From: Bacteroidaceae bacterium
Lineage (GTDB): Bacteria > Bacteroidota > Bacteroidia > Bacteroidales > Bacteroidaceae
Reading direction: 5' to 3'
DNA: 64,000 bases
Assembly (NCBI GenBank): GCA_045660385.1
Contig: JAZRDT010000157.1
Coordinates: 8,079-72,078 of the forward strand
The notes under the pieces were generated by a model. It was not told the origin of the DNA and did no database searches. It saw nothing but the letters and a program-made list of their open reading frames with translations. Made by a program: the position numbers and the translations under genes. How positions within the stretch are numbered: position 1 is the stretch's first letter; every line of letters begins with the position of its first letter. Below are positions 1-64,000 of the stretch, piece by piece.

Positions 1-295
1 CAGTAATTACATAATGAGCATTGGTCTCTTCTGCTGCTTCAGGACAGTAGATTTCTACTGCATCACCTTCAACCCAATCAACACGTTCATAATTAATACC
101 ACCATGAGTGTATATCTCACCACTATATTCGGTGCGAGTCATCAAACCATCATTTTCAAAACCAGCACGACCACCGAAACAGATTTCGTCACCTACCTCG
201 GCCGGAGTCACCTGATTTATAGGTTCTTCGTTTTGGCAAGCTACAACAACAAATGCTACTGCAGCCATTGCATATATCAGTCTTTTCTTGTTCAT
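1..295 (-). CDS. Surface lipoprotein, N-terminal fragment (possibly fimbrillin-family); continues past the left edge
   Basis: Hand translation of minus strand from ATG at 293-295, open to nt 1: MNKKRLIYAMAAVAFVVVAC/QNEEPINQVTPAEVGDEICFGG... It has a signal peptide plus lipobox Cys20. It is absent from the ORF track because no stop lies in the window. The family call is a weak recollection. Confidence 0.5.
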   Translation of the reverse strand, partial: MNKKRLIYAMAAVAFVVVACQNEEPINQVTPAEVGDEICFGGRAGFENDGLMTRTEYSGEIYTHGGINYERVDWVEGDAVEIYCPEAAEETNAHYVIT

Positions 296-311
296 AGTCA
301 TTTCTTTTATA

Positions 312-491
312 TTATTCCCAAGAGCCATCGTTCCAACTCTCTGTTGCGAAATCCACTTCATTGATTTCATGACCTGTAGTCTTTACTTCGCTTTTCGGTG
401 CATCTTGTACCACAGAGCCGCAGAATCCTCCCTCGAGTTCTACTACGGCATGCTCAACATACGGAGTCTCGTACAATTTCTTTGTTTTCAT
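312..491 (-). CDS. Small hypothetical protein (59 aa, just below ORF-track cutoff)
   Basis: Hand translation: MKTKKLYETPYVEHAVVELEGGFCGSVVQDAPKSEVKTTGHEINEVDFATESWNDGSWE*. ATG at 489-491, TAA at 312-314. It ends 17 nt upstream of the lipoprotein start on the same strand. Confidence 0.35.
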   Translation of the reverse strand: MKTKKLYETPYVEHAVVELEGGFCGSVVQDAPKSEVKTTGHEINEVDFATESWNDGSWE

Positions 492-691
492 CTTTAATTA
501 CTGTTTGTTACCTAGCATTCTGCTTGTTACATTAAAACACAACCTTAATCAAGAGTCTCGTCTATAGTCTTCTCCGCTCAATATCAACCAATTACATTTT
601 GCAAAAGAAAACTACTACGAGATTCTCGGTAAAAGTACTCATATTTTTTTAATCTACAACACATTTTTGCATTTTTTATAAAAAAAATGGC

Positions 692-699
692 TACCTTTG
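692..699 (+). promoter_or_regulatory. Bacteroidetes -7 promoter box (TACCTTTG) for the UpxY gene
   Basis: Matches the TAnnTTTG consensus of Bacteroidetes sigma-A promoters, 21 nt upstream of ATG 720. Confidence 0.55.
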
Positions 700-719
700 C
701 CGCTACAATATAACAACAC

Positions 720-1295
720 ATGCAAACAACTCCCCCAATACCTCCCATACAACAACCCGACGATACGGAACGATGGTATGCTATGCGCGTTACCTATCGT
801 CGCGAATTAGCAGTTCGCGACGATCTCAATGAAAAGGGACTCGAAACATTCATTCCGATGCGTCATGCGATCAAGATAAAAAAAGGTGTACCCAAACGCC
901 TGCTCATACCAGCCATCAATAGTCTTTTATTTGTACATGCGCCACAATCCACCATCCAACAAATAAAGACTAGCATTCCACATCTACAATATATCACCGA
1001 TAAAAATCATCATAAGATTACCGTCCCCGAAGCACAAATGCACCACTTCATTGCTGCATGTAGTAGTTATGACGAATCGCTTAACTTTTTCGATCCCTCA
1101 GAGGTGAATTTGACCAAAGGCACCCCTGTACGCATCATCGGCGGTGATTTTGAAGGTATGGAGGGAGTATTTATCAAAATTAAAGGTAAACGCGACCGCC
1201 GAGTTGTAGTCGCCATACAAGGCGTTATTGCAGTAGCTATAGCTACTATACACCCCGATCTCATACAAATTATAAACCCCTCAGAAGGAAGATAG
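720..1295 (+). CDS. UpxY-family transcription antiterminator (NusG paralogue)
   Basis: N-terminal WYAMRVTYRRELAVRDDLNEKGLETFIPM (NGN domain typical of UpxY). C-terminal KOW-like GTPVRIIGGDFEGMEGVFIKIKGKRDRRVVV. Confidence 0.85.
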   Translation: MQTTPPIPPIQQPDDTERWYAMRVTYRRELAVRDDLNEKGLETFIPMRHAIKIKKGVPKRLLIPAINSLLFVHAPQSTIQQIKTSIPHLQYITDKNHHKITVPEAQMHHFIAACSSYDESLNFFDPSEVNLTKGTPVRIIGGDFEGMEGVFIKIKGKRDRRVVVAIQGVIAVAIATIHPDLIQIINPSEGR

Positions 1296-1326
1296 CCAGT
1301 TAAGAATCTATCTGATTGTTATAAAA

Positions 1327-1363
1327 AGAATATGCCGAGCAATTAATTGCCCGGCATATTCTT
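1327..1363. terminator. Bidirectional rho-independent terminator between UpxY gene and rfbD
   Basis: 12-bp perfect stem aagaatatgccg / cggcatattctt, flanked by an A-run and a T-run, between convergent genes. Confidence 0.7.
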
Positions 1364-1390
1364 TTATTTACTAGAGACTCCTATTTTTCC

Positions 1391-2245
1391 TTATAGTTGC
1401 TCAATACATTCACGCAAGGAGTCCACCCAATAAGGCACCTCTACATCATAGGTTTGCTTGATCTTTGTCTTATCGAGTACTGAATAATGAGGACGTGCTG
1501 CAGGCGTAGGATACTCATCTGTATGAAGTGGCTTCAGCGCACATGTTGTGATACCTCCAATCGCAAAAATCATCTTTGTAAAGTCGTACCAAGAGCACAC
1601 ACCTTCGTTGCTATAATGATATATTCCTGGCACTACACCCTTAATTATGATACGTTGTATTGCACGGGCAAGATCACGGGCATAAGTAGGTGTACCCACT
1701 TGATCAAACACCACTCCTAACTCTGCACGTTCGACGCCAAGACGAAGCATTGTCTTTACAAAATTATTTCCAAAGGTACTATATAGCCATGCCGTACGGA
1801 TAATGATTGAATTTGAGCATAGCGAAATAATGGCCTCCTCACCTGCCAACTTCGTTGCGCCATAGACTGAATTTGGGCACGTCGCATCATCCTCACAATA
1901 AGGTTTATAGTGCTGACCATTGAACACATAGTCGGTAGAGACATGTATCAATGCCGCACCATACTTAGCTGCTACACGAGCCAGATTTGCTGGAGCCTGA
2001 TGATTAAGTTTATCACAAAGTTCAGTATCTTCTTCAGCCTTATTAACATTCGTATATGCTGCACAATTGACTATACAGTCAATCGCATGTTCTACCACAA
2101 AGCGCTCAATGGCTTCTTGGTCGCAAATATCAAGTTCTGCTACATCTGTAAAATGAAAATTCACCGTAGATTGCTCCGCAGACACAACACGCATCTCATT
2201 TCCTAGCTGCCCATTGGCACCCGTAACAAGTATATTCTTCAACAT
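1391..2245 (-). CDS. rfbD: dTDP-4-dehydrorhamnose reductase
   Basis: MLKNILVTGANGQLG Rossmann start and the STDYVF...Y..TK motif typical of RmlD. I prefer the ATG at 2243-2245 over the track start at 2275. Confidence 0.9.
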   Translation of the reverse strand: MLKNILVTGANGQLGNEMRVVSAEQSTVNFHFTDVAELDICDQEAIERFVVEHAIDCIVNCAAYTNVNKAEEDTELCDKLNHQAPANLARVAAKYGAALIHVSTDYVFNGQHYKPYCEDDATCPNSVYGATKLAGEEAIISLCSNSIIIRTAWLYSTFGNNFVKTMLRLGVERAELGVVFDQVGTPTYARDLARAIQRIIIKGVVPGIYHYSNEGVCSWYDFTKMIFAIGGITTCALKPLHTDEYPTPAARPHYSVLDKTKIKQTYDVEVPYWVDSLRECIEQL

Positions 2246-2303
2246 ACGATTATTTGAATCCAGACATTCAACCATTTAGTTCCTATATTACCCGTTTATT
2301 CTA

Positions 2304-2849
2304 TCAATCCTCCAAATCCAACTCTCCGATGCGCTCTTTGGCATAGTAGTCTGAAAGAAGGCCTACAAACTTGACAATATCGGCCACAGCTCCAGCAGTT
2401 TCCCGGCTCACCTCCTTACGCTGCAGACGAAGCATCCATACTCCATAGAGTGCATCGAAGCAGTTTTCGAGTTCCGATTTATCCTGTCCGCCCTTGGCAC
2501 GCAGTTCCACGATAAAGGGAAGTGCCTTGTAGTATGTAGCCTGATAGAAGGGAAATTTCTGTGAGTGCATCAGTCGGCAATGCAGATCGGTAAGCGTAAT
2601 GATTACATTCTTGTTTATCTGAAGATGCCCGCTCTGCAGCACGCCCTCTATACGCATCATCTCCACCAGGTTGGCGTACCATTCTACCATCTCGGCATGC
2701 TGCTCTGACGGGAGGTTATAGGGGGCCACCATGGATTGCTCCAGTTTGTCCACATCGCAGCCATTGGCACGAATCAGATCCTCTACCTGCCACATATAAA
2801 GCAAATATTCAGAGATGCTCTGCTCTTTCAGTTTTTTTGATATAATCAT
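2304..2849 (-). CDS. Conserved Bacteroidales protein, DUF4924-like
   Basis: 181-aa soluble protein (MIISKKLKEQSISEYLLYMWQVEDLIRANG...). The family name is from recollection only. Confidence 0.5.
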   Translation of the reverse strand: MIISKKLKEQSISEYLLYMWQVEDLIRANGCDVDKLEQSMVAPYNLPSEQHAEMVEWYANLVEMMRIEGVLQSGHLQINKNVIITLTDLHCRLMHSQKFPFYQATYYKALPFIVELRAKGGQDKSELENCFDALYGVWMLRLQRKEVSRETAGAVADIVKFVGLLSDYYAKERIGELDLED

Positions 2850-2889
2850 TTTCTAAGTATAGTATAATTTTACACTTACAAGTTTCGTG

Positions 2890-2897
2890 CAAAGTTA
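2890..2897 (-). promoter_or_regulatory. -7 box (TAACTTTG on minus strand) for the DUF4924-rfbD unit
   Basis: caaagtta on the plus strand, 41 nt upstream of start 2849. Confidence 0.5.
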
Positions 2898-2925
2898 GTG
2901 CAAAATTTCGATTAAGCGAAGGCTA

Positions 2926-2951
2926 TATCCGTTTACTTGCTCAAACGGATA
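2926..2951 (-). terminator. Terminator hairpin after the RND operon
   Basis: 9-bp stem tatccgttt / aaacggata, 8 nt downstream of the OMF stop (2959). Confidence 0.55.
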
Positions 2952-2958
2952 CAAGAAA

Positions 2959-4164
2959 TTACAATCTCCAAGATTCCAGTTCGGCAAGTGCACGATAATA
3001 ATCACGGTCAGCACTGAGGCTACGATCCAGGTAGTCGTAATAGAGCTCCAATCCCTGCAGATACTCAAGCACGGAAATCATCCCCTCCTCCATTGCACGA
3101 GCTAGCAGAGCACTGTTGTTAGCCTCATCAAGTGCACGGCGGTAGAGCACAGCCGTTTGTTGCAATCCTTTTACCCGTTCGTAGCCCTCCATCATATAGC
3201 TACGCACTTGGAACTGGGCATCAGTCTCCCGTGCTTCTGCTGCACTGAGCGCGGCACGTGCCGAGCGCACCTGATTCTTGTTAGCCCAGAGAGGTAAGTT
3301 TACCCCAACAGCGAAACCCTGCGAGCGTTCGCCCGTGAGGTGACGCTCATGAATGTAGGAACCTGTAAGAGCAGGCAAATGCTTTGTCTTGGAAAGCGAA
3401 AGTTCGCTCCGACGCGCTTCACGCTCTTCACGTGCCACAGCCAAAACCGGGCTATTGGCCATTGCTTCCTCGTACCATTGCTCGAAGTTGTCGGGAAGAA
3501 ACTCCGAAGCATATTCTTCAGCATCGAAAGACAGTTGACGCCCACCATTCAGACATGCAAGGCGGGTAGCCAATACAGACGTTTCCATATCCACACGGGC
3601 ACTCTCAGCCTCCAACGCCGACAGGCTCAACAACACGTTATTATAGGACAATACATCTGTATCGCCACTCTCAAGACGGCATTTCTCTGCCTTCACTACT
3701 TGGCGGGCATATTCCAGACGCCGGTCCAATTCTGCAGCCAGCGCATTGTAATAAACCAAGTCAATACATACCAACTTAGCTTCGAGGAGCACATCGATGC
3801 GCAGGCTACGATACTCCTCGTCGACAAGGCGGTCTTTCTGCCGAGCCACCGCTTTGCGCTTACCCAAGGCTGTAGACAAGTCCACTGATTGAGAGATGGA
3901 AAACTCCATCATATTACCAGTCTGCTCCGCTCCATCCCACATACGTTTCAGCGCCACCTCAGGATCAGCAAGGGTTATCCCTGTATGGTTCTCCAACTTA
4001 CGAGCCTCGGCCTCACGACGCAAGGCGATAAGCGTGGCGTTGTTGGCTTCAATGCTATCAAGCACCTGACTGAGTTGACTATGGGTCACCACCTCTCCTT
4101 GAGCATTAGCAAGCAGAGTCCATCCTATCATTATAAGAGTTGCAATTGATTTATAGTTTATCAT
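2959..4164 (-). CDS. TolC-family outer membrane factor of the metal RND system (CzcC/CusC-like)
   Basis: Signal peptide and two-repeat coiled OEP architecture. Its start overlaps the RND pump stop by 4 nt. Confidence 0.85.
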   Translation of the reverse strand: MINYKSIATLIMIGWTLLANAQGEVVTHSQLSQVLDSIEANNATLIALRREAEARKLENHTGITLADPEVALKRMWDGAEQTGNMMEFSISQSVDLSTALGKRKAVARQKDRLVDEEYRSLRIDVLLEAKLVCIDLVYYNALAAELDRRLEYARQVVKAEKCRLESGDTDVLSYNNVLLSLSALEAESARVDMETSVLATRLACLNGGRQLSFDAEEYASEFLPDNFEQWYEEAMANSPVLAVAREEREARRSELSLSKTKHLPALTGSYIHERHLTGERSQGFAVGVNLPLWANKNQVRSARAALSAAEARETDAQFQVRSYMMEGYERVKGLQQTAVLYRRALDEANNSALLARAMEEGMISVLEYLQGLELYYDYLDRSLSADRDYYRALAELESWRL

Positions 4165-7100
4165 ATCTCTTCCTTCTTTGTATTCTTTGAAACTAGCACA
4201 TACACGATGGGCACAATAAATCCATTAAGCAGGGTCGACGTGGCCAGTCCGCCGAGAATAACCTTAGCCATAGGACTCTGTATCTCATTACCGGGCAAAT
4301 CGCCGCCAAGTGCCAATGGTATAAGCGCCAAAGCGGTGGTAAGCGCCGTCATCAGAATAGGATTGAGTCGGTCAACCGAACCACGGATAACACTTTCGAT
4401 AGCCGAATGTCCCTCAAGACGCAAATCATTGTATCGCTCGATAAGAAGCATGCCATTTCTTGTAGCAATACCAAACAGTGAGATGAAACCGATGAGGGCA
4501 GGAATACTCAGTTCGCCTCCCGTAAGCCACAACACCAGCACTCCACCTATCAGCGCTAAAGGCAGGTTGACCAGGATGACTGCCGATTGCACAAGGCTAC
4601 GGAACTGGTTGTACAGCAACATGAATATTACCATGACTGCAAATACGGATGCCAGCAGAATGATGCGCGATGCATTCTCTTCGTTCTCGAACTGTCCGCC
4701 ATACTCCACGTGATAGTCCTCGGGCAATTCAATCTGCTCTTCAATGATGCGGCGCATGTCAGTGACCACACCGCGCAAATCACGCCCTGTCACATTGGCC
4801 GACACCACCACTTTGCGTTCCACATTCTCACGATTGATTGTATTAGGGCCAACAGAAGAGATCACATCGGCAATCTGTCCCAAGGGTATCTTGCTTCCAC
4901 CAGCATCTACAATCAGGCTACTTATGTCGTCGGCGGTAGCGCGACTCTTGTCACCCACCTTAAGGACAAGGTCAAATACACGACGGCCCTCATATACCTG
5001 CGATACGGCCTCACCAGCTAAAAGTACGCCGACCATATCTGCAAACTCGGGCATAGTCACACCATACTTGGCCATCACATCGCGTTTGGGAACAATCTTC
5101 AGTTGGGGGCGCTCCACCTGTTGCTCTACATTCAAGTCGGCAACACCTTCAACACCCGCCACAGCTGCTTTGATGCGGTTACCAATCTGGTACATCTCAT
5201 TGAGGTCTGTTCCAAACACCTTCACAGCAATGCTTGCTCGTGTTCCCGAAAGCATCGCATCGATACGATGGCTAATGGGAGCACCCACCTCAACATTTAC
5301 ACCCGGCAAGGTTCCTAGTTTCTCACGTACCTCAGCAATGAGTTCATCCTTGGAGCGATCGGAAAGTTCAAACGGCGCCTCAATCTCTGACACATTCACA
5401 CCCAAGGCATGTTCGTCAAGTTCAGCACGTCCCGTCTTACGGCCTACTGTCTGAATTTCAGGGATAGTCAGCAACAATTCCTCGGCACGGCGACCGATTT
5501 TATCAGACTCCTCCAGTGAAATGCCTGGGAGTGTAGCAACATTGATGGTAAACGACCCTTCATTGAATGGGGGAAGAAACGAACGTCCCAAACTAAAGAA
5601 GGCCACTAAGGCAAGCACGAGCAAAACGCCCGTAACTCCCAACACCGGCCAACGATGGCGCAAGGTCCATGACAACATACGGGCATAGCCACTTGCAAGG
5701 AAGCGAGTTACAGGAGAACCCGCTTTATGATTTTCCTTCACCTCTTTTGACTCTGCACCACCCAACAAATAGCTACAGAGCACGGGGGTCAACGTGAGTG
5801 CCACCAAGGTGGAAGCGCACAAGGCTACAATGAAAGCTATTCCAAGCGGTGCCAACAAGCGCCCCTCCATGCCCGTCAGGAAGAAGAGGGGAACGAAACT
5901 TGCAATAATAATCAACGTTGAGTTAAGTATTGGCATGCGTACCTCCTTAGAGGCATCATATATGACTGTCAGCACCGGACGGCGATGCTCCATGGGCAAG
6001 GCACGATTCTCACGTAACCGTTTATACACATTCTCGACATCGACAATGGCATCATCCACGAGCGAACCTACGGCAATGGCTAAACCTCCGAGACTCATTG
6101 TATTGATGGTCAGTCCAAAGGCATTCAGCGCAAGGATGGAAGCCACAAAGGCCAGAGGTATCGTCACAAGCGAGATTACCGTCGTGCGAACATTCATCAA
6201 GAATACAAATAACACCAAAACCACGAAGAATGCACCTTCAATCAGAGCGCTCTTCACGTTATTGATTGAATTGTTGATGAATCGCTCCTGTCGGTACACA
6301 TCGGTGGTCAACTGAACATCAGCAGGCAATTCGCGCTTCAAGTCCTCCAATGTAGCATCCAGTTTGTCGGTCAGTTTGAGCGTACTTGTATACGGCTGCT
6401 TTGTCACGGTCATGATAACAGCAGGTTCCGTACGCAACGAAGCCACGCCAAACTTGGGACGTTGGTCTCCCTCCTTCACTTCTGCGATGTGATGCAGTAA
6501 CAAAGGCGATTCCCCTACCCTTTTCACGACCGTACGGCCAATTTCATCCACATTGTTTGTCGACAACATACCACGTATGATATACTCATTACCATACTCA
6601 TACAACGTGCCGCCGGTAGCATTTTGGTTCATTCCGGTGACAACCTCCATCACCTCTCCCAACGACACATCATAATGCATCATCTTTTCAGGGTTGAGCA
6701 GTATCTGGTACTCCTTCACTTCGCCTCCAAGCACAGCTACCTGTGCCACGCCACCTGTAGCAAGCAGACGCGGACGGATAGTCCAGTCGGCTAATGTACG
6801 GAGTTCCCGCAAGGAGGTAGTGTCAGCAGTAAGTCCTACAAAGAGCATCTCACCCAGGATGGAAGACTGAGGGCCCAAAGTGGGTGTCCCCACATGTTGC
6901 GGCAAGGCATCCATCACGGTTGCAATCTTTTCCGATACAATCTGACGGGCACGATAGATATCAGTTCCCCAATCAAATTCTACCCATACGATAGAGAATC
7001 CTGTCGTACTTGACGAACGCACTCGTCGCACATCGGTAGCACCATTCACGGCCGTCTCGATAGGGAAAGTAACCAATCGTTCCACCTCCTCAGGTGCCAT

Positions 7101-7265
7101 ACCCTTGGCTTCGGTCATCACCGTCACCGTGGGGGCATTCAGGTCAGGGAACACGTCCACATCCATTCGGGTAGCAGTATATACACCAGCCACCATCAAC
7201 AACACAGACGCCACCAATATCAGCAGACGATTATTGAGAGAAAAACGTATGATTCTATTCAACAT
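4161..7265 (-). CDS. CusA/CzcA-family heavy-metal efflux RND permease
   Basis: 1034 aa. N-terminus MLNRIIRFSLNNRLLILVASVLLMVAGVY..DVFPDLNAPTV is typical of the HME-RND family, with 12-TM organisation. Confidence 0.93.
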   Translation of the reverse strand: MLNRIIRFSLNNRLLILVASVLLMVAGVYTATRMDVDVFPDLNAPTVTVMTEAKGMAPEEVERLVTFPIETAVNGATDVRRVRSSSTTGFSIVWVEFDWGTDIYRARQIVSEKIATVMDALPQHVGTPTLGPQSSILGEMLFVGLTADTTSLRELRTLADWTIRPRLLATGGVAQVAVLGGEVKEYQILLNPEKMMHYDVSLGEVMEVVTGMNQNATGGTLYEYGNEYIIRGMLSTNNVDEIGRTVVKRVGESPLLLHHIAEVKEGDQRPKFGVASLRTEPAVIMTVTKQPYTSTLKLTDKLDATLEDLKRELPADVQLTTDVYRQERFINNSINNVKSALIEGAFFVVLVLFVFLMNVRTTVISLVTIPLAFVASILALNAFGLTINTMSLGGLAIAVGSLVDDAIVDVENVYKRLRENRALPMEHRRPVLTVIYDASKEVRMPILNSTLIIIASFVPLFFLTGMEGRLLAPLGIAFIVALCASTLVALTLTPVLCSYLLGGAESKEVKENHKAGSPVTRFLASGYARMLSWTLRHRWPVLGVTGVLLVLALVAFFSLGRSFLPPFNEGSFTINVATLPGISLEESDKIGRRAEELLLTIPEIQTVGRKTGRAELDEHALGVNVSEIEAPFELSDRSKDELIAEVREKLGTLPGVNVEVGAPISHRIDAMLSGTRASIAVKVFGTDLNEMYQIGNRIKAAVAGVEGVADLNVEQQVERPQLKIVPKRDVMAKYGVTMPEFADMVGVLLAGEAVSQVYEGRRVFDLVLKVGDKSRATADDISSLIVDAGGSKIPLGQIADVISSVGPNTINRENVERKVVVSANVTGRDLRGVVTDMRRIIEEQIELPEDYHVEYGGQFENEENASRIILLASVFAVMVIFMLLYNQFRSLVQSAVILVNLPLALIGGVLVLWLTGGELSIPALIGFISLFGIATRNGMLLIERYNDLRLEGHSAIESVIRGSVDRLNPILMTALTTALALIPLALGGDLPGNEIQSPMAKVILGGLATSTLLNGFIVPIVYVLVSKNTKKEEI

Positions 7266-7285
7266 AACAATATCCCTTCCTTTTC

Positions 7286-8614
7286 TTAATGACTATGTCC
7301 GTGAGGTATGGCAGTCGCCACTGATGCAAGTTTTACCTGATAAGCACCCTGAGTAACCACACGCTCACCACCATGCAAACCATGAAGAATTTCTACACGC
7401 TCTCCATCACGTCGTCCGATTTGCACTCCACGTTTCATGAATTCCTCGGCGCAAACCTGCACATATACATAATATAGACCCTGTTCCTCAGTGAGTGCGC
7501 TGATGGGGACAGATAGCACATCGTGCTCAAGCGTAGTAAGCAAATATACATCCGCAAATGAACCGGGGACAATATCACCTACATTGTCAAACTCAAACGT
7601 CACGGGAATATAATGGGAAGCCTCATCAGCTGCCGTTTTTCCATAAGCGACAAGACGTCCGTTCAAATCTGACATCTTATACAACTTATCAGTATAAGAA
7701 GGCCTGAAATTTGCACTACTTACCTTAGTGAGCAATGCATAATCACGTTCCGACACCTCGGCACGCAACTGCAAACGATGAGTTTGAGTGACTACAGCCA
7801 CAGGCTGGCCCACCTCAACAAATCCCCCATTAGGTACGAGCATCTGTTTCAGATAACCATCCATAGGAGACAACAGTGCTGCTCCCTTGTCTGTCATACC
7901 TTGTGCCTGTCCTTCGTAAGTAGTCTTAGCGGTCTCGTAGCGTAAACGTATTTGTTCGAACTCCTTAGCAGAAACAATCTTGTCATCCACCAGACGCAAA
8001 GCTCGCTCATATTCAGCCAAAGCCGTCTCATACGCAAGTTTAGCTTTCAGCAAGGGATCTCCATCCTGCAATTTCTTGGCCGAAATGCCAGCCAATGCCT
8101 TTCCTTCTTTCACCGCCATACCTTCTGTAATCGAAGGGTTGGTATAATAGAGCACTCCAGCAGCTGTGGCCACTACCAAAGATTCATTGCCTTTGGGCGC
8201 TTGAATATGACCTGCGGTCTTAATGACTCCAGCAAAAGTCCCTTTTTCAATCAGTTCCACTTTTAAGCCTGCAGCTTCAGCCTGTTGCTGGGTGAAAGCA
8301 ATACCCTCTCCATGCACATGACTATGTCCATCACCTTCATGATTGTGAGCATCGTGGGAATGGCCCTCATGAGCATGTTCTGTATGAGAATGGTTATGCT
8401 CTTCATGGGCATGGCTATGACCTTCGTGAGAATGTTCGTGCCCTTCATGTTCGTGATCATGGCTATGCTCATGGTTATGTCCTCCATGTTCATCTGAATG
8501 CAAATGAGTTTCACTCTGATGTCCGTGTTCGTGGCTATGCTCATGTTTACCACCGCAAGCGGCAAAAGCGATTGCAGCAAAAAGACAAATCAAAGATTTA
8601 GAGATGTTGTTCAT
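7286..8614 (-). CDS. RND periplasmic adaptor lipoprotein (CzcB/CusB-like) with His-rich N-terminal extension
   Basis: Lipobox FAAC/GG, then ~85 aa of HEHSHEHGH-type repeats, then barrel-sandwich/coiled-coil adaptor sequence. First gene of the operon. Confidence 0.9.
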   Translation of the reverse strand: MNNISKSLICLFAAIAFAACGGKHEHSHEHGHQSETHLHSDEHGGHNHEHSHDHEHEGHEHSHEGHSHAHEEHNHSHTEHAHEGHSHDAHNHEGDGHSHVHGEGIAFTQQQAEAAGLKVELIEKGTFAGVIKTAGHIQAPKGNESLVVATAAGVLYYTNPSITEGMAVKEGKALAGISAKKLQDGDPLLKAKLAYETALAEYERALRLVDDKIVSAKEFEQIRLRYETAKTTYEGQAQGMTDKGAALLSPMDGYLKQMLVPNGGFVEVGQPVAVVTQTHRLQLRAEVSERDYALLTKVSSANFRPSYTDKLYKMSDLNGRLVAYGKTAADEASHYIPVTFEFDNVGDIVPGSFADVYLLTTLEHDVLSVPISALTEEQGLYYVYVQVCAEEFMKRGVQIGRRDGERVEILHGLHGGERVVTQGAYQVKLASVATAIPHGHSH

Positions 8615-8651
8615 ATGTTATACCTTATTATATACACTGAGTTAAACGATG

Positions 8652-8659
8652 CAAAGATA
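8652..8659 (-). promoter_or_regulatory. -7 box (TATCTTTG on minus strand) for the metal efflux operon
   Basis: caaagata on the plus strand, 38 nt upstream of start 8614. Confidence 0.55.
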
Positions 8660-8921
8660 CAAAAAACATCGGTGCAATTCTATTGCATTTTACAAACAAA
8701 ACCCACATTATGAGATATAATCACATCGAGATAGCATTTTTCACAAAAAAACCCATTAAAATTGCACACTTTATATATTTATGAGAAAAATCAATCATTT
8801 TTATCGCAGAAAAAGATTTGTCCATTCGAACGGAATATGTATCTTTGCAGTGAAAGCATGATATACTACACTTGCTGCGGATAATACTGAAGAAATTCCA
8901 CATTTCCCGCTTGCTTGCCTG

Positions 8922-8929
8922 TAGTTTTG
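8922..8929 (+). promoter_or_regulatory. -7 box (TAGTTTTG) for the acyl-CoA synthetase gene
   Basis: 32 nt upstream of ATG 8961. A second box, TATCTTTG, lies at 8840-8847. Confidence 0.45.
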
Positions 8930-8960
8930 CAATACATACACCAAAAACCATCTATAAATT

Positions 8961-10610
8961 ATGGGAAAAGACATTATTTTACGCATTGAAGACAGCATCA
9001 AGAAAAATTGGGATCGTGATGCTTTGACCGACTACAAAGGTTGCACATTGCAATACAAAGATGTAGCCCGTCGTATCGAAAAGTTGCACATCATGTTCAG
9101 GGAAGTAGGCATCGAGCCTGGCGACAAGATTTCGCTCTGCGGCCGCAACAGCTCAAACTGGGGTGTTGCCTTCCTTGCTACGCTGACCTACGGCGCTGTA
9201 CCCGTGCCCATCTTGCACGAGTTCAAAGCCGATAATATCCACAACATCATCAATCACAGCGACTCAAAATTAGCCTTCATTGGCGAAAGTATTTGGGAAA
9301 ACCTCAATGAAGAGGAGATTCCCAATGTGCTCGGTGTTATCCAGATTGAAGACTACAACCTGTTTATCAGCCGCGACAAGAAGTTGACATATGCTCGCGA
9401 GCACTTGAACGAACTTTTCGGAAAGAAGTTCCCCAACCGTTTCGAAAAGAACATGATTGGCTACTACCACAACAATCTTCCCGACGATTTAGCCATCATC
9501 AACTACACCAGTGGTTCTACCGGTTTCTCTAAGGGTGTAATGATTCCCTATCGTGCGGTGACCAACAATATGGCATTTGCCGACCAGGCACTCAGTCTGA
9601 AGGCCGGCATGACTATCGTATCCATGTTGCCTATGGCACACATGTACGGCATGGCCTTTGAGTTCCTCTATGAGCTTACTGCAGGTATGCACATCTACTT
9701 CCTTACAAAGATACCTTCACCGAAGATTATCTTCCAGGCACTTAACGAGATTAAGCCCTCAGTAGTTGTTGCCGTACCTCTCATCATCGAGAAGATTATC
9801 AAGAAGAACGTGATACCGAAACTTGAGACTCCGAGCATGCGTCTCCTGCTTAAGGTCCCCATCGTAAACGAGGCCATCCTCACCAAGGTACGCGAGACCA
9901 TGATCAGTTCATTCGGAGGCAACTTCTACGAAGTCATCGTAGGTGGCGCAGCCTTCAACCAGGAGGTAGAGACATTGCTCCACCAGCTCAAGTTCCCCTA
10001 CACAGTAGGATATGGTGCCACAGAATGTGCCCCCATCATCTGCTACGAAGACTGGAAGAAGTTCGTACCTGGCTCATGCGGTAAGGCCGCTTACGGCATG
10101 GAGGTGCGCATCAATTCTTCAGATCCCGCCAACATTCCCGGCGAGATTCTCGTAAAGGGTCCCAACGTGATGCTTGGTTACTACAAGAACGAGGAAGCTA
10201 CTGCCGAAACCATCGATGCCGATGGCTGGTACCACTCAGGTGACCTTGGCGTGATGGATGCCGATGGCAACGTATTCATCAAGGGACGCTCGAAGAACAT
10301 GCTTCTCGGCCCCTCCGGACAGAACATTTACCCCGAGGAGATTGAGGATCAGCTCAACAGCCTCCCCTATGTTGCCGAATCACTCGTCATTCACCGCGAC
10401 GGCAAACTGGTAGCTCTCATCCACCCCGACTACGACACTGCCTTCAAAGAGGGTAAGAGCGTCAAGGATGTAGCAGTACAGATGGATGAAAATCGCACTG
10501 AGCTCAACAAGAATCTCCCCGCTTATTGCCAGATCGCAAGCATACAGATTCAGAGCGAAGAGTTCGAGAAGACTCCGAAGAAGAGCATCAAGAGATATCT
10601 GTATCAATAA
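8961..10610 (+). CDS. AMP-dependent synthetase/ligase (long-chain acyl-CoA synthetase-like)
   Basis: AMP-binding signature INYTSGSTGFSKGV and a C-terminal ...GWYHSGDLG...GRSKN... motif. Confidence 0.85.
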   Translation: MGKDIILRIEDSIKKNWDRDALTDYKGCTLQYKDVARRIEKLHIMFREVGIEPGDKISLCGRNSSNWGVAFLATLTYGAVPVPILHEFKADNIHNIINHSDSKLAFIGESIWENLNEEEIPNVLGVIQIEDYNLFISRDKKLTYAREHLNELFGKKFPNRFEKNMIGYYHNNLPDDLAIINYTSGSTGFSKGVMIPYRAVTNNMAFADQALSLKAGMTIVSMLPMAHMYGMAFEFLYELTAGMHIYFLTKIPSPKIIFQALNEIKPSVVVAVPLIIEKIIKKNVIPKLETPSMRLLLKVPIVNEAILTKVRETMISSFGGNFYEVIVGGAAFNQEVETLLHQLKFPYTVGYGATECAPIICYEDWKKFVPGSCGKAAYGMEVRINSSDPANIPGEILVKGPNVMLGYYKNEEATAETIDADGWYHSGDLGVMDADGNVFIKGRSKNMLLGPSGQNIYPEEIEDQLNSLPYVAESLVIHRDGKLVALIHPDYDTAFKEGKSVKDVAVQMDENRTELNKNLPAYCQIASIQIQSEEFEKTPKKSIKRYLYQ

Positions 10611-10630
10611 TCGAACAGTGCATTGCAAAT

Positions 10631-10661
10631 AAAAAAGCGTTTCAGTTGAAACGCTTTTTTT
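10631..10661. terminator. Bidirectional terminator
   Basis: aaaaaagcgtttc-agtt-gaaacgcttttttt between convergent genes. Confidence 0.75.
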
Positions 10662-10684
10662 GTTTATCTCATAGACAGATGTTA

Positions 10685-12178
10685 TCAAATTGCCAATGGC
10701 TCACCCTTCTCAAAGTCATAAAGAGTCTTACGCATGATATCCGCCAAACTGAGCTGATAGGCAATGTAGGCACTCAGGTGGTTGCGATAGGCGCTATTGA
10801 GACGATTGCGCTCGAGTGCCAATGTCTGGCTATCAATATCTCCATCAGAGAAACGCTGGAGCGTAATCTCAAAACTCTTCTCAGCGATAAGCACATTCTT
10901 CTCAAGCAATTGCAAACGCTTGAGGTTATTGTTGAGCTGTGCCACTGAGTTGCGTGTTTCTGTCTCGATTGATCGTTCCAATTCCTCCTTTGCCAAATAG
11001 TTTTGACGTTGACGAGCCTCTGCCGCACGCACGCGTGCTTTGTTCTCTCCCCAATCCAGAATGGGCACCGACACGGTAAGTCCCACACCATAGTTGATCG
11101 GACGGTTCATAAAGTCATTCGCCGATGTCTGGATAACACTACCATAGGCAGTCGAAAGATCGTTCATACTTGTACCCGTTTTCTGCACATAGGCATCAAA
11201 GTATCCACGCACCATGCCGTCGGCCTTGCGCTGACGAATACTCATCTCCTGCTGTTCGATAGCAATGTCCTGATCGCGCAGTTCAGTGCGGTTCTTCAAA
11301 GCATACTCCACAGCCTTTTCCGCATCGACAACAATGATATTATATTTCAGCTCATCATTGAGCACTACGCTATCAGAAAGTTCAATACCCAACAATTCCT
11401 TGAAGCTGTTCACCGCTGATTCCTGATTGATAAGCGCCATCTCATAGCTATTCTGTGCCTCAGCCAGGTCAACCTCCATCTGCAAAGCATCCACCTCACG
11501 AATAAGTCCTGATGCATATTTGTTCTGTGCAATCAGATTCGCCTCATTCTGTCGCTCGTAGTCAAGCAATGCAATCTCGGTACTGCGCTGCAGAGACAAC
11601 AGATTGTAGTAAGCACTGCTCACGCGATAAACGAGATTCAGTTCCTCGCGACGCAACGATTTGTTGGTACGTTCATAATCCAGCTTTGCTGACTTTAGCG
11701 ATGAGCGTATCGCATTGTATCCATACAGCGCATCGATGGGCTGGCGCAAACGCAGGCGCGTATTAAATGTAGACGAACGGTCATCATTGTAGAGGTCATC
11801 ATAGCTGTTCAGACTCGTTTCCCAATAGATGTTACCATTGGTTATCAGCGGTTGGTTCACCGTAACCGTACCGCCATAGTCCATACGCTTGACAGAATAG
11901 AAAGACACACCGGTAGTGTCGTCCCATGTACGAACCGTCTGGTTAAACTCAGGCATAGTAAGACTGAAATCGATGTGCGTTTTCAAGCTACTGGTTGCAG
12001 ACTTCAAGTTATATTCAGCTATTTTCAGGTTCTCCTGCAGATTTTGCATCGTATAACTCTTCTCTTTCGCAAGTTCCACGCTTGCTTCCAATGTAAGATA
12101 ATAGGTTTCAGCTTTAACGTACACACTTGCAAACAGTAAACAGAGCAAGGTTGTAAATTTTATATTTTTTGCAGTCAT
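10685..12178 (-). CDS. TolC-family outer membrane efflux protein
   Basis: Signal peptide and a duplicated OEP repeat. Last gene of the ABC efflux operon. Confidence 0.85.
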   Translation of the reverse strand: MTAKNIKFTTLLCLLFASVYVKAETYYLTLEASVELAKEKSYTMQNLQENLKIAEYNLKSATSSLKTHIDFSLTMPEFNQTVRTWDDTTGVSFYSVKRMDYGGTVTVNQPLITNGNIYWETSLNSYDDLYNDDRSSTFNTRLRLRQPIDALYGYNAIRSSLKSAKLDYERTNKSLRREELNLVYRVSSAYYNLLSLQRSTEIALLDYERQNEANLIAQNKYASGLIREVDALQMEVDLAEAQNSYEMALINQESAVNSFKELLGIELSDSVVLNDELKYNIIVVDAEKAVEYALKNRTELRDQDIAIEQQEMSIRQRKADGMVRGYFDAYVQKTGTSMNDLSTAYGSVIQTSANDFMNRPINYGVGLTVSVPILDWGENKARVRAAEARQRQNYLAKEELERSIETETRNSVAQLNNNLKRLQLLEKNVLIAEKSFEITLQRFSDGDIDSQTLALERNRLNSAYRNHLSAYIAYQLSLADIMRKTLYDFEKGEPLAI

Positions 12179-12199
12179 AATCGGCTTGTTGCTTTATTT

Positions 12200-12904
12200 C
12201 TAGTCTATAATTGTTCGTTTCGGATTCAAACGGTCATAATGAATGGTTCCATCCTTAATATATACATTTCGGATGGCATAGTCTGCAATCTCCTGCTCGT
12301 GAGTAATGAGAATAATCGTGTTGCCCTCACGGTGCAGTTCATTGAAGAGTCGCATAATTTCAATACCTGTCTTTGAGTCCAACGCTCCCGTAGGCTCGTC
12401 AGCCAGCAGGATACCTGGGTTTGTAACCAAAGCACGTGCAATGGCTACGCGCTGACGCTGACCACCTGACAATTCGCTCGGCTTATGATGCATGCGGTCG
12501 GCCAATTTCACACGCTCAAGCGCACGAACAGCACGTTCCCTACGCTCAGCAGCAGGTACACCGGCATAGGCCAGTGGCAGTTCCACATTCTGCACCGCAT
12601 TGAGTTTGGGCAAAAGATTGAAGTTCTGGAACACAAAACCAATCTCCTTGTTACGCATGGCAGAAAGCGCATCATCATCCAGTTTGCTCACATCGACACC
12701 ACGAAACTTATATTCACCTGTCGAGGGGGTATCAAGGCAACCCAATATATTCATAAAGGTACTCTTTCCCGATCCCGACGGTCCCATGATGCTCAGATAT
12801 TCACCATGCTGAATATTCAGGTTTACATTTTGCAAAGCCATAACCACGTTATCGCCCATTTCGTAACGTTTGGTTATATTGGTTATTTCAATTAGATTAC
12901 TCAT
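12200..12904 (-). CDS. ABC transporter ATP-binding protein (MacB/LolD type)
   Basis: Walker [10 protein letters not shown], signature LSGGQRQR, Walker B LLADEPT. Confidence 0.93.
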
Positions 12905-14135
12905 AGCGAATAGAATCTACAGGTTTCAGATTGGCAGCATTCTTAGCCGGCAGGTAACCGAATACAACACCTACCACTACGGAGAATGCGAAAGCAATGA
13001 TGATACTATATAATCTGATATAGGTACTCACATCAGTAAACACCGACACCAAGAGCGACAGCGACACACCGGCCACTACACCAATGATACCGCCTGCTAT
13101 ACTGATTACCACGGCCTCTGTAACAAACTGGCTCATGATATCACGTTTGCGTGCGCCAATGGCACGACGAATACCAATCTCACGGGTACGCTCCATCACC
13201 GTAGCCAACATGATATTCATAATACCGATACCACCCACCAATAGGGATATGGCAGCAATAGCAGCCAGCAGGAAATTGTAAATCTGGCGCTCCTTCTCTT
13301 CCTGTTTGAGCAACTCGAGCGGAATCACAATACCATAGTCCTCGTTGTTGAAGTGGTGTCGTTTGATGATTTCATTCACCAAAGCCGACGTCTCCATCAG
13401 GCGCTCTGAATTCTCTACCTGAATAGTCAGCTGCTGAATTTCACTTTCAAGAGCATTACCACGAGAAAAACGATCAAGAAACATCGACAAGGGCACATAG
13501 ACGTCCGTATTAAGATCACGAGCCGCCAATTCACCCACCGTTTCGGCAAAGAGTGCCTTCGACTCCAGCACCCCGACCACTTCGAGCCATTGGTCTTCAA
13601 TCTTAATCATCTTACCTATGGGATCTTCCTTCTGGAAGAGTGAGAAGGCGATGCCTGCTCCCAGCACACACACCTTCAGTTTGCCATCATAATGCACCTT
13701 ACCCACAAATTCTCCTTCGCTAATCTGATAGTTGAGGATATCATAGAAATCGGGAGTAACACCGATTACAGATGACTTCACCGTTCTATTGCCATATTTC
13801 ACATCGGCATTGATCTCAGCCTGCGCCGCTATACGCGACACCCCAGGAACGATTTCACGAATCACCTCGGCATCAAGCAACGAGAGACCCGGTGAAAACT
13901 TCGTGCGCACCTCCTCCAGTTCCTCATCCGACATATCCTTTTCGCGCACAATAATATTGTTCACACCCAAGTCTTGATACTTGGCTATAGCCTCACGCTT
14001 CGCTCCCTCACCGATCGACAACATGGCAATCACCGATGCCACACCAAAGATAATACCCAGCATCGTCAAGAACGAACGGAACTTATGGTCGGCCAATCCT
14101 TGAAAGGCAACCTTTATATTTTCGCTATATTCCAC
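12897..14135 (-). CDS. ABC transporter permease (MacB/FtsX-like, 4 TM with large periplasmic domain)
   Basis: N-terminal MacB_PCD-like region and a C-terminal FtsX-type TM bundle. Overlaps the ATPase start by 8 nt. Confidence 0.9.
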
Positions 14136-14179
14136 TGTATTGTTTTTGTTAAACTGTTTGTAAAGAATAGTAACTGTCC

Positions 14180-15175
14180 CTATTTCTTGACATCCTCCAA
14201 GTATTCACAGCTGACAGTCATACCCGGCTTCAAACGCTCGTCAGACACAAGTAATCGCACCTCTACGTCAAACACCTTCTGGCGAGGATTATTATAGTCG
14301 CGTGGATGGCAGAAACGGCCAATGCGCGACACCTCACCCTCAAAAGCGACTTCAGGAAGTGCATCCAAGCGTATAAGCACCTTTGTTCCCACGTTGATAC
14401 GCAAGAAATCATTCTCATTGATGCAAGTCTCCACCTTCATCCAAGTAAGGTCAGGAACATAGCCCATCGAGTTTCCGCGCCACACCTCATCACCCACTTG
14501 AAGCAGTTGGCCCGAGCGCCAGTTGCGATGAATCTGGAAGATACCCGGGATCTCCGAACGGATGGTTAGTTGGGGAATGATGTCGTAGGCATTCTGTATG
14601 TCCTTACGAATTTGATTCACACGTATCTGCTGTATTTTCAGATCATTGGCATTGATAATCTCATTGAGTTCGAGTTTGCGTTTTGCCAGATTAAGCGCTA
14701 TCGTTGCCTGCTGAAACTCCAGTTCCTTGATTTTCTTCGTACGCTCCGATTCAAACTGAGCAGCTTCAAGCGTCAGTTTGCGAAGCTCATACGTAGCCAG
14801 TTCAGATTTGATGGTCGATTCATTCTCACTGCCACGGTTTTCTTGATTTACTAGCATTGTCTCGAGCGAAGCCAACTGCGATTCCAACGCCGTCTCGCGG
14901 TCCACGATATACTTGGTCACATCTGCGGGATCCAGTTGGATAACCGAATCACCGGGTTGTATAACCTTTCCATGTTCTTCAAGTCCAATGATTCGCATCG
15001 AGCTCCATCGTCCGAAACGAGGCATCACAAAAGCCTTTGTACGCACAGCCGACAACTCGCCGGTCTCCACGATGGAAGTGCTTTTGCGTTCAGCCTCCTT
15101 ATCGCCGCCAAGTATGCCTCCTTCACAAGCTACAAGAAGCGGCAACACGCATAGATATTTGAGTATGTTCTTCAT
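14180..15175 (-). CDS. HlyD/MacA-type periplasmic adaptor lipoprotein, paralogue 3
   Basis: Lipobox LLVAC/EGG, a coiled-coil segment, and a beta-barrel C-terminus. Confidence 0.8.
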   Translation of the reverse strand: MKNILKYLCVLPLLVACEGGILGGDKEAERKSTSIVETGELSAVRTKAFVMPRFGRWSSMRIIGLEEHGKVIQPGDSVIQLDPADVTKYIVDRETALESQLASLETMLVNQENRGSENESTIKSELATYELRKLTLEAAQFESERTKKIKELEFQQATIALNLAKRKLELNEIINANDLKIQQIRVNQIRKDIQNAYDIIPQLTIRSEIPGIFQIHRNWRSGQLLQVGDEVWRGNSMGYVPDLTWMKVETCINENDFLRINVGTKVLIRLDALPEVAFEGEVSRIGRFCHPRDYNNPRQKVFDVEVRLLVSDERLKPGMTVSCEYLEDVKK

Positions 15176-16398
15176 TTCTTCTCCTTCTCTTTTTCTACGA
15201 TTGCGGGATCCACGAGAGCCACTTTGTCACCTTCATCCAGTCCCTCCTCAATGATTACATAATCTGAATTGGTAGGTCCCGTCTGTACCATTACCTTATC
15301 ATATCCTGCCACCGTCTTTTTGAACACATAGCTCTTGTCACCCTCCACATGCAACGCCTCGAGGGGGACGTAGCAAACATCATTGATTTCATCCACGATG
15401 ATACGGCAACTTACCGTCAGTCCGGGCAACAGATTCCTGTTATATTGATCTATAACAATTTCAATGGGGAACACCTTGATTTTCGAATTATTGTCCTTGT
15501 TTTGTGCCAGGTTCGCAACGGTAGTTACGGTACCCGTAAAGATACTGTCCGAGAATGCATCGGGACGTATCTGCACTTTCAAACCTTTCGTCACCTGCGA
15601 TATATCCACCTCATTGATGTTCACCTTTGCCTTCAGTTTCGACAAGTCAGGCAACTGTATCAATTGCTGCTTCGACCAGCACTGGTCTCCGGCTTGATAT
15701 TTCGAACTGGTACTGTGATTGCGCGACACGATAGCGATACCGGGCGAAGGAGTTACCACAAACAATTTGTCAAGAGTACTATGCGCTTCGGCCAATCGCT
15801 CTTCATCCTGACGGATAGAGAGACGTTTCTTCTTCACCTCTTCAGCCTGTATTCTACGGCGATTTTCAATCTGTTCCTTTGCACGGGCAAGCGAGATATC
15901 TGCTTTTTCCAGATTCAGTTGGATTTCACGCTTTTTAATTTCACTTTCGTGCGATGCCGACTCCAGCTGCATTCGTGATATCTCGTGACTGATGCGTGTC
16001 ACCTCATAGTCAGCATTCAGTTCCTCCATCTGTAGTTCATGTTGGGCAAGCATCTTCTCCAGTTCTGCATTGCTCACCACCAGACGGTCTTCGTAGTCGA
16101 GTATCGACTTTCGCACTTCGGCGGGATCAAAGGTTATGACCGTATCACCAGCCTGCACCTCATCACCATCCGTCACAATGTTGGATATCTTCAGATTACC
16201 AAATCGCCAAGGGATATCAGGAGAAGAGATATTGATAGAGTTGACAGCCTCAATCTCTCCCTCTTCATATATGTCAACATAGAAGACACCTTTCGTCACT
16301 TTTGCTTCGGGCACCTGCACATCAGCCTTCTTGCCGCACGATACGACAAGTGCTCCCACACAGCAAAGCAATACAGTCCATTTTGATTTGTTATTCAT
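15172..16398 (-). CDS. HlyD/MacA-type periplasmic adaptor lipoprotein, paralogue 2
   Basis: Lipobox LVVSC/GKK and a long coiled coil. 4-nt overlaps with both neighbours. Confidence 0.8.
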   Translation of the reverse strand: MNNKSKWTVLLCCVGALVVSCGKKADVQVPEAKVTKGVFYVDIYEEGEIEAVNSINISSPDIPWRFGNLKISNIVTDGDEVQAGDTVITFDPAEVRKSILDYEDRLVVSNAELEKMLAQHELQMEELNADYEVTRISHEISRMQLESASHESEIKKREIQLNLEKADISLARAKEQIENRRRIQAEEVKKKRLSIRQDEERLAEAHSTLDKLFVVTPSPGIAIVSRNHSTSSKYQAGDQCWSKQQLIQLPDLSKLKAKVNINEVDISQVTKGLKVQIRPDAFSDSIFTGTVTTVANLAQNKDNNSKIKVFPIEIVIDQYNRNLLPGLTVSCRIIVDEINDVCYVPLEALHVEGDKSYVFKKTVAGYDKVMVQTGPTNSDYVIIEEGLDEGDKVALVDPAIVEKEKEKK

Positions 16399-17609
16399 AA
16401 TATAATATGCTTTTCGTCGGGTTTTATCATCGTTATTTCTTCACCCTCGTCAACACCTTCGGCTATGACAGAGTTTCGGGGTGTAGTTATCGAGAGTTTC
16501 ACTTCGCGTTCTTCATATTTCTTTCCTTTGCGCACATATACCACATTGACAGAGTCGCGATGATACACACACACCGTAGGCACCACAAGCATATCGGGCA
16601 GATGTTGCAGGAAGATACGACAGTTTACACTGAGTCCGGGATCAATGGGCTGCAGGAAGCTATCCACCGAAGCTTCAATTTCAAAGGTCTTCACCTCCGA
16701 TCCATCGGTACGTTTCAGTCCCATAGCTGGCAACTTTGTGATACGTCCCCATGCACGGTTTCCCGGCATCGCATCAAACGTATATTCTACCGAGTCGCCC
16801 ACTTCAATACGCTTATATTCTGTTTCCTGTGCATAGATAAGCACCTTCATGCTATCCATATTAGGCATCGACACGATAGAGCGGCCATCCCATACGTTAT
16901 CGCCCACGTTCCATGTTTCTCCGCCCCAGGGCCATCTTCTTGAACGAATGGCCAATCCATCCTCCGGGGCCAACACCACGAGTGATTTCATCAGTTCACG
17001 CTGACGTTCCACGCGTCGTTCCACCTGTGCTATTTGACTCTCAATCTTTTTTATATCGGCCCTATTCATCGCCTCCTGCGCTGTTATCTGTTTGTCCAGT
17101 CGCGAGCGATTGATGGTAGCCTGTTCCATCTGCAGTTCCTTGATACGCCGTTCGGTCGGACTAAGATACAGCAGCTGCACCGAGTCAAGCCCTGCTATCA
17201 ATGTTTCCGCATCATTGGTCCTTACTTGCGCATCAAGAAGCGCCATCTCCATCTCGGCATTCGCCTTGGCCGATTCCAGATCGGCATATGCATTTTCAAG
17301 AGACAATACCCATCGTTCATATTGCTCCTCAATGCCAGCATCCTCAATCACAAAAAGTGTATCTCCTTTTTTTACCAGCGTTCCATTTTCGACAATGTAT
17401 TTGATGCTACCGTCAGCATCGTGAGGACAAGTGAACGCCTGCGAGTTCACTGATTCGGCAAAACCTTCGACACGTAGAATATCATCGAATGCTCCTCGAT
17501 GCACAGTATGCAGCATAAGATTATCGCTTGTTTCTGAAGAACAAGCCACAAATGTCATACTCAACATTGCCATCAAGCACGACAATACAAATCCTTTACG
17601 ATAACGCAT
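16395..17609 (-). CDS. HlyD/MacA-type periplasmic adaptor lipoprotein, paralogue 1
   Basis: Lipobox TFVAC/SSE and a coiled coil. The track start at 17612 is a TTG, so I use the adjacent ATG (17607-17609). Confidence 0.8.
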   Translation of the reverse strand: MRYRKGFVLSCLMAMLSMTFVACSSETSDNLMLHTVHRGAFDDILRVEGFAESVNSQAFTCPHDADGSIKYIVENGTLVKKGDTLFVIEDAGIEEQYERWVLSLENAYADLESAKANAEMEMALLDAQVRTNDAETLIAGLDSVQLLYLSPTERRIKELQMEQATINRSRLDKQITAQEAMNRADIKKIESQIAQVERRVERQRELMKSLVVLAPEDGLAIRSRRWPWGGETWNVGDNVWDGRSIVSMPNMDSMKVLIYAQETEYKRIEVGDSVEYTFDAMPGNRAWGRITKLPAMGLKRTDGSEVKTFEIEASVDSFLQPIDPGLSVNCRIFLQHLPDMLVVPTVCVYHRDSVNVVYVRKGKKYEEREVKLSITTPRNSVIAEGVDEGEEITMIKPDEKHIIL

Positions 17610-17636
17610 CAAAGATATAAGATTTATAAAGTTTCA

Positions 17637-17644
17637 CAAAAGTA
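17637..17644 (-). promoter_or_regulatory. -7 box (TACTTTTG on minus strand) for the ABC efflux operon
   Basis: caaaagta on the plus strand, 28 nt upstream of ATG 17609. Confidence 0.5.
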
Positions 17645-17873
17645 GTTCAAAGAATTCAATAAATCAAATGGCACAACAGAAAAATCCCCATACGCCCAAC
17701 TCTTTAACATTTATTAGGCAAGTAATTACCAATGAAACAAAGAATGATGGAGTAGAATTAGACAAGCTAAAGTTCTTGGTACGCGTCTGCCTACACACAA
17801 AACAACGTTTCCTTCGCAAGAAACGACAAAGTATAGCTCATGCAACGTACAAAAAAGGAAAGGTAATGATATA

Positions 17874-18108
17874 GCAGTTGTCCAAACTCTAGGATTGTCC
17901 CCCTAGTTTAGGGGGCGTAGCAAGGTCTATAGAGGGTTGGCTAAATGCCAAGCCGTGCCGAGCGAGGGGAGTGTAGTGCTCTGCACGACGGAGGACCCGG
18001 TAGGGAGCGCAGCGGAGGGGGTATTATCCCAGAAAGTCGTACCACCTCCCCCTCTTCGAGGGTACTCCTCCTACCCTAGGAGGAGAATTTAAGGTTTTGG
18101 ACAACAGC
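17874..18108. mobile_element. MITE-like non-coding element (~235 bp) with terminal inverted repeats
   Basis: Left end GCAGTTGTCCAAAC, right end GTTTTGGACAACAGC (reverse complements apart from 1-2 nt). TA-rich flanks (..gatata | tatatt..). The interior is packed with C5/G5 and short tetraloop hairpins. No credible ORF. Confidence 0.5.
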
Positions 18109-18120
18109 TATATTATTACC

Positions 18121-18154
18121 AAAGAAAAGAACGAGCAACTTCCGTTGCTCGTTC
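18121..18154 (-). terminator. Terminator downstream of tRNA-Ser
   Basis: 11-bp stem gaacgagcaac / gttgctcgttc with loop ttcc, followed on the minus strand by a T-rich run. Confidence 0.7.
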
Positions 18155-18159
18155 TCTGC

Positions 18160-18243
18160 GGAAAGGGAGGGATTCGAACCCCCGGTGCCTCTCAGCACGG
18201 CGGTTTTCAAGACCGCTGTAATCGACCACTCTACCACCTTTCC
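18160..18243 (-). tRNA. tRNA-Ser (anticodon UGA), class II with long variable arm
   Basis: Minus-strand read: GGAAAGGTGGTAGAGTGGTCGATTACAGCGGTCTTGAAAACCGCCGTGCTGAGAGGCACCGGGGGTTCGAATCCCTCCCTTTCCG. It has a 7-bp acceptor stem, anticodon loop CT-TGA-AA, and T-loop GGTTCGAATCC. CCA is not encoded. Confidence 0.9.
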
Positions 18244-18278
18244 AGTGCTTTTAGGAGTGTTCCTTTTCAAAAGCGATG

Positions 18279-18286
18279 CAAAGGTA
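18279..18286 (-). promoter_or_regulatory. -7 box (TACCTTTG on minus strand) for tRNA-Ser
   Basis: caaaggta on the plus strand, ~36 nt upstream of the tRNA 5' end. Confidence 0.5.
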
Positions 18287-18484
18287 GAGGTATTTTTTGA
18301 AACACGCAAGCCTTTCTCAGTTTTTTTTCAAAAAAAATCAAAAAAAGTTGTTTTTCCCTTCGTTTTACTCCCATTAATAACCATTGAAGGTCATTTTACG
18401 CACTCTATCCTCACATTTCTCATTACTTTACCGTTCTCCACAAAATCTTCATCGAGTATGTTATATACATTCACAAAAAAATGT

Positions 18485-18492
18485 TAATTTTG
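18485..18492 (+). promoter_or_regulatory. -7 box (TAATTTTG) for mutS2
   Basis: 30 nt upstream of ATG 18522. This supports the shorter mutS2 start. Confidence 0.55.
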
Positions 18493-18521
18493 CACCATTA
18501 TATAAAATAGGATATACACAC

Positions 18522-21071
18522 ATGATATACCCGAACAATTTCGAGCAGAAGATAGGTTTCGACCAAGTGCGCCACATCGTCAGCGGCCGCTGCCTTAGTA
18601 CCTTGGGAAAAGATAAGGTAGACGAGATGCAGTTCGCGACCGACAGCGATGAGGTGGCCCGCCTACTCGACGAGGTCACTGAGTTTGTACGCATCATCCA
18701 AGAGGAGGACGATTTTCCTAGCCAGCATTTCTTCGACGTGCGTCCAGCACTGCACCGTGCCAGCATCGTGGGTATGTATATGGACGAGGGTGAACTCTTC
18801 GACCTGCGCCGTTCGCTCGACACGATAAATCAGATTGTACGGTTCTTCTACAGAGACGAGGAGGATGAGACAAGCAAATACCCCAATCTGGAGGCTTTAG
18901 CCGCAGAGGTGCACACTTTTCCCACCCTCACCCGCCGCATCGATGGCATCGTCAACAAGTTCGGAAAGATTAAAGACAACGCGTCGCCTTCCCTTGCAGG
19001 CATACGCCGCGAGTTGGCTGCCACCACGGGCAGCATATCGCGCACGCTCAACTCCATACTGCGTTCGGCACAGGCCGAAGGTATCGTTGACAAGGATGTA
19101 AACCCTACTGTACGCGACGGCCGACTGGTAATCCCCGTGGTACCCGCACTGAAACGCCGCATCAAGGGTATCGTACATGATGAATCGGCCACCGGCAAAA
19201 CGGTTTTCATAGAACCCGCCGAGGTGGTAGAGGCCAACAACCGCATACGCGAGCTCGAGGCCGAGGAACGCCGCGAGGTGATACGCATCCTCACCGAGTT
19301 TACCGATGAGGTGCGCCCACAGATTCCCGAGATACTGGAATCCTACTCCTTTTTAGCCGAGATCGACTTCATCCGCGCCAAGGCACTCACGGCCATCACA
19401 ATGGATGCCATACGCCCCGAGCTGTGCGACCATCCACACATTGATTGGGTAGAAGCCGAGCACCCCTTGCTGCGCATCACCCTGGCCAAGCACGACAAGA
19501 AGGTGGTGCCACTGGACATCCAACTGAGCCGCGAACAGCGCATACTCATCATATCGGGTCCGAACGCCGGCGGAAAATCGGTGTGTCTCAAGACTGTAGG
19601 TTTATTGCAATACATGCTACAGTGCGGTATGCTCATCCCCGTGAAGCGAGCTAGCCGTGCCGGAATATTCCGAAGCATATTTATAGATATAGGTGACGAG
19701 CAGAGCATCGAGGACGACCTCAGCACCTACAGCAGCCACCTGCTGAACATGAAGAATATGATGCGCGAGGCCGATGGCCGCAGCCTCATCCTCATCGATG
19801 AATTCGGTAGCGGTACCGAGCCCCTCATCGGAGGCGCCATTGCCGAGGCGGTGCTTCGCCGCTTCAACGACAAGCGGGCCTACGGCGTTATCACGACCCA
19901 CTACTCGAACTTGAAGCAGTTTGCCGACAGCCACAAGGGGGTGGTCAACGGTGCTATGCTCTACGACCGCCACCTGATGCAGGCACTCTACCAGTTGCAG
20001 ATAGGAAACCCCGGCAGCTCGTTTGCTGTGGAGATAGCCCGCAAGATAGGTCTCCCCGAAGAGGTTATTGCCGATGCTTCGGAGATCGTGGGCAGCGAGT
20101 ACATCCAGTCGGACAAATACCTGCAGGACATCGTGCGCGACAAGCGCTATTGGGAAACCAAGCGACAAAATATCCGACAGAAGGAAAAGCAACTCGAAGC
20201 CCTCATTGCCCAATACGAAGGTGAGATGGAAGAGCTGAAGAAGAGTCGCAAGAGCGTCATTCGCGAAGCCAAGGAGGAGATGAAGCAACTCTTGCAGGAG
20301 TCGAATGCCCGCATCGAGAACACCATACGTACCATCAAGGAGGCACAGGCCGAAAAGGAGCAGACACGTCAGGCACGCCAGGAACTGGCCGAATGGAAAG
20401 AGGCTGTCACCGACAACGGAGCCGACGAGTACGAAGCACGCATACAGCGTAAGATGGAGCAGCTCAAGGCACGACAGGAGCGAAAGAAAAAAAAGAAGGA
20501 AGGCCCCCACCCCAACTCCCCCAAGGGGGAGGAGACCAAAACCTCAAGCTACCAATCATCCCCCCTTGGGGGGAACGAGAGGGGCCGTGGGTCTCTTGAG
20601 GTTGGTTCCCTCGTCCGCATCAAAGGACAGCAGACCATCGGCACCATCGAGCAGATCAACGGCAAGAATGCGATGGTCACCTTCGGCATGATGCGCACCA
20701 TGACCAAGCTCAGCAAGTTAGAACCCGCCACTCAAGAGGCAGCACGCCAGCAGGAAGCCGAACGCCCACGCGCCTACACCTACCTAAGCCGAGAGACACA
20801 AGAGAACATCTCGGAACGCCGCCTTCACTTCAAGCAAGACATCGATGTGCGTGGCATGCGTGGCGAAGAGGCCCTGCAAGCCGTTACCTACTACATCGAC
20901 GACGCCGTACTGCTCAGCATGCCCCGTGTGCGCATACTGCACGGAACAGGCAACGGCATACTGCGCACCCTCATACGTCAATACCTGCAAGCCAACCCCG
21001 CCGTGGCCAGTTGTCGCGACGAGCATGTACAGTTCGGTGGAGCGGGCATCACGGTGGTGGAATTAAATTGA
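18522..21071 (+). CDS. mutS2: Endonuclease MutS2 (MutS ATPase plus C-terminal Smr domain)
   Basis: Starts MIYPNNFEQKIGFDQVR. Walker A GPNAGGKS, a coiled-coil KE-rich region, and an Smr domain (DVRGMRGEEAL...RILHGTGNGILR). The track start at 18384 runs through the promoter, so it is rejected. Confidence 0.92.
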   Translation: MIYPNNFEQKIGFDQVRHIVSGRCLSTLGKDKVDEMQFATDSDEVARLLDEVTEFVRIIQEEDDFPSQHFFDVRPALHRASIVGMYMDEGELFDLRRSLDTINQIVRFFYRDEEDETSKYPNLEALAAEVHTFPTLTRRIDGIVNKFGKIKDNASPSLAGIRRELAATTGSISRTLNSILRSAQAEGIVDKDVNPTVRDGRLVIPVVPALKRRIKGIVHDESATGKTVFIEPAEVVEANNRIRELEAEERREVIRILTEFTDEVRPQIPEILESYSFLAEIDFIRAKALTAITMDAIRPELCDHPHIDWVEAEHPLLRITLAKHDKKVVPLDIQLSREQRILIISGPNAGGKSVCLKTVGLLQYMLQCGMLIPVKRASRAGIFRSIFIDIGDEQSIEDDLSTYSSHLLNMKNMMREADGRSLILIDEFGSGTEPLIGGAIAEAVLRRFNDKRAYGVITTHYSNLKQFADSHKGVVNGAMLYDRHLMQALYQLQIGNPGSSFAVEIARKIGLPEEVIADASEIVGSEYIQSDKYLQDIVRDKRYWETKRQNIRQKEKQLEALIAQYEGEMEELKKSRKSVIREAKEEMKQLLQESNARIENTIRTIKEAQAEKEQTRQARQELAEWKEAVTDNGADEYEARIQRKMEQLKARQERKKKKKEGPHPNSPKGEETKTSSYQSSPLGGNERGRGSLEVGSLVRIKGQQTIGTIEQINGKNAMVTFGMMRTMTKLSKLEPATQEAARQQEAERPRAYTYLSRETQENISERRLHFKQDIDVRGMRGEEALQAVTYYIDDAVLLSMPRVRILHGTGNGILRTLIRQYLQANPAVASCRDEHVQFGGAGITVVELN
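20500..20610 (+). repeat. Palindrome-rich C5/G5 repeat element lying in frame inside mutS2
   Basis: ctccccc-aa-gggggag (20516-20531), tcccccc-tt-gggggga (20559-20574), accaaaacctcaag / cttgaggttggt (20535-48 / 20595-606). Encodes ..EGPHPNSPKGEETKTSSYQSSPLGGNERGRGSLEVG.. Confidence 0.6.
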
Positions 21072-21156
21072 AAATTAAAAATTGAAAATTCCCCACCATT
21101 CATCTTTACCCATAAACATTAATCATTCAACATTAATCATTCAACAAAAAATCAAC

Positions 21157-21783
21157 ATGATGAATATCTCATTCGTAGACATTATCGAATTCGTCGGAAC
21201 CTTTGCCTTCGCCATCAGTGGTATCCGCCTGGCCTCAGCCAAGCAGTTCGACCTCTTTGGAGCCTATGTTGTAGGCCTTGTCACCGCCATCGGTGGTGGT
21301 ACTATCCGTGACCTCCTGCTCGATGTCACTCCTTTCTGGATGAACAATCCCATCTACCTCATCATTACCGCCCTTGCCCTGATATGGGTAATGATATTCA
21401 GTAAATACCTCGTAAGGATGAATAATACGTTCTTCCTCTTCGACGCCATTGGCCTTGCCCTCTTTGCCGTGGTAGGTATACAGAAAACCCTCGATGCAGG
21501 CTTCCCCCTGTGGGTGGCTACCATTATGGGTACCTTCACCGGTGCAGCAGGTGGAGTGTTGCGCGACGTATTCATCAATGAGATTCCCCTCGTGTTCCGC
21601 AAGGATATCTACGCTATGGCATGCGTCATGGGCGGTTTCGCCTACTGGATATGCGGCCGTTTGGGAACTGACCCCATCATGACACAGATTATCTGCGGTA
21701 TCAGTGTCTTCCTTACCCGCATCCTTGCCGTGAAATTCCACGTCAGCCTCCCCATCCTCAAGGGTGAAGACGACGAAGAATAA
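21157..21783 (+). CDS. Trimeric intracellular cation channel (TRIC/UPF0126, YadS-like) membrane protein
   Basis: MMNISFVDIIEFVGTFAFAISG...AIGGGTIRDLLL, and the motif is duplicated (GAAGGVLRDVF). The ATG at 21157 is preferred, because the upstream part of the track ORF is repeat DNA. Confidence 0.8.
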   Translation: MMNISFVDIIEFVGTFAFAISGIRLASAKQFDLFGAYVVGLVTAIGGGTIRDLLLDVTPFWMNNPIYLIITALALIWVMIFSKYLVRMNNTFFLFDAIGLALFAVVGIQKTLDAGFPLWVATIMGTFTGAAGGVLRDVFINEIPLVFRKDIYAMACVMGGFAYWICGRLGTDPIMTQIICGISVFLTRILAVKFHVSLPILKGEDDEE

Positions 21784-21813
21784 TATACAGAAGAAACAAA
21801 GATATAAAAATGA

Positions 21814-21840
21814 AGAGGGTGCGTCAATGACGCACCCTCT
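21814..21840. terminator. Bidirectional terminator between the TRIC gene and GH2 gene
   Basis: 12-bp perfect stem agagggtgcgtc / gacgcaccctct with loop aat. Confidence 0.75.
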
Positions 21841-21858
21841 ATTCATTATAGCTATCGT

Positions 21859-24252
21859 TTACTTCACATTTACCCTAACCTTTTGGGAGCGCAGGCCTTT
21901 ACCAGAGACGGACAACGTGCAGCTTCCCTTCTTCATGGACGAGCGCAACACCACAAGAGCGCGTCCCTTCCATACGTTATGGACGGCATCTACGGTGGAG
22001 CCCAACTCCTTGATATCGGCATTACCAAAGGCTGCCAGCGTGCCGTTTCCCTGCACTGACAGGCTGAGCTCATTGGTTGCATTCGGGCACACCACTCCAT
22101 GCTTGTCGACCACCTCTACCGTAACGAAGGCAAGGTCTTGTCCATCGGCCTTGATGGTGGTACGGTCGGCCAGAAGACGTATAGCATAAGGTTCGCCCGC
22201 CGTGCGCAACGTGTTGCGGCCCGTGTTCATCTCGGCAATCGGGTTTCCTTGCTCGTCAACAGCCACTGCACGCAGTGTACCGGGCATATAGGGTATGGTT
22301 ATCACCGCCTTATACTCCTCGGCTCTCGTGGTCGGACGCTCAGCCACCAAGCTATCGTTGAGGTATAACCGTACACGAGGAGCACGGCTGTATATCTCCA
22401 CCTCAATGGGGCGGCCTTCGTGACCGGGCCATGTCCAGCTCTCAAACGTAGGCCACACGCTCCATTGCGTCTCCCTGATTTGTCCATAGTAACCATTGGG
22501 TTCCTTTACCGAGAGATAAAGCGGGCGGTCGACATTCCAAAGCATATCTCTATAGTACGAAATAGGCTTACGCTGACCCACAAAATCGATATCGCCGCAA
22601 TAGGCTGCATGCCAGGGGAACTGGTTACGATGATAGTGTTCGCCCTCACTCTCGCCTTTGTAATACCAACGTCCAATACCGCTCTCGCCCTGATAATCAA
22701 TGGCTGTCCACACGAAGTCACCGAATATATAGGGATGGTCGGCACTATAGGCCCAGTTCCAGAAAGCTTCGCGCGGATACGACTCACTCTGATACATCAC
22801 GCGTTGTGGGTCGCGCTCGTGGTCAGTCGCATGCTTATGTATCATATAGTTGTAGCCCACAAGCTCGAAGGCTTCAGCCAACGGGTCGTAAATTTCCCAA
22901 TCACTATCCCAAGCGCAGAGCGCTGAGGTGACAGGACGTGTAGGATCCAGTTCGCGGCATAGCTTGGCAAACTTTCTGGCCGTGGTCACAACCTGAATCT
23001 CCTTACGTTCGATGACCTCATTGCCCACACTCCAAGCGAAGATACTCGGATGGTTGCGGTCACGCAACACGAGTGCAGAGAGGTCAGTTTGCCAGTGCTT
23101 ATCGATAAGCGTAGAGTAATCGTAGGTGTTCTTGGCCGAGCGCCATCCGTCGAAGGCCTCGTCTATCACAAGCAATCCAATGCGGTCGCATGCATCGAGG
23201 AAAGCCTCTGAAGGAGGGTTATGGCTGGTGCGCACGGCATTAAACCCGGCCGCTTTCATCAGCTCGGCCTTACGCTCTTCGGCACGGTCAAAGGCCGCTG
23301 CGCCAAGGATGCCATTGTCGTGGTGCAGACAACCGCCATTGAGTTTGATGGGTTGACCATTGAGAAGGAATCCCTGTTCTGAACTGAAGGCAATGCTGCG
23401 AATGCCGAAGGTCTGGGTCGTCACATCGATCGGCTTGTTGTTCTCGCTGATGGTGAGCGTGGCATGATAGAGGTGAGGCGTATCGGGACTCCACAGATGA
23501 GCGTGGGACACATCAAAAAGATGGGAAACCTCCAATTCTTCGTGAGGTTTTACACGCACCGTACGGGAGTGCATACTGGAGAAACTGCCTCCGATGCTCG
23601 CATCCTGAGCTATCTCAAAGCACACATCAAGCACGCGGTCGCGGTCGCTCTCATTGACAATCACCGTCTGCACATCTACCCTGCTCATATCGTCCTGCGC
23701 CACCACTGGTGTAGTGACAAATGTGCCCCAATGCTTGAAGTGCACATCGGCCGTCTCGATAAACCACACGTGGCGATAGATTCCCGAACCCGTATACCAA
23801 CGGCAGTTCTTCTGTTGCGAATTGTCCACGCGAACAACCACCTCATTGTCGCCCTCACGCAGCAATTCCGTCACATCGCGCAAGAAGGAGCTGTAGCCGT
23901 AGTGCTGCGTACCAGTAGACGTGCCATTAACGACAACCTCGGCATTCATATATACCCCCTCAAAATAGAGCGAATAACGGCGATCGGCGCTTTTCGTTTT
24001 CAAGTGCAACACCTTACGATACTCTCCCTTCCCTGTAGGATAATAACCTCCATCATTACCGGCTGGTTCATCGGCCACAGGTACCCCTTGAATACTCCAA
24101 TCGTGCGGAAGATTCACTTTCACCACCGGGTGCCCCTCTCGGGCAAACTCCCAGTTGTCATCAATCAACGTGCGCCTTTGCTGCGCCACAACTGACACTA
24201 CGCTAAATGCTATAGCTACAAGCATCACATACAAACGACATGTTTTTTTCAT
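21859..24252 (-). CDS. Glycoside hydrolase family 2 (beta-galactosidase-like), secreted
   Basis: Signal peptide, DDNWEF...LPHDWSI sugar-binding start, TIM-barrel motifs (NAVRTSHNPPS, WSVGNE), 797 aa. Confidence 0.88.
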   Translation of the reverse strand: MKKTCRLYVMLVAIAFSVVSVVAQQRRTLIDDNWEFAREGHPVVKVNLPHDWSIQGVPVADEPAGNDGGYYPTGKGEYRKVLHLKTKSADRRYSLYFEGVYMNAEVVVNGTSTGTQHYGYSSFLRDVTELLREGDNEVVVRVDNSQQKNCRWYTGSGIYRHVWFIETADVHFKHWGTFVTTPVVAQDDMSRVDVQTVIVNESDRDRVLDVCFEIAQDASIGGSFSSMHSRTVRVKPHEELEVSHLFDVSHAHLWSPDTPHLYHATLTISENNKPIDVTTQTFGIRSIAFSSEQGFLLNGQPIKLNGGCLHHDNGILGAAAFDRAEERKAELMKAAGFNAVRTSHNPPSEAFLDACDRIGLLVIDEAFDGWRSAKNTYDYSTLIDKHWQTDLSALVLRDRNHPSIFAWSVGNEVIERKEIQVVTTARKFAKLCRELDPTRPVTSALCAWDSDWEIYDPLAEAFELVGYNYMIHKHATDHERDPQRVMYQSESYPREAFWNWAYSADHPYIFGDFVWTAIDYQGESGIGRWYYKGESEGEHYHRNQFPWHAAYCGDIDFVGQRKPISYYRDMLWNVDRPLYLSVKEPNGYYGQIRETQWSVWPTFESWTWPGHEGRPIEVEIYSRAPRVRLYLNDSLVAERPTTRAEEYKAVITIPYMPGTLRAVAVDEQGNPIAEMNTGRNTLRTAGEPYAIRLLADRTTIKADGQDLAFVTVEVVDKHGVVCPNATNELSLSVQGNGTLAAFGNADIKELGSTVDAVHNVWKGRALVVLRSSMKKGSCTLSVSGKGLRSQKVRVNVK

Positions 24253-24281
24253 GATTCGATATTTATTGTTACTACCCTTTG

Positions 24282-24289
24282 CAAAGGTA
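24282..24289 (-). promoter_or_regulatory. -7 box (TACCTTTG on minus strand) for the GH2 gene
   Basis: caaaggta on the plus strand, 30 nt upstream of start 24252. Confidence 0.55.
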
Positions 24290-24640
24290 ATCTTTTTTTA
24301 TTCTGAAAGACTAAAGTTTTGACAAAAAAATAAATTGCGTATAGCGCATATCTGCAGCGAGGACAAAAACGAGTGATACAGGTATATAATGATTTACGTT
24401 TACCCCCTGGCAATGGCAGCGAACAGTACAGCATACAAGATTGATTATCAATCTCCACAACTACTGTCAAGGGGTCTGCCAAGGGGTCGGCACACCCCTT
24501 GGCAGAAGATTATCCACTGAGTACCAGCAGTGTTAAGTCCCATACCACAGCCAATGCCAAGGGTCGTGAGTGAATCATTATATGAGAAAACACATCACCA
24601 ACCAAGGAAAACGCATTATAGAAGCTCTTAGAGTTTCACA

Positions 24641-24832
24641 CTCACGCGAATCTCGCAAATCACGCGAAAACGCATCGTTTCACTCGCGTTTACCATCCGG
24701 GCTGCCACATACGCCGACACAATATGAAAGTGTCGGTTGCGACGACGAGAACTTTAGTTCTCCCAAGGAGTACGAAGCCAAAAGCGAAGTCTGCGATGTA
24801 TGACTTTGCGGGATTTGCGAGATTCGCGTGAG
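24641..24832. repeat. ~190-bp cassette bounded by a perfect 21-bp inverted repeat (MITE-like / structured)
   Basis: ctcacgcgaatctcgcaaatc (24641-24661) and its exact reverse complement gatttgcgagattcgcgtgag (24812-24832). The interior carries hairpins ccgacac..gtgtcgg and gagaac-ttta-gttctc, and is homologous to 54132-54350 in reverse orientation. Confidence 0.6.
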
Positions 24833-24871
24833 ACAAACAGGTCAAATAGGTGAAATAAACAAGTGATACGA

Positions 24872-24968
24872 TAGTATCTATGCAGCGAGATTGCAGTATC
24901 AGTATAGCGAGACTACAATTTCAGTATAGCGAGACCGCAGTATCTGCATAGTGAGACCAGAGTATCAC
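24872..24968 (+). repeat. Iteron-like degenerate direct repeats (~22-bp period, 4-5 copies)
   Basis: AGTATC-tatGCAGCGAGAt / AGTATC-AGTATAGCGAGAC / AGTATAGCGAGAC / AGTATC-tGCATAGTGAGAC / AGTATC. Confidence 0.55.
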
Positions 24969-25052
24969 CACACAGAAATCATCTGAAACTAGCCTTACCT
25001 AATAAAAAAGAAGCTTTAGGTCTGAAAGAACATAGGCTATCTCCACACGCGA

Positions 25053-25487
25053 TTACCAATCGTACTCCTCTACGTAGGCATCAAAGTCGGGGAGATCGGT
25101 GACACCAATCCGCACCATCGCTTGGCGTATGTGCTCCTGCGTAGCGGGGTCAATGAGTCGCTCGCCCGCACGGAGACGGAAGTAGCGAGTGTGGCCGAAG
25201 TCGTGCTCCAAGGTCTGACGCAAGACATTGGCTTGGGCCACGGTGAGTCCCGAAAGCATTCTCACAAAACCACGGGCATAGCGCACCTTCTCTGCCGAAC
25301 GGAACATAGGGCAGTCGCCCTCTATCGTGGAGAGATAAACGGGATTGATGACCTGTATAGACAGTTCGTCGGGCGACACCATCGCCAAGGCGATGTTGCG
25401 CAGACACTCTGCAGCACGCGGACAATCGGTTTTGACACACAGACGATAGGTCTTAGGCATCGGGTGTGAGGAGGTTTCGGTTTTCAT
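25053..25487 (-). CDS. Hypothetical protein with an N-terminal Cys cluster (C-x4-C-x4-C ... C)
   Basis: MKTETSSHPMPKTYRLCVKTDCPRAAECLRN... The track start is GTG at 25493, so I use the ATG at 25485-25487. A TACATTTG box (25511-25518, minus) lies 24 nt upstream. Confidence 0.6.
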   Translation of the reverse strand: MKTETSSHPMPKTYRLCVKTDCPRAAECLRNIALAMVSPDELSIQVINPVYLSTIEGDCPMFRSAEKVRYARGFVRMLSGLTVAQANVLRQTLEHDFGHTRYFRLRAGERLIDPATQEHIRQAMVRIGVTDLPDFDAYVEEYDW

Positions 25488-25556
25488 TGACACGTAGGAT
25501 TATATAGGTACAAATGTAGGGATATATTTTTTGACAAGAGTATTGCTACACGATTA

Positions 25557-25964
25557 TCAGATGGCAATCAATTCTTGGCCAATAGCGCGTATAGTCTGTA
25601 GTATCTCATTATAGCGTACAGGTGACGGGCGCTTACTACCACTGATGTACTGTGCAAACAAACTTTGCGACATCCCCAAACGACGAGCAATGGCCGAAGC
25701 GTTCAGTTCGGGATGAGCAATGAAAAGGTCGTAGAGCGGATTAGACTTTCGTTCGCGGAAGAAAGCGTGGAAACTGAGATCCTCATCCACCTCATCCCAA
25801 CGGATGCCATACTCGTCATAAGTGAATTGTGCACGCTGCTCGGGAGTAGCAAACCGCAATCTCTGATAGTCGGCAAACTTCTCCGAGGCTTCTCTACCAT
25901 CTGCAGTGCGTATCCACACAGCATCATCGGTAATCCAAATCTTTTCGATGTTATACTTCTCCAT
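25557..25964 (-). CDS. DUF2442 domain fused to a C-terminal XRE-type HTH (putative antitoxin/regulator)
   Basis: IEKIWITDDAVWIRTADGRE...YGIRWDEVDEDLS (DUF2442 pattern), then SAIARRLGMSQSLFAQYISGSKRPS (HTH). Confidence 0.75.
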   Translation of the reverse strand: MEKYNIEKIWITDDAVWIRTADGREASEKFADYQRLRFATPEQRAQFTYDEYGIRWDEVDEDLSFHAFFRERKSNPLYDLFIAHPELNASAIARRLGMSQSLFAQYISGSKRPSPVRYNEILQTIRAIGQELIAI

Positions 25965-25973
25965 AATAGCAGG

Positions 25974-26213
25974 TTATTTCGTTTTGTTAAAGAACTTGTT
26001 CCAATGCTCAGCTATCACCTCCTGGTTCTCCTCGATGATAGATTCAACAAGCTTCAGTTCCGATTGTTTCATACCATCATTGTGCACGAGTTGCACCGGA
26101 TCAATGGTAAACTTTGCGTGTGCATCACCTTTTATTACATGCACATGTATAGGTTCATGGTCATTGGCATAAAACATGAAGCGAAATCCAAAGAGAATAA
26201 ATATGGTAGGCAT
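25974..26213 (-). CDS. DUF4160 protein (putative toxin partner of DUF2442)
   Basis: MPTIFILFGFRFMFYANDHEPIHVHV is the hallmark DUF4160 N-terminus. It lies 9 nt upstream of the DUF2442 gene. A TATATTTG box is at 26239-26246 (minus). Confidence 0.75.
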   Translation of the reverse strand: MPTIFILFGFRFMFYANDHEPIHVHVIKGDAHAKFTIDPVQLVHNDGMKQSELKLVESIIEENQEVIAEHWNKFFNKTK

Positions 26214-26440
26214 AGACTCAATTGTTTATTATCCGCAGCAAATATAGGTAATATTTTTATAACCCACAAGCGATTTCTTATTTTTAGAAATAATTCTATT
26301 TCTTACACCGATTAGGAATACTGTCCGAAAATTAGGAATCAAAAAAGAAAGTAGATAAACAAAAAGTTTCTTATCGGTGTATACATTATACAAAGATTTT
26401 ACTACCTTTACATCGTGAATTCCCAAAAGTGTCTCCTCGT

Positions 26441-26665
26441 ATGGACAAGAAGCTTGTAGACAAAGTGAATTATATGATTGCTGTGATAAGTGACTTCGCA
26501 GCATTGCACTCACTTAGCAATGCGCAGTCGTATCGTTACCTGAACCGTTATAAGGGATTGGATTTTATCGACAAACACTATGAGGTGGAGCATACGCTCC
26601 CGTTTGAAGATGTCATAATGGACCTTACCGCCTACTGCAAACGACAAGGAGGAGCACTGGTATGA
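26441..26665 (+). CDS. DUF3791 protein (copy 1)
   Basis: MDKKLVDKVNYMIAVISDFAALHSLSNAQSYRYLNRYKGLDFI... is the typical DUF3791 layout. The track start at 26429 is a GTG. Its stop overlaps the DUF3990 start. Confidence 0.7.
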   Translation: MDKKLVDKVNYMIAVISDFAALHSLSNAQSYRYLNRYKGLDFIDKHYEVEHTLPFEDVIMDLTAYCKRQGGALV

Positions 26666-27141
26666 GACTATTTCACGGAACAAACTGCTCGTTTGATGAG
26701 ATAGACCTCACGAAATCTAAAGTCGGCAAGGATTTTGGGTGTGGATTCTATTTATCTTCCGATAACAGACAAGCGTTGGAACTGGCGGAACGTAAAGTGG
26801 ATCAGAGTGGAGAGGGCATACCTATAGTACACGAGTACGAATTTGATGAAGCCCTACTACAAAGCGAAGGATTATCGGTGCTTCATTTCGAAGAGTACAG
26901 CAAAGAGTGGGCAGAGTTTGTCCTCGCAAACAGAAAGAACAGGACGAGAAATTCAGTACATCAATATGACATTGTTATCGGGCCTATTGCAGACGATGCT
27001 GTGGGTTTTCAGATACGTCGTTTCACAGCAGGTATCATAGATATGGATAGGTTCATCCAAGAGTTGCGTTACATGAAGGGTATAAGTTTTCAGTATTTCT
27101 TTGGGACAGAAAAAGCAATCAAACATCTGAAGCGGCTATGA
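26662..27141 (+). CDS. DUF3990 protein (candidate PARP-like ADP-ribosyltransferase fold)
   Basis: MRLFHGTNCSF...GKDFGCGFYLSS...HQYDIVIGPIADD is the DUF3990 hallmark. The ART reading is my inference (see findings). Confidence 0.75.
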   Translation: MRLFHGTNCSFDEIDLTKSKVGKDFGCGFYLSSDNRQALELAERKVDQSGEGIPIVHEYEFDEALLQSEGLSVLHFEEYSKEWAEFVLANRKNRTRNSVHQYDIVIGPIADDAVGFQIRRFTAGIIDMDRFIQELRYMKGISFQYFFGTEKAIKHLKRL

Positions 27142-27362
27142 AAAAAGAGGAAGTCAATTTTATGATTGAGGAGATAAGCAAAGAACTTATCCTACTGCTC
27201 GTAGAAGAACGTCACCTAGAGATGCGCAAAGCTCTTGATACACTCTACAACTCAGACACTTATGCCCGATTGAGCAACACCAAGAACGGACTATACACAC
27301 AGAGTACTGCCTACATCTATGAATGCTTGGAACGGGAATTGCTGACAGGCAAGATGATGTAA
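27138..27362 (+). CDS. DUF3791 protein (copy 2)
   Basis: 74-aa helical protein whose ATGA start overlaps the DUF3990 stop. ...ALDTLYNSDTYARLSNTKNGLYTQSTAYIYECLERE. Confidence 0.7.
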   Translation: MKKEEVNFMIEEISKELILLLVEERHLEMRKALDTLYNSDTYARLSNTKNGLYTQSTAYIYECLERELLTGKMM

Positions 27363-27478
27363 TCACTATCTCGGCATTCGCACGTTGAGAGTTGATATTT
27401 CGCTCACTTATATGCCTATCACCATCCATAAATTAAGGCGTTTATTACAATAATCTCTTAATCCTACATATAAAGCAA

Positions 27479-27508
27479 AAGGTGCGCCAGACAAGTCTGA
27501 CGCACCTT
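27479..27508 (-). terminator. Terminator after the OMP gene
   Basis: aaggtgcgccag-acaagt-ctgacgcacctt (one mismatch), followed on the minus strand by TTTTG. It lies 28 nt after the stop at 27536. Confidence 0.65.
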
Positions 27509-27535
27509 ATATGCAATATCTGATAGTAGAGACGC

Positions 27536-29128
27536 TTAGAATCGGAGACCCACAGTGACGGTACCCTTCCAGAGGTTGCGGCTGACCAAGGTTGCGGGCA
27601 ACTCAGGGTCATCGAAGGGATAGAAGTTTGACGACTGCAAGCTATAGAGGAGCGACGCATCGGCATAGAACACATTGCCACGGAAACCGAGACCGAGGGT
27701 TCCGGTATTGGTGGTACTGATGTTGCGATAGGCAGTGTTGGTCTGCACTGAGTTGATGGGAATCATCTTCCATGCATCGTGCTTGTAACCGCCCGTCTGG
27801 AAGTTGTAACCAAAACGCGCATAGAAGGAGCCTGCAAACATCTTTTCTGCACCCAAGCGCAAAGTGTGCTGACCGGTAAAGTTTGCTGCAGTGTGGTCGT
27901 TCATCGTCTGGTTTACATCACCATTCTCGTAATACAACTTGGCCGCACCATAGTTGGCATACTCATACTCGGCACCCAATGCCAATGAAGTACCGACGGT
28001 ACCGCCAAGGCTGGCATTGATGCGGGCAGGAGCTATCATGGTGTAGTCGGTGTAGCAATCGCCTCCAAACGCATCGTCACTCTGTGTGTCCATAGAGAAT
28101 TTTCTTATCTCAGAATCTATGTATTCGCCATTTTCATCAAAGTTATCGAAGAGGATGGATGAATTGACGACGGCCGAATTGTAGTCGCGCAAACGATACA
28201 CGGAAGGGGTGGTAGCCGATACACCTACACGGAACGATGAGCCTTCGATAGGACGGATGATAGCGCCGAACTTGAAATCGTAACCTGTACCTGTTGTGGT
28301 GTAGTAGTTATCCAACGTGTAGTCGCCACCATTGAAATACTCGGTATAGTGTGAAACCATGTTGCGATCAACACTATAGGTGGTGAAGGTTACGCCGAAG
28401 TACACCATATCGATCAGGTTTACCGATAGGTTAAAGTCGTAGGCATTGATGCCACCGGTAATCTTCTCAGTATAGCTGTTTCTGTCAGAAGGATAGTAGC
28501 TACCTCCATTGAGTGCCGAACCATCGATGAGGCGGCCATCAGCACCAAGCAGGGTGAGCCAGCCTATATTAGGGTCATCATAGTAGCTTACCTGATAGAA
28601 ACCATCCGTACTGGCAGGATCAAAGTCGCTGGCATACACATTGCCATTACGGTAGCCCTCATAGGCCTGCCAGGCCATCTGACCCGTCTGCGAGAGTCCG
28701 TTAAGATAGGAACTCATACCCATCTTATTGCCAAAGCGTTTCACATTGCGGTAGTTAACACCGAAATTGACAAAACGTACGATGTCCTCGTTGCTCATCT
28801 TATTGGCCATGACAATACCCAAATTATCGAACGAACCATAGGAGGTGAACGAACGGTTGCCACCAGGCAATGTATTGTTAGTGACACTATTGGCTGAGGC
28901 CGACATGGACATGTCCCAACTGCGATAGAGAGCGGTACCCGCGGGGTTGGTAGCCATGGTGCTGATATCGGCACCGAGCGCACTCATAGCGCCACCCATA
29001 CCGACGTAACGGGCTGTACCATTTAGATCTGAACCGAGCAGTTCGACTGCTTCGTACGATGTCTGCGCCTGCATAACCGACAAAGCGGGAAGCAGTGCTG
29101 CCAAAAGGAATAATCTATTGCGTTTCAT
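27536..29128 (-). CDS. Outer-membrane beta-barrel protein (FadL/TodX- or PorV-like superfamily)
   Basis: Signal peptide ...SVMQAQ, N-terminal GTARYVGMGGAMSALGADISTMATNPAG motif, alternating beta-strand pattern, C-terminal ...TVGLRF (terminal Phe). Confidence 0.7.
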   Translation of the reverse strand: MKRNRLFLLAALLPALSVMQAQTSYEAVELLGSDLNGTARYVGMGGAMSALGADISTMATNPAGTALYRSWDMSMSASANSVTNNTLPGGNRSFTSYGSFDNLGIVMANKMSNEDIVRFVNFGVNYRNVKRFGNKMGMSSYLNGLSQTGQMAWQAYEGYRNGNVYASDFDPASTDGFYQVSYYDDPNIGWLTLLGADGRLIDGSALNGGSYYPSDRNSYTEKITGGINAYDFNLSVNLIDMVYFGVTFTTYSVDRNMVSHYTEYFNGGDYTLDNYYTTTGTGYDFKFGAIIRPIEGSSFRVGVSATTPSVYRLRDYNSAVVNSSILFDNFDENGEYIDSEIRKFSMDTQSDDAFGGDCYTDYTMIAPARINASLGGTVGTSLALGAEYEYANYGAAKLYYENGDVNQTMNDHTAANFTGQHTLRLGAEKMFAGSFYARFGYNFQTGGYKHDAWKMIPINSVQTNTAYRNISTTNTGTLGLGFRGNVFYADASLLYSLQSSNFYPFDDPELPATLVSRNLWKGTVTVGLRF

Positions 29129-29146
29129 AATATCTATTTTTTATAT

Positions 29147-29245
29147 GGTGAAAGAAGCTATGCTTCGGTTAAAATGCCTACGGCATGGTTAAAGTGGCAT
29201 TGCCACGGTGAAAGCTACTACGTAGCGGTTATCCTTCCAGAAGGT
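29147..29245. repeat. Array of five 20-bp units, each GGTKAAAR plus a different 4-bp/3-nt mini-palindrome
   Basis: ggtgaaag-aagc-tat-gctt-c / ggttaaaa-tgcc-tac-ggca-t / ggttaaag-tggc-att-gcca-c / ggtgaaag-ctac-tac-gtag-c / ggttat-cctt-ccag-aagg-t. Confidence 0.8.
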
Positions 29246-29283
29246 ACATTTAGTTCTAAACATTAAACATTAAACATTCATCA

Positions 29284-29358
29284 TTGACTTCGTCGAACCT
29301 CGGCTGCGCTCGCTGAGCGATTAGTAAGCAAGCTTACATCGTGCTCGCTGGCACGAGC
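29284..29358 (+). repeat. Intergenic repeat module A (second copy, inverted, at 53970-54049)
   Basis: ttgacttcgtcgaacctcggctgcgctcgctgag...gtgctcgctggcacgagc aligns by eye at ~75% with the reverse complement of 53970-54049. Confidence 0.65.
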
Positions 29359-29382
29359 TTTCAACATTCAACATTAAAATAA

Positions 29383-30828
29383 TCATCTTCTGCTTCCGCT
29401 GCTACCGCCACTGCGTGAACTGCTGCCGCCACTATAGGAACCTCCACTGCGCGAACTGCCGCCACTATAGGATGAACCTCCGCTATAGGAACTACCGCTG
29501 TATGAAGAGCTGCTACTACTATATGAGCTACTGCTACTGCTGCGCGAACTACTATAGGATGAGCTGCTACTGCTGCTGCGTGATGAGGATGACGATGAAG
29601 AATAGCTACCCGAACGGCTGCTGCTGGAAGATGAACTGCGAGTACTGCTGGGACGGTTGTAGACCGAGCCGGAAGAGCTACGCGAGGTACTCTGCGGAGT
29701 ATAGCCACTACGGGTACCTGAAGACGTACCGCGACTTACCGATGAGGTAGTTCCACTGCGACGAAGCACTTCATCGCTGCCGCTTCGACTTGACGATGAG
29801 CGTACCGCACCCGATGACTGGGTAGAACCTGAGCGGCCCGTAACAACGCGAACCGATGAACTGCGCGTGGTAGAACCACTGCCTGCGCGTGTAGCAGTTG
29901 TGCTCTGACGAGATGTAGAGGCAGCACCACGACCGACGGTATTATCGGCCTGCAGACCACGACGCGTGGAGGCGATATCGGCGTGACGGTCATTATGTAT
30001 AGGACGAGGCCCTACTGTCACCCCACCCCATCCGGGTCCAGGAAAATAACCATGGTGGTGGTGGTGATGGTGACCATAATGCCAACCAGGATAGTAATCA
30101 TAGAAATAGGGATTGTACCAGGGATCATACCATACATGACCGAAGTGGTAACCGGCATAAGTCCAATAGCCGCCCCAGTGGTATCCCCAAGAATAGTTCC
30201 AGTGGCCACCCCATCCGTAAGGGTAACCCATTATGTAGTCTGAATAGTACCAGTTGCTCGAGGTGGGAAACACATAGGCATACATGCCGTCGTCGTAGAT
30301 ATTCCACTGCCAACTGGGCCAGAGCGCACCGCCATAGACCACGTCCCAATAGAGCGGACTGCTCACAGGGATGGCATAGCGCGGATTACGGAAACGGACG
30401 ATGCGCATGGCATACTCATAATCACTGTTACTACCATCGAAGCCATTGATCCATCCCTCACCATCCTCAAGATGAGTAAGACGCAGGGTATCAGTATTCA
30501 TCAAAAGGGTATCGCCCTCTTCAGTGATGAGCACGAAGCCTTCATCATCCATGGCAAGTTCTGACACTGCATCGCCCTCCTCTGTCAAGTAAGAACCACG
30601 GCGATTATAGGCATCCTCATCAATATCAAGGCCCTTGATATTGATCGTGGTAATTGACAGCGCCTTGTCTTCGGAAACCATAGCCGCTTCCTGAGGCTCT
30701 TCCTTCGGTTCATCGACAACCTCGGCCTGCACCTTTTTCTTCTTAGGAACGAAGTAGAGGTCATCGTGCTGAGCCCATGCCGAACTGACGATGCCTGCCA
30801 TCAATGCAATTAATAATCCTCTTTTCAT
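29383..30828 (-). CDS. Secreted low-complexity protein: acidic N-domain, W/Y/G/H-rich core with a His7 run, Ser/Arg-rich tail
   Basis: Signal peptide MKRGLLIALMAGIVSSAWAQ. Core ...GWGGHWNYSWGYHWGGYWTYAGYHFGHVWYDPWYNPYFYDYYPGWHYGHHHHHHHGYFPGPGWGG. The last ~190 aa are almost only S/R/G/T/Y. Confidence 0.7.
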   Translation of the reverse strand: MKRGLLIALMAGIVSSAWAQHDDLYFVPKKKKVQAEVVDEPKEEPQEAAMVSEDKALSITTINIKGLDIDEDAYNRRGSYLTEEGDAVSELAMDDEGFVLITEEGDTLLMNTDTLRLTHLEDGEGWINGFDGSNSDYEYAMRIVRFRNPRYAIPVSSPLYWDVVYGGALWPSWQWNIYDDGMYAYVFPTSSNWYYSDYIMGYPYGWGGHWNYSWGYHWGGYWTYAGYHFGHVWYDPWYNPYFYDYYPGWHYGHHHHHHHGYFPGPGWGGVTVGPRPIHNDRHADIASTRRGLQADNTVGRGAASTSRQSTTATRAGSGSTTRSSSVRVVTGRSGSTQSSGAVRSSSSRSGSDEVLRRSGTTSSVSRGTSSGTRSGYTPQSTSRSSSGSVYNRPSSTRSSSSSSSRSGSYSSSSSSSRSSSSSSSYSSSRSSSSSSYSSSSSSYSGSSYSGGSSYSGGSSRSGGSYSGGSSSRSGGSSGSRR

Positions 30829-30959
30829 ACCTTTATTTATTATATGTTATTTTTACAACAAATTGAGTGCAAATAAGTGAATAAAACCTGTTCATTTTCA
30901 ACGAGTGCAGTCAATCCAATTATTTACGTTGCAAAGATAGGGTATATTTTTTTATCTCG

Positions 30960-30998
30960 TAGGGGGAAATTCCCTATGATTTTAGGGGAAAATCCCTA
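30960..30998. promoter_or_regulatory. Two tandem palindromic operator-like sites
   Basis: TAGGGGGAAATTCCCTA (30960-30976) and TAGGGGAAAATCCCTA (30983-30998), 23 bp centre to centre, in the divergent region between the low-complexity protein gene and prmA. Confidence 0.45.
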
Positions 30999-31006
30999 AA
31001 AATGCG

Positions 31007-31014
31007 TAATTTTG
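31007..31014 (+). promoter_or_regulatory. -7 box (TAATTTTG) for prmA
   Basis: 52 nt upstream of ATG 31066, immediately right of the twin palindromes. Confidence 0.5.
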
Positions 31015-31065
31015 TAGTGGAAACATAAAAATATCCGCAATTTCAACACTAAAAAAAGGAAAACT

Positions 31066-31908
31066 ATGCAATATCTTGAAGTCACCTTTACCGTGAACCC
31101 CGTAAGCGAAACAGCCAACGATATCATCGCAGCTTTAGCTGCCGAACTGGGATTTGAAAGTTTTGTAGAGTCAGAGCAAGGTACCATCGGCTATGTGCCC
31201 ATCAACCAATACGATGAGCAGGCGCTGAACGAAGCGCTCGCCGATTTCCCCATGCCCGACACAAAGGTGACCTTCACCACCTGCGAGATGGAGGACAAGA
31301 ACTGGAACGAGGAATGGGAAAAACACTTCTTTGAGCCCATCGTGGTGGATAGCCGTTGCGTCATACACAGCACCTTCCACAAGGACTATCCGAAGGCCGA
31401 CTTCGACATCATCATCAATCCGCAGATGGCGTTTGGAACAGGACACCATCAGACCACACGACTCATCATCAGCTACTTGCTGGATATTGAATTGAACGGA
31501 AAAACCGTACTTGACATGGGTTGCGGAACCTCGATTCTCGCCATTCTGGCATCGATGCGTGGTGCCAAAGCACTCACCGCTATCGATATCGATGAGTGGT
31601 GCGTAAATAACTCGATTGACAACCTTGCCTTGAACAACATCAGCAACATCAAGGTGTTCCAAGGTGATGCATCATCGTTGGCTTCCGAGGGCCCCTTCGA
31701 TGTGATTATTGCCAATATCAACCGTAACATCCTGCTGGCCGACATGCAATACTACGTAGCTCGCATGAATCAGGGGGGCGAAATCTATTTCAGCGGATTC
31801 TACGAAAGCGATCTGCCTATGATTCAGGCAGAGGCCGAGCGCCTCGGTTTGCGCTACATAAGCCATCGTGTAGAAAAGGATTGGACAGCCGCCCAATTTG
31901 TACTATAA
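31066..31908 (+). CDS. prmA: Ribosomal protein L11 methyltransferase
   Basis: 280 aa. PrmA N-domain, then SAM motif VLDMGCGTSILAI and ..DID.. / IIANI motifs. Confidence 0.9.
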   Translation: MQYLEVTFTVNPVSETANDIIAALAAELGFESFVESEQGTIGYVPINQYDEQALNEALADFPMPDTKVTFTTCEMEDKNWNEEWEKHFFEPIVVDSRCVIHSTFHKDYPKADFDIIINPQMAFGTGHHQTTRLIISYLLDIELNGKTVLDMGCGTSILAILASMRGAKALTAIDIDEWCVNNSIDNLALNNISNIKVFQGDASSLASEGPFDVIIANINRNILLADMQYYVARMNQGGEIYFSGFYESDLPMIQAEAERLGLRYISHRVEKDWTAAQFVL

Positions 31909-31916
31909 AAAAAAGA

Positions 31917-33143
31917 TTACCAACCCACTTCGTGCCATCCGGCATCCATATACCAGGAGGTGGCGCGGAACTTTTCGTTCAAGCCATCATAGATGCTCCT
32001 ATCTTGAGGCACATAGCATGAGACTCCACCATAATTATCGAGGTCGACATGCTGTGTATAGGCATCATTGGAGTACCACCACGCAGTGGAACGGGCATAG
32101 GGTACAGCAAGGTCAAACACCGATTTCCAACGCACATAATCGGCCTCATCGGTAATCAGACGCTGCATGTAGCCATTCATATCGTAGAACTCTGGACGCG
32201 ACTTGCTCGATAGTGGATAGTAGCGCTGAACTCCCTTCAGGTCGGTAGCCTCATCGCGCGACACATACTTAGTGACCATCCCAGCCGTAGCATTGGCCAA
32301 AGCATCGAGATGGCCGCAATCAATGACCGACAGCGACACACCGTAGCGATCGGAACCATAATCATAGACGGGCATCACACTATCATTATACATACGGTAG
32401 TACTGCTCCACAACCTCAGCGCCATCAAAAGGAACACTGAAGAAGGGTTTCACCATACGTTCATAAGGAGCACCCGGATTGGGAATTTCAGCAGGGGAGG
32501 CTATGACGTAACGAGCAACGTTGCGTAGTTCATAAGCCACCTCTACGGCTTGCATGAAACAGGCATCAAACATGATAAACTCGAAACGAGGAAAGCCAGC
32601 CAACACATCGGCGACATCGGCGATATCCATCTTTGAACCGCTATTTGAATAATTGTTGCGTTCGTTATCTATACAGATACTGCGTTGGGGAATAGCTTTA
32701 GCAGGAAGCCATGCATCGCCATGCGACCAGAAGATGAGTCCATAGGTTGACGAAGGGTAATTGTCGTATACCCACTCCATCACCGTACGGAGAGTTTCCA
32801 CATCACCCGAGTTCTGCTCTTCAGAGTACTCATATACGACACGAGAAGTAGGACGTCGGCCCGACTGCTGTTCGATAGAGAGTATGCGCGGATTAGAGGT
32901 ATCGTCAAGATAGATAAGCAAACGGCTATTCGTGGGAATGTCGCCTGCAGCCTGCAACATTTCATCAATATCCTGTTCATGAAACGCGCCATACGACAAG
33001 CTGTTTTCTGCAGCTATATAGGCCAATACCGTACGGTCATAGTTCACCTCTTCGTCGGGGTTAAACCAATGACACGATGTCACACCCAAGAGTAGCGACA
33101 TCGTGCACATACATTTACAAATAAAAGAACGGAGTGATTGCAT
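31917..33143 (-). CDS. Clostripain-like cysteine peptidase (family C11) lipoprotein
   Basis: Lipobox LLGVTSC. Catalytic dyad context LIFWSHGDAW (His) and FIMFDACFMQ (Cys), typical of C11. Confidence 0.85.
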   Translation of the reverse strand: MQSLRSFICKCMCTMSLLLGVTSCHWFNPDEEVNYDRTVLAYIAAENSLSYGAFHEQDIDEMLQAAGDIPTNSRLLIYLDDTSNPRILSIEQQSGRRPTSRVVYEYSEEQNSGDVETLRTVMEWVYDNYPSSTYGLIFWSHGDAWLPAKAIPQRSICIDNERNNYSNSGSKMDIADVADVLAGFPRFEFIMFDACFMQAVEVAYELRNVARYVIASPAEIPNPGAPYERMVKPFFSVPFDGAEVVEQYYRMYNDSVMPVYDYGSDRYGVSLSVIDCGHLDALANATAGMVTKYVSRDEATDLKGVQRYYPLSSKSRPEFYDMNGYMQRLITDEADYVRWKSVFDLAVPYARSTAWWYSNDAYTQHVDLDNYGGVSCYVPQDRSIYDGLNEKFRATSWYMDAGWHEVGW

Positions 33144-33148
33144 GCGTT

Positions 33149-33553
33149 CTATTCTTTACGGAACACAAAAGCATCAGTTCCAACCCGACGAAGCACCTTC
33201 TCCTTGTCGGACAGGTATCGCTTGCGTATCTTAACAAAACGTTTCTCCAAGTTCTTCTTATTGTCAGAGTAAACAACAGCACAGGTCTGATTATCTTCGC
33301 CCAACGTGCCCTCAAGATACATCTTAAACTGATGTGAGTAGTTTGCATAATTGAGCAGCGAACCATCCTTATTGATTACAATGCTATCAAGATACTGCAC
33401 ATCGGTTAGATAGACCACCGAATCATTGAAGTCAACAGACACGCCATACATATACACCCGCTTCGGGCCGTCCTTTTCTGCTTTAGGAGCGGCAAAGGAT
33501 GAGAGCACGAAGATACTCAGCAAACTTGCCAACAGATAATGAAATTTGTTCAT
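33149..33553 (-). CDS. Small secreted hypothetical protein co-transcribed with the C11 peptidase
   Basis: Signal peptide MNKFHYLLASLLSIFVLSSFA/AP. 134 aa. The stop lies 5 nt from the C11 start. Confidence 0.6.
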   Translation of the reverse strand: MNKFHYLLASLLSIFVLSSFAAPKAEKDGPKRVYMYGVSVDFNDSVVYLTDVQYLDSIVINKDGSLLNYANYSHQFKMYLEGTLGEDNQTCAVVYSDNKKNLEKRFVKIRKRYLSDKEKVLRRVGTDAFVFRKE

Positions 33554-33573
33554 AAGCGTGTATCTTTATTATA

Positions 33574-33757
33574 AGAATCTGTTTTAAAATTACCGTTAAT
33601 ATGTTTTGAATCTGCTTTTCGGTTTATCTGAGACTCTTTTTGGCATCTTTGCGCTCTCAATTCTTGCAAATAGACCACTATTTGCTGCGCCTTGACAACG
33701 CAAATCCACCTAAAAACACCTCTCAGCTAAACTCGAAATAATTTTAAAACAGATTCT
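33574..33757. repeat. 184-bp cassette bounded by a perfect 19-bp inverted repeat
   Basis: agaatctgttttaaaatta (33574-33592) and taattttaaaacagattct (33739-33757), which together fill the rpoD / 134-aa-gene intergenic region. Each arm carries an outward-facing TAATTTTA box. Confidence 0.7.
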
Positions 33758-33766
33758 AAAGACCTG

Positions 33767-34627
33767 TTATCCCAAGTATGACTTGAGCAGCTTACTACGT
33801 GAATTCTGACGGAGACGACGGATAGCCTTTTCCTTAATTTGACGTACACGCTCGCGTGTGAGGCCAAACTTATCACCAATCTCCTCCAGGGTCATCTCCT
33901 GAGTACCGATACCGAAGAACATCTGAAGAATCTCTTTCTCACGATCGGTGAGTGTAGAAAGCGCACGATCAATCTCTGTAGAGAGAGATTCGCTCACGAG
34001 TGAACGGTCGGCCATAGGTGAATCGTCATTCACGAGCACATCGAGCAGACTGTTGTCCTCACCCTCTACGAAGGGAGCATCTACCGAAATGTGTCGACCC
34101 GACACTTTCAAGGTATCGGCAATCTTGTCTACGGGTATATCGAGCTCGTCGGCCAACTCCTCTGCAGAGGGGCGACGTTCGTTTTCTTGCTCAAACTTAG
34201 AGAAAGCCTTGCTAATCTTGTTCAGTGAACCTACCTGGTTGAGCGGGAGACGCACGATACGTGCCTGCTCGGCCAACGCCTGAAGGATAGACTGACGAAT
34301 CCACCACACGGCATAACTGATAAACTTAAAGCCGCGGGTCTCATCAAACTTCTCTGCTGCCTTAATCAAGCCCAAGTTACCTTCGTTAATCAAGTCAGGC
34401 AAGCTAAGTCCCTGATTTTGATATTGCTTGGCCACAGAAACCACGAAACGCAAATTGGCACGTGTCAGTTTTTCCAATGCTACGCGATCGCCTTTACGTA
34501 TACGCTGGGCGAGCTCCACCTCTTCGTCTACGGTAATCAACTCTTCGCGACCAATTTCCTGCAAGTACTTATCCAACGATGCGCTCTCGCGGTTGGTAAT
34601 GCTCTTTGTAATTTTAAGCTGTCTCAT
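33767..34627 (-). CDS. rpoD: Primary RNA polymerase sigma factor (Bacteroidetes sigma-A, 286 aa)
   Basis: Regions 1.2-4.2 are recognisable: ...[32 protein letters not shown]... and ...[23 protein letters not shown]... Confidence 0.93.
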
Positions 34628-34669
34628 CGAAATAAAATACGTATTTCAGTCAATAAACCAAATTAGCTG

Positions 34670-34910
34670 CAAAGATAGTGCAAACCGAACGAAATATCAA
34701 ATTTATTTTGAATATTTCTGAGGTGCAGCCTATCTTCAAACAGCATAGCTGATTAAAATTAGTGCAAGGCGAGCGAAAAAGCAAATTTATTTGCATTTTT
34801 CCGAGCCGCAGCCTAATTAAAAGCTGTAAAGCAGATTAAAGATAGTGCAACTGACGCATGAGCGAGCAAGAGTCAAGCCTGCTTAAGGCTCTTTCGGCGA
34901 GCGAAAAGGA
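34670..34910 (-). repeat. ~84-bp degenerate tandem repeats (2 full units plus a partial one) upstream of rpoD, each starting with a -7-like box
   Basis: Units at 34670-34753, 34754-34836 and 34837-~34910. Shared core AGTGCAA..CGA.CGAAA..CAAATTTATTTG.AT.TTTC.GAG..GCAGCCTA. Boxes on the minus strand are TATCTTTG (34670-77), TAATTTTA (34754-61) and TATCTTTA (34837-44). Confidence 0.65.
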
Positions 34911-35040
34911 AGAGGACGAAGTCAGGGTGAACGAACAAAAGCACTTCCAAACAAGCCTAAGCGAGGGAAGTTCGCCCATCGTTCATCATCCCTCAGCCAA
35001 ATATTATTTCCAAAAAAGTTGTAAATCAACATAGATTAAT

Positions 35041-35048
35041 TACCTTTG
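35041..35048 (+). promoter_or_regulatory. -7 box (TACCTTTG) heading the capsule locus
   Basis: Consensus box ~140 nt upstream of the first ATG of wzx (35190), which implies a long 5' leader. Confidence 0.55.
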
Positions 35049-35189
35049 CATAGCAAAGTGGTATATAGTTGCCTATAAAAAAAGCAGTATGGCAATGCAA
35101 ACTGATCAGAAACAGGACCACACATACTTCCCGGAGCACCGAAATGACTGGATTCCTTGCACTTACATAGAATCCAAAGCCCCAGAGGA

Positions 35190-36758
35190 ATGTCCGATAA
35201 TGAACAACAAGCAATGAGTTCTCATTCAGAAAACACAAAACGTATAGCCAAGAACACGATGATGCTGTATGTGCGCATGCTATTCAGCATGGTGGTATCG
35301 CTATATACCTCCCGTGTGGTATTAAACACATTGGGAGTGGAGGACTATGGAATACAAAATGCCGTAGGCGGCTTCGTGGCCATGTTCTCCATCTTCTCCA
35401 ACTCTTTATCTTCTGCCGTAAGCCGTTTCTTGACATTCGAATTAGGCAAAGGAGATACTGAAAACCTAAAAAAAGTATTCTCTACTGCCCTAGTTGTCCA
35501 CTTAGGACTCACACTTATCGTATTAGCGATAGCAGAAACCGCAGGTGTATGGTTTGTGAACCATAAGATGGAAATACCTGGCGACCGACTATATGCCGCC
35601 AATTGGGTATTCCAGGCATCGATCATCTCATTCTGCTTCAGCTTGATAAGTGCCCCATATAGAGCATCGATTACATCACACGAGCACTTGAGCATGTTTG
35701 CCTATATAGGCATTGCCGACAGCTGCCTACATTTAGTAAGCGTGCTTTTCATTGCATTTTCTCCCTGGCAGTTTGACAGGCTAATTGTATACTCCGTACT
35801 TTTAGTTTGTATTAATGTCACCCTTCAATGCATCTATTCCATCTATTGCGGAATACATTTTGAAGAATGCTCTTTACACAACAAATGGAGCAAACGATAC
35901 ATCAAGGAGATTACCTCATTTACAAGTTGGAATTTCATCGGATGTACTGCTGACTTACTGAAGGATCAAGGCATCAACATCCTCCTTAATATCACCTTCG
36001 GGCCAATAATCAATGCTGCTCGAGGTATTGCCTACACAGTAAACAGAGCCGTTAGCGGGTTTGCAAGCAATTTCATGACTGCACTATCACCTCAAATCAC
36101 AAAAAATTACGCATCAGGAGATAGAGAATATACTTTTTCTCTAGTAGAACGAGGGGCACGTTTCTGTTTCTACATCATGTTCATACTATCGCTTCCTTTA
36201 TGGTTAGAAACTGACACTATACTTACCCTTTGGCTAAAGCAATATCCTGACCACACAGTTAATTTTGTAAGATTGGTACTTGTGCTCTCGTTGAGTGAAA
36301 TCCTGTCAAGCACCCTCATGTATCTACAATTAGCTACAGGTAAAATCCGCAATTATCAACTTATTATCGGAAGTATCACACTACTGAACTTTCCCTTCTC
36401 TTATGCAACCCTCAAATTAGGATGCCCACCTGAGAGTCCATTAGTAATCGCTATCGTCATCTCTACTTTGTGCATGATGATACGACTAGTCTTATTGAAA
36501 AGGACTGCAGGTCTATCAATCCGTTCATTTATTAAGAATGTATACATCAACATTATCTACGTAGCCATATTATCAAGTATCATTCCATTAGCAATACACA
36601 CGATGATGGATGAGGGTTGGTTACGAATGATTGTTACAAGCTGTACAAGTGTCATTGCAAGTTGTATAATCATTTTGTTTTTCGGATGCAACCACGAAGA
36701 ACGTGTATTTATCCTTGGCAAGATTCCTATCATTAAACATCGATTCAGTCATTCATGA
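35190..36758 (+). CDS. wzx: Wzx-type oligosaccharide flippase (MOP superfamily)
   Basis: ~12-14 TM protein starting ...KRIAKNTMMLYVRMLFSMVVSLYTSRVVLNTLGVEDYG. The track start at 35157 is a TTG. The first ATG is at 35190, with an alternative at 35214. Confidence 0.8.
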   Translation: MSDNEQQAMSSHSENTKRIAKNTMMLYVRMLFSMVVSLYTSRVVLNTLGVEDYGIQNAVGGFVAMFSIFSNSLSSAVSRFLTFELGKGDTENLKKVFSTALVVHLGLTLIVLAIAETAGVWFVNHKMEIPGDRLYAANWVFQASIISFCFSLISAPYRASITSHEHLSMFAYIGIADSCLHLVSVLFIAFSPWQFDRLIVYSVLLVCINVTLQCIYSIYCGIHFEECSLHNKWSKRYIKEITSFTSWNFIGCTADLLKDQGINILLNITFGPIINAARGIAYTVNRAVSGFASNFMTALSPQITKNYASGDREYTFSLVERGARFCFYIMFILSLPLWLETDTILTLWLKQYPDHTVNFVRLVLVLSLSEILSSTLMYLQLATGKIRNYQLIIGSITLLNFPFSYATLKLGCPPESPLVIAIVISTLCMMIRLVLLKRTAGLSIRSFIKNVYINIIYVAILSSIIPLAIHTMMDEGWLRMIVTSCTSVIASCIIILFFGCNHEERVFILGKIPIIKHRFSHS

Positions 36759-37453
36759 GAATTCCACAAATGATACGGGCCATATTGGCATTAGCTATAC
36801 GTACGATTGTTGCACCCTTCAATCGGTTACGCCATTATTGGAGCATGAAACTCAAATGGTGGGGAAAGCTGCGAATGGCTCCATCGGCATATATCCACCC
36901 TGACTCATACTTTGAAGGGGCAAACTCAATCTGGAACAACTCATACTTCAGCGGACGAATGGGTTATGGGAGTTATATTACACAAGGTTGCCATATCGAA
37001 GGTAATATTGGACGTTTTTGTTCTATTGCATCTGATGTAAAGGTCTGTATCGGGACGCACCCGATAGAAGCACCTTATGCTACCACCTCGCCCATGTTCT
37101 ATTCTCTACGGAAACAGACAGGAACCACTTTTGCACAAAAGCAGATGTTTGATGAATTACGTCCACCAATAACCATAGGAAATGACTGTTGGATAGGACA
37201 AGGCGCATTGCTTGTAGGAGGAGTAAGCATAGGAGACGGAAGCGTTGTCCTGGCAGGAGCTGTCGTAACAAAGGATGTACCTCCCTATGCCATAGTGGGC
37301 GGAGTACCTGCCAAACTTATAAAGTGCAGATATGATGCTGATACTATAAACTTTTTATTGGAAAAGGAGTGGTGGAATAAACCTATTGAATGGCTAAAGG
37401 AGAACAGCAGCCTGCTAAACGATATTGACAAACTTAAAGAGGCCCTATCTTAA
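36755..37453 (+). CDS. Hexapeptide-repeat O-acetyltransferase
   Basis: Left-handed beta-helix repeats [51 protein letters not shown] overlap with wzx. Confidence 0.85.
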
Positions 37454-37455
37454 GG

Positions 37456-38297
37456 ATGAAACTATCAATAATCACCATCAACTACAATAATCGCGAAGGA
37501 CTACGAAAGACCATCGAGAGCGTAGTGAATCAAACCTGTCAGGACTTTGAATACATCGTCATCGATGGCGGATCTACTGATGGAAGTGCTGAGGTAATCA
37601 AAGAATTTGAAGATAAAATAGACTCATGGGTAAGTGAGCCCGACAAAGGCATCTACAATGCAATGAACAAGGGAATAAAAAAGCTTTAGGGGAATATTGT
37701 ATTTTCATGAACTCTGGAGATTACTTCTACTCACCAGACACAATAGAAACAGTATTCTCAAAACAAGTGACTACGGATATTATTTGCGGTAACACACACA
37801 CTAACAAATTAAAAGTTCCGCCTCAAGAAATCACGTTGGATTACCTGTTCAACAACTCAATCTGCCATCAATGCGCATTTATACGTACATCTTTAATGAA
37901 AAAATATGGGTACGATGAAAATTATAAAATAGTCGCTGACCGCAAATTCTTTATTCAAGCACTAATCCTCGACAATTGTTCTTACCAAGCAGTTAATGTT
38001 GATGTTGTAAACTATGACATCAATGGGTTCAGTGCAACAAACCCCGTTTTATCTCGTTTAGAATACGACAAAGTCTTAGAAGAGCTAATACCCCAAAGAA
38101 TTAGGTTGGATTATGGACGAAAATATAAAGGTGAGCTTTATGGCGACACATGGTATGATAAATTGTTCATTGAAATACGAAATAGAAAATACAAAAGACC
38201 CATATATACATTGGTTACATGCTTATTACGGGTTATTGCTATTTTTCACAAGAGTGCCAAGTTTATAAAACTATACCCATACAACATTCATGATTAG
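37456..38297 (+). pseudogene. Family 2 glycosyltransferase interrupted by a -1 frameshift in an A6 tract
   Basis: Track ORFs 37456-37689 and 37707-38297 are the two halves. Adding one A to the run at 37677-37682 restores ...[26 protein letters not shown]..., a normal GT2 junction. Confidence 0.8.
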
Positions 38298-38375
38298 TTA
38301 ATAATAACAATTGCAACAACATCAAATAATCAGAAATATTATAGTCTTATAGAGGCTATTAGCATTCATCATATT

Positions 38376-39437
38376 ATGAGAATATTAGTTACAGGTGCAG
38401 CTGGATTTATAGGCAGTAATGTTATCAAAGGAATATTCGAACAGCTAACAGACGCAGTGGTAGTTGGAATTGACAATCTAAATGACTATTACGATGTTAG
38501 TCTAAAGGAAGAGAGGTTATCTCATCTTATTAAGCACCCAAATTTCACCTTCATTAAAGGAGATATTGCAGACAGCCCCCTCATTAAAAGCACGTTTGCT
38601 AACATCAAGCCACAAATCGTAATAAATCTTGCAGCACAAGTTGGAGTTCGCAATAGCATAAGCAACCCTGACGCCTATATAGAATCTAATATTATCGGAT
38701 TCTACAACATCCTTGAAGCGTGCAGAAAGTCCTATGAACAATATGAGAATGGAGTGCAACATCTTGTATATGCATCATCATCATCTGTTTATGGTTCAAA
38801 TGGGAAGATTCCATATTCAACAGATGACAAGGTAGACAATCCCGTTTCACTATATGCAGCCACAAAAAAAAGCAATGAACTTATGGCTCATGCTTATAGT
38901 AAGTTATACAACATACCATCGACTGGACTACGATTTTTCACAGTATATGGACCTGCAGGACGTCCTGACATGGCATATTTTGGTTTTACAGACAAACTGA
39001 TTAAAGGAGATAAGATTCAGATATTCAACTATGGTAAATGCAAAAGAGACTTTACTTACATTGACGACATCGTAGAAGGAATAATTCGCGTAATGCAGAA
39101 GCCACCAGTTAAATCTACCGGCGATGATGGTCTTCCTATACCTCCATACGCGGTATACAACATTGGGAACAATAATCCTGAGAATCTTTTGGACTTTGTC
39201 ACCATTCTTCAAGAAGAGTTAGTACGTGTAGGCTTGCTCCCATCCGATTACGACTTTGAGGCTCATAAAGAGCTAGTACCTATGCAGCCTGGTGATGTTC
39301 CTATAACCTTTGCAGACACATCTACACTAGAAAGAGATTTCGGATTTAAACCATCAACGTCTCTTCGTGAAGGGCTTCGCTCTTTTGTAGAATGGTATGC
39401 TGCCAAGTGTAAATTATCAACATTATATTATGATTAG
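38376..39437 (+). CDS. NAD-dependent sugar-nucleotide epimerase (UDP-glucuronate 4-epimerase-like)
   Basis: MRILVTGAAGFIGSNV..GIDNLNDYYDVSLKEERL...YAATKK...: SDR extended family, pattern of the CapI/WbnF group. Confidence 0.8.
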   Translation: MRILVTGAAGFIGSNVIKGIFEQLTDAVVVGIDNLNDYYDVSLKEERLSHLIKHPNFTFIKGDIADSPLIKSTFANIKPQIVINLAAQVGVRNSISNPDAYIESNIIGFYNILEACRKSYEQYENGVQHLVYASSSSVYGSNGKIPYSTDDKVDNPVSLYAATKKSNELMAHAYSKLYNIPSTGLRFFTVYGPAGRPDMAYFGFTDKLIKGDKIQIFNYGKCKRDFTYIDDIVEGIIRVMQKPPVKSTGDDGLPIPPYAVYNIGNNNPENLLDFVTILQEELVRVGLLPSDYDFEAHKELVPMQPGDVPITFADTSTLERDFGFKPSTSLREGLRSFVEWYAAKCKLSTLYYD

Positions 39438-39443
39438 ACTTTT

Positions 39444-40382
39444 ATGCAGACAATACCGATAGTTCTTACTTTTGATGACAACATGTCACTCCCCGCTGCA
39501 GTATGTATTTCTTCAATCCTAACCTCAGCTCAGGAAGATACTTTTTTCGATTTTTACATACTATATTCAGATCATGAGCCACATATTGTCGGACTGGACA
39601 AAATTAAATCCAGATTTTCCAATATAGACATTAAATATAGGTCGGTAGGAAATATCTTTAAAAACGCATACGAAATAAGAGGCATAACGACTGCAGCATA
39701 TTATAGACTATTAGCAGCAGACCTAATTCCTGAATATGACCAAGTAATTTATGCAGATGTCGACATGATTTTCAGGATGGATTTATCCTCGTTGTATAAG
39801 ATGGATTTAGATGATAATTATTTGGGTGCAGTGTTTGCTTTGGGACTCAATACTGAAGAAAAAGCACGACAATATATAGCGTCTATCGGTATAGAACCAG
39901 GAAATTACTTTCTTTCCGGTTTCTTACTCATGAATTTATCAAGGATTAGAAAAGATAATCTGACCAATAAATTCATAGAGTTATCCAAGAACAATTATAA
40001 GTATCAGGACCAAGATATAATAAACATTATATGTAAAGACAAAATCATATCAATTCCTTATGTTTATTCTATGACAGTTGCTGCATTCGAAGCAGTCTCA
40101 ATGAATACGGATTTGTTACATACCAAATATATGAGTAACCCATTTGATGATGACCCTTTACTATACAGCAACATACATTACAATGGCGTTAAACCTTGGA
40201 AAGATTGGTGTCCGAATTTAGATCAGTGGTGGGAGTGCTATAGAAAATCACCAATATATGACCCTGCGCTCTATTTTTCATTTTTCAATAACAAACTAGA
40301 GTTTCTTGATCAGCTTAGTCTACTTAAAAGGATCAAAATTCTATTGCGTTATTTTGTTTTTGGACGAAAAAAGCAAATTTAA
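39444..40382 (+). CDS. Family 8 glycosyltransferase
   Basis: IPIVLTFDDNMSLPAAVCISSIL, ..AAYYRLLAADLIP.., DxD at YADVDMIF, ..GFLLMNL... Confidence 0.85.
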   Translation: MQTIPIVLTFDDNMSLPAAVCISSILTSAQEDTFFDFYILYSDHEPHIVGLDKIKSRFSNIDIKYRSVGNIFKNAYEIRGITTAAYYRLLAADLIPEYDQVIYADVDMIFRMDLSSLYKMDLDDNYLGAVFALGLNTEEKARQYIASIGIEPGNYFLSGFLLMNLSRIRKDNLTNKFIELSKNNYKYQDQDIINIICKDKIISIPYVYSMTVAAFEAVSMNTDLLHTKYMSNPFDDDPLLYSNIHYNGVKPWKDWCPNLDQWWECYRKSPIYDPALYFSFFNNKLEFLDQLSLLKRIKILLRYFVFGRKKQI

Positions 40383-40388
40383 CAATCC

Positions 40389-41315
40389 ATGAAAAACAAA
40401 GAAAATTCCATAAGCTGGACATTTACAAATTTTTGCTGGCTTATTATTCAGCGTGTTTTTCCTGCGAAAATGTATCTCTCTTTGAGATATAGGATAATTT
40501 TTGGACGTTGGATAAATTGGGATAATCCGAAAACATTTACAGAAAAGTTACAATGGCTTAAGTTATACTATTATGGTCGAAAAGAGGCTGTCTTGGTTGA
40601 CAAAATTAAGGTAAAAGAATACATAAAAGGTATTATCGGTGATGAGTATATTATACCTACGATTGGTACGTGGGAAGATGCAAACAACATACAATTCGAC
40701 TCGCTACCATGCGAATATGTCCTAAAATGCAATCATGATTCCGGATCAGTACATTTTCAAAAAGAAGACGCACCTATAAACAGAGCAGAGACAATAAAAG
40801 AATTAAATAAAGTTCTAAAAACAAATTATTATTGGACGGGGAGGGAGACACCGTATCGCTATGTAAAACCAAGAGTATTTGCCGAACAACTAATCCGGAG
40901 TGATGTAAAGGGAGGACTAAGAGATTACAAATTCTTTTGTTTTAATGGTGAACCAAAGGTGTTTAAAATTGACTTCAATCGCTTTAACAACCATAAAACT
41001 AATTATTTTGATATTGATGGGAATTTATTGCCTTTTGGAGAAGCTGACTATCCCCCAATACCAGATATAAACATAGAAGTTCCACAGAACTTACCTGAAA
41101 TGGTTGAGTTAGCAAGAAAGATTGCAGTCGGCCTTCCTTTTGCCAGAATAGATTTATACAACACTAATGGTAAAATCCTGTTTGGGGAAATTACACTATT
41201 TCCGACTTCTGGATTTGGAAGATTTACAGATGATAAATGGGATAGACTTTTGGGTAGTTGGCTTGAGCTACCTAATAAATTAAATAATTTGACATGGAAC
41301 CTACAATATCAGTAA
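40389..41315 (+). CDS. TupA-like ATP-grasp amidoligase
   Basis: ...NPKTFTEKLQWLKLYYYGRKEAVLVDKIKVKEYI...VLKCNHDSG...DYKFFCFNGEP... matches my recollection of the TupA-type ATP-grasp family found in glycan loci. Confidence 0.7.
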   Translation: MKNKENSISWTFTNFCWLIIQRVFPAKMYLSLRYRIIFGRWINWDNPKTFTEKLQWLKLYYYGRKEAVLVDKIKVKEYIKGIIGDEYIIPTIGTWEDANNIQFDSLPCEYVLKCNHDSGSVHFQKEDAPINRAETIKELNKVLKTNYYWTGRETPYRYVKPRVFAEQLIRSDVKGGLRDYKFFCFNGEPKVFKIDFNRFNNHKTNYFDIDGNLLPFGEADYPPIPDINIEVPQNLPEMVELARKIAVGLPFARIDLYNTNGKILFGEITLFPTSGFGRFTDDKWDRLLGSWLELPNKLNNLTWNLQYQ

Positions 41316-42271
41316 TAACCCCCATCTACAATGTTAAACAATTCGTTCACAAATGCGTAGAGTCATTGATGTCACAAACATTTGAAGATGTAGAATATAT
41401 CTTCGTGAATGATGCTTCGAATGACGGAAGTATTGACATTGTAAGAACAATTATAGAGAAGTATCCAACTAAAAATGCAAAAATTATTAACCATCAAGAA
41501 AATCGCGGTTTACCAGCTTCAAGAAAGACTGGATTCGAAGCTGCCAACGGCAAGTATATATTCAACTGCGATGGTGATGATTGGGTAGAATCAACTTTGT
41601 TGGAAAAGCTATATAATGCTATAAAAACTTATAATGCAGACTATTCATACTGCGATTTCTTTTTAAGTTATGAGAAAACTGAACGATACATGAAATGTCC
41701 TGCATTTACAACTCCTGATGAGGCCTTGCGAAAAGGTTATCTTAGCGGGGCTGCAAAATATAATGTTTGGAACAAACTAATCAAGAAAGACCTATATGAA
41801 GGAGTAGTGTTTCCTGTTGATCACAAAAGAGGAGGAGAGGATATGATTATGTTAGGCATACTATCAAAGGCCAAGTCAATAGCCTATGTGCCAGAAGCGT
41901 TATATCACTACCTTAAGATTAACACTTCCGCAATATCAGAGGTTTTTTCCCACCAGAGGATAATAGACATTAAGCATAATGCAGATACGGCAATTAGCGT
42001 TCTTCGAGATTCTTATCATGAAGATATAGAAAAGGAAATAGCATTTTTTAAGTTGAACGTAAAACTACCATTTATAATAACTGATGACCCTATTAAATAT
42101 CAGGTATGGAAAGAATGGTATCCAGAAGCCAACAAACATATTTTTGAGAACAAGCACCAGTCCGTCAGAAATAGAATAGTACAATATCTAGCAGCAAAGG
42201 GGATTTTTTGGGCAGTACGATTCTATTATAGATTCACATATAAATTTGTTTATCGATTGATTTACAAATAA
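41294..42271 (+). CDS. Family 2 glycosyltransferase
   Basis: ISVITPIYNVKQFVHKCVESLMSQTFEDVEYIFVNDASNDGS...CDGDDW. Confidence 0.85.
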   Translation: MEPTISVITPIYNVKQFVHKCVESLMSQTFEDVEYIFVNDASNDGSIDIVRTIIEKYPTKNAKIINHQENRGLPASRKTGFEAANGKYIFNCDGDDWVESTLLEKLYNAIKTYNADYSYCDFFLSYEKTERYMKCPAFTTPDEALRKGYLSGAAKYNVWNKLIKKDLYEGVVFPVDHKRGGEDMIMLGILSKAKSIAYVPEALYHYLKINTSAISEVFSHQRIIDIKHNADTAISVLRDSYHEDIEKEIAFFKLNVKLPFIITDDPIKYQVWKEWYPEANKHIFENKHQSVRNRIVQYLAAKGIFWAVRFYYRFTYKFVYRLIYK

Positions 42272-42331
42272 AATCCGTAGATTTTCATTCTTAGTATTTT
42301 TACTAATCCAAGCACAAAGCCCTATAGTATA

Positions 42332-43642
42332 ATGATTAAAACCATTATGATCACACTCTTAGGAGTAATGGTCAGCTTTTACTTTTTCCCCATCGAATTC
42401 ACCTTCTTGCCGGGCATAAACACTAAAATGGCTATGGCTGGATTCGGATTAGTGATTCTGATGTTCCAACTTGCCCGAAAAGAGCAGCCACATATAGATA
42501 AATCAATATTCAACTTATCGATTATTGCCTGCATTATCTCACTGGCTAGCCTCATTGCGGTCACCTATAACGAAACGCCCGATTACACTTACGCAACCTA
42601 TATCGTCAGTATGTGGGTATGGCTCAGCGGTGCATACGTAGTGATTACTCTGATACGTGCTCTACATGGCTATGTATCGGTGGAGTTAGTGTGCAATTAC
42701 TTGATTGCAGTATGTACCGCACAATGCATATCTGCTCTCATGATAGACTCAATACCCGCATTCAAGGAAATTATTGACACTTACGTATCTGGATTTGGAT
42801 TTGTTGACACGAGCAAGATTAGCCACGGCAAACGAATGTATGGTATAGGTGCAGGACTTGATGTTGCTGGGTTAAGATTCTCAGCTGTTTTATGTTGTAT
42901 AGGTTATATTACTAGCCGAATAGCAAATAGCAACAACAAGAGCAAGATTTGGATATACCTTGTATGTTTTGTAATCATCGGACTGGTTGGAAGTATGATA
43001 GCACGTACAACAATTATTGGAGTAGGCTTAGCCTTATGCTATTGGACAATCAGGCTCTTTACTGCAGAGACCACACAAGAGAAGAAACACCTATGGGGAT
43101 GGTTGCTCGGCATTATCATCGTATCACTACTTATCATCGTACCATTATATAACAACAATCCGAATTTTAAGGCTAACACTCGATTTGCGTTTGAGGGATT
43201 CTTCAGTCTTGTCGAGAAGGGACGTTGGGAGGTACGCTCCAACGAGATTCTGTTAAACATGTACGTATTCCCCGACAACTTGAAAACCTGGCTGATAGGT
43301 GACGGATACATAGAAAACCCTATAAAGACAGATCCCTATTATACAGGAGAAGTTATTGGCGGTTATTATATGGGGACTGATGTGGGATATCTGCGCTTTA
43401 TCTTCTATTTCGGCGTCTTTGGTTTATTGGCTTTGATTGCATTCTTCATCACCATTACAAGAAATTGCATCAAACAATTCCCAACACAAAGAGCTCTGTT
43501 CATCCTAATCCTTGCCGTAAACCTGATAGGCTGGTTCAAAGTATCTACAGATATATTCCTTGCATTCGCTCCCTTCCTCCTCATCTGCAGAGATGAATAC
43601 TACGAATTAGAGCAACATATTGACTCCAACATTTCCGCATGA
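42332..43642 (+). CDS. wzy: Wzy-type O-antigen/capsule repeat-unit polymerase
   Basis: 436 aa, ~10-12 TM segments with one large loop and no soluble-domain motifs. Its position inside the GT block fits the call. Confidence 0.65.
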   Translation: MIKTIMITLLGVMVSFYFFPIEFTFLPGINTKMAMAGFGLVILMFQLARKEQPHIDKSIFNLSIIACIISLASLIAVTYNETPDYTYATYIVSMWVWLSGAYVVITLIRALHGYVSVELVCNYLIAVCTAQCISALMIDSIPAFKEIIDTYVSGFGFVDTSKISHGKRMYGIGAGLDVAGLRFSAVLCCIGYITSRIANSNNKSKIWIYLVCFVIIGLVGSMIARTTIIGVGLALCYWTIRLFTAETTQEKKHLWGWLLGIIIVSLLIIVPLYNNNPNFKANTRFAFEGFFSLVEKGRWEVRSNEILLNMYVFPDNLKTWLIGDGYIENPIKTDPYYTGEVIGGYYMGTDVGYLRFIFYFGVFGLLALIAFFITITRNCIKQFPTQRALFILILAVNLIGWFKVSTDIFLAFAPFLLICRDEYYELEQHIDSNISA

Positions 43643-44769
43643 AAATCGTATACTGCATAGCCGGCACCTATAATTCCGGTGGAATGGAACGTGTGCTTGC
43701 CAATAAAGCAAATTGGTTTGCACACCAAGGCCATGACGTTACGATAATAACAACCGAACAAAAAGGCAGGAAGCCATTCTTCTCATTAGACAAGCGGATT
43801 GTTTGTCATGATTTGGGAATCGGGTACGAAGAGAATAATGGAGGGACTTTTCTCAACAAAGTGCTACATTACCCCTTCAAGCAATACAGACATCGGAAAA
43901 GGCTGACCAAACTGCTTGAAGAGATAAAGCCCGACATCACTGTTTCGATGTTTTGCAACGACGTATCGTTCCTCCCGAAAATAAAAGATGGCAGTAAAAA
44001 AGTATTGGAGATTCACTTTTCCAAATTCAAACGTCTACAATATGCGCGTAAGGGGCTATGGCGCTTGGCTGATATCTATCGCAACAAGCGGGAAGAGCAA
44101 CAAGTAAGATGCTTCGACCGTTTTATCGTACTTACTGAGGAGGACAAGAGATACTGGGGGAACCTGCCCAACATAGGGGTTATACCCAATGCACGGACAT
44201 TCAATCCGACAACAATCGCCACGCTTGACACCTGCCGAATAGTTGCTATTGGGCGCTACACTCATCAGAAAGGATTTGAGCGACTCATCGAGGCATGGAA
44301 CAATATATGTAGGCAACACCCACATTGGAAACTTGACATCATAGGAGAAGGAGAAGAACAGCCGAAGCTACAAGCACTTATTGACCATTACAATATAGCA
44401 GAAAGCACTACATTGTGTCCTCCTACAAATAATATGGATGCAGTCTATAGAAGCGCCGCAATCATAGCAATGTCATCACGATATGAGGGATTGCCCATGA
44501 TTATGCTTGAGGCACAAGCTTATGGAATCCCCATCGTAGCATTCAACTGCAAATGTGGGCCCATGGATATAATAACCGATGGCATTAACGGATACTTAGT
44601 AGATGAAGGGAATTGCGAAAAATTGGCTCAAAAACTTGCCACTCTCATAGAAGACGATAAACTACGTGTTCAAATGGGTAAGGAAGCCCATATAAATTCG
44701 AACAGATACTCTGAAGAGAACATTATGCGCATGTGGACTACACTTTTTCAACAACTGAAAGGCGAATGA
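43639..44769 (+). CDS. Family 4 (GT-B) glycosyltransferase
   Basis: MKIVYCIAGTYNSGGMERV... and C-terminal ..SSRYEGLPMIMLEAQAYGIPIVAF.. (E-x7-E motif). ATGA overlap with wzy. Confidence 0.85.
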   Translation: MKIVYCIAGTYNSGGMERVLANKANWFAHQGHDVTIITTEQKGRKPFFSLDKRIVCHDLGIGYEENNGGTFLNKVLHYPFKQYRHRKRLTKLLEEIKPDITVSMFCNDVSFLPKIKDGSKKVLEIHFSKFKRLQYARKGLWRLADIYRNKREEQQVRCFDRFIVLTEEDKRYWGNLPNIGVIPNARTFNPTTIATLDTCRIVAIGRYTHQKGFERLIEAWNNICRQHPHWKLDIIGEGEEQPKLQALIDHYNIAESTTLCPPTNNMDAVYRSAAIIAMSSRYEGLPMIMLEAQAYGIPIVAFNCKCGPMDIITDGINGYLVDEGNCEKLAQKLATLIEDDKLRVQMGKEAHINSNRYSEENIMRMWTTLFQQLKGE

Positions 44770-45869
44770 AAACGATTGTAGTATCAGCTGTAAACATACG
44801 TAAAGGCGGAACTCTTACTATTTTACGAGGGTGCCTCAAGTATCTGTCAGCATTGGCTCTTGACAGAAAGTTCCGAGTGGTAGCACTCGTACATAAACGA
44901 GAGTTATGCAACTATAAAGGCATTGAATACATTGAAATGCCTACCATCATAAAAGGTTGGAGCAGGCGACTCTGGTGCGAATATGTAACCATGTACCGCA
45001 TATCCAAAAAGTTAGCTCCAGTTGACCTATGGTTGTCGCTACACGATACAACCCCTAGGGTGGAAGCCAAACACAGAGCCGTATACTGCCAGACCTCATT
45101 CCCTTTTCTTAAGCTAAAGTTAAACGATTGGCGATTTGACTTCAAAATTGGCTTATTCAGACTTTTTACGCAAATAGCTTACCGTATCAACATTAGAAAG
45201 AACGATTATCTGATAGTGCAGGCAGAATGGCTTCGCAAACGCTTCACGCGAATGTTCCGGTTACCTCACGAACGATTTATTATTGCACCACCTAGTAGGA
45301 ACAATGAATATCGGCCAACCACTAGCTCTAAAAATAACATATATACCTTTATCTATGTAGCAACACCCGATTGCCATAAGAATTTCGAACTGATATGTCA
45401 GGCTGCAAAACTCCTTGAAGATGAAATAGGAGAGAATCAGTTCAAGGTAATATTGACAATAAATGGAACAGAAAACAAATATGCCCAATGGATTCATAGA
45501 CAATGGGGTAAAGTGGGATCTTTAGTATTCCATGGATTAATGGACAAAGAGACTCTTTTTCATCACTACGCAACAAGCGACTGTTTGATATTCCCCTCAC
45601 GCATTGAGACTTGGGGACTACCAATCACTGAATTCATGCCATACAATAAACCGATGCTGCTCGCTGACCTTCCCTATGCACATGAAACTGCTGCCGGAGC
45701 TAACCAAGTGGCATTCTTCAACCCTGAAAGTCAGGATGAACTTAAAATGAGGATGTTACAATTAATCTATAATGATACCACAAGCCTTCAAAACGTATCG
45801 AAACAAGATATACAAGAACCAAAAGCAATGAATTGGAGTGAACTGTTTGCACGACTAATAGCTGACTAA
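44766..45869 (+). CDS. GT-B fold glycosyltransferase (family 1/4-like)
   Basis: MKTIVVSAVNIRKGGTLTIL... with C-terminal ..FPSRIETWGLPITEF... I prefer the ATG at 44766 (ATGA overlap) to the track start at 44733. Confidence 0.7.
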   Translation: MKTIVVSAVNIRKGGTLTILRGCLKYLSALALDRKFRVVALVHKRELCNYKGIEYIEMPTIIKGWSRRLWCEYVTMYRISKKLAPVDLWLSLHDTTPRVEAKHRAVYCQTSFPFLKLKLNDWRFDFKIGLFRLFTQIAYRINIRKNDYLIVQAEWLRKRFTRMFRLPHERFIIAPPSRNNEYRPTTSSKNNIYTFIYVATPDCHKNFELICQAAKLLEDEIGENQFKVILTINGTENKYAQWIHRQWGKVGSLVFHGLMDKETLFHHYATSDCLIFPSRIETWGLPITEFMPYNKPMLLADLPYAHETAAGANQVAFFNPESQDELKMRMLQLIYNDTTSLQNVSKQDIQEPKAMNWSELFARLIAD

Positions 45870-45881
45870 TACTATTACGAC

Positions 45882-46154
45882 ATGAGAACTAAAGAGAACC
45901 TGAAACTACGCAAGATAGGGAACAAATACATGATTGTTGACACACTCACCGAAGAGATAAATATGGTAGATGTGTATACAATGAACGAGACCGCTGCCTT
46001 GCTTTGGAAGACATTTGCTAAACGCGACTTCACAGAAGAAGATATGGTAAAAGTTCTATGTGAAGAATACAACGTGACACAGGAGAAAGCTGCAGGCGAC
46101 GTTGAGAATCTGGTAAAAGAATGGATCAGCTACGGGCTTGCATATAACGATTAA
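45882..46154 (+). CDS. PqqD-family protein (RiPP-recognition-element fold)
   Basis: 90 aa: ..LKLRKIGNKYMIVD....VYTMNETAALLWKTF...FTEEDMVKVLCEEYNV..EKAAGDVENLVKEW is the PqqD/RRE pattern (beta-strands, then a winged-helix-like bundle). Confidence 0.65.
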   Translation: MRTKENLKLRKIGNKYMIVDTLTEEINMVDVYTMNETAALLWKTFAKRDFTEEDMVKVLCEEYNVTQEKAAGDVENLVKEWISYGLAYND

Positions 46155-46174
46155 AAATATTCAATTTCAACAAG

Positions 46175-47233
46175 ATGTATCATATATTTTTCGTATTATT
46201 AAGAGCTGGACTTTGGGGGAAAGCACCTGAGGATCTATCCGAATTCCCCTTAAACAGAGAGAGATGGAACAAGCTATTTGAAATAGCAAAAAAACAAACC
46301 GTAACGGGTATCGTCTACCATGGTGTCACTATGCTTCCTGAGAGGTTTATGCCACCGCAAGAGCTAATGATACGCTGGGTGGCCGAGGTTGAGCGCATCG
46401 AGCAGAACAATCATAAGACCAATATAGCACTGCAAAAATTGCTCCGCTTATTCAGAGATGAATGCCTGCGTCCTATCGTGCTCAAAGGACAAAGTGTAGC
46501 TGCAATGTATGAAACTCCTTCATTACGCGAATGTGGCGATATTGACATCTTTTTTGATAGTCAGGAAGATGCAAATGATGCTTTAGCTATACTCAAAGAA
46601 AAAGGCATTACCTATGAGCGGCATGCTGACCAAAGCATCAGCTACGTATGGGAAGGAGTTGTAGTAGAACATCATACGGTACTGTTCGATTTGCACAGAC
46701 CTAAAAGTAGGAAATATGCCAATAAGTTTATCAAGAAATTCCGACATATGAGAATTCCTTTACACGAACATACGAAGATGACCGTTTTGGCACCCATGCC
46801 TTACCTAATCACGTTGAACACTCACATACTAAAACACACATTAGGAATGGGCGTTGGATTACGTCAGCTCTGTGACTTAGCGCGAGCATACTACTATCTC
46901 AACGGAAAAGTAGAGCATCACACGATGCGCGACACATTCAAGACCCTAGGACTTACCAAATGGAGCAAGCTACTGCATGCCTTTATCGTAAAGCACATTG
47001 GCTTACCTTGGCAATATCAGCCATACATTTCATTGCAGGATATAGACACAGCCCCCCTATTCAGCATTATCAGAGAAAGTGGAAACTTTGGACAACACGC
47101 CAAAGGTTCAGCTTCGCGTTCGCCTCTAAAAACAGCGCTACGCTTTTGGAAGAGAAAAAGATTTGCATGGAAATATGCCTTCAAGGAATATCTATGGATA
47201 ATGCTTAGACTTACAAAGGGTAGAATAAAATGA
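46175..47233 (+). CDS. Uncharacterised nucleotidyltransferase-family protein (pol-beta-like NTase)
   Basis: ...IVLKGQSVAAMYETPSLRECGDIDIFFD... (G-x-S ... D-x-D NTase core) in a 352-aa protein of the type annotated 'nucleotidyltransferase family protein'. Confidence 0.65.
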   Translation: MYHIFFVLLRAGLWGKAPEDLSEFPLNRERWNKLFEIAKKQTVTGIVYHGVTMLPERFMPPQELMIRWVAEVERIEQNNHKTNIALQKLLRLFRDECLRPIVLKGQSVAAMYETPSLRECGDIDIFFDSQEDANDALAILKEKGITYERHADQSISYVWEGVVVEHHTVLFDLHRPKSRKYANKFIKKFRHMRIPLHEHTKMTVLAPMPYLITLNTHILKHTLGMGVGLRQLCDLARAYYYLNGKVEHHTMRDTFKTLGLTKWSKLLHAFIVKHIGLPWQYQPYISLQDIDTAPLFSIIRESGNFGQHAKGSASRSPLKTALRFWKRKRFAWKYAFKEYLWIMLRLTKGRIK

Positions 47234-48090
47234 GATATAAGGTAGCAAACCATTTATTTGAGGTAGTACTACCATCTGAAGCAAACGCAGAACGACTATT
47301 ACCCTCATTCCGTCCATTTATATGCATAGATGAGGATGAGACAGGACCTTTACTGTTTCTATTTGACACCACATCACCTTATCCTGGAGAAGAGGGTGTA
47401 CTTGTTGAGGAGTCAGAAAACGACATGGGGCACATCACCATATGGAAGACCACACAGGGGTATCGCATTGAGGCAAGGCACACGGTTGCAAACAAACCAC
47501 ATGCCATGACAACCGACAGGGAGTTTCGTTCAATAAAAGCCTCCATACAGTGGGATGATGAGTATGCCTCACAAATACTCTGTTCGATGCTCCGTATTGC
47601 ATTCTCGCAAGCTCTTTTACGCGAAGATGGCATAGGCATACATGCTTCAGCAGTAGGGCATAATGGAGAATGTTTTCTTTTTCTCGGAAAAAGCGGTACG
47701 GGAAAGAGTACCCATGCGTCACTATGGCTACAACACGTAGAGAATTCCGAGCTCATCAATGACGACAATCCTGCCATACGGATCCAAGACGACATAGCCT
47801 ATGCCTATGGAACGCCATGGAGTGGAAAAACACCCTGCTACAAAAACATTGGTCTGCCCATAGCAAAAATTACTCGTCTACAACAAGCTCCAGCCAACAG
47901 TCATAGGTATCTAAGCGAAGTAGAAGCGTTCACTGCTCTACTACCAAGTTGTTCGGCAATAAAACAGGACAACAATCTATACGAAAAGCTCTGTGAGAAA
48001 CTCACATGGTTGGCTGAGCATACAGCTATCGCTTATCTCCAATGCCTACCTAATAAGGAAGCGGTAATGCTGAACAAAGAAACATTGTAG
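47230..48090 (+). CDS. HPr-kinase-like P-loop protein
   Basis: ...GIGIHASAVGHNGECFLFLGKSGTGKSTHASLWLQ...ELINDDNPAI... resembles the HprK C-terminal catalytic domain. ATGA overlap with the NTase gene. Confidence 0.65.
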   Translation: MRYKVANHLFEVVLPSEANAERLLPSFRPFICIDEDETGPLLFLFDTTSPYPGEEGVLVEESENDMGHITIWKTTQGYRIEARHTVANKPHAMTTDREFRSIKASIQWDDEYASQILCSMLRIAFSQALLREDGIGIHASAVGHNGECFLFLGKSGTGKSTHASLWLQHVENSELINDDNPAIRIQDDIAYAYGTPWSGKTPCYKNIGLPIAKITRLQQAPANSHRYLSEVEAFTALLPSCSAIKQDNNLYEKLCEKLTWLAEHTAIAYLQCLPNKEAVMLNKETL

Positions 48091-48153
48091 AGACATTACA
48101 AAAATTAACATATAAAAAAACATAGGCATATATATCTATCTGAAAAAAAATTG

Positions 48154-48161
48154 TAATTTTG
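48154..48161 (+). promoter_or_regulatory. Internal -7 box (TAATTTTG) ahead of the GT4-wza-wzc block
   Basis: Lies in the only sizeable intergenic gap of the locus (48091-48210), 50 nt upstream of ATG 48211. Confidence 0.5.
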
Positions 48162-48210
48162 CACGAATATCTCACTAAAAAGTTCTCATTGTAAAGATGT
48201 ATACAAGAAG

Positions 48211-49332
48211 ATGAAGGTATTGCAATTAGGTAAATTCTTTCCTATAAAAGGAGGAGTAGAAAAGGTTGAATATGATCTGATGAAAGGCTTGTCAGAGCAT
48301 GGGATTGATTGCGATATGTTGTGTACTTCAGCAAAGAAAAGTGAGCAACAAATAAACGACCATGCCAAGTTGTTCTGCGTCCGCACTTGGACAACGATTG
48401 CAGGAACAACCATAGCGCCATCGATGATAACAAGATTATGGCGTACATGTCGAGAATATGACATAATTCATGTGCATCATCCCGACCCAATGGCTTGTTT
48501 GGCATTATTCTTCTCCAGATATAGAGGCAAAGTTATACTTCATTGGCATAGCGACATAATTAGACAAAAAAAACTATTAGGATTGTATCGTCCATTGCAA
48601 CGTTGGTTGATACAACGGGCCAACATTATTGTAGGTACTACGCCAATCTACATCAAAGAGTCGGAAGAACTTAAAGACGCGCAACATAAGACCGCACATC
48701 TACTCATCGGCATCGAAGAAATCGCCCATAACTTTATTGGGGCACAAAAACTTCACGAGTTATACAATGGCCGAAAGATTGTGTTCTCGTTAGGACGATT
48801 GGTCCCTTACAAGGGCTATAGCTATCTTATAGAAGCTGCTCAACACTTACCTGACGATTATGTTGTAGCAATCGGAGGTACAGGTCCATTATACGAAGAA
48901 TTGAACAGACTGATTATTGACAAAGGTCTAGAAAACAAGGTGAAATTGTTAGGATTTGTCAAAGACGAAGAAGTTTCGGCCTATTACACCGCCTGCAAGA
49001 TATTCGTTCTACCCTCGATACAGAAAACAGAGGCTTTTGGAATTGTGCAAATTGAAGCCATGAGTGGTGGGAAGCCTGTAGTAGCTACAACAATACCCGG
49101 ATCTGGAACATCATGGGTCAATGCACACGGCATATCAGGATTAAATGTAACACCTAAGCAATCCAAAGAGTTGGCCGAAGCCATACTTGAAATTACGAAA
49201 GACGAAGACACCTATAAAAGGTTCTGTAAGGATGCACGTCTACGCTATGAGAACGAATTCACTAAAGAACAAATGATAAAAGGAGCAATAAATATTTACA
49301 ACACATTAAAAGATACAAAGGAACATGCATAA
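48211..49332 (+). CDS. Family 4 (GT-B) glycosyltransferase
   Basis: MKVLQLGKFFPIKGGVEKV... and ..LPSIQKTEAFGIVQIEAMSGGKPVVAT... Confidence 0.85.
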   Translation: MKVLQLGKFFPIKGGVEKVEYDLMKGLSEHGIDCDMLCTSAKKSEQQINDHAKLFCVRTWTTIAGTTIAPSMITRLWRTCREYDIIHVHHPDPMACLALFFSRYRGKVILHWHSDIIRQKKLLGLYRPLQRWLIQRANIIVGTTPIYIKESEELKDAQHKTAHLLIGIEEIAHNFIGAQKLHELYNGRKIVFSLGRLVPYKGYSYLIEAAQHLPDDYVVAIGGTGPLYEELNRLIIDKGLENKVKLLGFVKDEEVSAYYTACKIFVLPSIQKTEAFGIVQIEAMSGGKPVVATTIPGSGTSWVNAHGISGLNVTPKQSKELAEAILEITKDEDTYKRFCKDARLRYENEFTKEQMIKGAINIYNTLKDTKEHA

Positions 49333-50149
49333 CTCGTCTATTATAAAGCAAACAAAACGTATACTCTGGCTACAATGCCTAATAGTAACCATAGCCCTTT
49401 CTGGATGTTCGACTCAAAAGGATATCACCTATCTTCAGGACATGGAAATGGGACAATTTTATCCGATTGAACAAAAACATGAACCGACAATACACCGTAA
49501 CGACAAATTAAGCATCACAGTAGCCAGTCAAAACACACCCGAGTTGGCTATCCCCTTCAATATCCAAAATGGAGCATACAATGTTGGGGAAGATGGAAGA
49601 ATCGACACCTCAGCTCCCGCAACTAAAGAAAAGGGATACCGTGTCGACATTGACGGAAATATCGATTTCCCTATGTTAGGTAAGTTACATGTAGAAGGAC
49701 TCACCATCAGTGAAGCTACCGACCTGATAAAAAATCGCATCATAGAAGGAGGATACATCAATAGTCCTCTTGTTATGGTAGACATCATGAATTTCAAGTA
49801 TACCGTGTTAGGAGCTGTCGGACACAATGGTGTCATGACGGCCGACGGTGATAGAGTGACTCTACTCGAGGCCATAGCCAATGCAGGAGACCTGAGTGCC
49901 AATGCTGCTATAAATCGCGTTGCTGTCATACGCGAAGTGGGAGAGACGCGTCAAGTATTCTTTCACGATTTAAGAAGCAAGGATCTGTTCGACTCTCCCT
50001 GCTTTTACCTGCAACAAAACGACATTGTATACGTCGAACCCAAATATAAGAGGATTGACAAGGAAGAGCGCCTGATACAATATGGTACACTGATGTTAAG
50101 CATAGCCTCAACACTCAGTACCATGATGTGGTGGATACGACAAAACTAA
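49325..50149 (+). CDS. wza: Wza-type polysaccharide export outer-membrane lipoprotein
   Basis: Lipobox ALSGC/STQ. Poly_export motif ..YRVDIDGNIDFPMLGKLHVEGLTISE.. plus an SLBB-like segment. Confidence 0.85.
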   Translation: MHNSSIIKQTKRILWLQCLIVTIALSGCSTQKDITYLQDMEMGQFYPIEQKHEPTIHRNDKLSITVASQNTPELAIPFNIQNGAYNVGEDGRIDTSAPATKEKGYRVDIDGNIDFPMLGKLHVEGLTISEATDLIKNRIIEGGYINSPLVMVDIMNFKYTVLGAVGHNGVMTADGDRVTLLEAIANAGDLSANAAINRVAVIREVGETRQVFFHDLRSKDLFDSPCFYLQQNDIVYVEPKYKRIDKEERLIQYGTLMLSIASTLSTMMWWIRQN

Positions 50150-50176
50150 CGTAATAACACTGATAATTCCGACCAA

Positions 50177-52555
50177 ATGAATAAATCTATGAACAAGAAG
50201 GAGCAAGGATTAAACATAGTAGACTTGTTCTTCTATCTACTCTCCAAATGGCCCTGGTTCCTATTGGGTATAGTATTATGTGGTGGTGGAGCCTACCTTA
50301 AGTATGCGCATACACCTTTCACCTATTACCAATCAGCAACTGTCATCATCAAGGACCCGACCAACAAGAACACCTATTCTGCCGGATTTGACCGATACGA
50401 CAACCTGGTTAATAAAGTTAATGTTGCCAACGAAATTCTACAATTCCGTTCTAAAAGGCTCATGCGTGAGACGATATTACGCACGAAGGCAAACATAAAC
50501 TATCAGACAAAAATTAAGTTCAGATGGATAGAATTGTATAACAGTTCGCCCATAGCAGTAACCTTTCCTGATGCTATGCGTGATAGCCATGTTACATTCA
50601 CCGTAACACCTAAAGATAGTGCTATGATTCAATTATCACATCTAGCAGGTGACGATGACGAACAAGTGTACACTGTAAATGTAAATGACACAATCATCCT
50701 TCACGGACAGAGAATCATCATTGCACCGACTAAATATTATGGTGCTCAATGGTATAACAAGGATATCGAGATAGAGAAATTGCCCTTAGAATGGGTAGCC
50801 GACAGATATCGTAGTGCGGTAGGTATACGCCAAGAAGAGGATGAGGCTTCGATTCTCAAATTGGCCTTAAAAGACAACAATGCATTAAGAGCACAGAACA
50901 TACTTAACACCATGGTGATTGTATACAATGACATCACGGTAGACGACAAGAACCTAATGGTGCAAAATACAACAAACTTCATCAACGGACGACTGGCAGT
51001 AATTGAGAAAGAGTTAGGAGGCGTGGAAGATGAAATTGTAAGTTTCAAGAGGGAGAATCAAATCATTGATTTAGGTTCTGCTGCAGGACAATATACAAGC
51101 GAATCTCAGAAATACAGTTCAGAGGTATTGGAAACGAAGACCCAGTTGCAAGTTGCACAATACATTAAAGATTACCTTACTGACCCATCCAAGGCTACCG
51201 AACTGATTCCCGCAAATACGGGTATCAGCGACATGAATATTGAAAGCCAAATCATGCAATACAATACAATGAAGATGAAACGCGACAAGCTGCTTGACGA
51301 CAGCAGTGAGCGAAATCCCATTGTTGAAGGGCTGAATGGTTCATTGGCTGCCATGCGACAAAGCATCATAAGCGCCGTAGACAATATGATCTTAAGCCTC
51401 AACGTAAGACTTAACGAGGTGCAAAAACGTGAAAACGACGCACAAACACGCGTACAGGCTATACCCACCAAACAAAAACAAATGCTGTCAATTGAACGTC
51501 AGCAAAAAATTAAGGAGAGCCTCTACATGTTCCTTCTCAACAAACGTGAGGAGAACGCACTATCCCAGGCTATGGTGAACGATAACGCTTGGATTATTGA
51601 TAGTGCTGAAGGAAGCATGTCGCCTATTGCCCCAACAAGGAATCGCATCCTGTTCGTAGGCATCTTAATTGGTATAGCAATACCTATGGGCATATTCCTG
51701 GCAATCCTCTTCCTTGATACGCGTGTTCATCACCGCAAAGACATAGAGAAAGAGGTTAATATACCTTTTATCGGAGATGTTCCCGTCGATTCAGACCTCA
51801 TGAAAGCAGGAAAGAAAAACCGTAATGCCATCGTTGTAAGTGAAGAGGGTACGGATATGTTATCAGAAGCCTTCCGCATATTGCGCACCAACTTGGCCTT
51901 CTTGACCAAAGGAAATCCCGAGACAAAGGTTCTAATGACTACATCGTTCAATGTTAGCGCCGGTAAAACATTCATTTCAAGAAACTTGGCGATGAGTTTA
52001 GCATTTGCCAACAAGAAGGTTTGTATGGTCGACCTTGACTTGAGAAAGGGTACTCTTACAGGTCACGAGAACAGAAGTATCAAGGGTGTGACAAACTATC
52101 TTATTGACCCGACAATGACACTTGACGATATCATAAAGACAGACCACATATGCAACAAGGTTGACATTATCCCTGCAGGAACAATGGCTCCCAACCCCGC
52201 GGAGCTTCTCATGAGTGAACGTCTGGACGATATGATAAAGGAACTGAAAACACGATATGACTATATCATTGTAGATAGTGTTCCCGTAGGTATCGTTGCC
52301 GATGCCAGTATCACCAACCGCATTGCAGACCTCACACTCTTCATCCTACGCATAGGAAAACTCGACAAGCGCCAACTACCTGACCTTGAAGAATTATACG
52401 AAGGAAAGAAACTGACCAATATGGCCCTGATACTCAATGGAAGCAATCCACGTAAACAGCAATATGGCTATGGTTATGGATACGGATATGGTTACGGTTA
52501 TGGATATGGCTATGGTTATGGGAACGAAAAGAAAAAAAGTTGGCTGAAAATCTAA
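50177..52555 (+). CDS. wzc: Wzc-type chain-length determinant / tyrosine autokinase
   Basis: N-terminal Wzz domain with 2 TM segments and a coiled coil. C-terminal P-loop kinase (TSFNVSAGKTFIS, ..VDLDLRKG.., IIVDSVP). Tyr-rich tail (YG)x10. Confidence 0.88.
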   Translation: MNKSMNKKEQGLNIVDLFFYLLSKWPWFLLGIVLCGGGAYLKYAHTPFTYYQSATVIIKDPTNKNTYSAGFDRYDNLVNKVNVANEILQFRSKRLMRETILRTKANINYQTKIKFRWIELYNSSPIAVTFPDAMRDSHVTFTVTPKDSAMIQLSHLAGDDDEQVYTVNVNDTIILHGQRIIIAPTKYYGAQWYNKDIEIEKLPLEWVADRYRSAVGIRQEEDEASILKLALKDNNALRAQNILNTMVIVYNDITVDDKNLMVQNTTNFINGRLAVIEKELGGVEDEIVSFKRENQIIDLGSAAGQYTSESQKYSSEVLETKTQLQVAQYIKDYLTDPSKATELIPANTGISDMNIESQIMQYNTMKMKRDKLLDDSSERNPIVEGLNGSLAAMRQSIISAVDNMILSLNVRLNEVQKRENDAQTRVQAIPTKQKQMLSIERQQKIKESLYMFLLNKREENALSQAMVNDNAWIIDSAEGSMSPIAPTRNRILFVGILIGIAIPMGIFLAILFLDTRVHHRKDIEKEVNIPFIGDVPVDSDLMKAGKKNRNAIVVSEEGTDMLSEAFRILRTNLAFLTKGNPETKVLMTTSFNVSAGKTFISRNLAMSLAFANKKVCMVDLDLRKGTLTGHENRSIKGVTNYLIDPTMTLDDIIKTDHICNKVDIIPAGTMAPNPAELLMSERLDDMIKELKTRYDYIIVDSVPVGIVADASITNRIADLTLFILRIGKLDKRQLPDLEELYEGKKLTNMALILNGSNPRKQQYGYGYGYGYGYGYGYGYGYGNEKKKSWLKI

Positions 52556-52606
52556 AAAATATATGATAAAAGCGCATTGTTTAGATAATTTATAACAATT
52601 TATCAT

Positions 52607-52614
52607 TAACTTTG
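52607..52614 (+). promoter_or_regulatory. -7 box (TAACTTTG) for the OmpA-family gene
   Basis: 49 nt upstream of ATG 52663. Confidence 0.55.
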
Positions 52615-52662
52615 CGTCGATAATCGTCGAACTATAAGAATATCAACACAATCGAGAAAGAT

Positions 52663-53898
52663 ATGAAAAAGTATTTATTGACAGTTGCTTTAGCGGCAAT
52701 CGGTATCGTAGGTTATGCCGATGATACGACAAGAAACTCTGCAGACTTTACCGAAGAGGTGTACTACAACGATTCTAAAGGCTATAGCGTACAGACCAAT
52801 AGTTTTTGGAAGAATTGGAATTTAAGCATAGGTGCTGGTGCACAAACCTATTTTGGAGACCACAACAAACAATTACTATGGAAGAACCGAATCACACCAG
52901 CCTTTGATGTAGCCTTAGGCAAGTGGTTCACACCAGGCATTGGTGTACGCGGTGTTGCTAGTGGTTATGCACTGAAGGGAGCCACACAGAATGGTGCATT
53001 CTCTACTGGCGAGCTTATCACGGAGAAGCCCTATGCAGGATATTATTTGAGCTATCAAGAATTTAATTACTTGCATGCACACCTCGATGTAATGCTCAAC
53101 ATGACAAATCTTTGCTGTGGATTCAAAGAAGAACGCATCTATAATATTATTCCTTATTTCGGATTTGGTTGGTCTGCAGCTCTTGAAAATAGCAACAGAC
53201 TTCCCGAAGACATTACTCCTGGACGTGAAGTTAGCGCAAATATCGGTTTAATCAATTCTTTCCGTTTGAATCGTCTGTTTGACCTCAACATTGACGTTCG
53301 CGGCGCATACATACAGGACCGCTTCGACGGTGAAACTGGCGGACGATATGGCGAAGGTCTTTTGTCCGCTACAGCCAACTTGGTTTGGAAGATTGGTGGC
53401 AACACATGGGAACGCAGCAAGACTATCGTTCGATATGACAACCGCACCATCAACGAGTTGCGTGATATGATGGATCAGTTGAGTCGCGACAACGAAGAAT
53501 TGCAGAAGGCTTTGGATGACTGCAACAAGGAAAAGGCTGAGGCTGCTGCCAAGAAGATTGCTGTAGTAGCTCCTAACCTCGTAACCTTCAAGATTAATAA
53601 GAGCAACCTTTCTAAGGAGGCACGCGCTAACTTGGGTCTCTTGGCTGAGGTTATCAAGGAGAACGATTCGAATGTTGTATACACTATCACTGGCTACGCA
53701 GATGCAGCAACAGGCAACAAGGAAATCAATGACCGTTTGAGTAAGGAGCGTGCGCAAGCCGTTTATGACTGTCTCGTGAACGAGTTTGGAGTTAACCCCG
53801 ACCAACTCCGTATGGATTATAAGGGTGGTGTAGAGAATATGTTCTACGATGATCCCGCACTGAGCCGCGCAGTAATCACCCGTGGTGACCTGAAATAA
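52663..53898 (+). CDS. OmpA-family outer membrane protein (beta-barrel, coiled coil, OmpA_C)
   Basis: Signal peptide. C-terminal ..ITGYADAATGNKEINDRLSKERAQAVYDCL.. peptidoglycan-binding domain. Confidence 0.85.
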   Translation: MKKYLLTVALAAIGIVGYADDTTRNSADFTEEVYYNDSKGYSVQTNSFWKNWNLSIGAGAQTYFGDHNKQLLWKNRITPAFDVALGKWFTPGIGVRGVASGYALKGATQNGAFSTGELITEKPYAGYYLSYQEFNYLHAHLDVMLNMTNLCCGFKEERIYNIIPYFGFGWSAALENSNRLPEDITPGREVSANIGLINSFRLNRLFDLNIDVRGAYIQDRFDGETGGRYGEGLLSATANLVWKIGGNTWERSKTIVRYDNRTINELRDMMDQLSRDNEELQKALDDCNKEKAEAAAKKIAVVAPNLVTFKINKSNLSKEARANLGLLAEVIKENDSNVVYTITGYADAATGNKEINDRLSKERAQAVYDCLVNEFGVNPDQLRMDYKGGVENMFYDDPALSRAVITRGDLK

Positions 53899-53920
53899 GC
53901 GAACTGCATTATCGATAAAA

Positions 53921-53950
53921 AAGGCATCTCCCTTGGGAGGTGCCTTTTTT
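53921..53950 (+). terminator. Rho-independent terminator after the OmpA-family gene
   Basis: aaggcatctcc-cttg-ggaggtgcctt followed by T7. Confidence 0.8.
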
Positions 53951-53969
53951 TATTGGACAACGGACAAGG

Positions 53970-54049
53970 TTCGTGCCAACGAGCGAAATGCGAGTTCACT
54001 TGCAATTTCTCAGCGAGTGCAGCCGAAGTTCTATGGCGAAGTCATTAAC
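53970..54049 (-). repeat. Intergenic repeat module A, inverted copy
   Basis: The reverse complement reads ..gacttcgccatagaacttcggctgcactcgctgag...cgctcgttggcacgaa, homologous to 29284-29358. Confidence 0.65.
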
Positions 54050-54061
54050 AGACAACGGATT

Positions 54062-54131
54062 GGTGAGAGGTTAGAGGTTAAGGTTAGAGGTTAAAGGTTA
54101 AAGGTGAGAGGTTAGAGGTTAAAGGTGAGTG
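54062..54131 (+). repeat. Heptanucleotide microsatellite GGTKARA, ~10 units
   Basis: ggtgaga ggttaga ggttaa ggttaga ggttaaa ggttaaa ggtgaga ggttaga ggttaaa ggtgagt. Confidence 0.85.
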
Positions 54132-54350
54132 GGTGCAGCGAAGCTGTCTTCGTCTTCGTCATCGTACAGCCTCCGGCTGTCTTCGTAGCGGTTCACCCTG
54201 TACTCCTTTGTGCTGATAAACCTAATGGTGCTAAAGCACGCTCTTCGGAGGAACTAAAGTTCCTTTCATCGCAAGCAACGCTATCATACCGCGTTGCCGT
54301 CGCATCCGACGCTTTCACACCGCGTCGGCGTGCACGCTCCGCGTGCTTTC
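54132..54350 (-). repeat. Hairpin-rich repeat module B (inverted, expanded copy of 24690-24810)
   Basis: The reverse complement contains acgccgacgc-ggtgtgaaag-cgtcggatgcgacg ... ggaactttagttcctcc ... caaaggagtac. These match acgccgacac-aatatgaaag-tgtcggttgcgacg ... gagaactttagttctcc ... caaggagtac at 24.7 kb. Confidence 0.6.
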
Positions 54351-54354
54351 GTAA

Positions 54355-54392
54355 ACACTAAGTCCCAGCCGCGCATGGCTGGGACTTAGTGT
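54355..54392 (-). terminator. Perfect 16-bp-stem palindrome downstream of the GH51 gene
   Basis: acactaagtcccagcc-gcgcat-ggctgggacttagtgt, 36 nt after the GH51 stop. There is no clear U-tract, so the terminator role is tentative. Confidence 0.5.
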
Positions 54393-54427
54393 TCCTTCGT
54401 TCCTCGTTAAACGTTCAACGTTCGACG

Positions 54428-56002
54428 TTAATCATTAATCGTTAAAGTTACGATACTCATTGCAGGAAGCGTCACCTTGAGACCATCTTTAGTAATCTTT
54501 GCACCCTTAAATTCGGCAAGGTTCACAACATCAGGTTTCTCGAATGAATTGTGGTCGCCAATGTGCTTTGATGTCAGGATTTCGCCTGTCACCTTCTTGC
54601 CCTTGAGGTCAGCAAGGTTAATGGTCACCTCTTGCTTCTGCTTGAGGTCTACGTTAGCTAAAGAAATGTGAATTACGCCCTCGCTGTTCTTTGATGCTGT
54701 AGCGCTGAGCATAGGAAGTGTGCGGGTAGGCTCCTCATCAGAACGGCCGGGACGATAACGCTCGTTCTTCACCTGCATCTCATCACATTCGAGATCCATT
54801 GGGATGAATGTTGCATCCTGGTGAGGCTTATACATCTTGAACACATAATAAGTGGGAGTAAGCACCATCTTGTCGTCCTTAGTGAGAATCATCGACTGCA
54901 ATACGTTGGCAATCTGCGCAATGTTACACATCTGGATACGGTCGGTGTACTTATGGAACACATTGAACGAAAGTGCTGCAACGAAAGCATCGCGCATGGT
55001 GTTCTGCTGGAACAGGTGTCCGCGTACGGTACCAGGCTCCTCGTCCCACCAGGTGCCCCACTCGTCTACCATAAGGCCTACGCGCTTGCGGCTATCGTAA
55101 CGATCCATAATCTCCATATGCTTCTTCAGCACTGGCTCGATACCCAAGCACTTACCCAAGCACCAATAATAATCATCCTCATTGAAGTTCAATGCCGAAC
55201 CCTTGCTGCCGCTCCAGGTGAGCACGGTGTAATAGTGGAGCGACAATCCACGCATGTGACCAGCTGCATTGCGCATGAGCACCTCGGTCCAGTTGTAGTC
55301 ATAGTCGCTGGCACCGCTGGCAATCTTGAAGAGACGATTGCCGTTGTAGTCGCGGCAATAGGTCTGATAACGGCGATAGAGGTCGGCATAATACTCGGGA
55401 CGCATGTTGCCGCCGCATCCCCAGCTCTCGTTACCTACACCGATATACTTCACCTTCCAAGGCTCTTCACGACCATTCTCCTTGCGCAGTTTGGCCATAG
55501 GACCATCCTTCGCTGTCATATACTCTACCCACTTGGCGGTTTCCTCTACCGAGCCGCTACCCACGTTCATCGACACGTAAGGCTCGCATCCGAGGAGTTC
55601 GCATAGATTGAGGAACTCATGTGTACCGAAGCTGTTATCCTCTACTGTACCTCCCCAGTTGTTGTTCACCATGCGGGGACGGTTTTCGCGCGGACCGATA
55701 CCATCCATCCAGTGATACTCGTCGGCAAAGCAGCCACCCGGCCAACGCAGGTTAGGGATACTCAGTTCCTTGAGTGCACCCAGCACATCGTTACGATAGC
55801 CATTGGTGTTGGGGATTGACGACTCCTCGCCTACCCAAAGGCCACCATAGATACAGGTTCCGAGATGTTCGGCAAACTGGCCGTAGATATGGCGGCTGAT
55901 CACATTCTTCGCCTCTTCAGGATGAAGAGTCACGGTTGCCTCGCGTTGTGCTGTTATAGGCAGAGCACAAAGAAGCGCTGCAGCACATAAGATTTTCTTC
56001 AT
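54428..56002 (-). CDS. Alpha-L-arabinofuranosidase, glycoside hydrolase family 51
   Basis: Signal peptide. ..[24 protein letters not shown]...[14 protein letters not shown]... and ..[10 protein letters not shown].. (catalytic Glu context) are typical of GH51. Confidence 0.9.
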
Positions 56003-56120
56003 AATATTATATAATTAAAATTAGTATTCGCTACGAAGATACTATTTTCCGAGCTAATAAAGCAAAATTTATACAACTTTTTTCGTATCTTCGCACCAAC
56101 ATATAAAATTATCATTCGCA

Positions 56121-57338
56121 ATGAAAAACAGAATCATCACCCTATGCATGGGTCTCGCCGTAGCATTCGGCATGCAAGCACAAGAGTACACCACCTACCT
56201 GTTTGCCTACTTCTCAGGCAACTGGCCCGACGGAGAGCAGGTGCGCTATGCCCTCAGCGACGACGGCTACAACTACCATGCTCTCAACTACGGCCGCCCC
56301 GTGGTAGCGTCCGACACCATCGCACAAAAGCGCAGTGTGCGCGACCCCCACATCCTGCGTGCCGAGGATGGCAAAACCTTCTACATGGTGCTCACCGACA
56401 TGCGTTCCGATATGGGTTGGCAGAGCAACGATGGCCTCATCTTGATGAAGAGCACCGACCTCTTGCATTGGGAGCACACCGCCATACACTTCCCCACCCG
56501 ATTCCCCGACCTCGAGGGTTTCGACGAGAAGAACCTCCATGCCGTATGGGCACCGCAAACCATCTGGGACCCTGCCGAGGGCAAGTACATGATCTACTAC
56601 TCCATCGGCCGTCACGACTGGGAGTACCCCACCGACGACCCACGCTTCAACCAGCCCTACTTCCGCATCTACTACTCCTATGCCAACGAGGACTTCACCG
56701 ACATCACCGAACCCAAACTCCTTTTCGACTTCGGCACGGCAGCTATCGATGGCGACATCGTTTATGATGCCAAGAACGAGGAGTATGTGCTCTTCTTTAA
56801 GGACGAGGGCCGCTCGGTGCTGAACATGAAAGGCAACTTCCGCACCCGTCAGGGTGTGATGCGTGCCACGAGCAAGACCCTCACCGGCCCCTACGAGGTG
56901 GAGTACCGTCACTTGCAGAAGCCAGGCCAATACCCCACCGAGGGCTCCAGCGTGTTCCCCCTCATCGGTAGTGACGAGTACATCCTCATGTACGACTGCT
57001 ACGCCAACGGCCACTATCAGTTCTGCAAGAGCAACGACCTAAAGCACTTCACTTACGTGCAGGACACCCCCACCCGCGGCACCTTTACCCCCCGCCACGG
57101 CTCCGTAATCCATATCACCGATGCCGAGCGCCAGCGCCTCGAGGCCTGGTCGGCCCTGGGCGAAGCCGTGCAAGACATGGCTACAATAGCCGTACCCTGC
57201 TACACCATCGACGAACTGGCCAAGCGTAAAGAGATAGAGACCTACGCCTCTCAAGTGATGGCCACCAAGAACACCCCCAAGGCACTCAAGAAAGCCGAGA
57301 AGAAAGTACGCAAATTCATTGCTAAGGTAAAGCAGTAA
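56121..57338 (+). CDS. GH43-like five-bladed beta-propeller glycoside hydrolase (probably arabinan-active)
   Basis: Signal peptide. YLFAYFSGN...YALSDDGYNYHALN...VRDPHILRAEDGKTFYMVLTD pattern. Divergent from the GH51 gene. The subfamily is not determinable by eye. Confidence 0.65.
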   Translation: MKNRIITLCMGLAVAFGMQAQEYTTYLFAYFSGNWPDGEQVRYALSDDGYNYHALNYGRPVVASDTIAQKRSVRDPHILRAEDGKTFYMVLTDMRSDMGWQSNDGLILMKSTDLLHWEHTAIHFPTRFPDLEGFDEKNLHAVWAPQTIWDPAEGKYMIYYSIGRHDWEYPTDDPRFNQPYFRIYYSYANEDFTDITEPKLLFDFGTAAIDGDIVYDAKNEEYVLFFKDEGRSVLNMKGNFRTRQGVMRATSKTLTGPYEVEYRHLQKPGQYPTEGSSVFPLIGSDEYILMYDCYANGHYQFCKSNDLKHFTYVQDTPTRGTFTPRHGSVIHITDAERQRLEAWSALGEAVQDMATIAVPCYTIDELAKRKEIETYASQVMATKNTPKALKKAEKKVRKFIAKVKQ

Positions 57339-57358
57339 TTGACTTACATACACAGACT

Positions 57359-57396
57359 AATCAAGCCACTCCTTCGCCCGAGGGAGTGGCTTGATT
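57359..57396 (+). terminator. Terminator after the GH43 gene
   Basis: aatcaagccactcc...ggagtggcttgatt 14-bp stem, 20 nt after the stop. Confidence 0.7.
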
Positions 57397-57716
57397 AATA
57401 TTGATTATTTGCGAGAGTGATAGTCAGATTTAAGAGGATATGAATGTCCGTTGTCGGCCGCCCACGGAAATGCCACTCACAATATTTTCCGTATCTAGCG
57501 GCTATAGAGAACTATCAGAGAAGCAAAATTTCCCCCCAAAAAAACAGAGGTAAGTGAAGCCATTGCTTAATTAGCACCTTTACACACTGAGAATCATAGG
57601 TGTTATGCGTTCAACTTTCACCTAAACTTTTGCCTATGCGTGCCGAAAGTGATGCAAAGTTTCGGAAGGTTTCCACCAATTTCCACCGAAAATACAGCGT
57701 TGTCAGAAAAAAGTGT

Positions 57717-57724
57717 TATTTTTG
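57717..57724 (+). promoter_or_regulatory. -7 box (TATTTTTG) for nadE
   Basis: 27 nt upstream of ATG 57751. This supports the shorter start. Confidence 0.55.
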
Positions 57725-57750
57725 TATCCAAAAGTATTATCGTAAGAGTT

Positions 57751-59688
57751 ATGCAACACGGATTCATCAAAGTGGGTGCGGCCGTGCCCTTAGTAAGCGT
57801 GGCCGACACGAAGTATAATACAAATCAGTTGATAGCCTTGGCACAGCGTGCCCATGAGGAGGCTGCCGAGGTAACGGTATTTCCCGAACTGTGCATCACA
57901 GGCTACACCTGTGGCGACCTACTGACACAGCAGACACTGCTCCAAGAGGCAGAGAACAGCGTAGCGGAGTTTGCCGAAGCCACCAAGGAATATGACAACA
58001 TATATATCATAGGCGCACCCATCTATGTGTGCGGAGCGCTATACAACTGCGCTCTCGTGATACAGAAGGGACGCATCCTGGGCATCGTACCCAAATGCTA
58101 TATCCCCAACTACGGTGAGTTTAGCGAGCGCCGCTGGTTTAGCACAGGCTACAACCTGCGCATGGAGGACGACATATGCTATGCCGGACAATGGGTGCAC
58201 ATAGGGTCGTACCAGATTTTCCACACAGGCCGCTATGCCTTCGGCGTGGAGATATGCGAGGATCTGTGGAGTGTGACACCGCCCAGCTCGGCACTGGCAT
58301 TGCAGGGTGCAGAGATCATCTTCAACCTCTCGGCATCGGACGAGGTGACGGGCAAGCACGAATACCTGCGCTCGCTCATCGCACAGCAGTCGGCCCGCAG
58401 CATGGCAGGATACGTGTATAGCAGCTGCGGCTACGGAGAATCGACCACCGACCTGGTATTTGCCGGCAATGCCCTCATCGCCGAGAATGGTGCGATGATA
58501 GCACAGGGCGAACGCTTCAGCCTCGATGCCCAGTTGGTGTGCACCGAGATAGACCTCGACAAGCTACGTATGGAGCGCCGCGGCAACACCACCTTCGCTA
58601 CCGCACAGGCCGACCTCTACCCTGAGGCCACACACGTGCATACAGGCACCATTACCGAGCAGGAGTGTGCACTCACCCGCACCTATGCTCCCCTACCCTT
58701 CGTGCCCAGCGGCAATGAGTTGGACACCCACTGCAACGAGATACTCAACATACAGGTGGCCGGACTGGCCAAGCGCCTGACCCATATACACTGCTCGAAG
58801 GCTGTCATCGGCATATCGGGCGGATTGGACTCTACGCTGGCACTATTGGCCACGGTGCGCACCTTTGACCGCCTCGGACTACCCCGCACAGGCATCATAG
58901 GTATCACCATGCCGGGATTCGGCACCACCGACCGCACCTATCAGAATGCGTTGTCGCTGATGCAGCATCTGGGTATCACCCTGCGCGAAATCAGCATCAA
59001 GGATGCCTGCATACAGCACTTCAAGGACATAGAGCACGACATCGCCATACACGACACCACCTATGAGAACAGCCAGGCACGCGAGCGCACCCAGCTACTC
59101 ATGGACGTGGCCAACCGCGAGAATGCCATCGTCATCGGTACGGGCGACCTCTCGGAGCTGGCTCTCGGATGGGCCACCTACAACGGCGACCACATGTCGA
59201 TGTACGGACTGAACGCCGGCATACCCAAGACCCTCGTCAAGCATCTGGTGGCATGGGAGGCTACCCACACCTACGATGCGGAGATACGTGATATCCTGCT
59301 CGATGTGGTGAACACCCCCATCAGTCCTGAGCTGATACCCGCCAAGGAGGATGGCACCATCAAGCAGAAGACCGAAGACCTGGTAGGGCCCTACGAGTTG
59401 CACGACTTCTTCATATACCACTTCATGCGCTCAGGCTACCGCCCGGCAAAGATATACTACATAGCATGCCGCACCTTCGAGGGAGTGTACGATAAGGGCA
59501 CCATCAAGAAGTGGCTCACCACCTTCTTCCGCCGCTTCTTCCAGCAGCAGTTTAAGCGCTCTTGCTTGCCCGACGGACCTAAGGTGGGCAGTGTATCGCT
59601 GAGTCCGCGTGGCGACTGGCGCATGCCGAGCGATGCCAGTGCAGCGCTTTGGCTCGAGGAGTGTGATAAACTGAGTACAGAAAACTAA
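57751..59688 (+). CDS. nadE: Glutamine-dependent NAD+ synthetase
   Basis: N-terminal CN-hydrolase domain (FPELCITGY...EICEDLW) plus a C-terminal synthetase domain (GISGGLDST). Starts MQHGFIKVGAA. The track start at 57640 is rejected. Confidence 0.92.
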   Translation: MQHGFIKVGAAVPLVSVADTKYNTNQLIALAQRAHEEAAEVTVFPELCITGYTCGDLLTQQTLLQEAENSVAEFAEATKEYDNIYIIGAPIYVCGALYNCALVIQKGRILGIVPKCYIPNYGEFSERRWFSTGYNLRMEDDICYAGQWVHIGSYQIFHTGRYAFGVEICEDLWSVTPPSSALALQGAEIIFNLSASDEVTGKHEYLRSLIAQQSARSMAGYVYSSCGYGESTTDLVFAGNALIAENGAMIAQGERFSLDAQLVCTEIDLDKLRMERRGNTTFATAQADLYPEATHVHTGTITEQECALTRTYAPLPFVPSGNELDTHCNEILNIQVAGLAKRLTHIHCSKAVIGISGGLDSTLALLATVRTFDRLGLPRTGIIGITMPGFGTTDRTYQNALSLMQHLGITLREISIKDACIQHFKDIEHDIAIHDTTYENSQARERTQLLMDVANRENAIVIGTGDLSELALGWATYNGDHMSMYGLNAGIPKTLVKHLVAWEATHTYDAEIRDILLDVVNTPISPELIPAKEDGTIKQKTEDLVGPYELHDFFIYHFMRSGYRPAKIYYIACRTFEGVYDKGTIKKWLTTFFRRFFQQQFKRSCLPDGPKVGSVSLSPRGDWRMPSDASAALWLEECDKLSTEN

Positions 59689-59703
59689 CACTTCACATAC
59701 AGC

Positions 59704-60498
59704 ATGCGCAAGCGAGAAAAGGCTGCATATATTATAGGTGTCGCGGTAGTTACAACACTTTTTACCGTGATAACCAAGCCCTCGCTGCACCCCATCGACA
59801 CGCATGTCATGCCCGATAGCACCGCAATGGAAGACACCGTAGTGCCCACATTCCGCATATCGGTCTATGATAGCATATTTCAACATTACGCCGACACCAT
59901 CGGATGGGACTGGAAAATGCTGGCAGCCGTGGCTTATGTAGAGTCAAAATTCGACACCGCAGCCGTATCCAATGTCGGGGCGCAAGGCTTGATGCAGATG
60001 ATGCCGCAAACAGCTCGCGCCATGGGAGTACCCGAAGGCAAGGAGCGTGACCCCGAAGAGAGTGTGCGGGCAGCGGTAGACTACTTTGCCTACCTGTCAC
60101 GAATGTTCCGTCGTGTTCCTGAGAGCGAACGCATCCATTTCGTTCTCGCCTCCTACAATGCAGGTTTCGGGCACATCCAGGATGCTATGCGTCTGGCCGA
60201 GAAATACGGAAAGAACCGCCATGTGTGGAACAACAATGTAGAGACCTTCCTGCGTCTCAAGAACGATTCTGTTTACTACACCGACTCGCTCTGCCGCAAT
60301 GGCCGCTTCACAGGAGTGGAGACCACGCTCTTCGTTCGCAAGGTGCAACATAAGTACAGTGAATACTGTCTGCGCGAGGAACGCTATTGGACCACTCACC
60401 GTGACACCACACACTACAAGCCATTAGGCATACCGGTATGCATAGAGGAGGATATGGCCGCCACAAACACTGATAGCAACACATCACCCCTGTTATGA
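59704..60498 (+). CDS. Membrane-anchored lytic transglycosylase (SLT domain)
   Basis: N-terminal TM segment. ..LAAVAYVESKFDTAAVSNVGAQGLMQMMPQTA...SYNAG.. (catalytic Glu-Ser motif). Confidence 0.85.
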   Translation: MRKREKAAYIIGVAVVTTLFTVITKPSLHPIDTHVMPDSTAMEDTVVPTFRISVYDSIFQHYADTIGWDWKMLAAVAYVESKFDTAAVSNVGAQGLMQMMPQTARAMGVPEGKERDPEESVRAAVDYFAYLSRMFRRVPESERIHFVLASYNAGFGHIQDAMRLAEKYGKNRHVWNNNVETFLRLKNDSVYYTDSLCRNGRFTGVETTLFVRKVQHKYSEYCLREERYWTTHRDTTHYKPLGIPVCIEEDMAATNTDSNTSPLL

Positions 60499-63404
60499 GC
60501 CATCCCGACCGACTGCGTTTACGGATACACCACATCGAACATCCTTACCTGCACGGCACTGATGCCGAAGGCAGGATGTATCGTTGTAGCATTCGCGATT
60601 CACACTACATTGCCGATATGGAGGCCCTTTCGGAGGGAGACACCGTGATGCTGCTTGACATCAACTCCGAGACTGACGACACTATGAGCGCCCAGCGCCT
60701 CATCCTTGAGCCCGACTACCTCATCGACATCAGTTCGCTTTCTGCCTGCTTCTCCGAGAGCGGTCCACATCCAATGCGCTACCTGCTATCGTTGCTTGCA
60801 CCCAAGGAGGTGACCAAACCCATCTTATTAGGAAATACGGCCAACCAGTTTCTCGACGACTGCGTAAACCACACCCCTGAGCGCCCGGCCTCCTTCGACA
60901 CCTCTATACGTAAAGCCTTTGCTGCCGATGCATTGAAGTTTGCCGTATGCCCCGACATCAATGCATCCTTCTTTCAGGAGGCCCGCGACCAATATGCCCA
61001 TATACTACGTTCGGTTGAGGCACTACACCAGCGATACCCCCAAGGGGCTACCGAGGGAGGCGCCATGCTCGAGCCCTCATTCATTTGTCCGACACTCGGT
61101 CTGCAAGGCCGTCTCGACTACCTACAAAGCAATCTCCGTTGTCTTGTAGAACTCAAGTCGGGCAAGGCCGACGAATACTACAGTAAGCCCCAAGGGCCAA
61201 AGCAGAGCCACACTGCGCAGCTGATGCTCTACCGCGAGATGCTACACCTCAACATTGGCATTCCCCGTGAGGAGATCAGCAGCATGCTCCTTTACTCACG
61301 CTATCCACTCTTCTTCGATGGTAGCCAACACGCCCCTATCGTAGACGAGGCATTGACACTGCGCAATGCCATCGTACGCCTTATGCGACAGTTGGTTGTC
61401 GAGGCAGACACAGCCAGTATCTTCAGCCAGCTGACTCCCGAGACGCTGAACACCCGCCCTCTCACCGGACGTTTGTGGAGCGACTACCTGCGTCCCCAGC
61501 TAATCCGCATGCTTGTCCCCTTCCACACAACCGACAATATTACACTGAGCTACTTCTACCGTTACCTGCGCTTCACCGCCACCGAACAATACCTTGCCAA
61601 GGTGGGACGTAGCGAGCGTGACCGGGCACAGAGTCACCTCTGGTGCCGTACGGAAGAAGAAAAGCTTGCCGAAGGCGATTTTGTAGGAGAGCTACACCTA
61701 ATAGCGTTCGCCCACGACGATGGCTGCGGGTACGACAGACTCACATTCACCCTACCTGCCAGTGACAACGTTCCCAACTTCAGACAAGGCGACATGGTGT
61801 TGTTCTATATCAAGGAATGTCCAGCCGACAGTGCATCGACACAACAAGTACACAAGGGAACCCTACTACAAATTGATGCCCACACCCTAAGCATCGGGTT
61901 GCGCCAGCACCAACACAGTTCGGCCGTGTTCCCCACTACGGCGACTTACGCAATGGAGCACGACGTCAGCGACAGTGTGTTCGGTTCACTCTACCGCAGC
62001 CTCTACACGCTACTACAGGCGCCCGACAAGACCAAGCAACTCCTACTGGGAAACGCCACACCACGCACCGACGTCACACAACAGCTTGTAGGCCACTATC
62101 CTGGGGCACAGACCAATGCCATCGTGACAACCATCAAGCAGGCCTCAGACTATGCCCTCATCGTAGGAGCGCCAGGAGCAGGCAAAACCTCCATCCTACT
62201 ACGCTCCATCGTAGAGGAGTACTATAGGCACACCCATAGCAACATTCTCCTGATGGCCTACACCAACCGAGCCGTAGATGAGATATGCCAAGCCCTGGAA
62301 CGTATCGATGAGCACCCTCCCTACCTGCGTTTGGGCAGCGAGCAGAGCTGCGACGAACGCTATGCCCACCGCACGCTTGCCCGGCAGACCGCCACGCTAG
62401 GCAATCGCGACGAAGTGCGTGCGCTCATTGCCAACACACGCATCGTGGTAAGCACCGTGAGCACAGCATCGGCACGGCCGGAACTATTTACGGCCAAGGA
62501 GTTTCACCTCACTGTCATTGACGAAGCATCACAGATTCTCGAGCCGCAGATCATCGGCCTTTTGTCCACACTAAGGAGTAAGTTTGTGCTCATCGGAGAC
62601 CACAAGCAATTGCCAGCCATCGCACTGCAGAGCGATGAAGAGGCTGCCATTGACACACCTGCGCTACGCGAACTGGGCTTCAGCTGTTGCAAGCAGTCGC
62701 TCTTCGAGCGCCTCTACCATCGCCTTATCAGCACAGGGCATCCCGAATGCATCGCCACCCTCTACCAGCAAGGCCGTATGCACCCCGAGGTGAGCCACTT
62801 TGCCAATCAGCGTTTCTACAATAGTCGACTGCAGCCAGTTCCGCTACCTCACCAGACGACTTCATTGTCCTATGCAGTCTATGACCATCAATGTCCTATG
62901 CAGACCCTTGTGGCCCAACACCGCACGGCCTTCATACCTTGCCAACCCCCACAAAAGGAGGAGCGCTTTAAGACCAACAGCCATGAGGCGCAGCTATGCG
63001 CTTCATTGGTAGCGACCATCATCAAGCTATACCAGGCCAACAATCTTCCCTACGATGCGCATCAAACCATCGGCATCATTGCCCCATTCCGCAACCAAGG
63101 AGCGCTTATCCGTCACGCATTGGCCGCATTGGATATGGAGGAGTTCACCCTTCCTATCAGTATCGACACCGTGGAGCGCTACCAAGGTAGCCAGCGCGAC
63201 ATCATCATTTACTGCACCACAGTGACCTCACCCGAACAGATGGAACTGATTGTAGAGACCACTCCACAGAGCGACAGTCCCTTCCCTCTTGACCGCAAGC
63301 TCAATGTGGCTCTTACCCGTGCACGACAACAGCTCTTCGTTATCGGCATTCCACATGTATTGGAAAGCGATGCAAACTACCGCGCTTTGATACAGGAATT
63401 GTAA
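60495..63404 (+). CDS. Nuclease-helicase: RecB-like PD-(D/E)XK domain fused to an SF1B (Dna2/Upf1-like) helicase
   Basis: GRLDYL...LVELKSGK...AQLMLY (D / ExK / QxxxY). Walker A GAPGAGKTS, VIDEASQ, LIGDHKQLP, ..TVERYQGSQRD.., ..LNVALTRAR... ATGA overlap with the SLT gene. Confidence 0.85.
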   Translation: MSHPDRLRLRIHHIEHPYLHGTDAEGRMYRCSIRDSHYIADMEALSEGDTVMLLDINSETDDTMSAQRLILEPDYLIDISSLSACFSESGPHPMRYLLSLLAPKEVTKPILLGNTANQFLDDCVNHTPERPASFDTSIRKAFAADALKFAVCPDINASFFQEARDQYAHILRSVEALHQRYPQGATEGGAMLEPSFICPTLGLQGRLDYLQSNLRCLVELKSGKADEYYSKPQGPKQSHTAQLMLYREMLHLNIGIPREEISSMLLYSRYPLFFDGSQHAPIVDEALTLRNAIVRLMRQLVVEADTASIFSQLTPETLNTRPLTGRLWSDYLRPQLIRMLVPFHTTDNITLSYFYRYLRFTATEQYLAKVGRSERDRAQSHLWCRTEEEKLAEGDFVGELHLIAFAHDDGCGYDRLTFTLPASDNVPNFRQGDMVLFYIKECPADSASTQQVHKGTLLQIDAHTLSIGLRQHQHSSAVFPTTATYAMEHDVSDSVFGSLYRSLYTLLQAPDKTKQLLLGNATPRTDVTQQLVGHYPGAQTNAIVTTIKQASDYALIVGAPGAGKTSILLRSIVEEYYRHTHSNILLMAYTNRAVDEICQALERIDEHPPYLRLGSEQSCDERYAHRTLARQTATLGNRDEVRALIANTRIVVSTVSTASARPELFTAKEFHLTVIDEASQILEPQIIGLLSTLRSKFVLIGDHKQLPAIALQSDEEAAIDTPALRELGFSCCKQSLFERLYHRLISTGHPECIATLYQQGRMHPEVSHFANQRFYNSRLQPVPLPHQTTSLSYAVYDHQCPMQTLVAQHRTAFIPCQPPQKEERFKTNSHEAQLCASLVATIIKLYQANNLPYDAHQTIGIIAPFRNQGALIRHALAALDMEEFTLPISIDTVERYQGSQRDIIIYCTTVTSPEQMELIVETTPQSDSPFPLDRKLNVALTRARQQLFVIGIPHVLESDANYRALIQEL

Positions 63405-63503
63405 TGGATTCGTTTGCATGAATCGTTAATGGAGTAGCTACTTATCCGAACATCACTCATGTTCTTTCCTTAGTATGATGATTGCTTATTGGGAATCAAC
63501 AAC

Positions 63504-63532
63504 AAAACCGTGTGTTTTGAACACACGGTTTT
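63504..63532. terminator. Bidirectional terminator
   Basis: aaaaccgtgtgt-tttga-acacacggtttt between convergent genes. Confidence 0.8.
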
Positions 63533-63627
63533 ATAGATATAAAGGATCAATACAGACATTCAGTTGAATACGGCCTATCGGTAATATCGAAAAAGTGCAC
63601 CCATCGAATTAAAAATGATAGTTTGGG

Positions 63628-64000
63628 TTATTTCAAATAGTATCTCTTGCCATTGATGATGTATACACCACCTCTCAAGTTCTTGGTGTCCGTCACCTTA
63701 CGGCCGCTGAGATCGTAAATTGTCAATTGTGAATTGTGAATTGTCAATTGAAGAACGTCACTTTCGATATTGGCCGTGTAGGTCACATCATGGGCAGGCA
63801 TGGTCTCGTAGGTGTCACCTATCCATCCGAGGAACTCATCACCTTCTGTCGTAGGCTCGTATACATACTCGGGGATAGTCTCTCCATAGGCCACTTCAGC
63901 TGTGTGTACCAGCTCATCGCCTACGTAGTAGTACACCTTATAGATGTTGACGGTATATGTACCACTAATGGTCACATCACTTGCAGGCATGGCCTCAGGC
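63628..64000 (-). CDS. T9SS cargo protein, C-terminal part (Listeria-Bacteroides repeat plus T9SS C-terminal sorting domain); continues past the right edge
   Basis: ..MPASDVTISGTYTVNIYKVYYYVGDELV...FLGWIGDTYETMPAHDVTYTA (Flg_new-type repeat), then ..LTIYDLSGRKVTDTKNLRGGVYIINGKRYYLK* (Por secretion tail). The frame stays open upstream of the track Met to nt 64000. Confidence 0.8.
   Translation of the reverse strand, partial: PEAMPASDVTISGTYTVNIYKVYYYVGDELVHTAEVAYGETIPEYVYEPTTEGDEFLGWIGDTYETMPAHDVTYTANIESDVLQLTIHNSQLTIYDLSGRKVTDTKNLRGGVYIINGKRYYLK

Follow-up and report, generated by a model that had tools for sequence, protein, structure and literature searches.

Phosphorylated lasso-peptide clusters, exemplified by those for paeninodin (pade), pseudomycoidin (psm) and the Bradymonas bsf product, are the closest described systems to the locus studied here. 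Their gene set (A, B1, B2, C, K, N and D) provides a stand-alone PqqD-type RiPP recognition element (RRE), a kinase of the HprK fold with an H..GxxGxGKS..DD motif, a nucleotidyltransferase and an ABC exporter, alongside an Asn-synthetase-like cyclase (C) and a transglutaminase-like cysteine protease (B2). The Bradymonas kinase BsfK has the catalytic motif H148-G163-G166-G168-K169-S170-D186-D187, and its phosphorylation of the precursor BsfA is strongly accelerated by BsfB1 (PMC10368454). PsmN adds hexose(s) onto the phospho-Ser made by PsmK, and the structural template reported for PsmN is ANT(2'')-Ia (PMC6993621). The combination of RRE, kinase and nucleotidyltransferase has so far been understood only as a lasso-peptide accessory.

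The SynChlorMet cassette (TIGR04248, TIGR04249; PF27840 ScmC) likewise pairs an HprK-like protein of the ScmC family with a PqqD-family protein, together with two radical SAM/SPASM proteins; it is not known to include a nucleotidyltransferase, and its TIGRFAM description identifies no precursor. HPr-rel-A, in turn, comprises HprK-related kinase A (TIGR04352) and a PqqD family chaperone (TIGR04353). We found no description in the searchable literature of the cassette reported below, of PF14907 proteins in polysaccharide loci, or of the peptide family linked to them.

The window analysed is a 64-kb stretch of a Bacteroidaceae contig. A sequence-only reading of this DNA had reported three consecutive same-strand genes between glycosyltransferases, and this layout was confirmed: on the plus strand, a 90-residue PqqD-type protein (45882-46154) is followed by a 352-residue nucleotidyltransferase (46175-47233) and a 286-residue kinase (47230-48090), the last two overlapping by ATGA at 47230-47233, with GT4 genes on either side (44733-45869 and 48211-49332). 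All three ORFs are full length, none of the products has a signal sequence, and both motifs quoted in that reading are present (LKG-x12-RECGDIDIFF in the nucleotidyltransferase, IHASAV..FLGKSGTGKST..LINDDN in the kinase). The profile and structure searches it had proposed as a check upheld the RRE, nucleotidyltransferase and kinase folds. Profiles and predicted models were needed for this, as single-sequence searches of the PDB with the three proteins returned marginal or spurious matches only. The exact window kinase has no record in the contig index.

By sequence, the kinase gave weak P-loop matches only in Pfam and NCBIfam, and its homologues with 63-95% identity carry precomputed PF27840 "ScmC" matches, some of them weak. 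Its AlphaFold model (pLDDT 91.7) matched the C-terminal domain of HprK/P (1kkm, 1kkl, 1jb1) and ATP-PEPCK in Foldseek with E about 3e-6, and its family profile aligned with the characterised lasso kinase BsfK at a probability of 97.4% (hhalign, E 1.3e-11). Residues H138, G153, G156, G158, K159, S160, D178 and D179 do not vary among 32 homologues, and the window kinase thereby retains the complete eight-residue BsfK motif defined in PMC10368454. The HprK/PEPCK P-loop fold and the His ... G-x-x-G-x-G-K-S ... D-D motif are thus shared with the lasso-type kinases PadeK, ThcoK and BsfK, and we tentatively place the protein, an HPr-kinase/PEPCK-fold kinase, in the ScmC family as a predicted peptide Ser/Thr kinase.

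The PqqD protein scored 52.7 bits against the Pfam PqqD model (E 5.5e-14; cut-off 23.4), and its top NCBIfam match, under the cut-off, was the lasso PqqD chaperone. When the family profile was searched against the PDB, the only significant matches were lasso B1 proteins (TfuB1, 6jx3, E 1.4e-7; TbiB1, 5v1u, E 0.0034), and BLASTP aligned the window protein with BsfB1 at E 6e-7. The window encodes a stand-alone, B1-like counterpart of the PqqD-type RRE that lasso clusters carry either as B1 or as the N-terminal domain of B.

The nucleotidyltransferase belongs to PF14907 (NTP_transf_5; E 1.4e-38, 133.3 bits against a threshold of 31.2). It has the Pol-beta fold and the G...DxD motif of that family (GDIDIFF; G121, D122 and D124), and an alignment of 32 homologues shows no variation at G105, G121, D122, I123, D124, E165 and D172. 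Foldseek matches to its AlphaFold model (pLDDT 91.9) were weak but consistently of the Pol-beta type, comprising MenT toxins, ANT(2'')-Ia, CCA-adding enzymes and FKRP. ANT(2'')-Ia is a template shared with PsmN; the likeness to PsmN and BsfN rests on the published family description and on shared structural templates rather than direct sequence comparison. Across the three proteins, every invariant residue is retained in the window, and the analogy with lasso-peptide tailoring drawn in the earlier reading holds. The module appears to share ancestry with B1, K and N of the phosphorylated lasso clusters.

Membership of any of the described systems was nevertheless rejected, because defining features of each are lacking. 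The scanned window ORFs gave no Asn_synthase-type Pfam match for a lasso cyclase and no Pfam match for a B2 protease, and both enzymes are also absent from five annotated related loci (L001, L077, L090, L096 and L097). In the module, the protease slot held by B2 in lasso clusters is filled by an S24/S26-type serine peptidase. The window ORFs scanned with Pfam include no radical SAM gene, whereas SynChlorMet has two, and with the SynChlorMet models the window proteins scored 23 bits (cut-off 125) and 21.2 bits (cut-off 100), far too low. The cassette of HPr-related kinase, PqqD and nucleotidyltransferase that the earlier reading mentioned near exopolysaccharide loci in Proteobacteria corresponds to HPr-rel-A. 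The NCBIfam models for HPr-rel-A do exist, but the window proteins fall far below their cut-offs (11.5 bits where 200 are required, and 16.9 where 35 are required). Judged from these sequence scores, the window trio shares the general kinase-PqqD pairing and is the same kind of thing as HPr-rel-A without being a member of it.

The trio is hosted by a Wzx/Wzy-type polysaccharide locus on the plus strand (35157-53898, Pfam annotation). Downstream of the trio it encodes Wza (Poly_export, 49325-50149), Wzc (GNVR plus P-loop, 50177-52555) and, at its end, an OmpA-family protein (52663-53898). It also holds a weak MatE/Wzx-like gene, a hexapeptide acyltransferase, an epimerase, GT8, a TupA ATP-grasp protein, GT2, a putative Wzy and three GT4 genes, so that glycosyltransferases, Wza, Wzc and flippase and polymerase candidates, all features of a Wzx/Wzy-dependent locus, are present. 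The GT2 gene at 37453-38294 is frameshifted, and the 64-kb window encodes no Bac_transf enzyme for priming. The locus is collinear with that of a related genome (L088) at 73-88% amino-acid identity. The sequence-only reading had tied the trio to a peptide-decorated glycan through the TupA ATP-grasp protein. This link was rejected because TupA, together with GT8 and the epimerase, is specific to the window and the L088/L089 lineage; none of the three was seen in ORF and phmmer labelling of loci L001-L087, where upstream flanks extend only about 10 kb.

Kinase homologues are widespread, with more than 7,775 clusters and at least 596 species-level genome matches, many of the hosts being gut and rumen Bacteroidales. 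Among the best 80 species-level loci, all named organisms are Bacteroidota except one metagenome bin labelled Rickettsiales, and in 75 the kinase has a PqqD gene no more than 4 kb away. The trio does co-occur in other genomes, a point the earlier reading had asked about: about 35 species loci share the gene order GT2-Wzy-GT4s-PqqD-NTase-kinase-Wza-Wzc-OmpA. In 45 of the 80, kinase and PqqD are paired outside polysaccharide loci. Complete versions of the module add an S24/S26-like peptidase and an ABC exporter. Homologues of neither were found in the 64-kb window, and the S24-like peptidase is missing within 10 kb in 22 of 36 nucleotidyltransferase-containing loci. In one Proteiniphilum locus (L077), the genes for the peptide, lipoprotein, a surface protein, kinase, S24-like peptidase, PqqD, nucleotidyltransferase and ABC exporter form a cluster that stands alone, without polysaccharide genes.

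The sequence-only reading had noted no RiPP machinery and no precursor near the trio. In part this stands: the 64 kb contain no RiPP class-defining enzyme, and the 10 kb or so around the trio hold no precursor-like ORF. The absence of a precursor was not upheld: the window itself holds a candidate, from a conserved small-protein family that bears a lasso-like YxxP leader and shows linkage to the trio across the Bacteroidota. Within fetched flanks, the peptide was found in 17 of the 36 loci with a nucleotidyltransferase, about half, and in none of the 44 without (Fisher p = 8.5e-8; 80 species-level loci), a survey in which having a nucleotidyltransferase is almost completely confounded with lying in a polysaccharide context, L077 alone separating the two. 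Neither regular-expression nor HMM searches detected a trace of the family in nucleotidyltransferase-less loci. Thirteen loci (L001, L008, L016, L019, L023, L026, L029, L036, L038, L039, L090, L096 and L097) include the peptide gene just 3' of Wzc, and in Sphingobacterium (L073) it is 0.4 kb downstream of the trio. Of three targets suggested previously (a peptide-decorated glycan, a carrier or a peptide encoded elsewhere), these data support the last.

The window candidate, recovered by a six-frame HMM search (E 2.4e-13; 2.9e-17 with a larger profile), is encoded on the minus strand at 312-491 and has 59 residues plus stop: MKTKKLYETPYVEHAVVELEGGFCGSVVQDAPKSEVKTTGHEINEVDFATESWNDGSWE. Its gene is 45 kb from the trio, a separation that is fixed in the species. 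Gene calls in 37 collection blocks include this exact peptide, whose gene is unchanged in many samples, and comparison with the L088 orthologue gave a pN/pS of 0.17 (0.17-0.63 across the family), indicating purifying selection. Divergent from the peptide gene lies a plus-strand UpxY-like NusG paralogue (720-1295; Pfam NusG E 1.2e-9), 83% identical to the NusG gene that heads the collinear operon in L088. In L088 and L089, the peptide orthologue is divergent from the head of that operon; in the window, the UpxY-like and peptide genes are about 34 kb away from it.

No Pfam or NCBIfam family matches the peptide family, which forms 486 clusters at 50% identity, all of 45-93 residues, and no signal peptide was found in it. 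The layout comprises a basic N-terminus, a conserved Y-x-x-P-x-T/V ... V-x-L/M-E-x-G-[I/F]-[C/M] region and a variable, acidic tail with a C-terminal W-[D/E]. Y-x-x-P is present in 136 of 136 distinct sequences, with P+3 and E+13 at 100%, V+10 at 92% and L/M+12 at 98%; position +5 is T in 82% and V or I in 11%, not L, and G-[I/F] directly precedes the putative leader/core junction. The YxxP motif and the conserved-head/variable-tail arrangement are typical of RRE-bound precursors, and the head is leader-like. Lasso precursors share the YxxP motif but have YxxPxL with Thr (or Ile/Val) at -2; in the peptide family, T, V or I replaces Leu(-12), and Thr(-2) is lacking. The presumed core, an acidic tail of 30-40 residues that ends in W-D/E, also differs from that of lasso clusters, as does the association with a surface lipoprotein, usually inside a Wza/Wzc polysaccharide locus.

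This lipoprotein gene directly follows the peptide gene. In the window, its 5' part (1-301, minus strand; lipobox ...FVVVAC/QNE) runs off the edge. The encoded N-terminus is homologous to an 813-residue protein downstream of the peptide in L001 and 64% identical to a 793-residue lipoprotein of L088. At 24 of 26 sites covered by an ORF scan, a gene for a large protein lies downstream of the peptide gene. Twenty of the downstream proteins matched a lipobox pattern, others show a lipobox upstream of the called start, and those of L008, L090 and L097 are Mfa_like_1 (fimbrillin-like) proteins.

Taken together, we consider the trio to be, with fair probability, the tailoring core of a RiPP-like, lasso-derived peptide-maturation module that dispenses with cyclase and B2 and usually resides in a Wza/Wzc locus. 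PqqD would bind the leader-like head of the precursor, which has 51-94 residues and is here the product of 312-491, and hand it to the HprK-fold kinase for phosphorylation of Ser or Thr; candidate sites are a conserved Ser about 20 residues past the Tyr and a Thr/Ser at -3 from the C-terminus. By analogy with PsmN, the PF14907 nucleotidyltransferase may then add a hexose or a nucleotide to the phosphate. In complete versions, the S24/S26-type serine peptidase would cut the leader and the ABC exporter would export the product; a conserved x-A-S patch in the peptide fits the small -1/-3 rule of such peptidases. The mature peptide probably works with the fimbrillin-like surface lipoprotein and, in most Bacteroidales, would also work with the Wza/Wzc export apparatus of the host locus. 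With a plausible substrate, a complete stand-alone version in L077 and defined motifs, the pathway is directly testable. If confirmed, it would represent a new class of linear phospho(glyco)peptide and raise the question of why such a pathway is wired into a conserved Wza/Wzc locus beside a pilin-like lipoprotein.

Other targets for the enzymes were weighed against this peptide-maturation role. They might modify a full-length protein of the export or surface apparatus, be it the lipoprotein, Wzc or the OmpA-family protein; the small protein would then serve as an accessory, for instance as a chaperone or donor strand for the lipoprotein. At almost all sites examined the large lipoprotein directly follows the small gene. 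Wzc and OmpA are constant neighbours, and strand exchange is how type V pilin-like proteins assemble. We judge this account unlikely, as the lipoprotein, Wza and OmpA have signal sequences and exit the cytoplasm while the trio proteins have none, the small protein has the layout and YxxP motif of an RRE-bound precursor, and a peptidase plus ABC exporter suits the export of a small peptide. That the peptide is no free natural product but a structural part of the polysaccharide apparatus, the nucleotidyltransferase joining its phosphate to a sugar of the polysaccharide or its repeat unit and the lipoprotein holding the conjugate at the surface, seems quite unlikely; if true, a bacterial exopolysaccharide would be primed, capped or anchored by a phosphodiester-linked ribosomal peptide. 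Action on the glycan pathway, with the kinase phosphorylating a sugar, lipid carrier or repeat unit, the nucleotidyltransferase adding a nucleotide or phospho-substituent in a LicD/FKRP-like manner and PqqD as adaptor, would suit the strict placement of the trio between glycosyltransferases and Wza/Wzc in the roughly 35 species loci, often directly after a Bac_transf priming transferase. It would also fit the FKRP and other Pol-beta-fold structural matches and the lack of a leader peptidase or exporter in the window. We find it very unlikely, however, given that the PqqD profile matches peptide-leader binders only, that the kinase has the full peptide-kinase motif and aligns to BsfK, that L077 has the same enzymes and peptide without any polysaccharide gene, and that kinase and PqqD so often pair outside polysaccharide loci.

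The module in this genome could also be a decaying remnant, in which case the trio may have no current function. The distance of the UpxY-like and peptide genes from the operon, the missing S24-like and ABC homologues, the frameshifted GT2 gene and the absent Bac_transf gene all point that way. Against this, the trio ORFs and their invariant residues are intact, the peptide gene is under purifying selection and unchanged across many samples, and the missing genes may sit elsewhere in the genome. Decay is, on balance, highly improbable.

A paralogous "type 2" module in Prevotella and relatives has the order rpoD - small secreted protein - ScmC-like kinase - S24-like peptidase - PqqD. Its kinase is 34-39% identical to the window kinase and the PqqD and S24-like partners are shared with the peptide-maturation module, whereas no nucleotidyltransferase, polysaccharide gene or peptide-family member lies within 10 kb. 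The window also encodes a small secreted protein (33149-33553), for which a functional role was considered and rejected, as it is merely a conserved rpoD neighbour. An Rfam scan of the window returned a single tRNA.

The three genes lie where the sequence-only reading had placed them, on the forward strand at 45882-46154 (PqqD-like protein), 46175-47233 (nucleotidyltransferase, NTase) and 47230-48090 (HprK-fold kinase), with the last two overlapping by ATGA at 47230-47233. The NTase and kinase motifs it quoted are found in the window proteins, and a GT4 glycosyltransferase gene flanks the trio on each side. Pfam annotation identified the host as a polysaccharide locus (35157-53898), with all genes on the forward strand, encoding a weak MatE/Wzx-like protein, a hexapeptide acyltransferase, an NAD-dependent epimerase, GT8, a TupA-like ATP-grasp protein, GT2, a putative Wzy, three GT4 enzymes, Wza, Wzc and an OmpA-family protein. 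The third GT4 gene follows the trio rather than preceding it as in related loci. A Bac_transf (PF02397) priming transferase, present in 35 related loci and directly upstream of PqqD in most of these, was found neither in this locus nor in the rest of the window. The GT2 gene at 37453-38294 (+), between the acyltransferase and the epimerase, carries a frameshift near 37668-37677, judged against the intact 286-aa orthologue in the related locus L088 (85% identical on both sides of the break). The break marks a pseudogene or else comes from a sequencing error.

All three predicted folds were borne out. The PqqD protein clearly belongs to the Pfam PqqD family (E 5.5e-14). With a profile of 25 orthologues, the only significant PDB relatives were lasso B1 leader-binding proteins (TfuB1 6jx3, E 1.4e-7; TbiB1 5v1u, E 0.0034), followed by two newer lasso/PqqD chaperones with marginal E-values; the window protein aligned with BsfB1, the RiPP recognition element (RRE) of the bsf lasso cluster, at E 6e-7. 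The NTase belongs to PF14907 (E 1.4e-38), and structural matches of its AlphaFold model (pLDDT 91.9), although weak, were all of Pol-beta type, comprising MenT toxins, ANT(2'')-Ia, CCA-adding enzymes and FKRP. G105 and the motif G121-D122-I123-D124 are invariant in the homologue alignment. For the kinase, sequence searches returned marginal P-loop matches only; the fold is supported by a model (pLDDT 91.7) that matches ATP-PEPCK and, at the C-terminal domain, HprK/P (E about 3e-6). Its homologues are placed in the recent Pfam family PF27840 'ScmC', and the kinase family is large, exceeding 7,775 clusters at 90% identity. Using translations of the published bsfK, bsfB1 and bsfA genes (PMC10368454) for comparison, the kinase profile aligned with BsfK at 97.4% probability, and all eight residues of a motif whose importance in BsfK was shown by mutagenesis (PMC10368454) are kept (H138, G153, G156, G158, K159, S160, D178, D179).

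The module is not a lasso cluster, because it lacks the B2 protease and cyclase present there, nor a SynChlorMet cassette, since that system's radical SAM/SPASM genes are missing and the window proteins score below the cut-off. Membership of HPr-rel-A was rejected on scores against the HPr-rel-A models. In its predicted working it is closest to the tailoring genes that the psm and bsf clusters carry (B1, kinase, nucleotidyltransferase and exporter). A full-text literature search found no description of the cassette in polysaccharide loci, nor of the peptide family described below.

To survey its distribution, one genome per species was scanned for the kinase, and the best 80 of at least 596 confirmed matches were analysed by calling ORFs and searching them with the window proteins. 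These 80 came from Bacteroidales, Sphingobacterium and Pedobacter, with one exception, a metagenome bin labelled Rickettsiales, and 75 had a PqqD gene within 4 kb of the kinase. Two architectures were evident. The NTase is present in 36 loci, 32 of them with polysaccharide genes, in the highly conserved order GT2-Wzy-GT4-GT4-GT4-(Bac_transf)-PqqD-NTase-kinase-Wza-Wzc-OmpA; this striking conservation identifies a conserved cross-family polysaccharide locus, not a variable capsule island. The remaining 44 loci, mostly from Prevotella, have the order rpoD, small secreted protein, kinase, S24-like, PqqD, and none contains the NTase, polysaccharide genes or the peptide family. In 57 of the 80 loci the kinase is found together with a serine peptidase of the S24/S26 type (~150 aa), a relative of LexA and signal peptidase I, and in 16 with a ~550-aa ABC exporter of the peptide/bacteriocin/MsbA type (homologues at E < 1e-50). 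Pedobacter L040 has the arrangement S24-PqqD-NTase-ABC-kinase-Wza-Wzc; in L001 and L090, both Bacteroides-like, the genes for peptidase and exporter follow OmpA.

The second architecture occurs among L034, L037 and L043-L087 (for example L074, 8517-11635); the kinase is ScmC-like and the module paralogous. In eight loci (L037, L043, L050, L063, L065, L066, L074 and L087), a conserved stretch upstream of htrA (~6100-6800) produced several small-ORF clusters, spurious and lying on both strands, a pattern that points to a conserved non-coding RNA gene instead of coding sequence. Separately, the assemblies L005 and L006, both with a kinase 63% identical to that of the window, carry a 130-aa bAvd / 23S_rRNA_IVP family gene between PqqD and NTase (8357-8749).

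The sequence-only reading had seen no precursor nearby; a candidate gene is nevertheless present in the window, at 312-491 (-). When the small intergenic ORFs of these loci were clustered, one family besides PqqD itself emerged. A six-frame search with its HMM located a copy in the window (coding 315-491, stop 312-314; E 2.4e-13, or 2.9e-17 with a larger profile) and further copies in 25 of the fetched loci. The 136 distinct members have a basic N-terminus, invariant Y, P(+3) and E(+13), T/V/I at +5 (93%), V at +10 (92%), L/M at +12 (98%) and G-[I/F/L]-[C/M]-x-[A/G]-S from +15 to +20, then a variable, Cys-free tail rich in D, E, G, T, S and N that ends in [T/S]-W-[D/E]; none has a hydrophobic signal sequence. 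Searching 1.84 billion representatives exhaustively with the profile gave 486 clusters at 50% identity, all of 45-93 residues; none of the Pfam or NCBIfam models matched. The ORF has a pN/pS of 0.17 at pS 0.69 when the window is compared with L088, indicating purifying selection, and the exact window peptide is called as a gene in 37 blocks of a public collection. Together these results are evidence of a real gene family. Its head resembles the YxxPxL leader motif bound by lasso B1 proteins (PMC10368454); translated BsfA, the bsf precursor, contains ...KLIYKKPQLTY....

Of the 80 species loci, 17 of the 36 with an NTase have the peptide, and none of the 44 without one does (p = 8.5e-8). By ORF scan, a large lipoprotein gene (565-1096 aa) directly follows the peptide gene in 24 of 26 places, and is fimbrillin-like (Mfa_like_1) where Pfam recognises it. 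In canonical loci, for example L001, L090, L091, L096 and L097, the pair comes after Wzc and before OmpA, with 3-6 kb separating it from the trio upstream, and in Sphingobacterium (L073) the peptide gene is 0.4 kb downstream of PqqD-kinase-NTase. Proteiniphilum sp. L077 (5122-14392) has a single stand-alone cluster of eight genes: peptide, lipoprotein, LamininG/Fib_succ surface protein, kinase, S24-like, PqqD, NTase and ABC exporter. It is flanked by housekeeping genes (tpiA, folE, an AraC regulator, bipA), with no polysaccharide genes in the 20 kb around it. In the window's species and several relatives, a large protein with a CotH domain (an atypical kinase family) follows the pair (L088 12677-15400, L092 12689-15418, L096 12523-15105); the corresponding protein has Melibiase domains in L097 and a PI-PLC-X-like domain in L008.

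Most economically, the genes can be read as a module for peptide maturation that derives from lasso systems and has no cyclase. In this scheme, the RRE would recognise the peptide by its YxxP head, a Ser/Thr would be phosphorylated by the kinase, and the phosphate would be extended by the PF14907 enzyme; loci with the S24/S26-type peptidase and the ABC transporter would use the first to cleave off the head and the second to export the product. Signal-peptidase-type enzymes prefer small residues at -1/-3, a rule with which the conserved x-[A/G]-S patch following the head would agree. Experimental precedents support this enzyme logic: BsfB1 greatly speeds up BsfK (PMC10368454), and PsmN decorates the phospho-Ser that PsmK makes with one or two hexoses, its D134A/D136A mutant being inactive (PMC6993621). 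The constant lipoprotein partner and the position inside a Wza/Wzc locus point to a role of the product at the cell surface that would be connected with the polysaccharide, and the L077 cluster shows that the module can also stand alone.

Direct action of the trio on sugar or lipid intermediates is disfavoured, as PqqD and the kinase both have peptide-type relatives and the L077 module lacks polysaccharide genes. Possibly the substrate is instead a protein, with the small protein an accessory to the lipoprotein. The system may also be decaying in this genome, but its intact and constrained genes speak against this. Here the lipoprotein gene, homologous to those of L001 and L088, starts at 301, right after the peptide gene (lipobox FVVVAC|QNE), and a UpxY-like NusG gene at 720-1295 (+) diverges from the latter. 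In L088/L089, the nearest relatives with a different arrangement (peptide 81% identical), the NusG orthologue heads a polysaccharide operon collinear with 35157-42271 at 73-88% identity. In the window's species, the NusG/peptide end and the operon start at 35157 lie ~34 kb apart, with genes for RND/MacAB efflux and housekeeping functions between them (1391-35100), and four independent assemblies (L092-L095) share this arrangement; the NusG gene is orphaned. Neither an S24-like peptidase nor a matching ABC exporter was found in the 64-kb window. At 31917-34627 (-), rpoD, a small secreted protein (33149-33553) and a C11 peptidase match the order in L075/L085, with the module absent there. Rfam at the gathering threshold gave a single match in the window, a tRNA gene at 18159-18243 (-).
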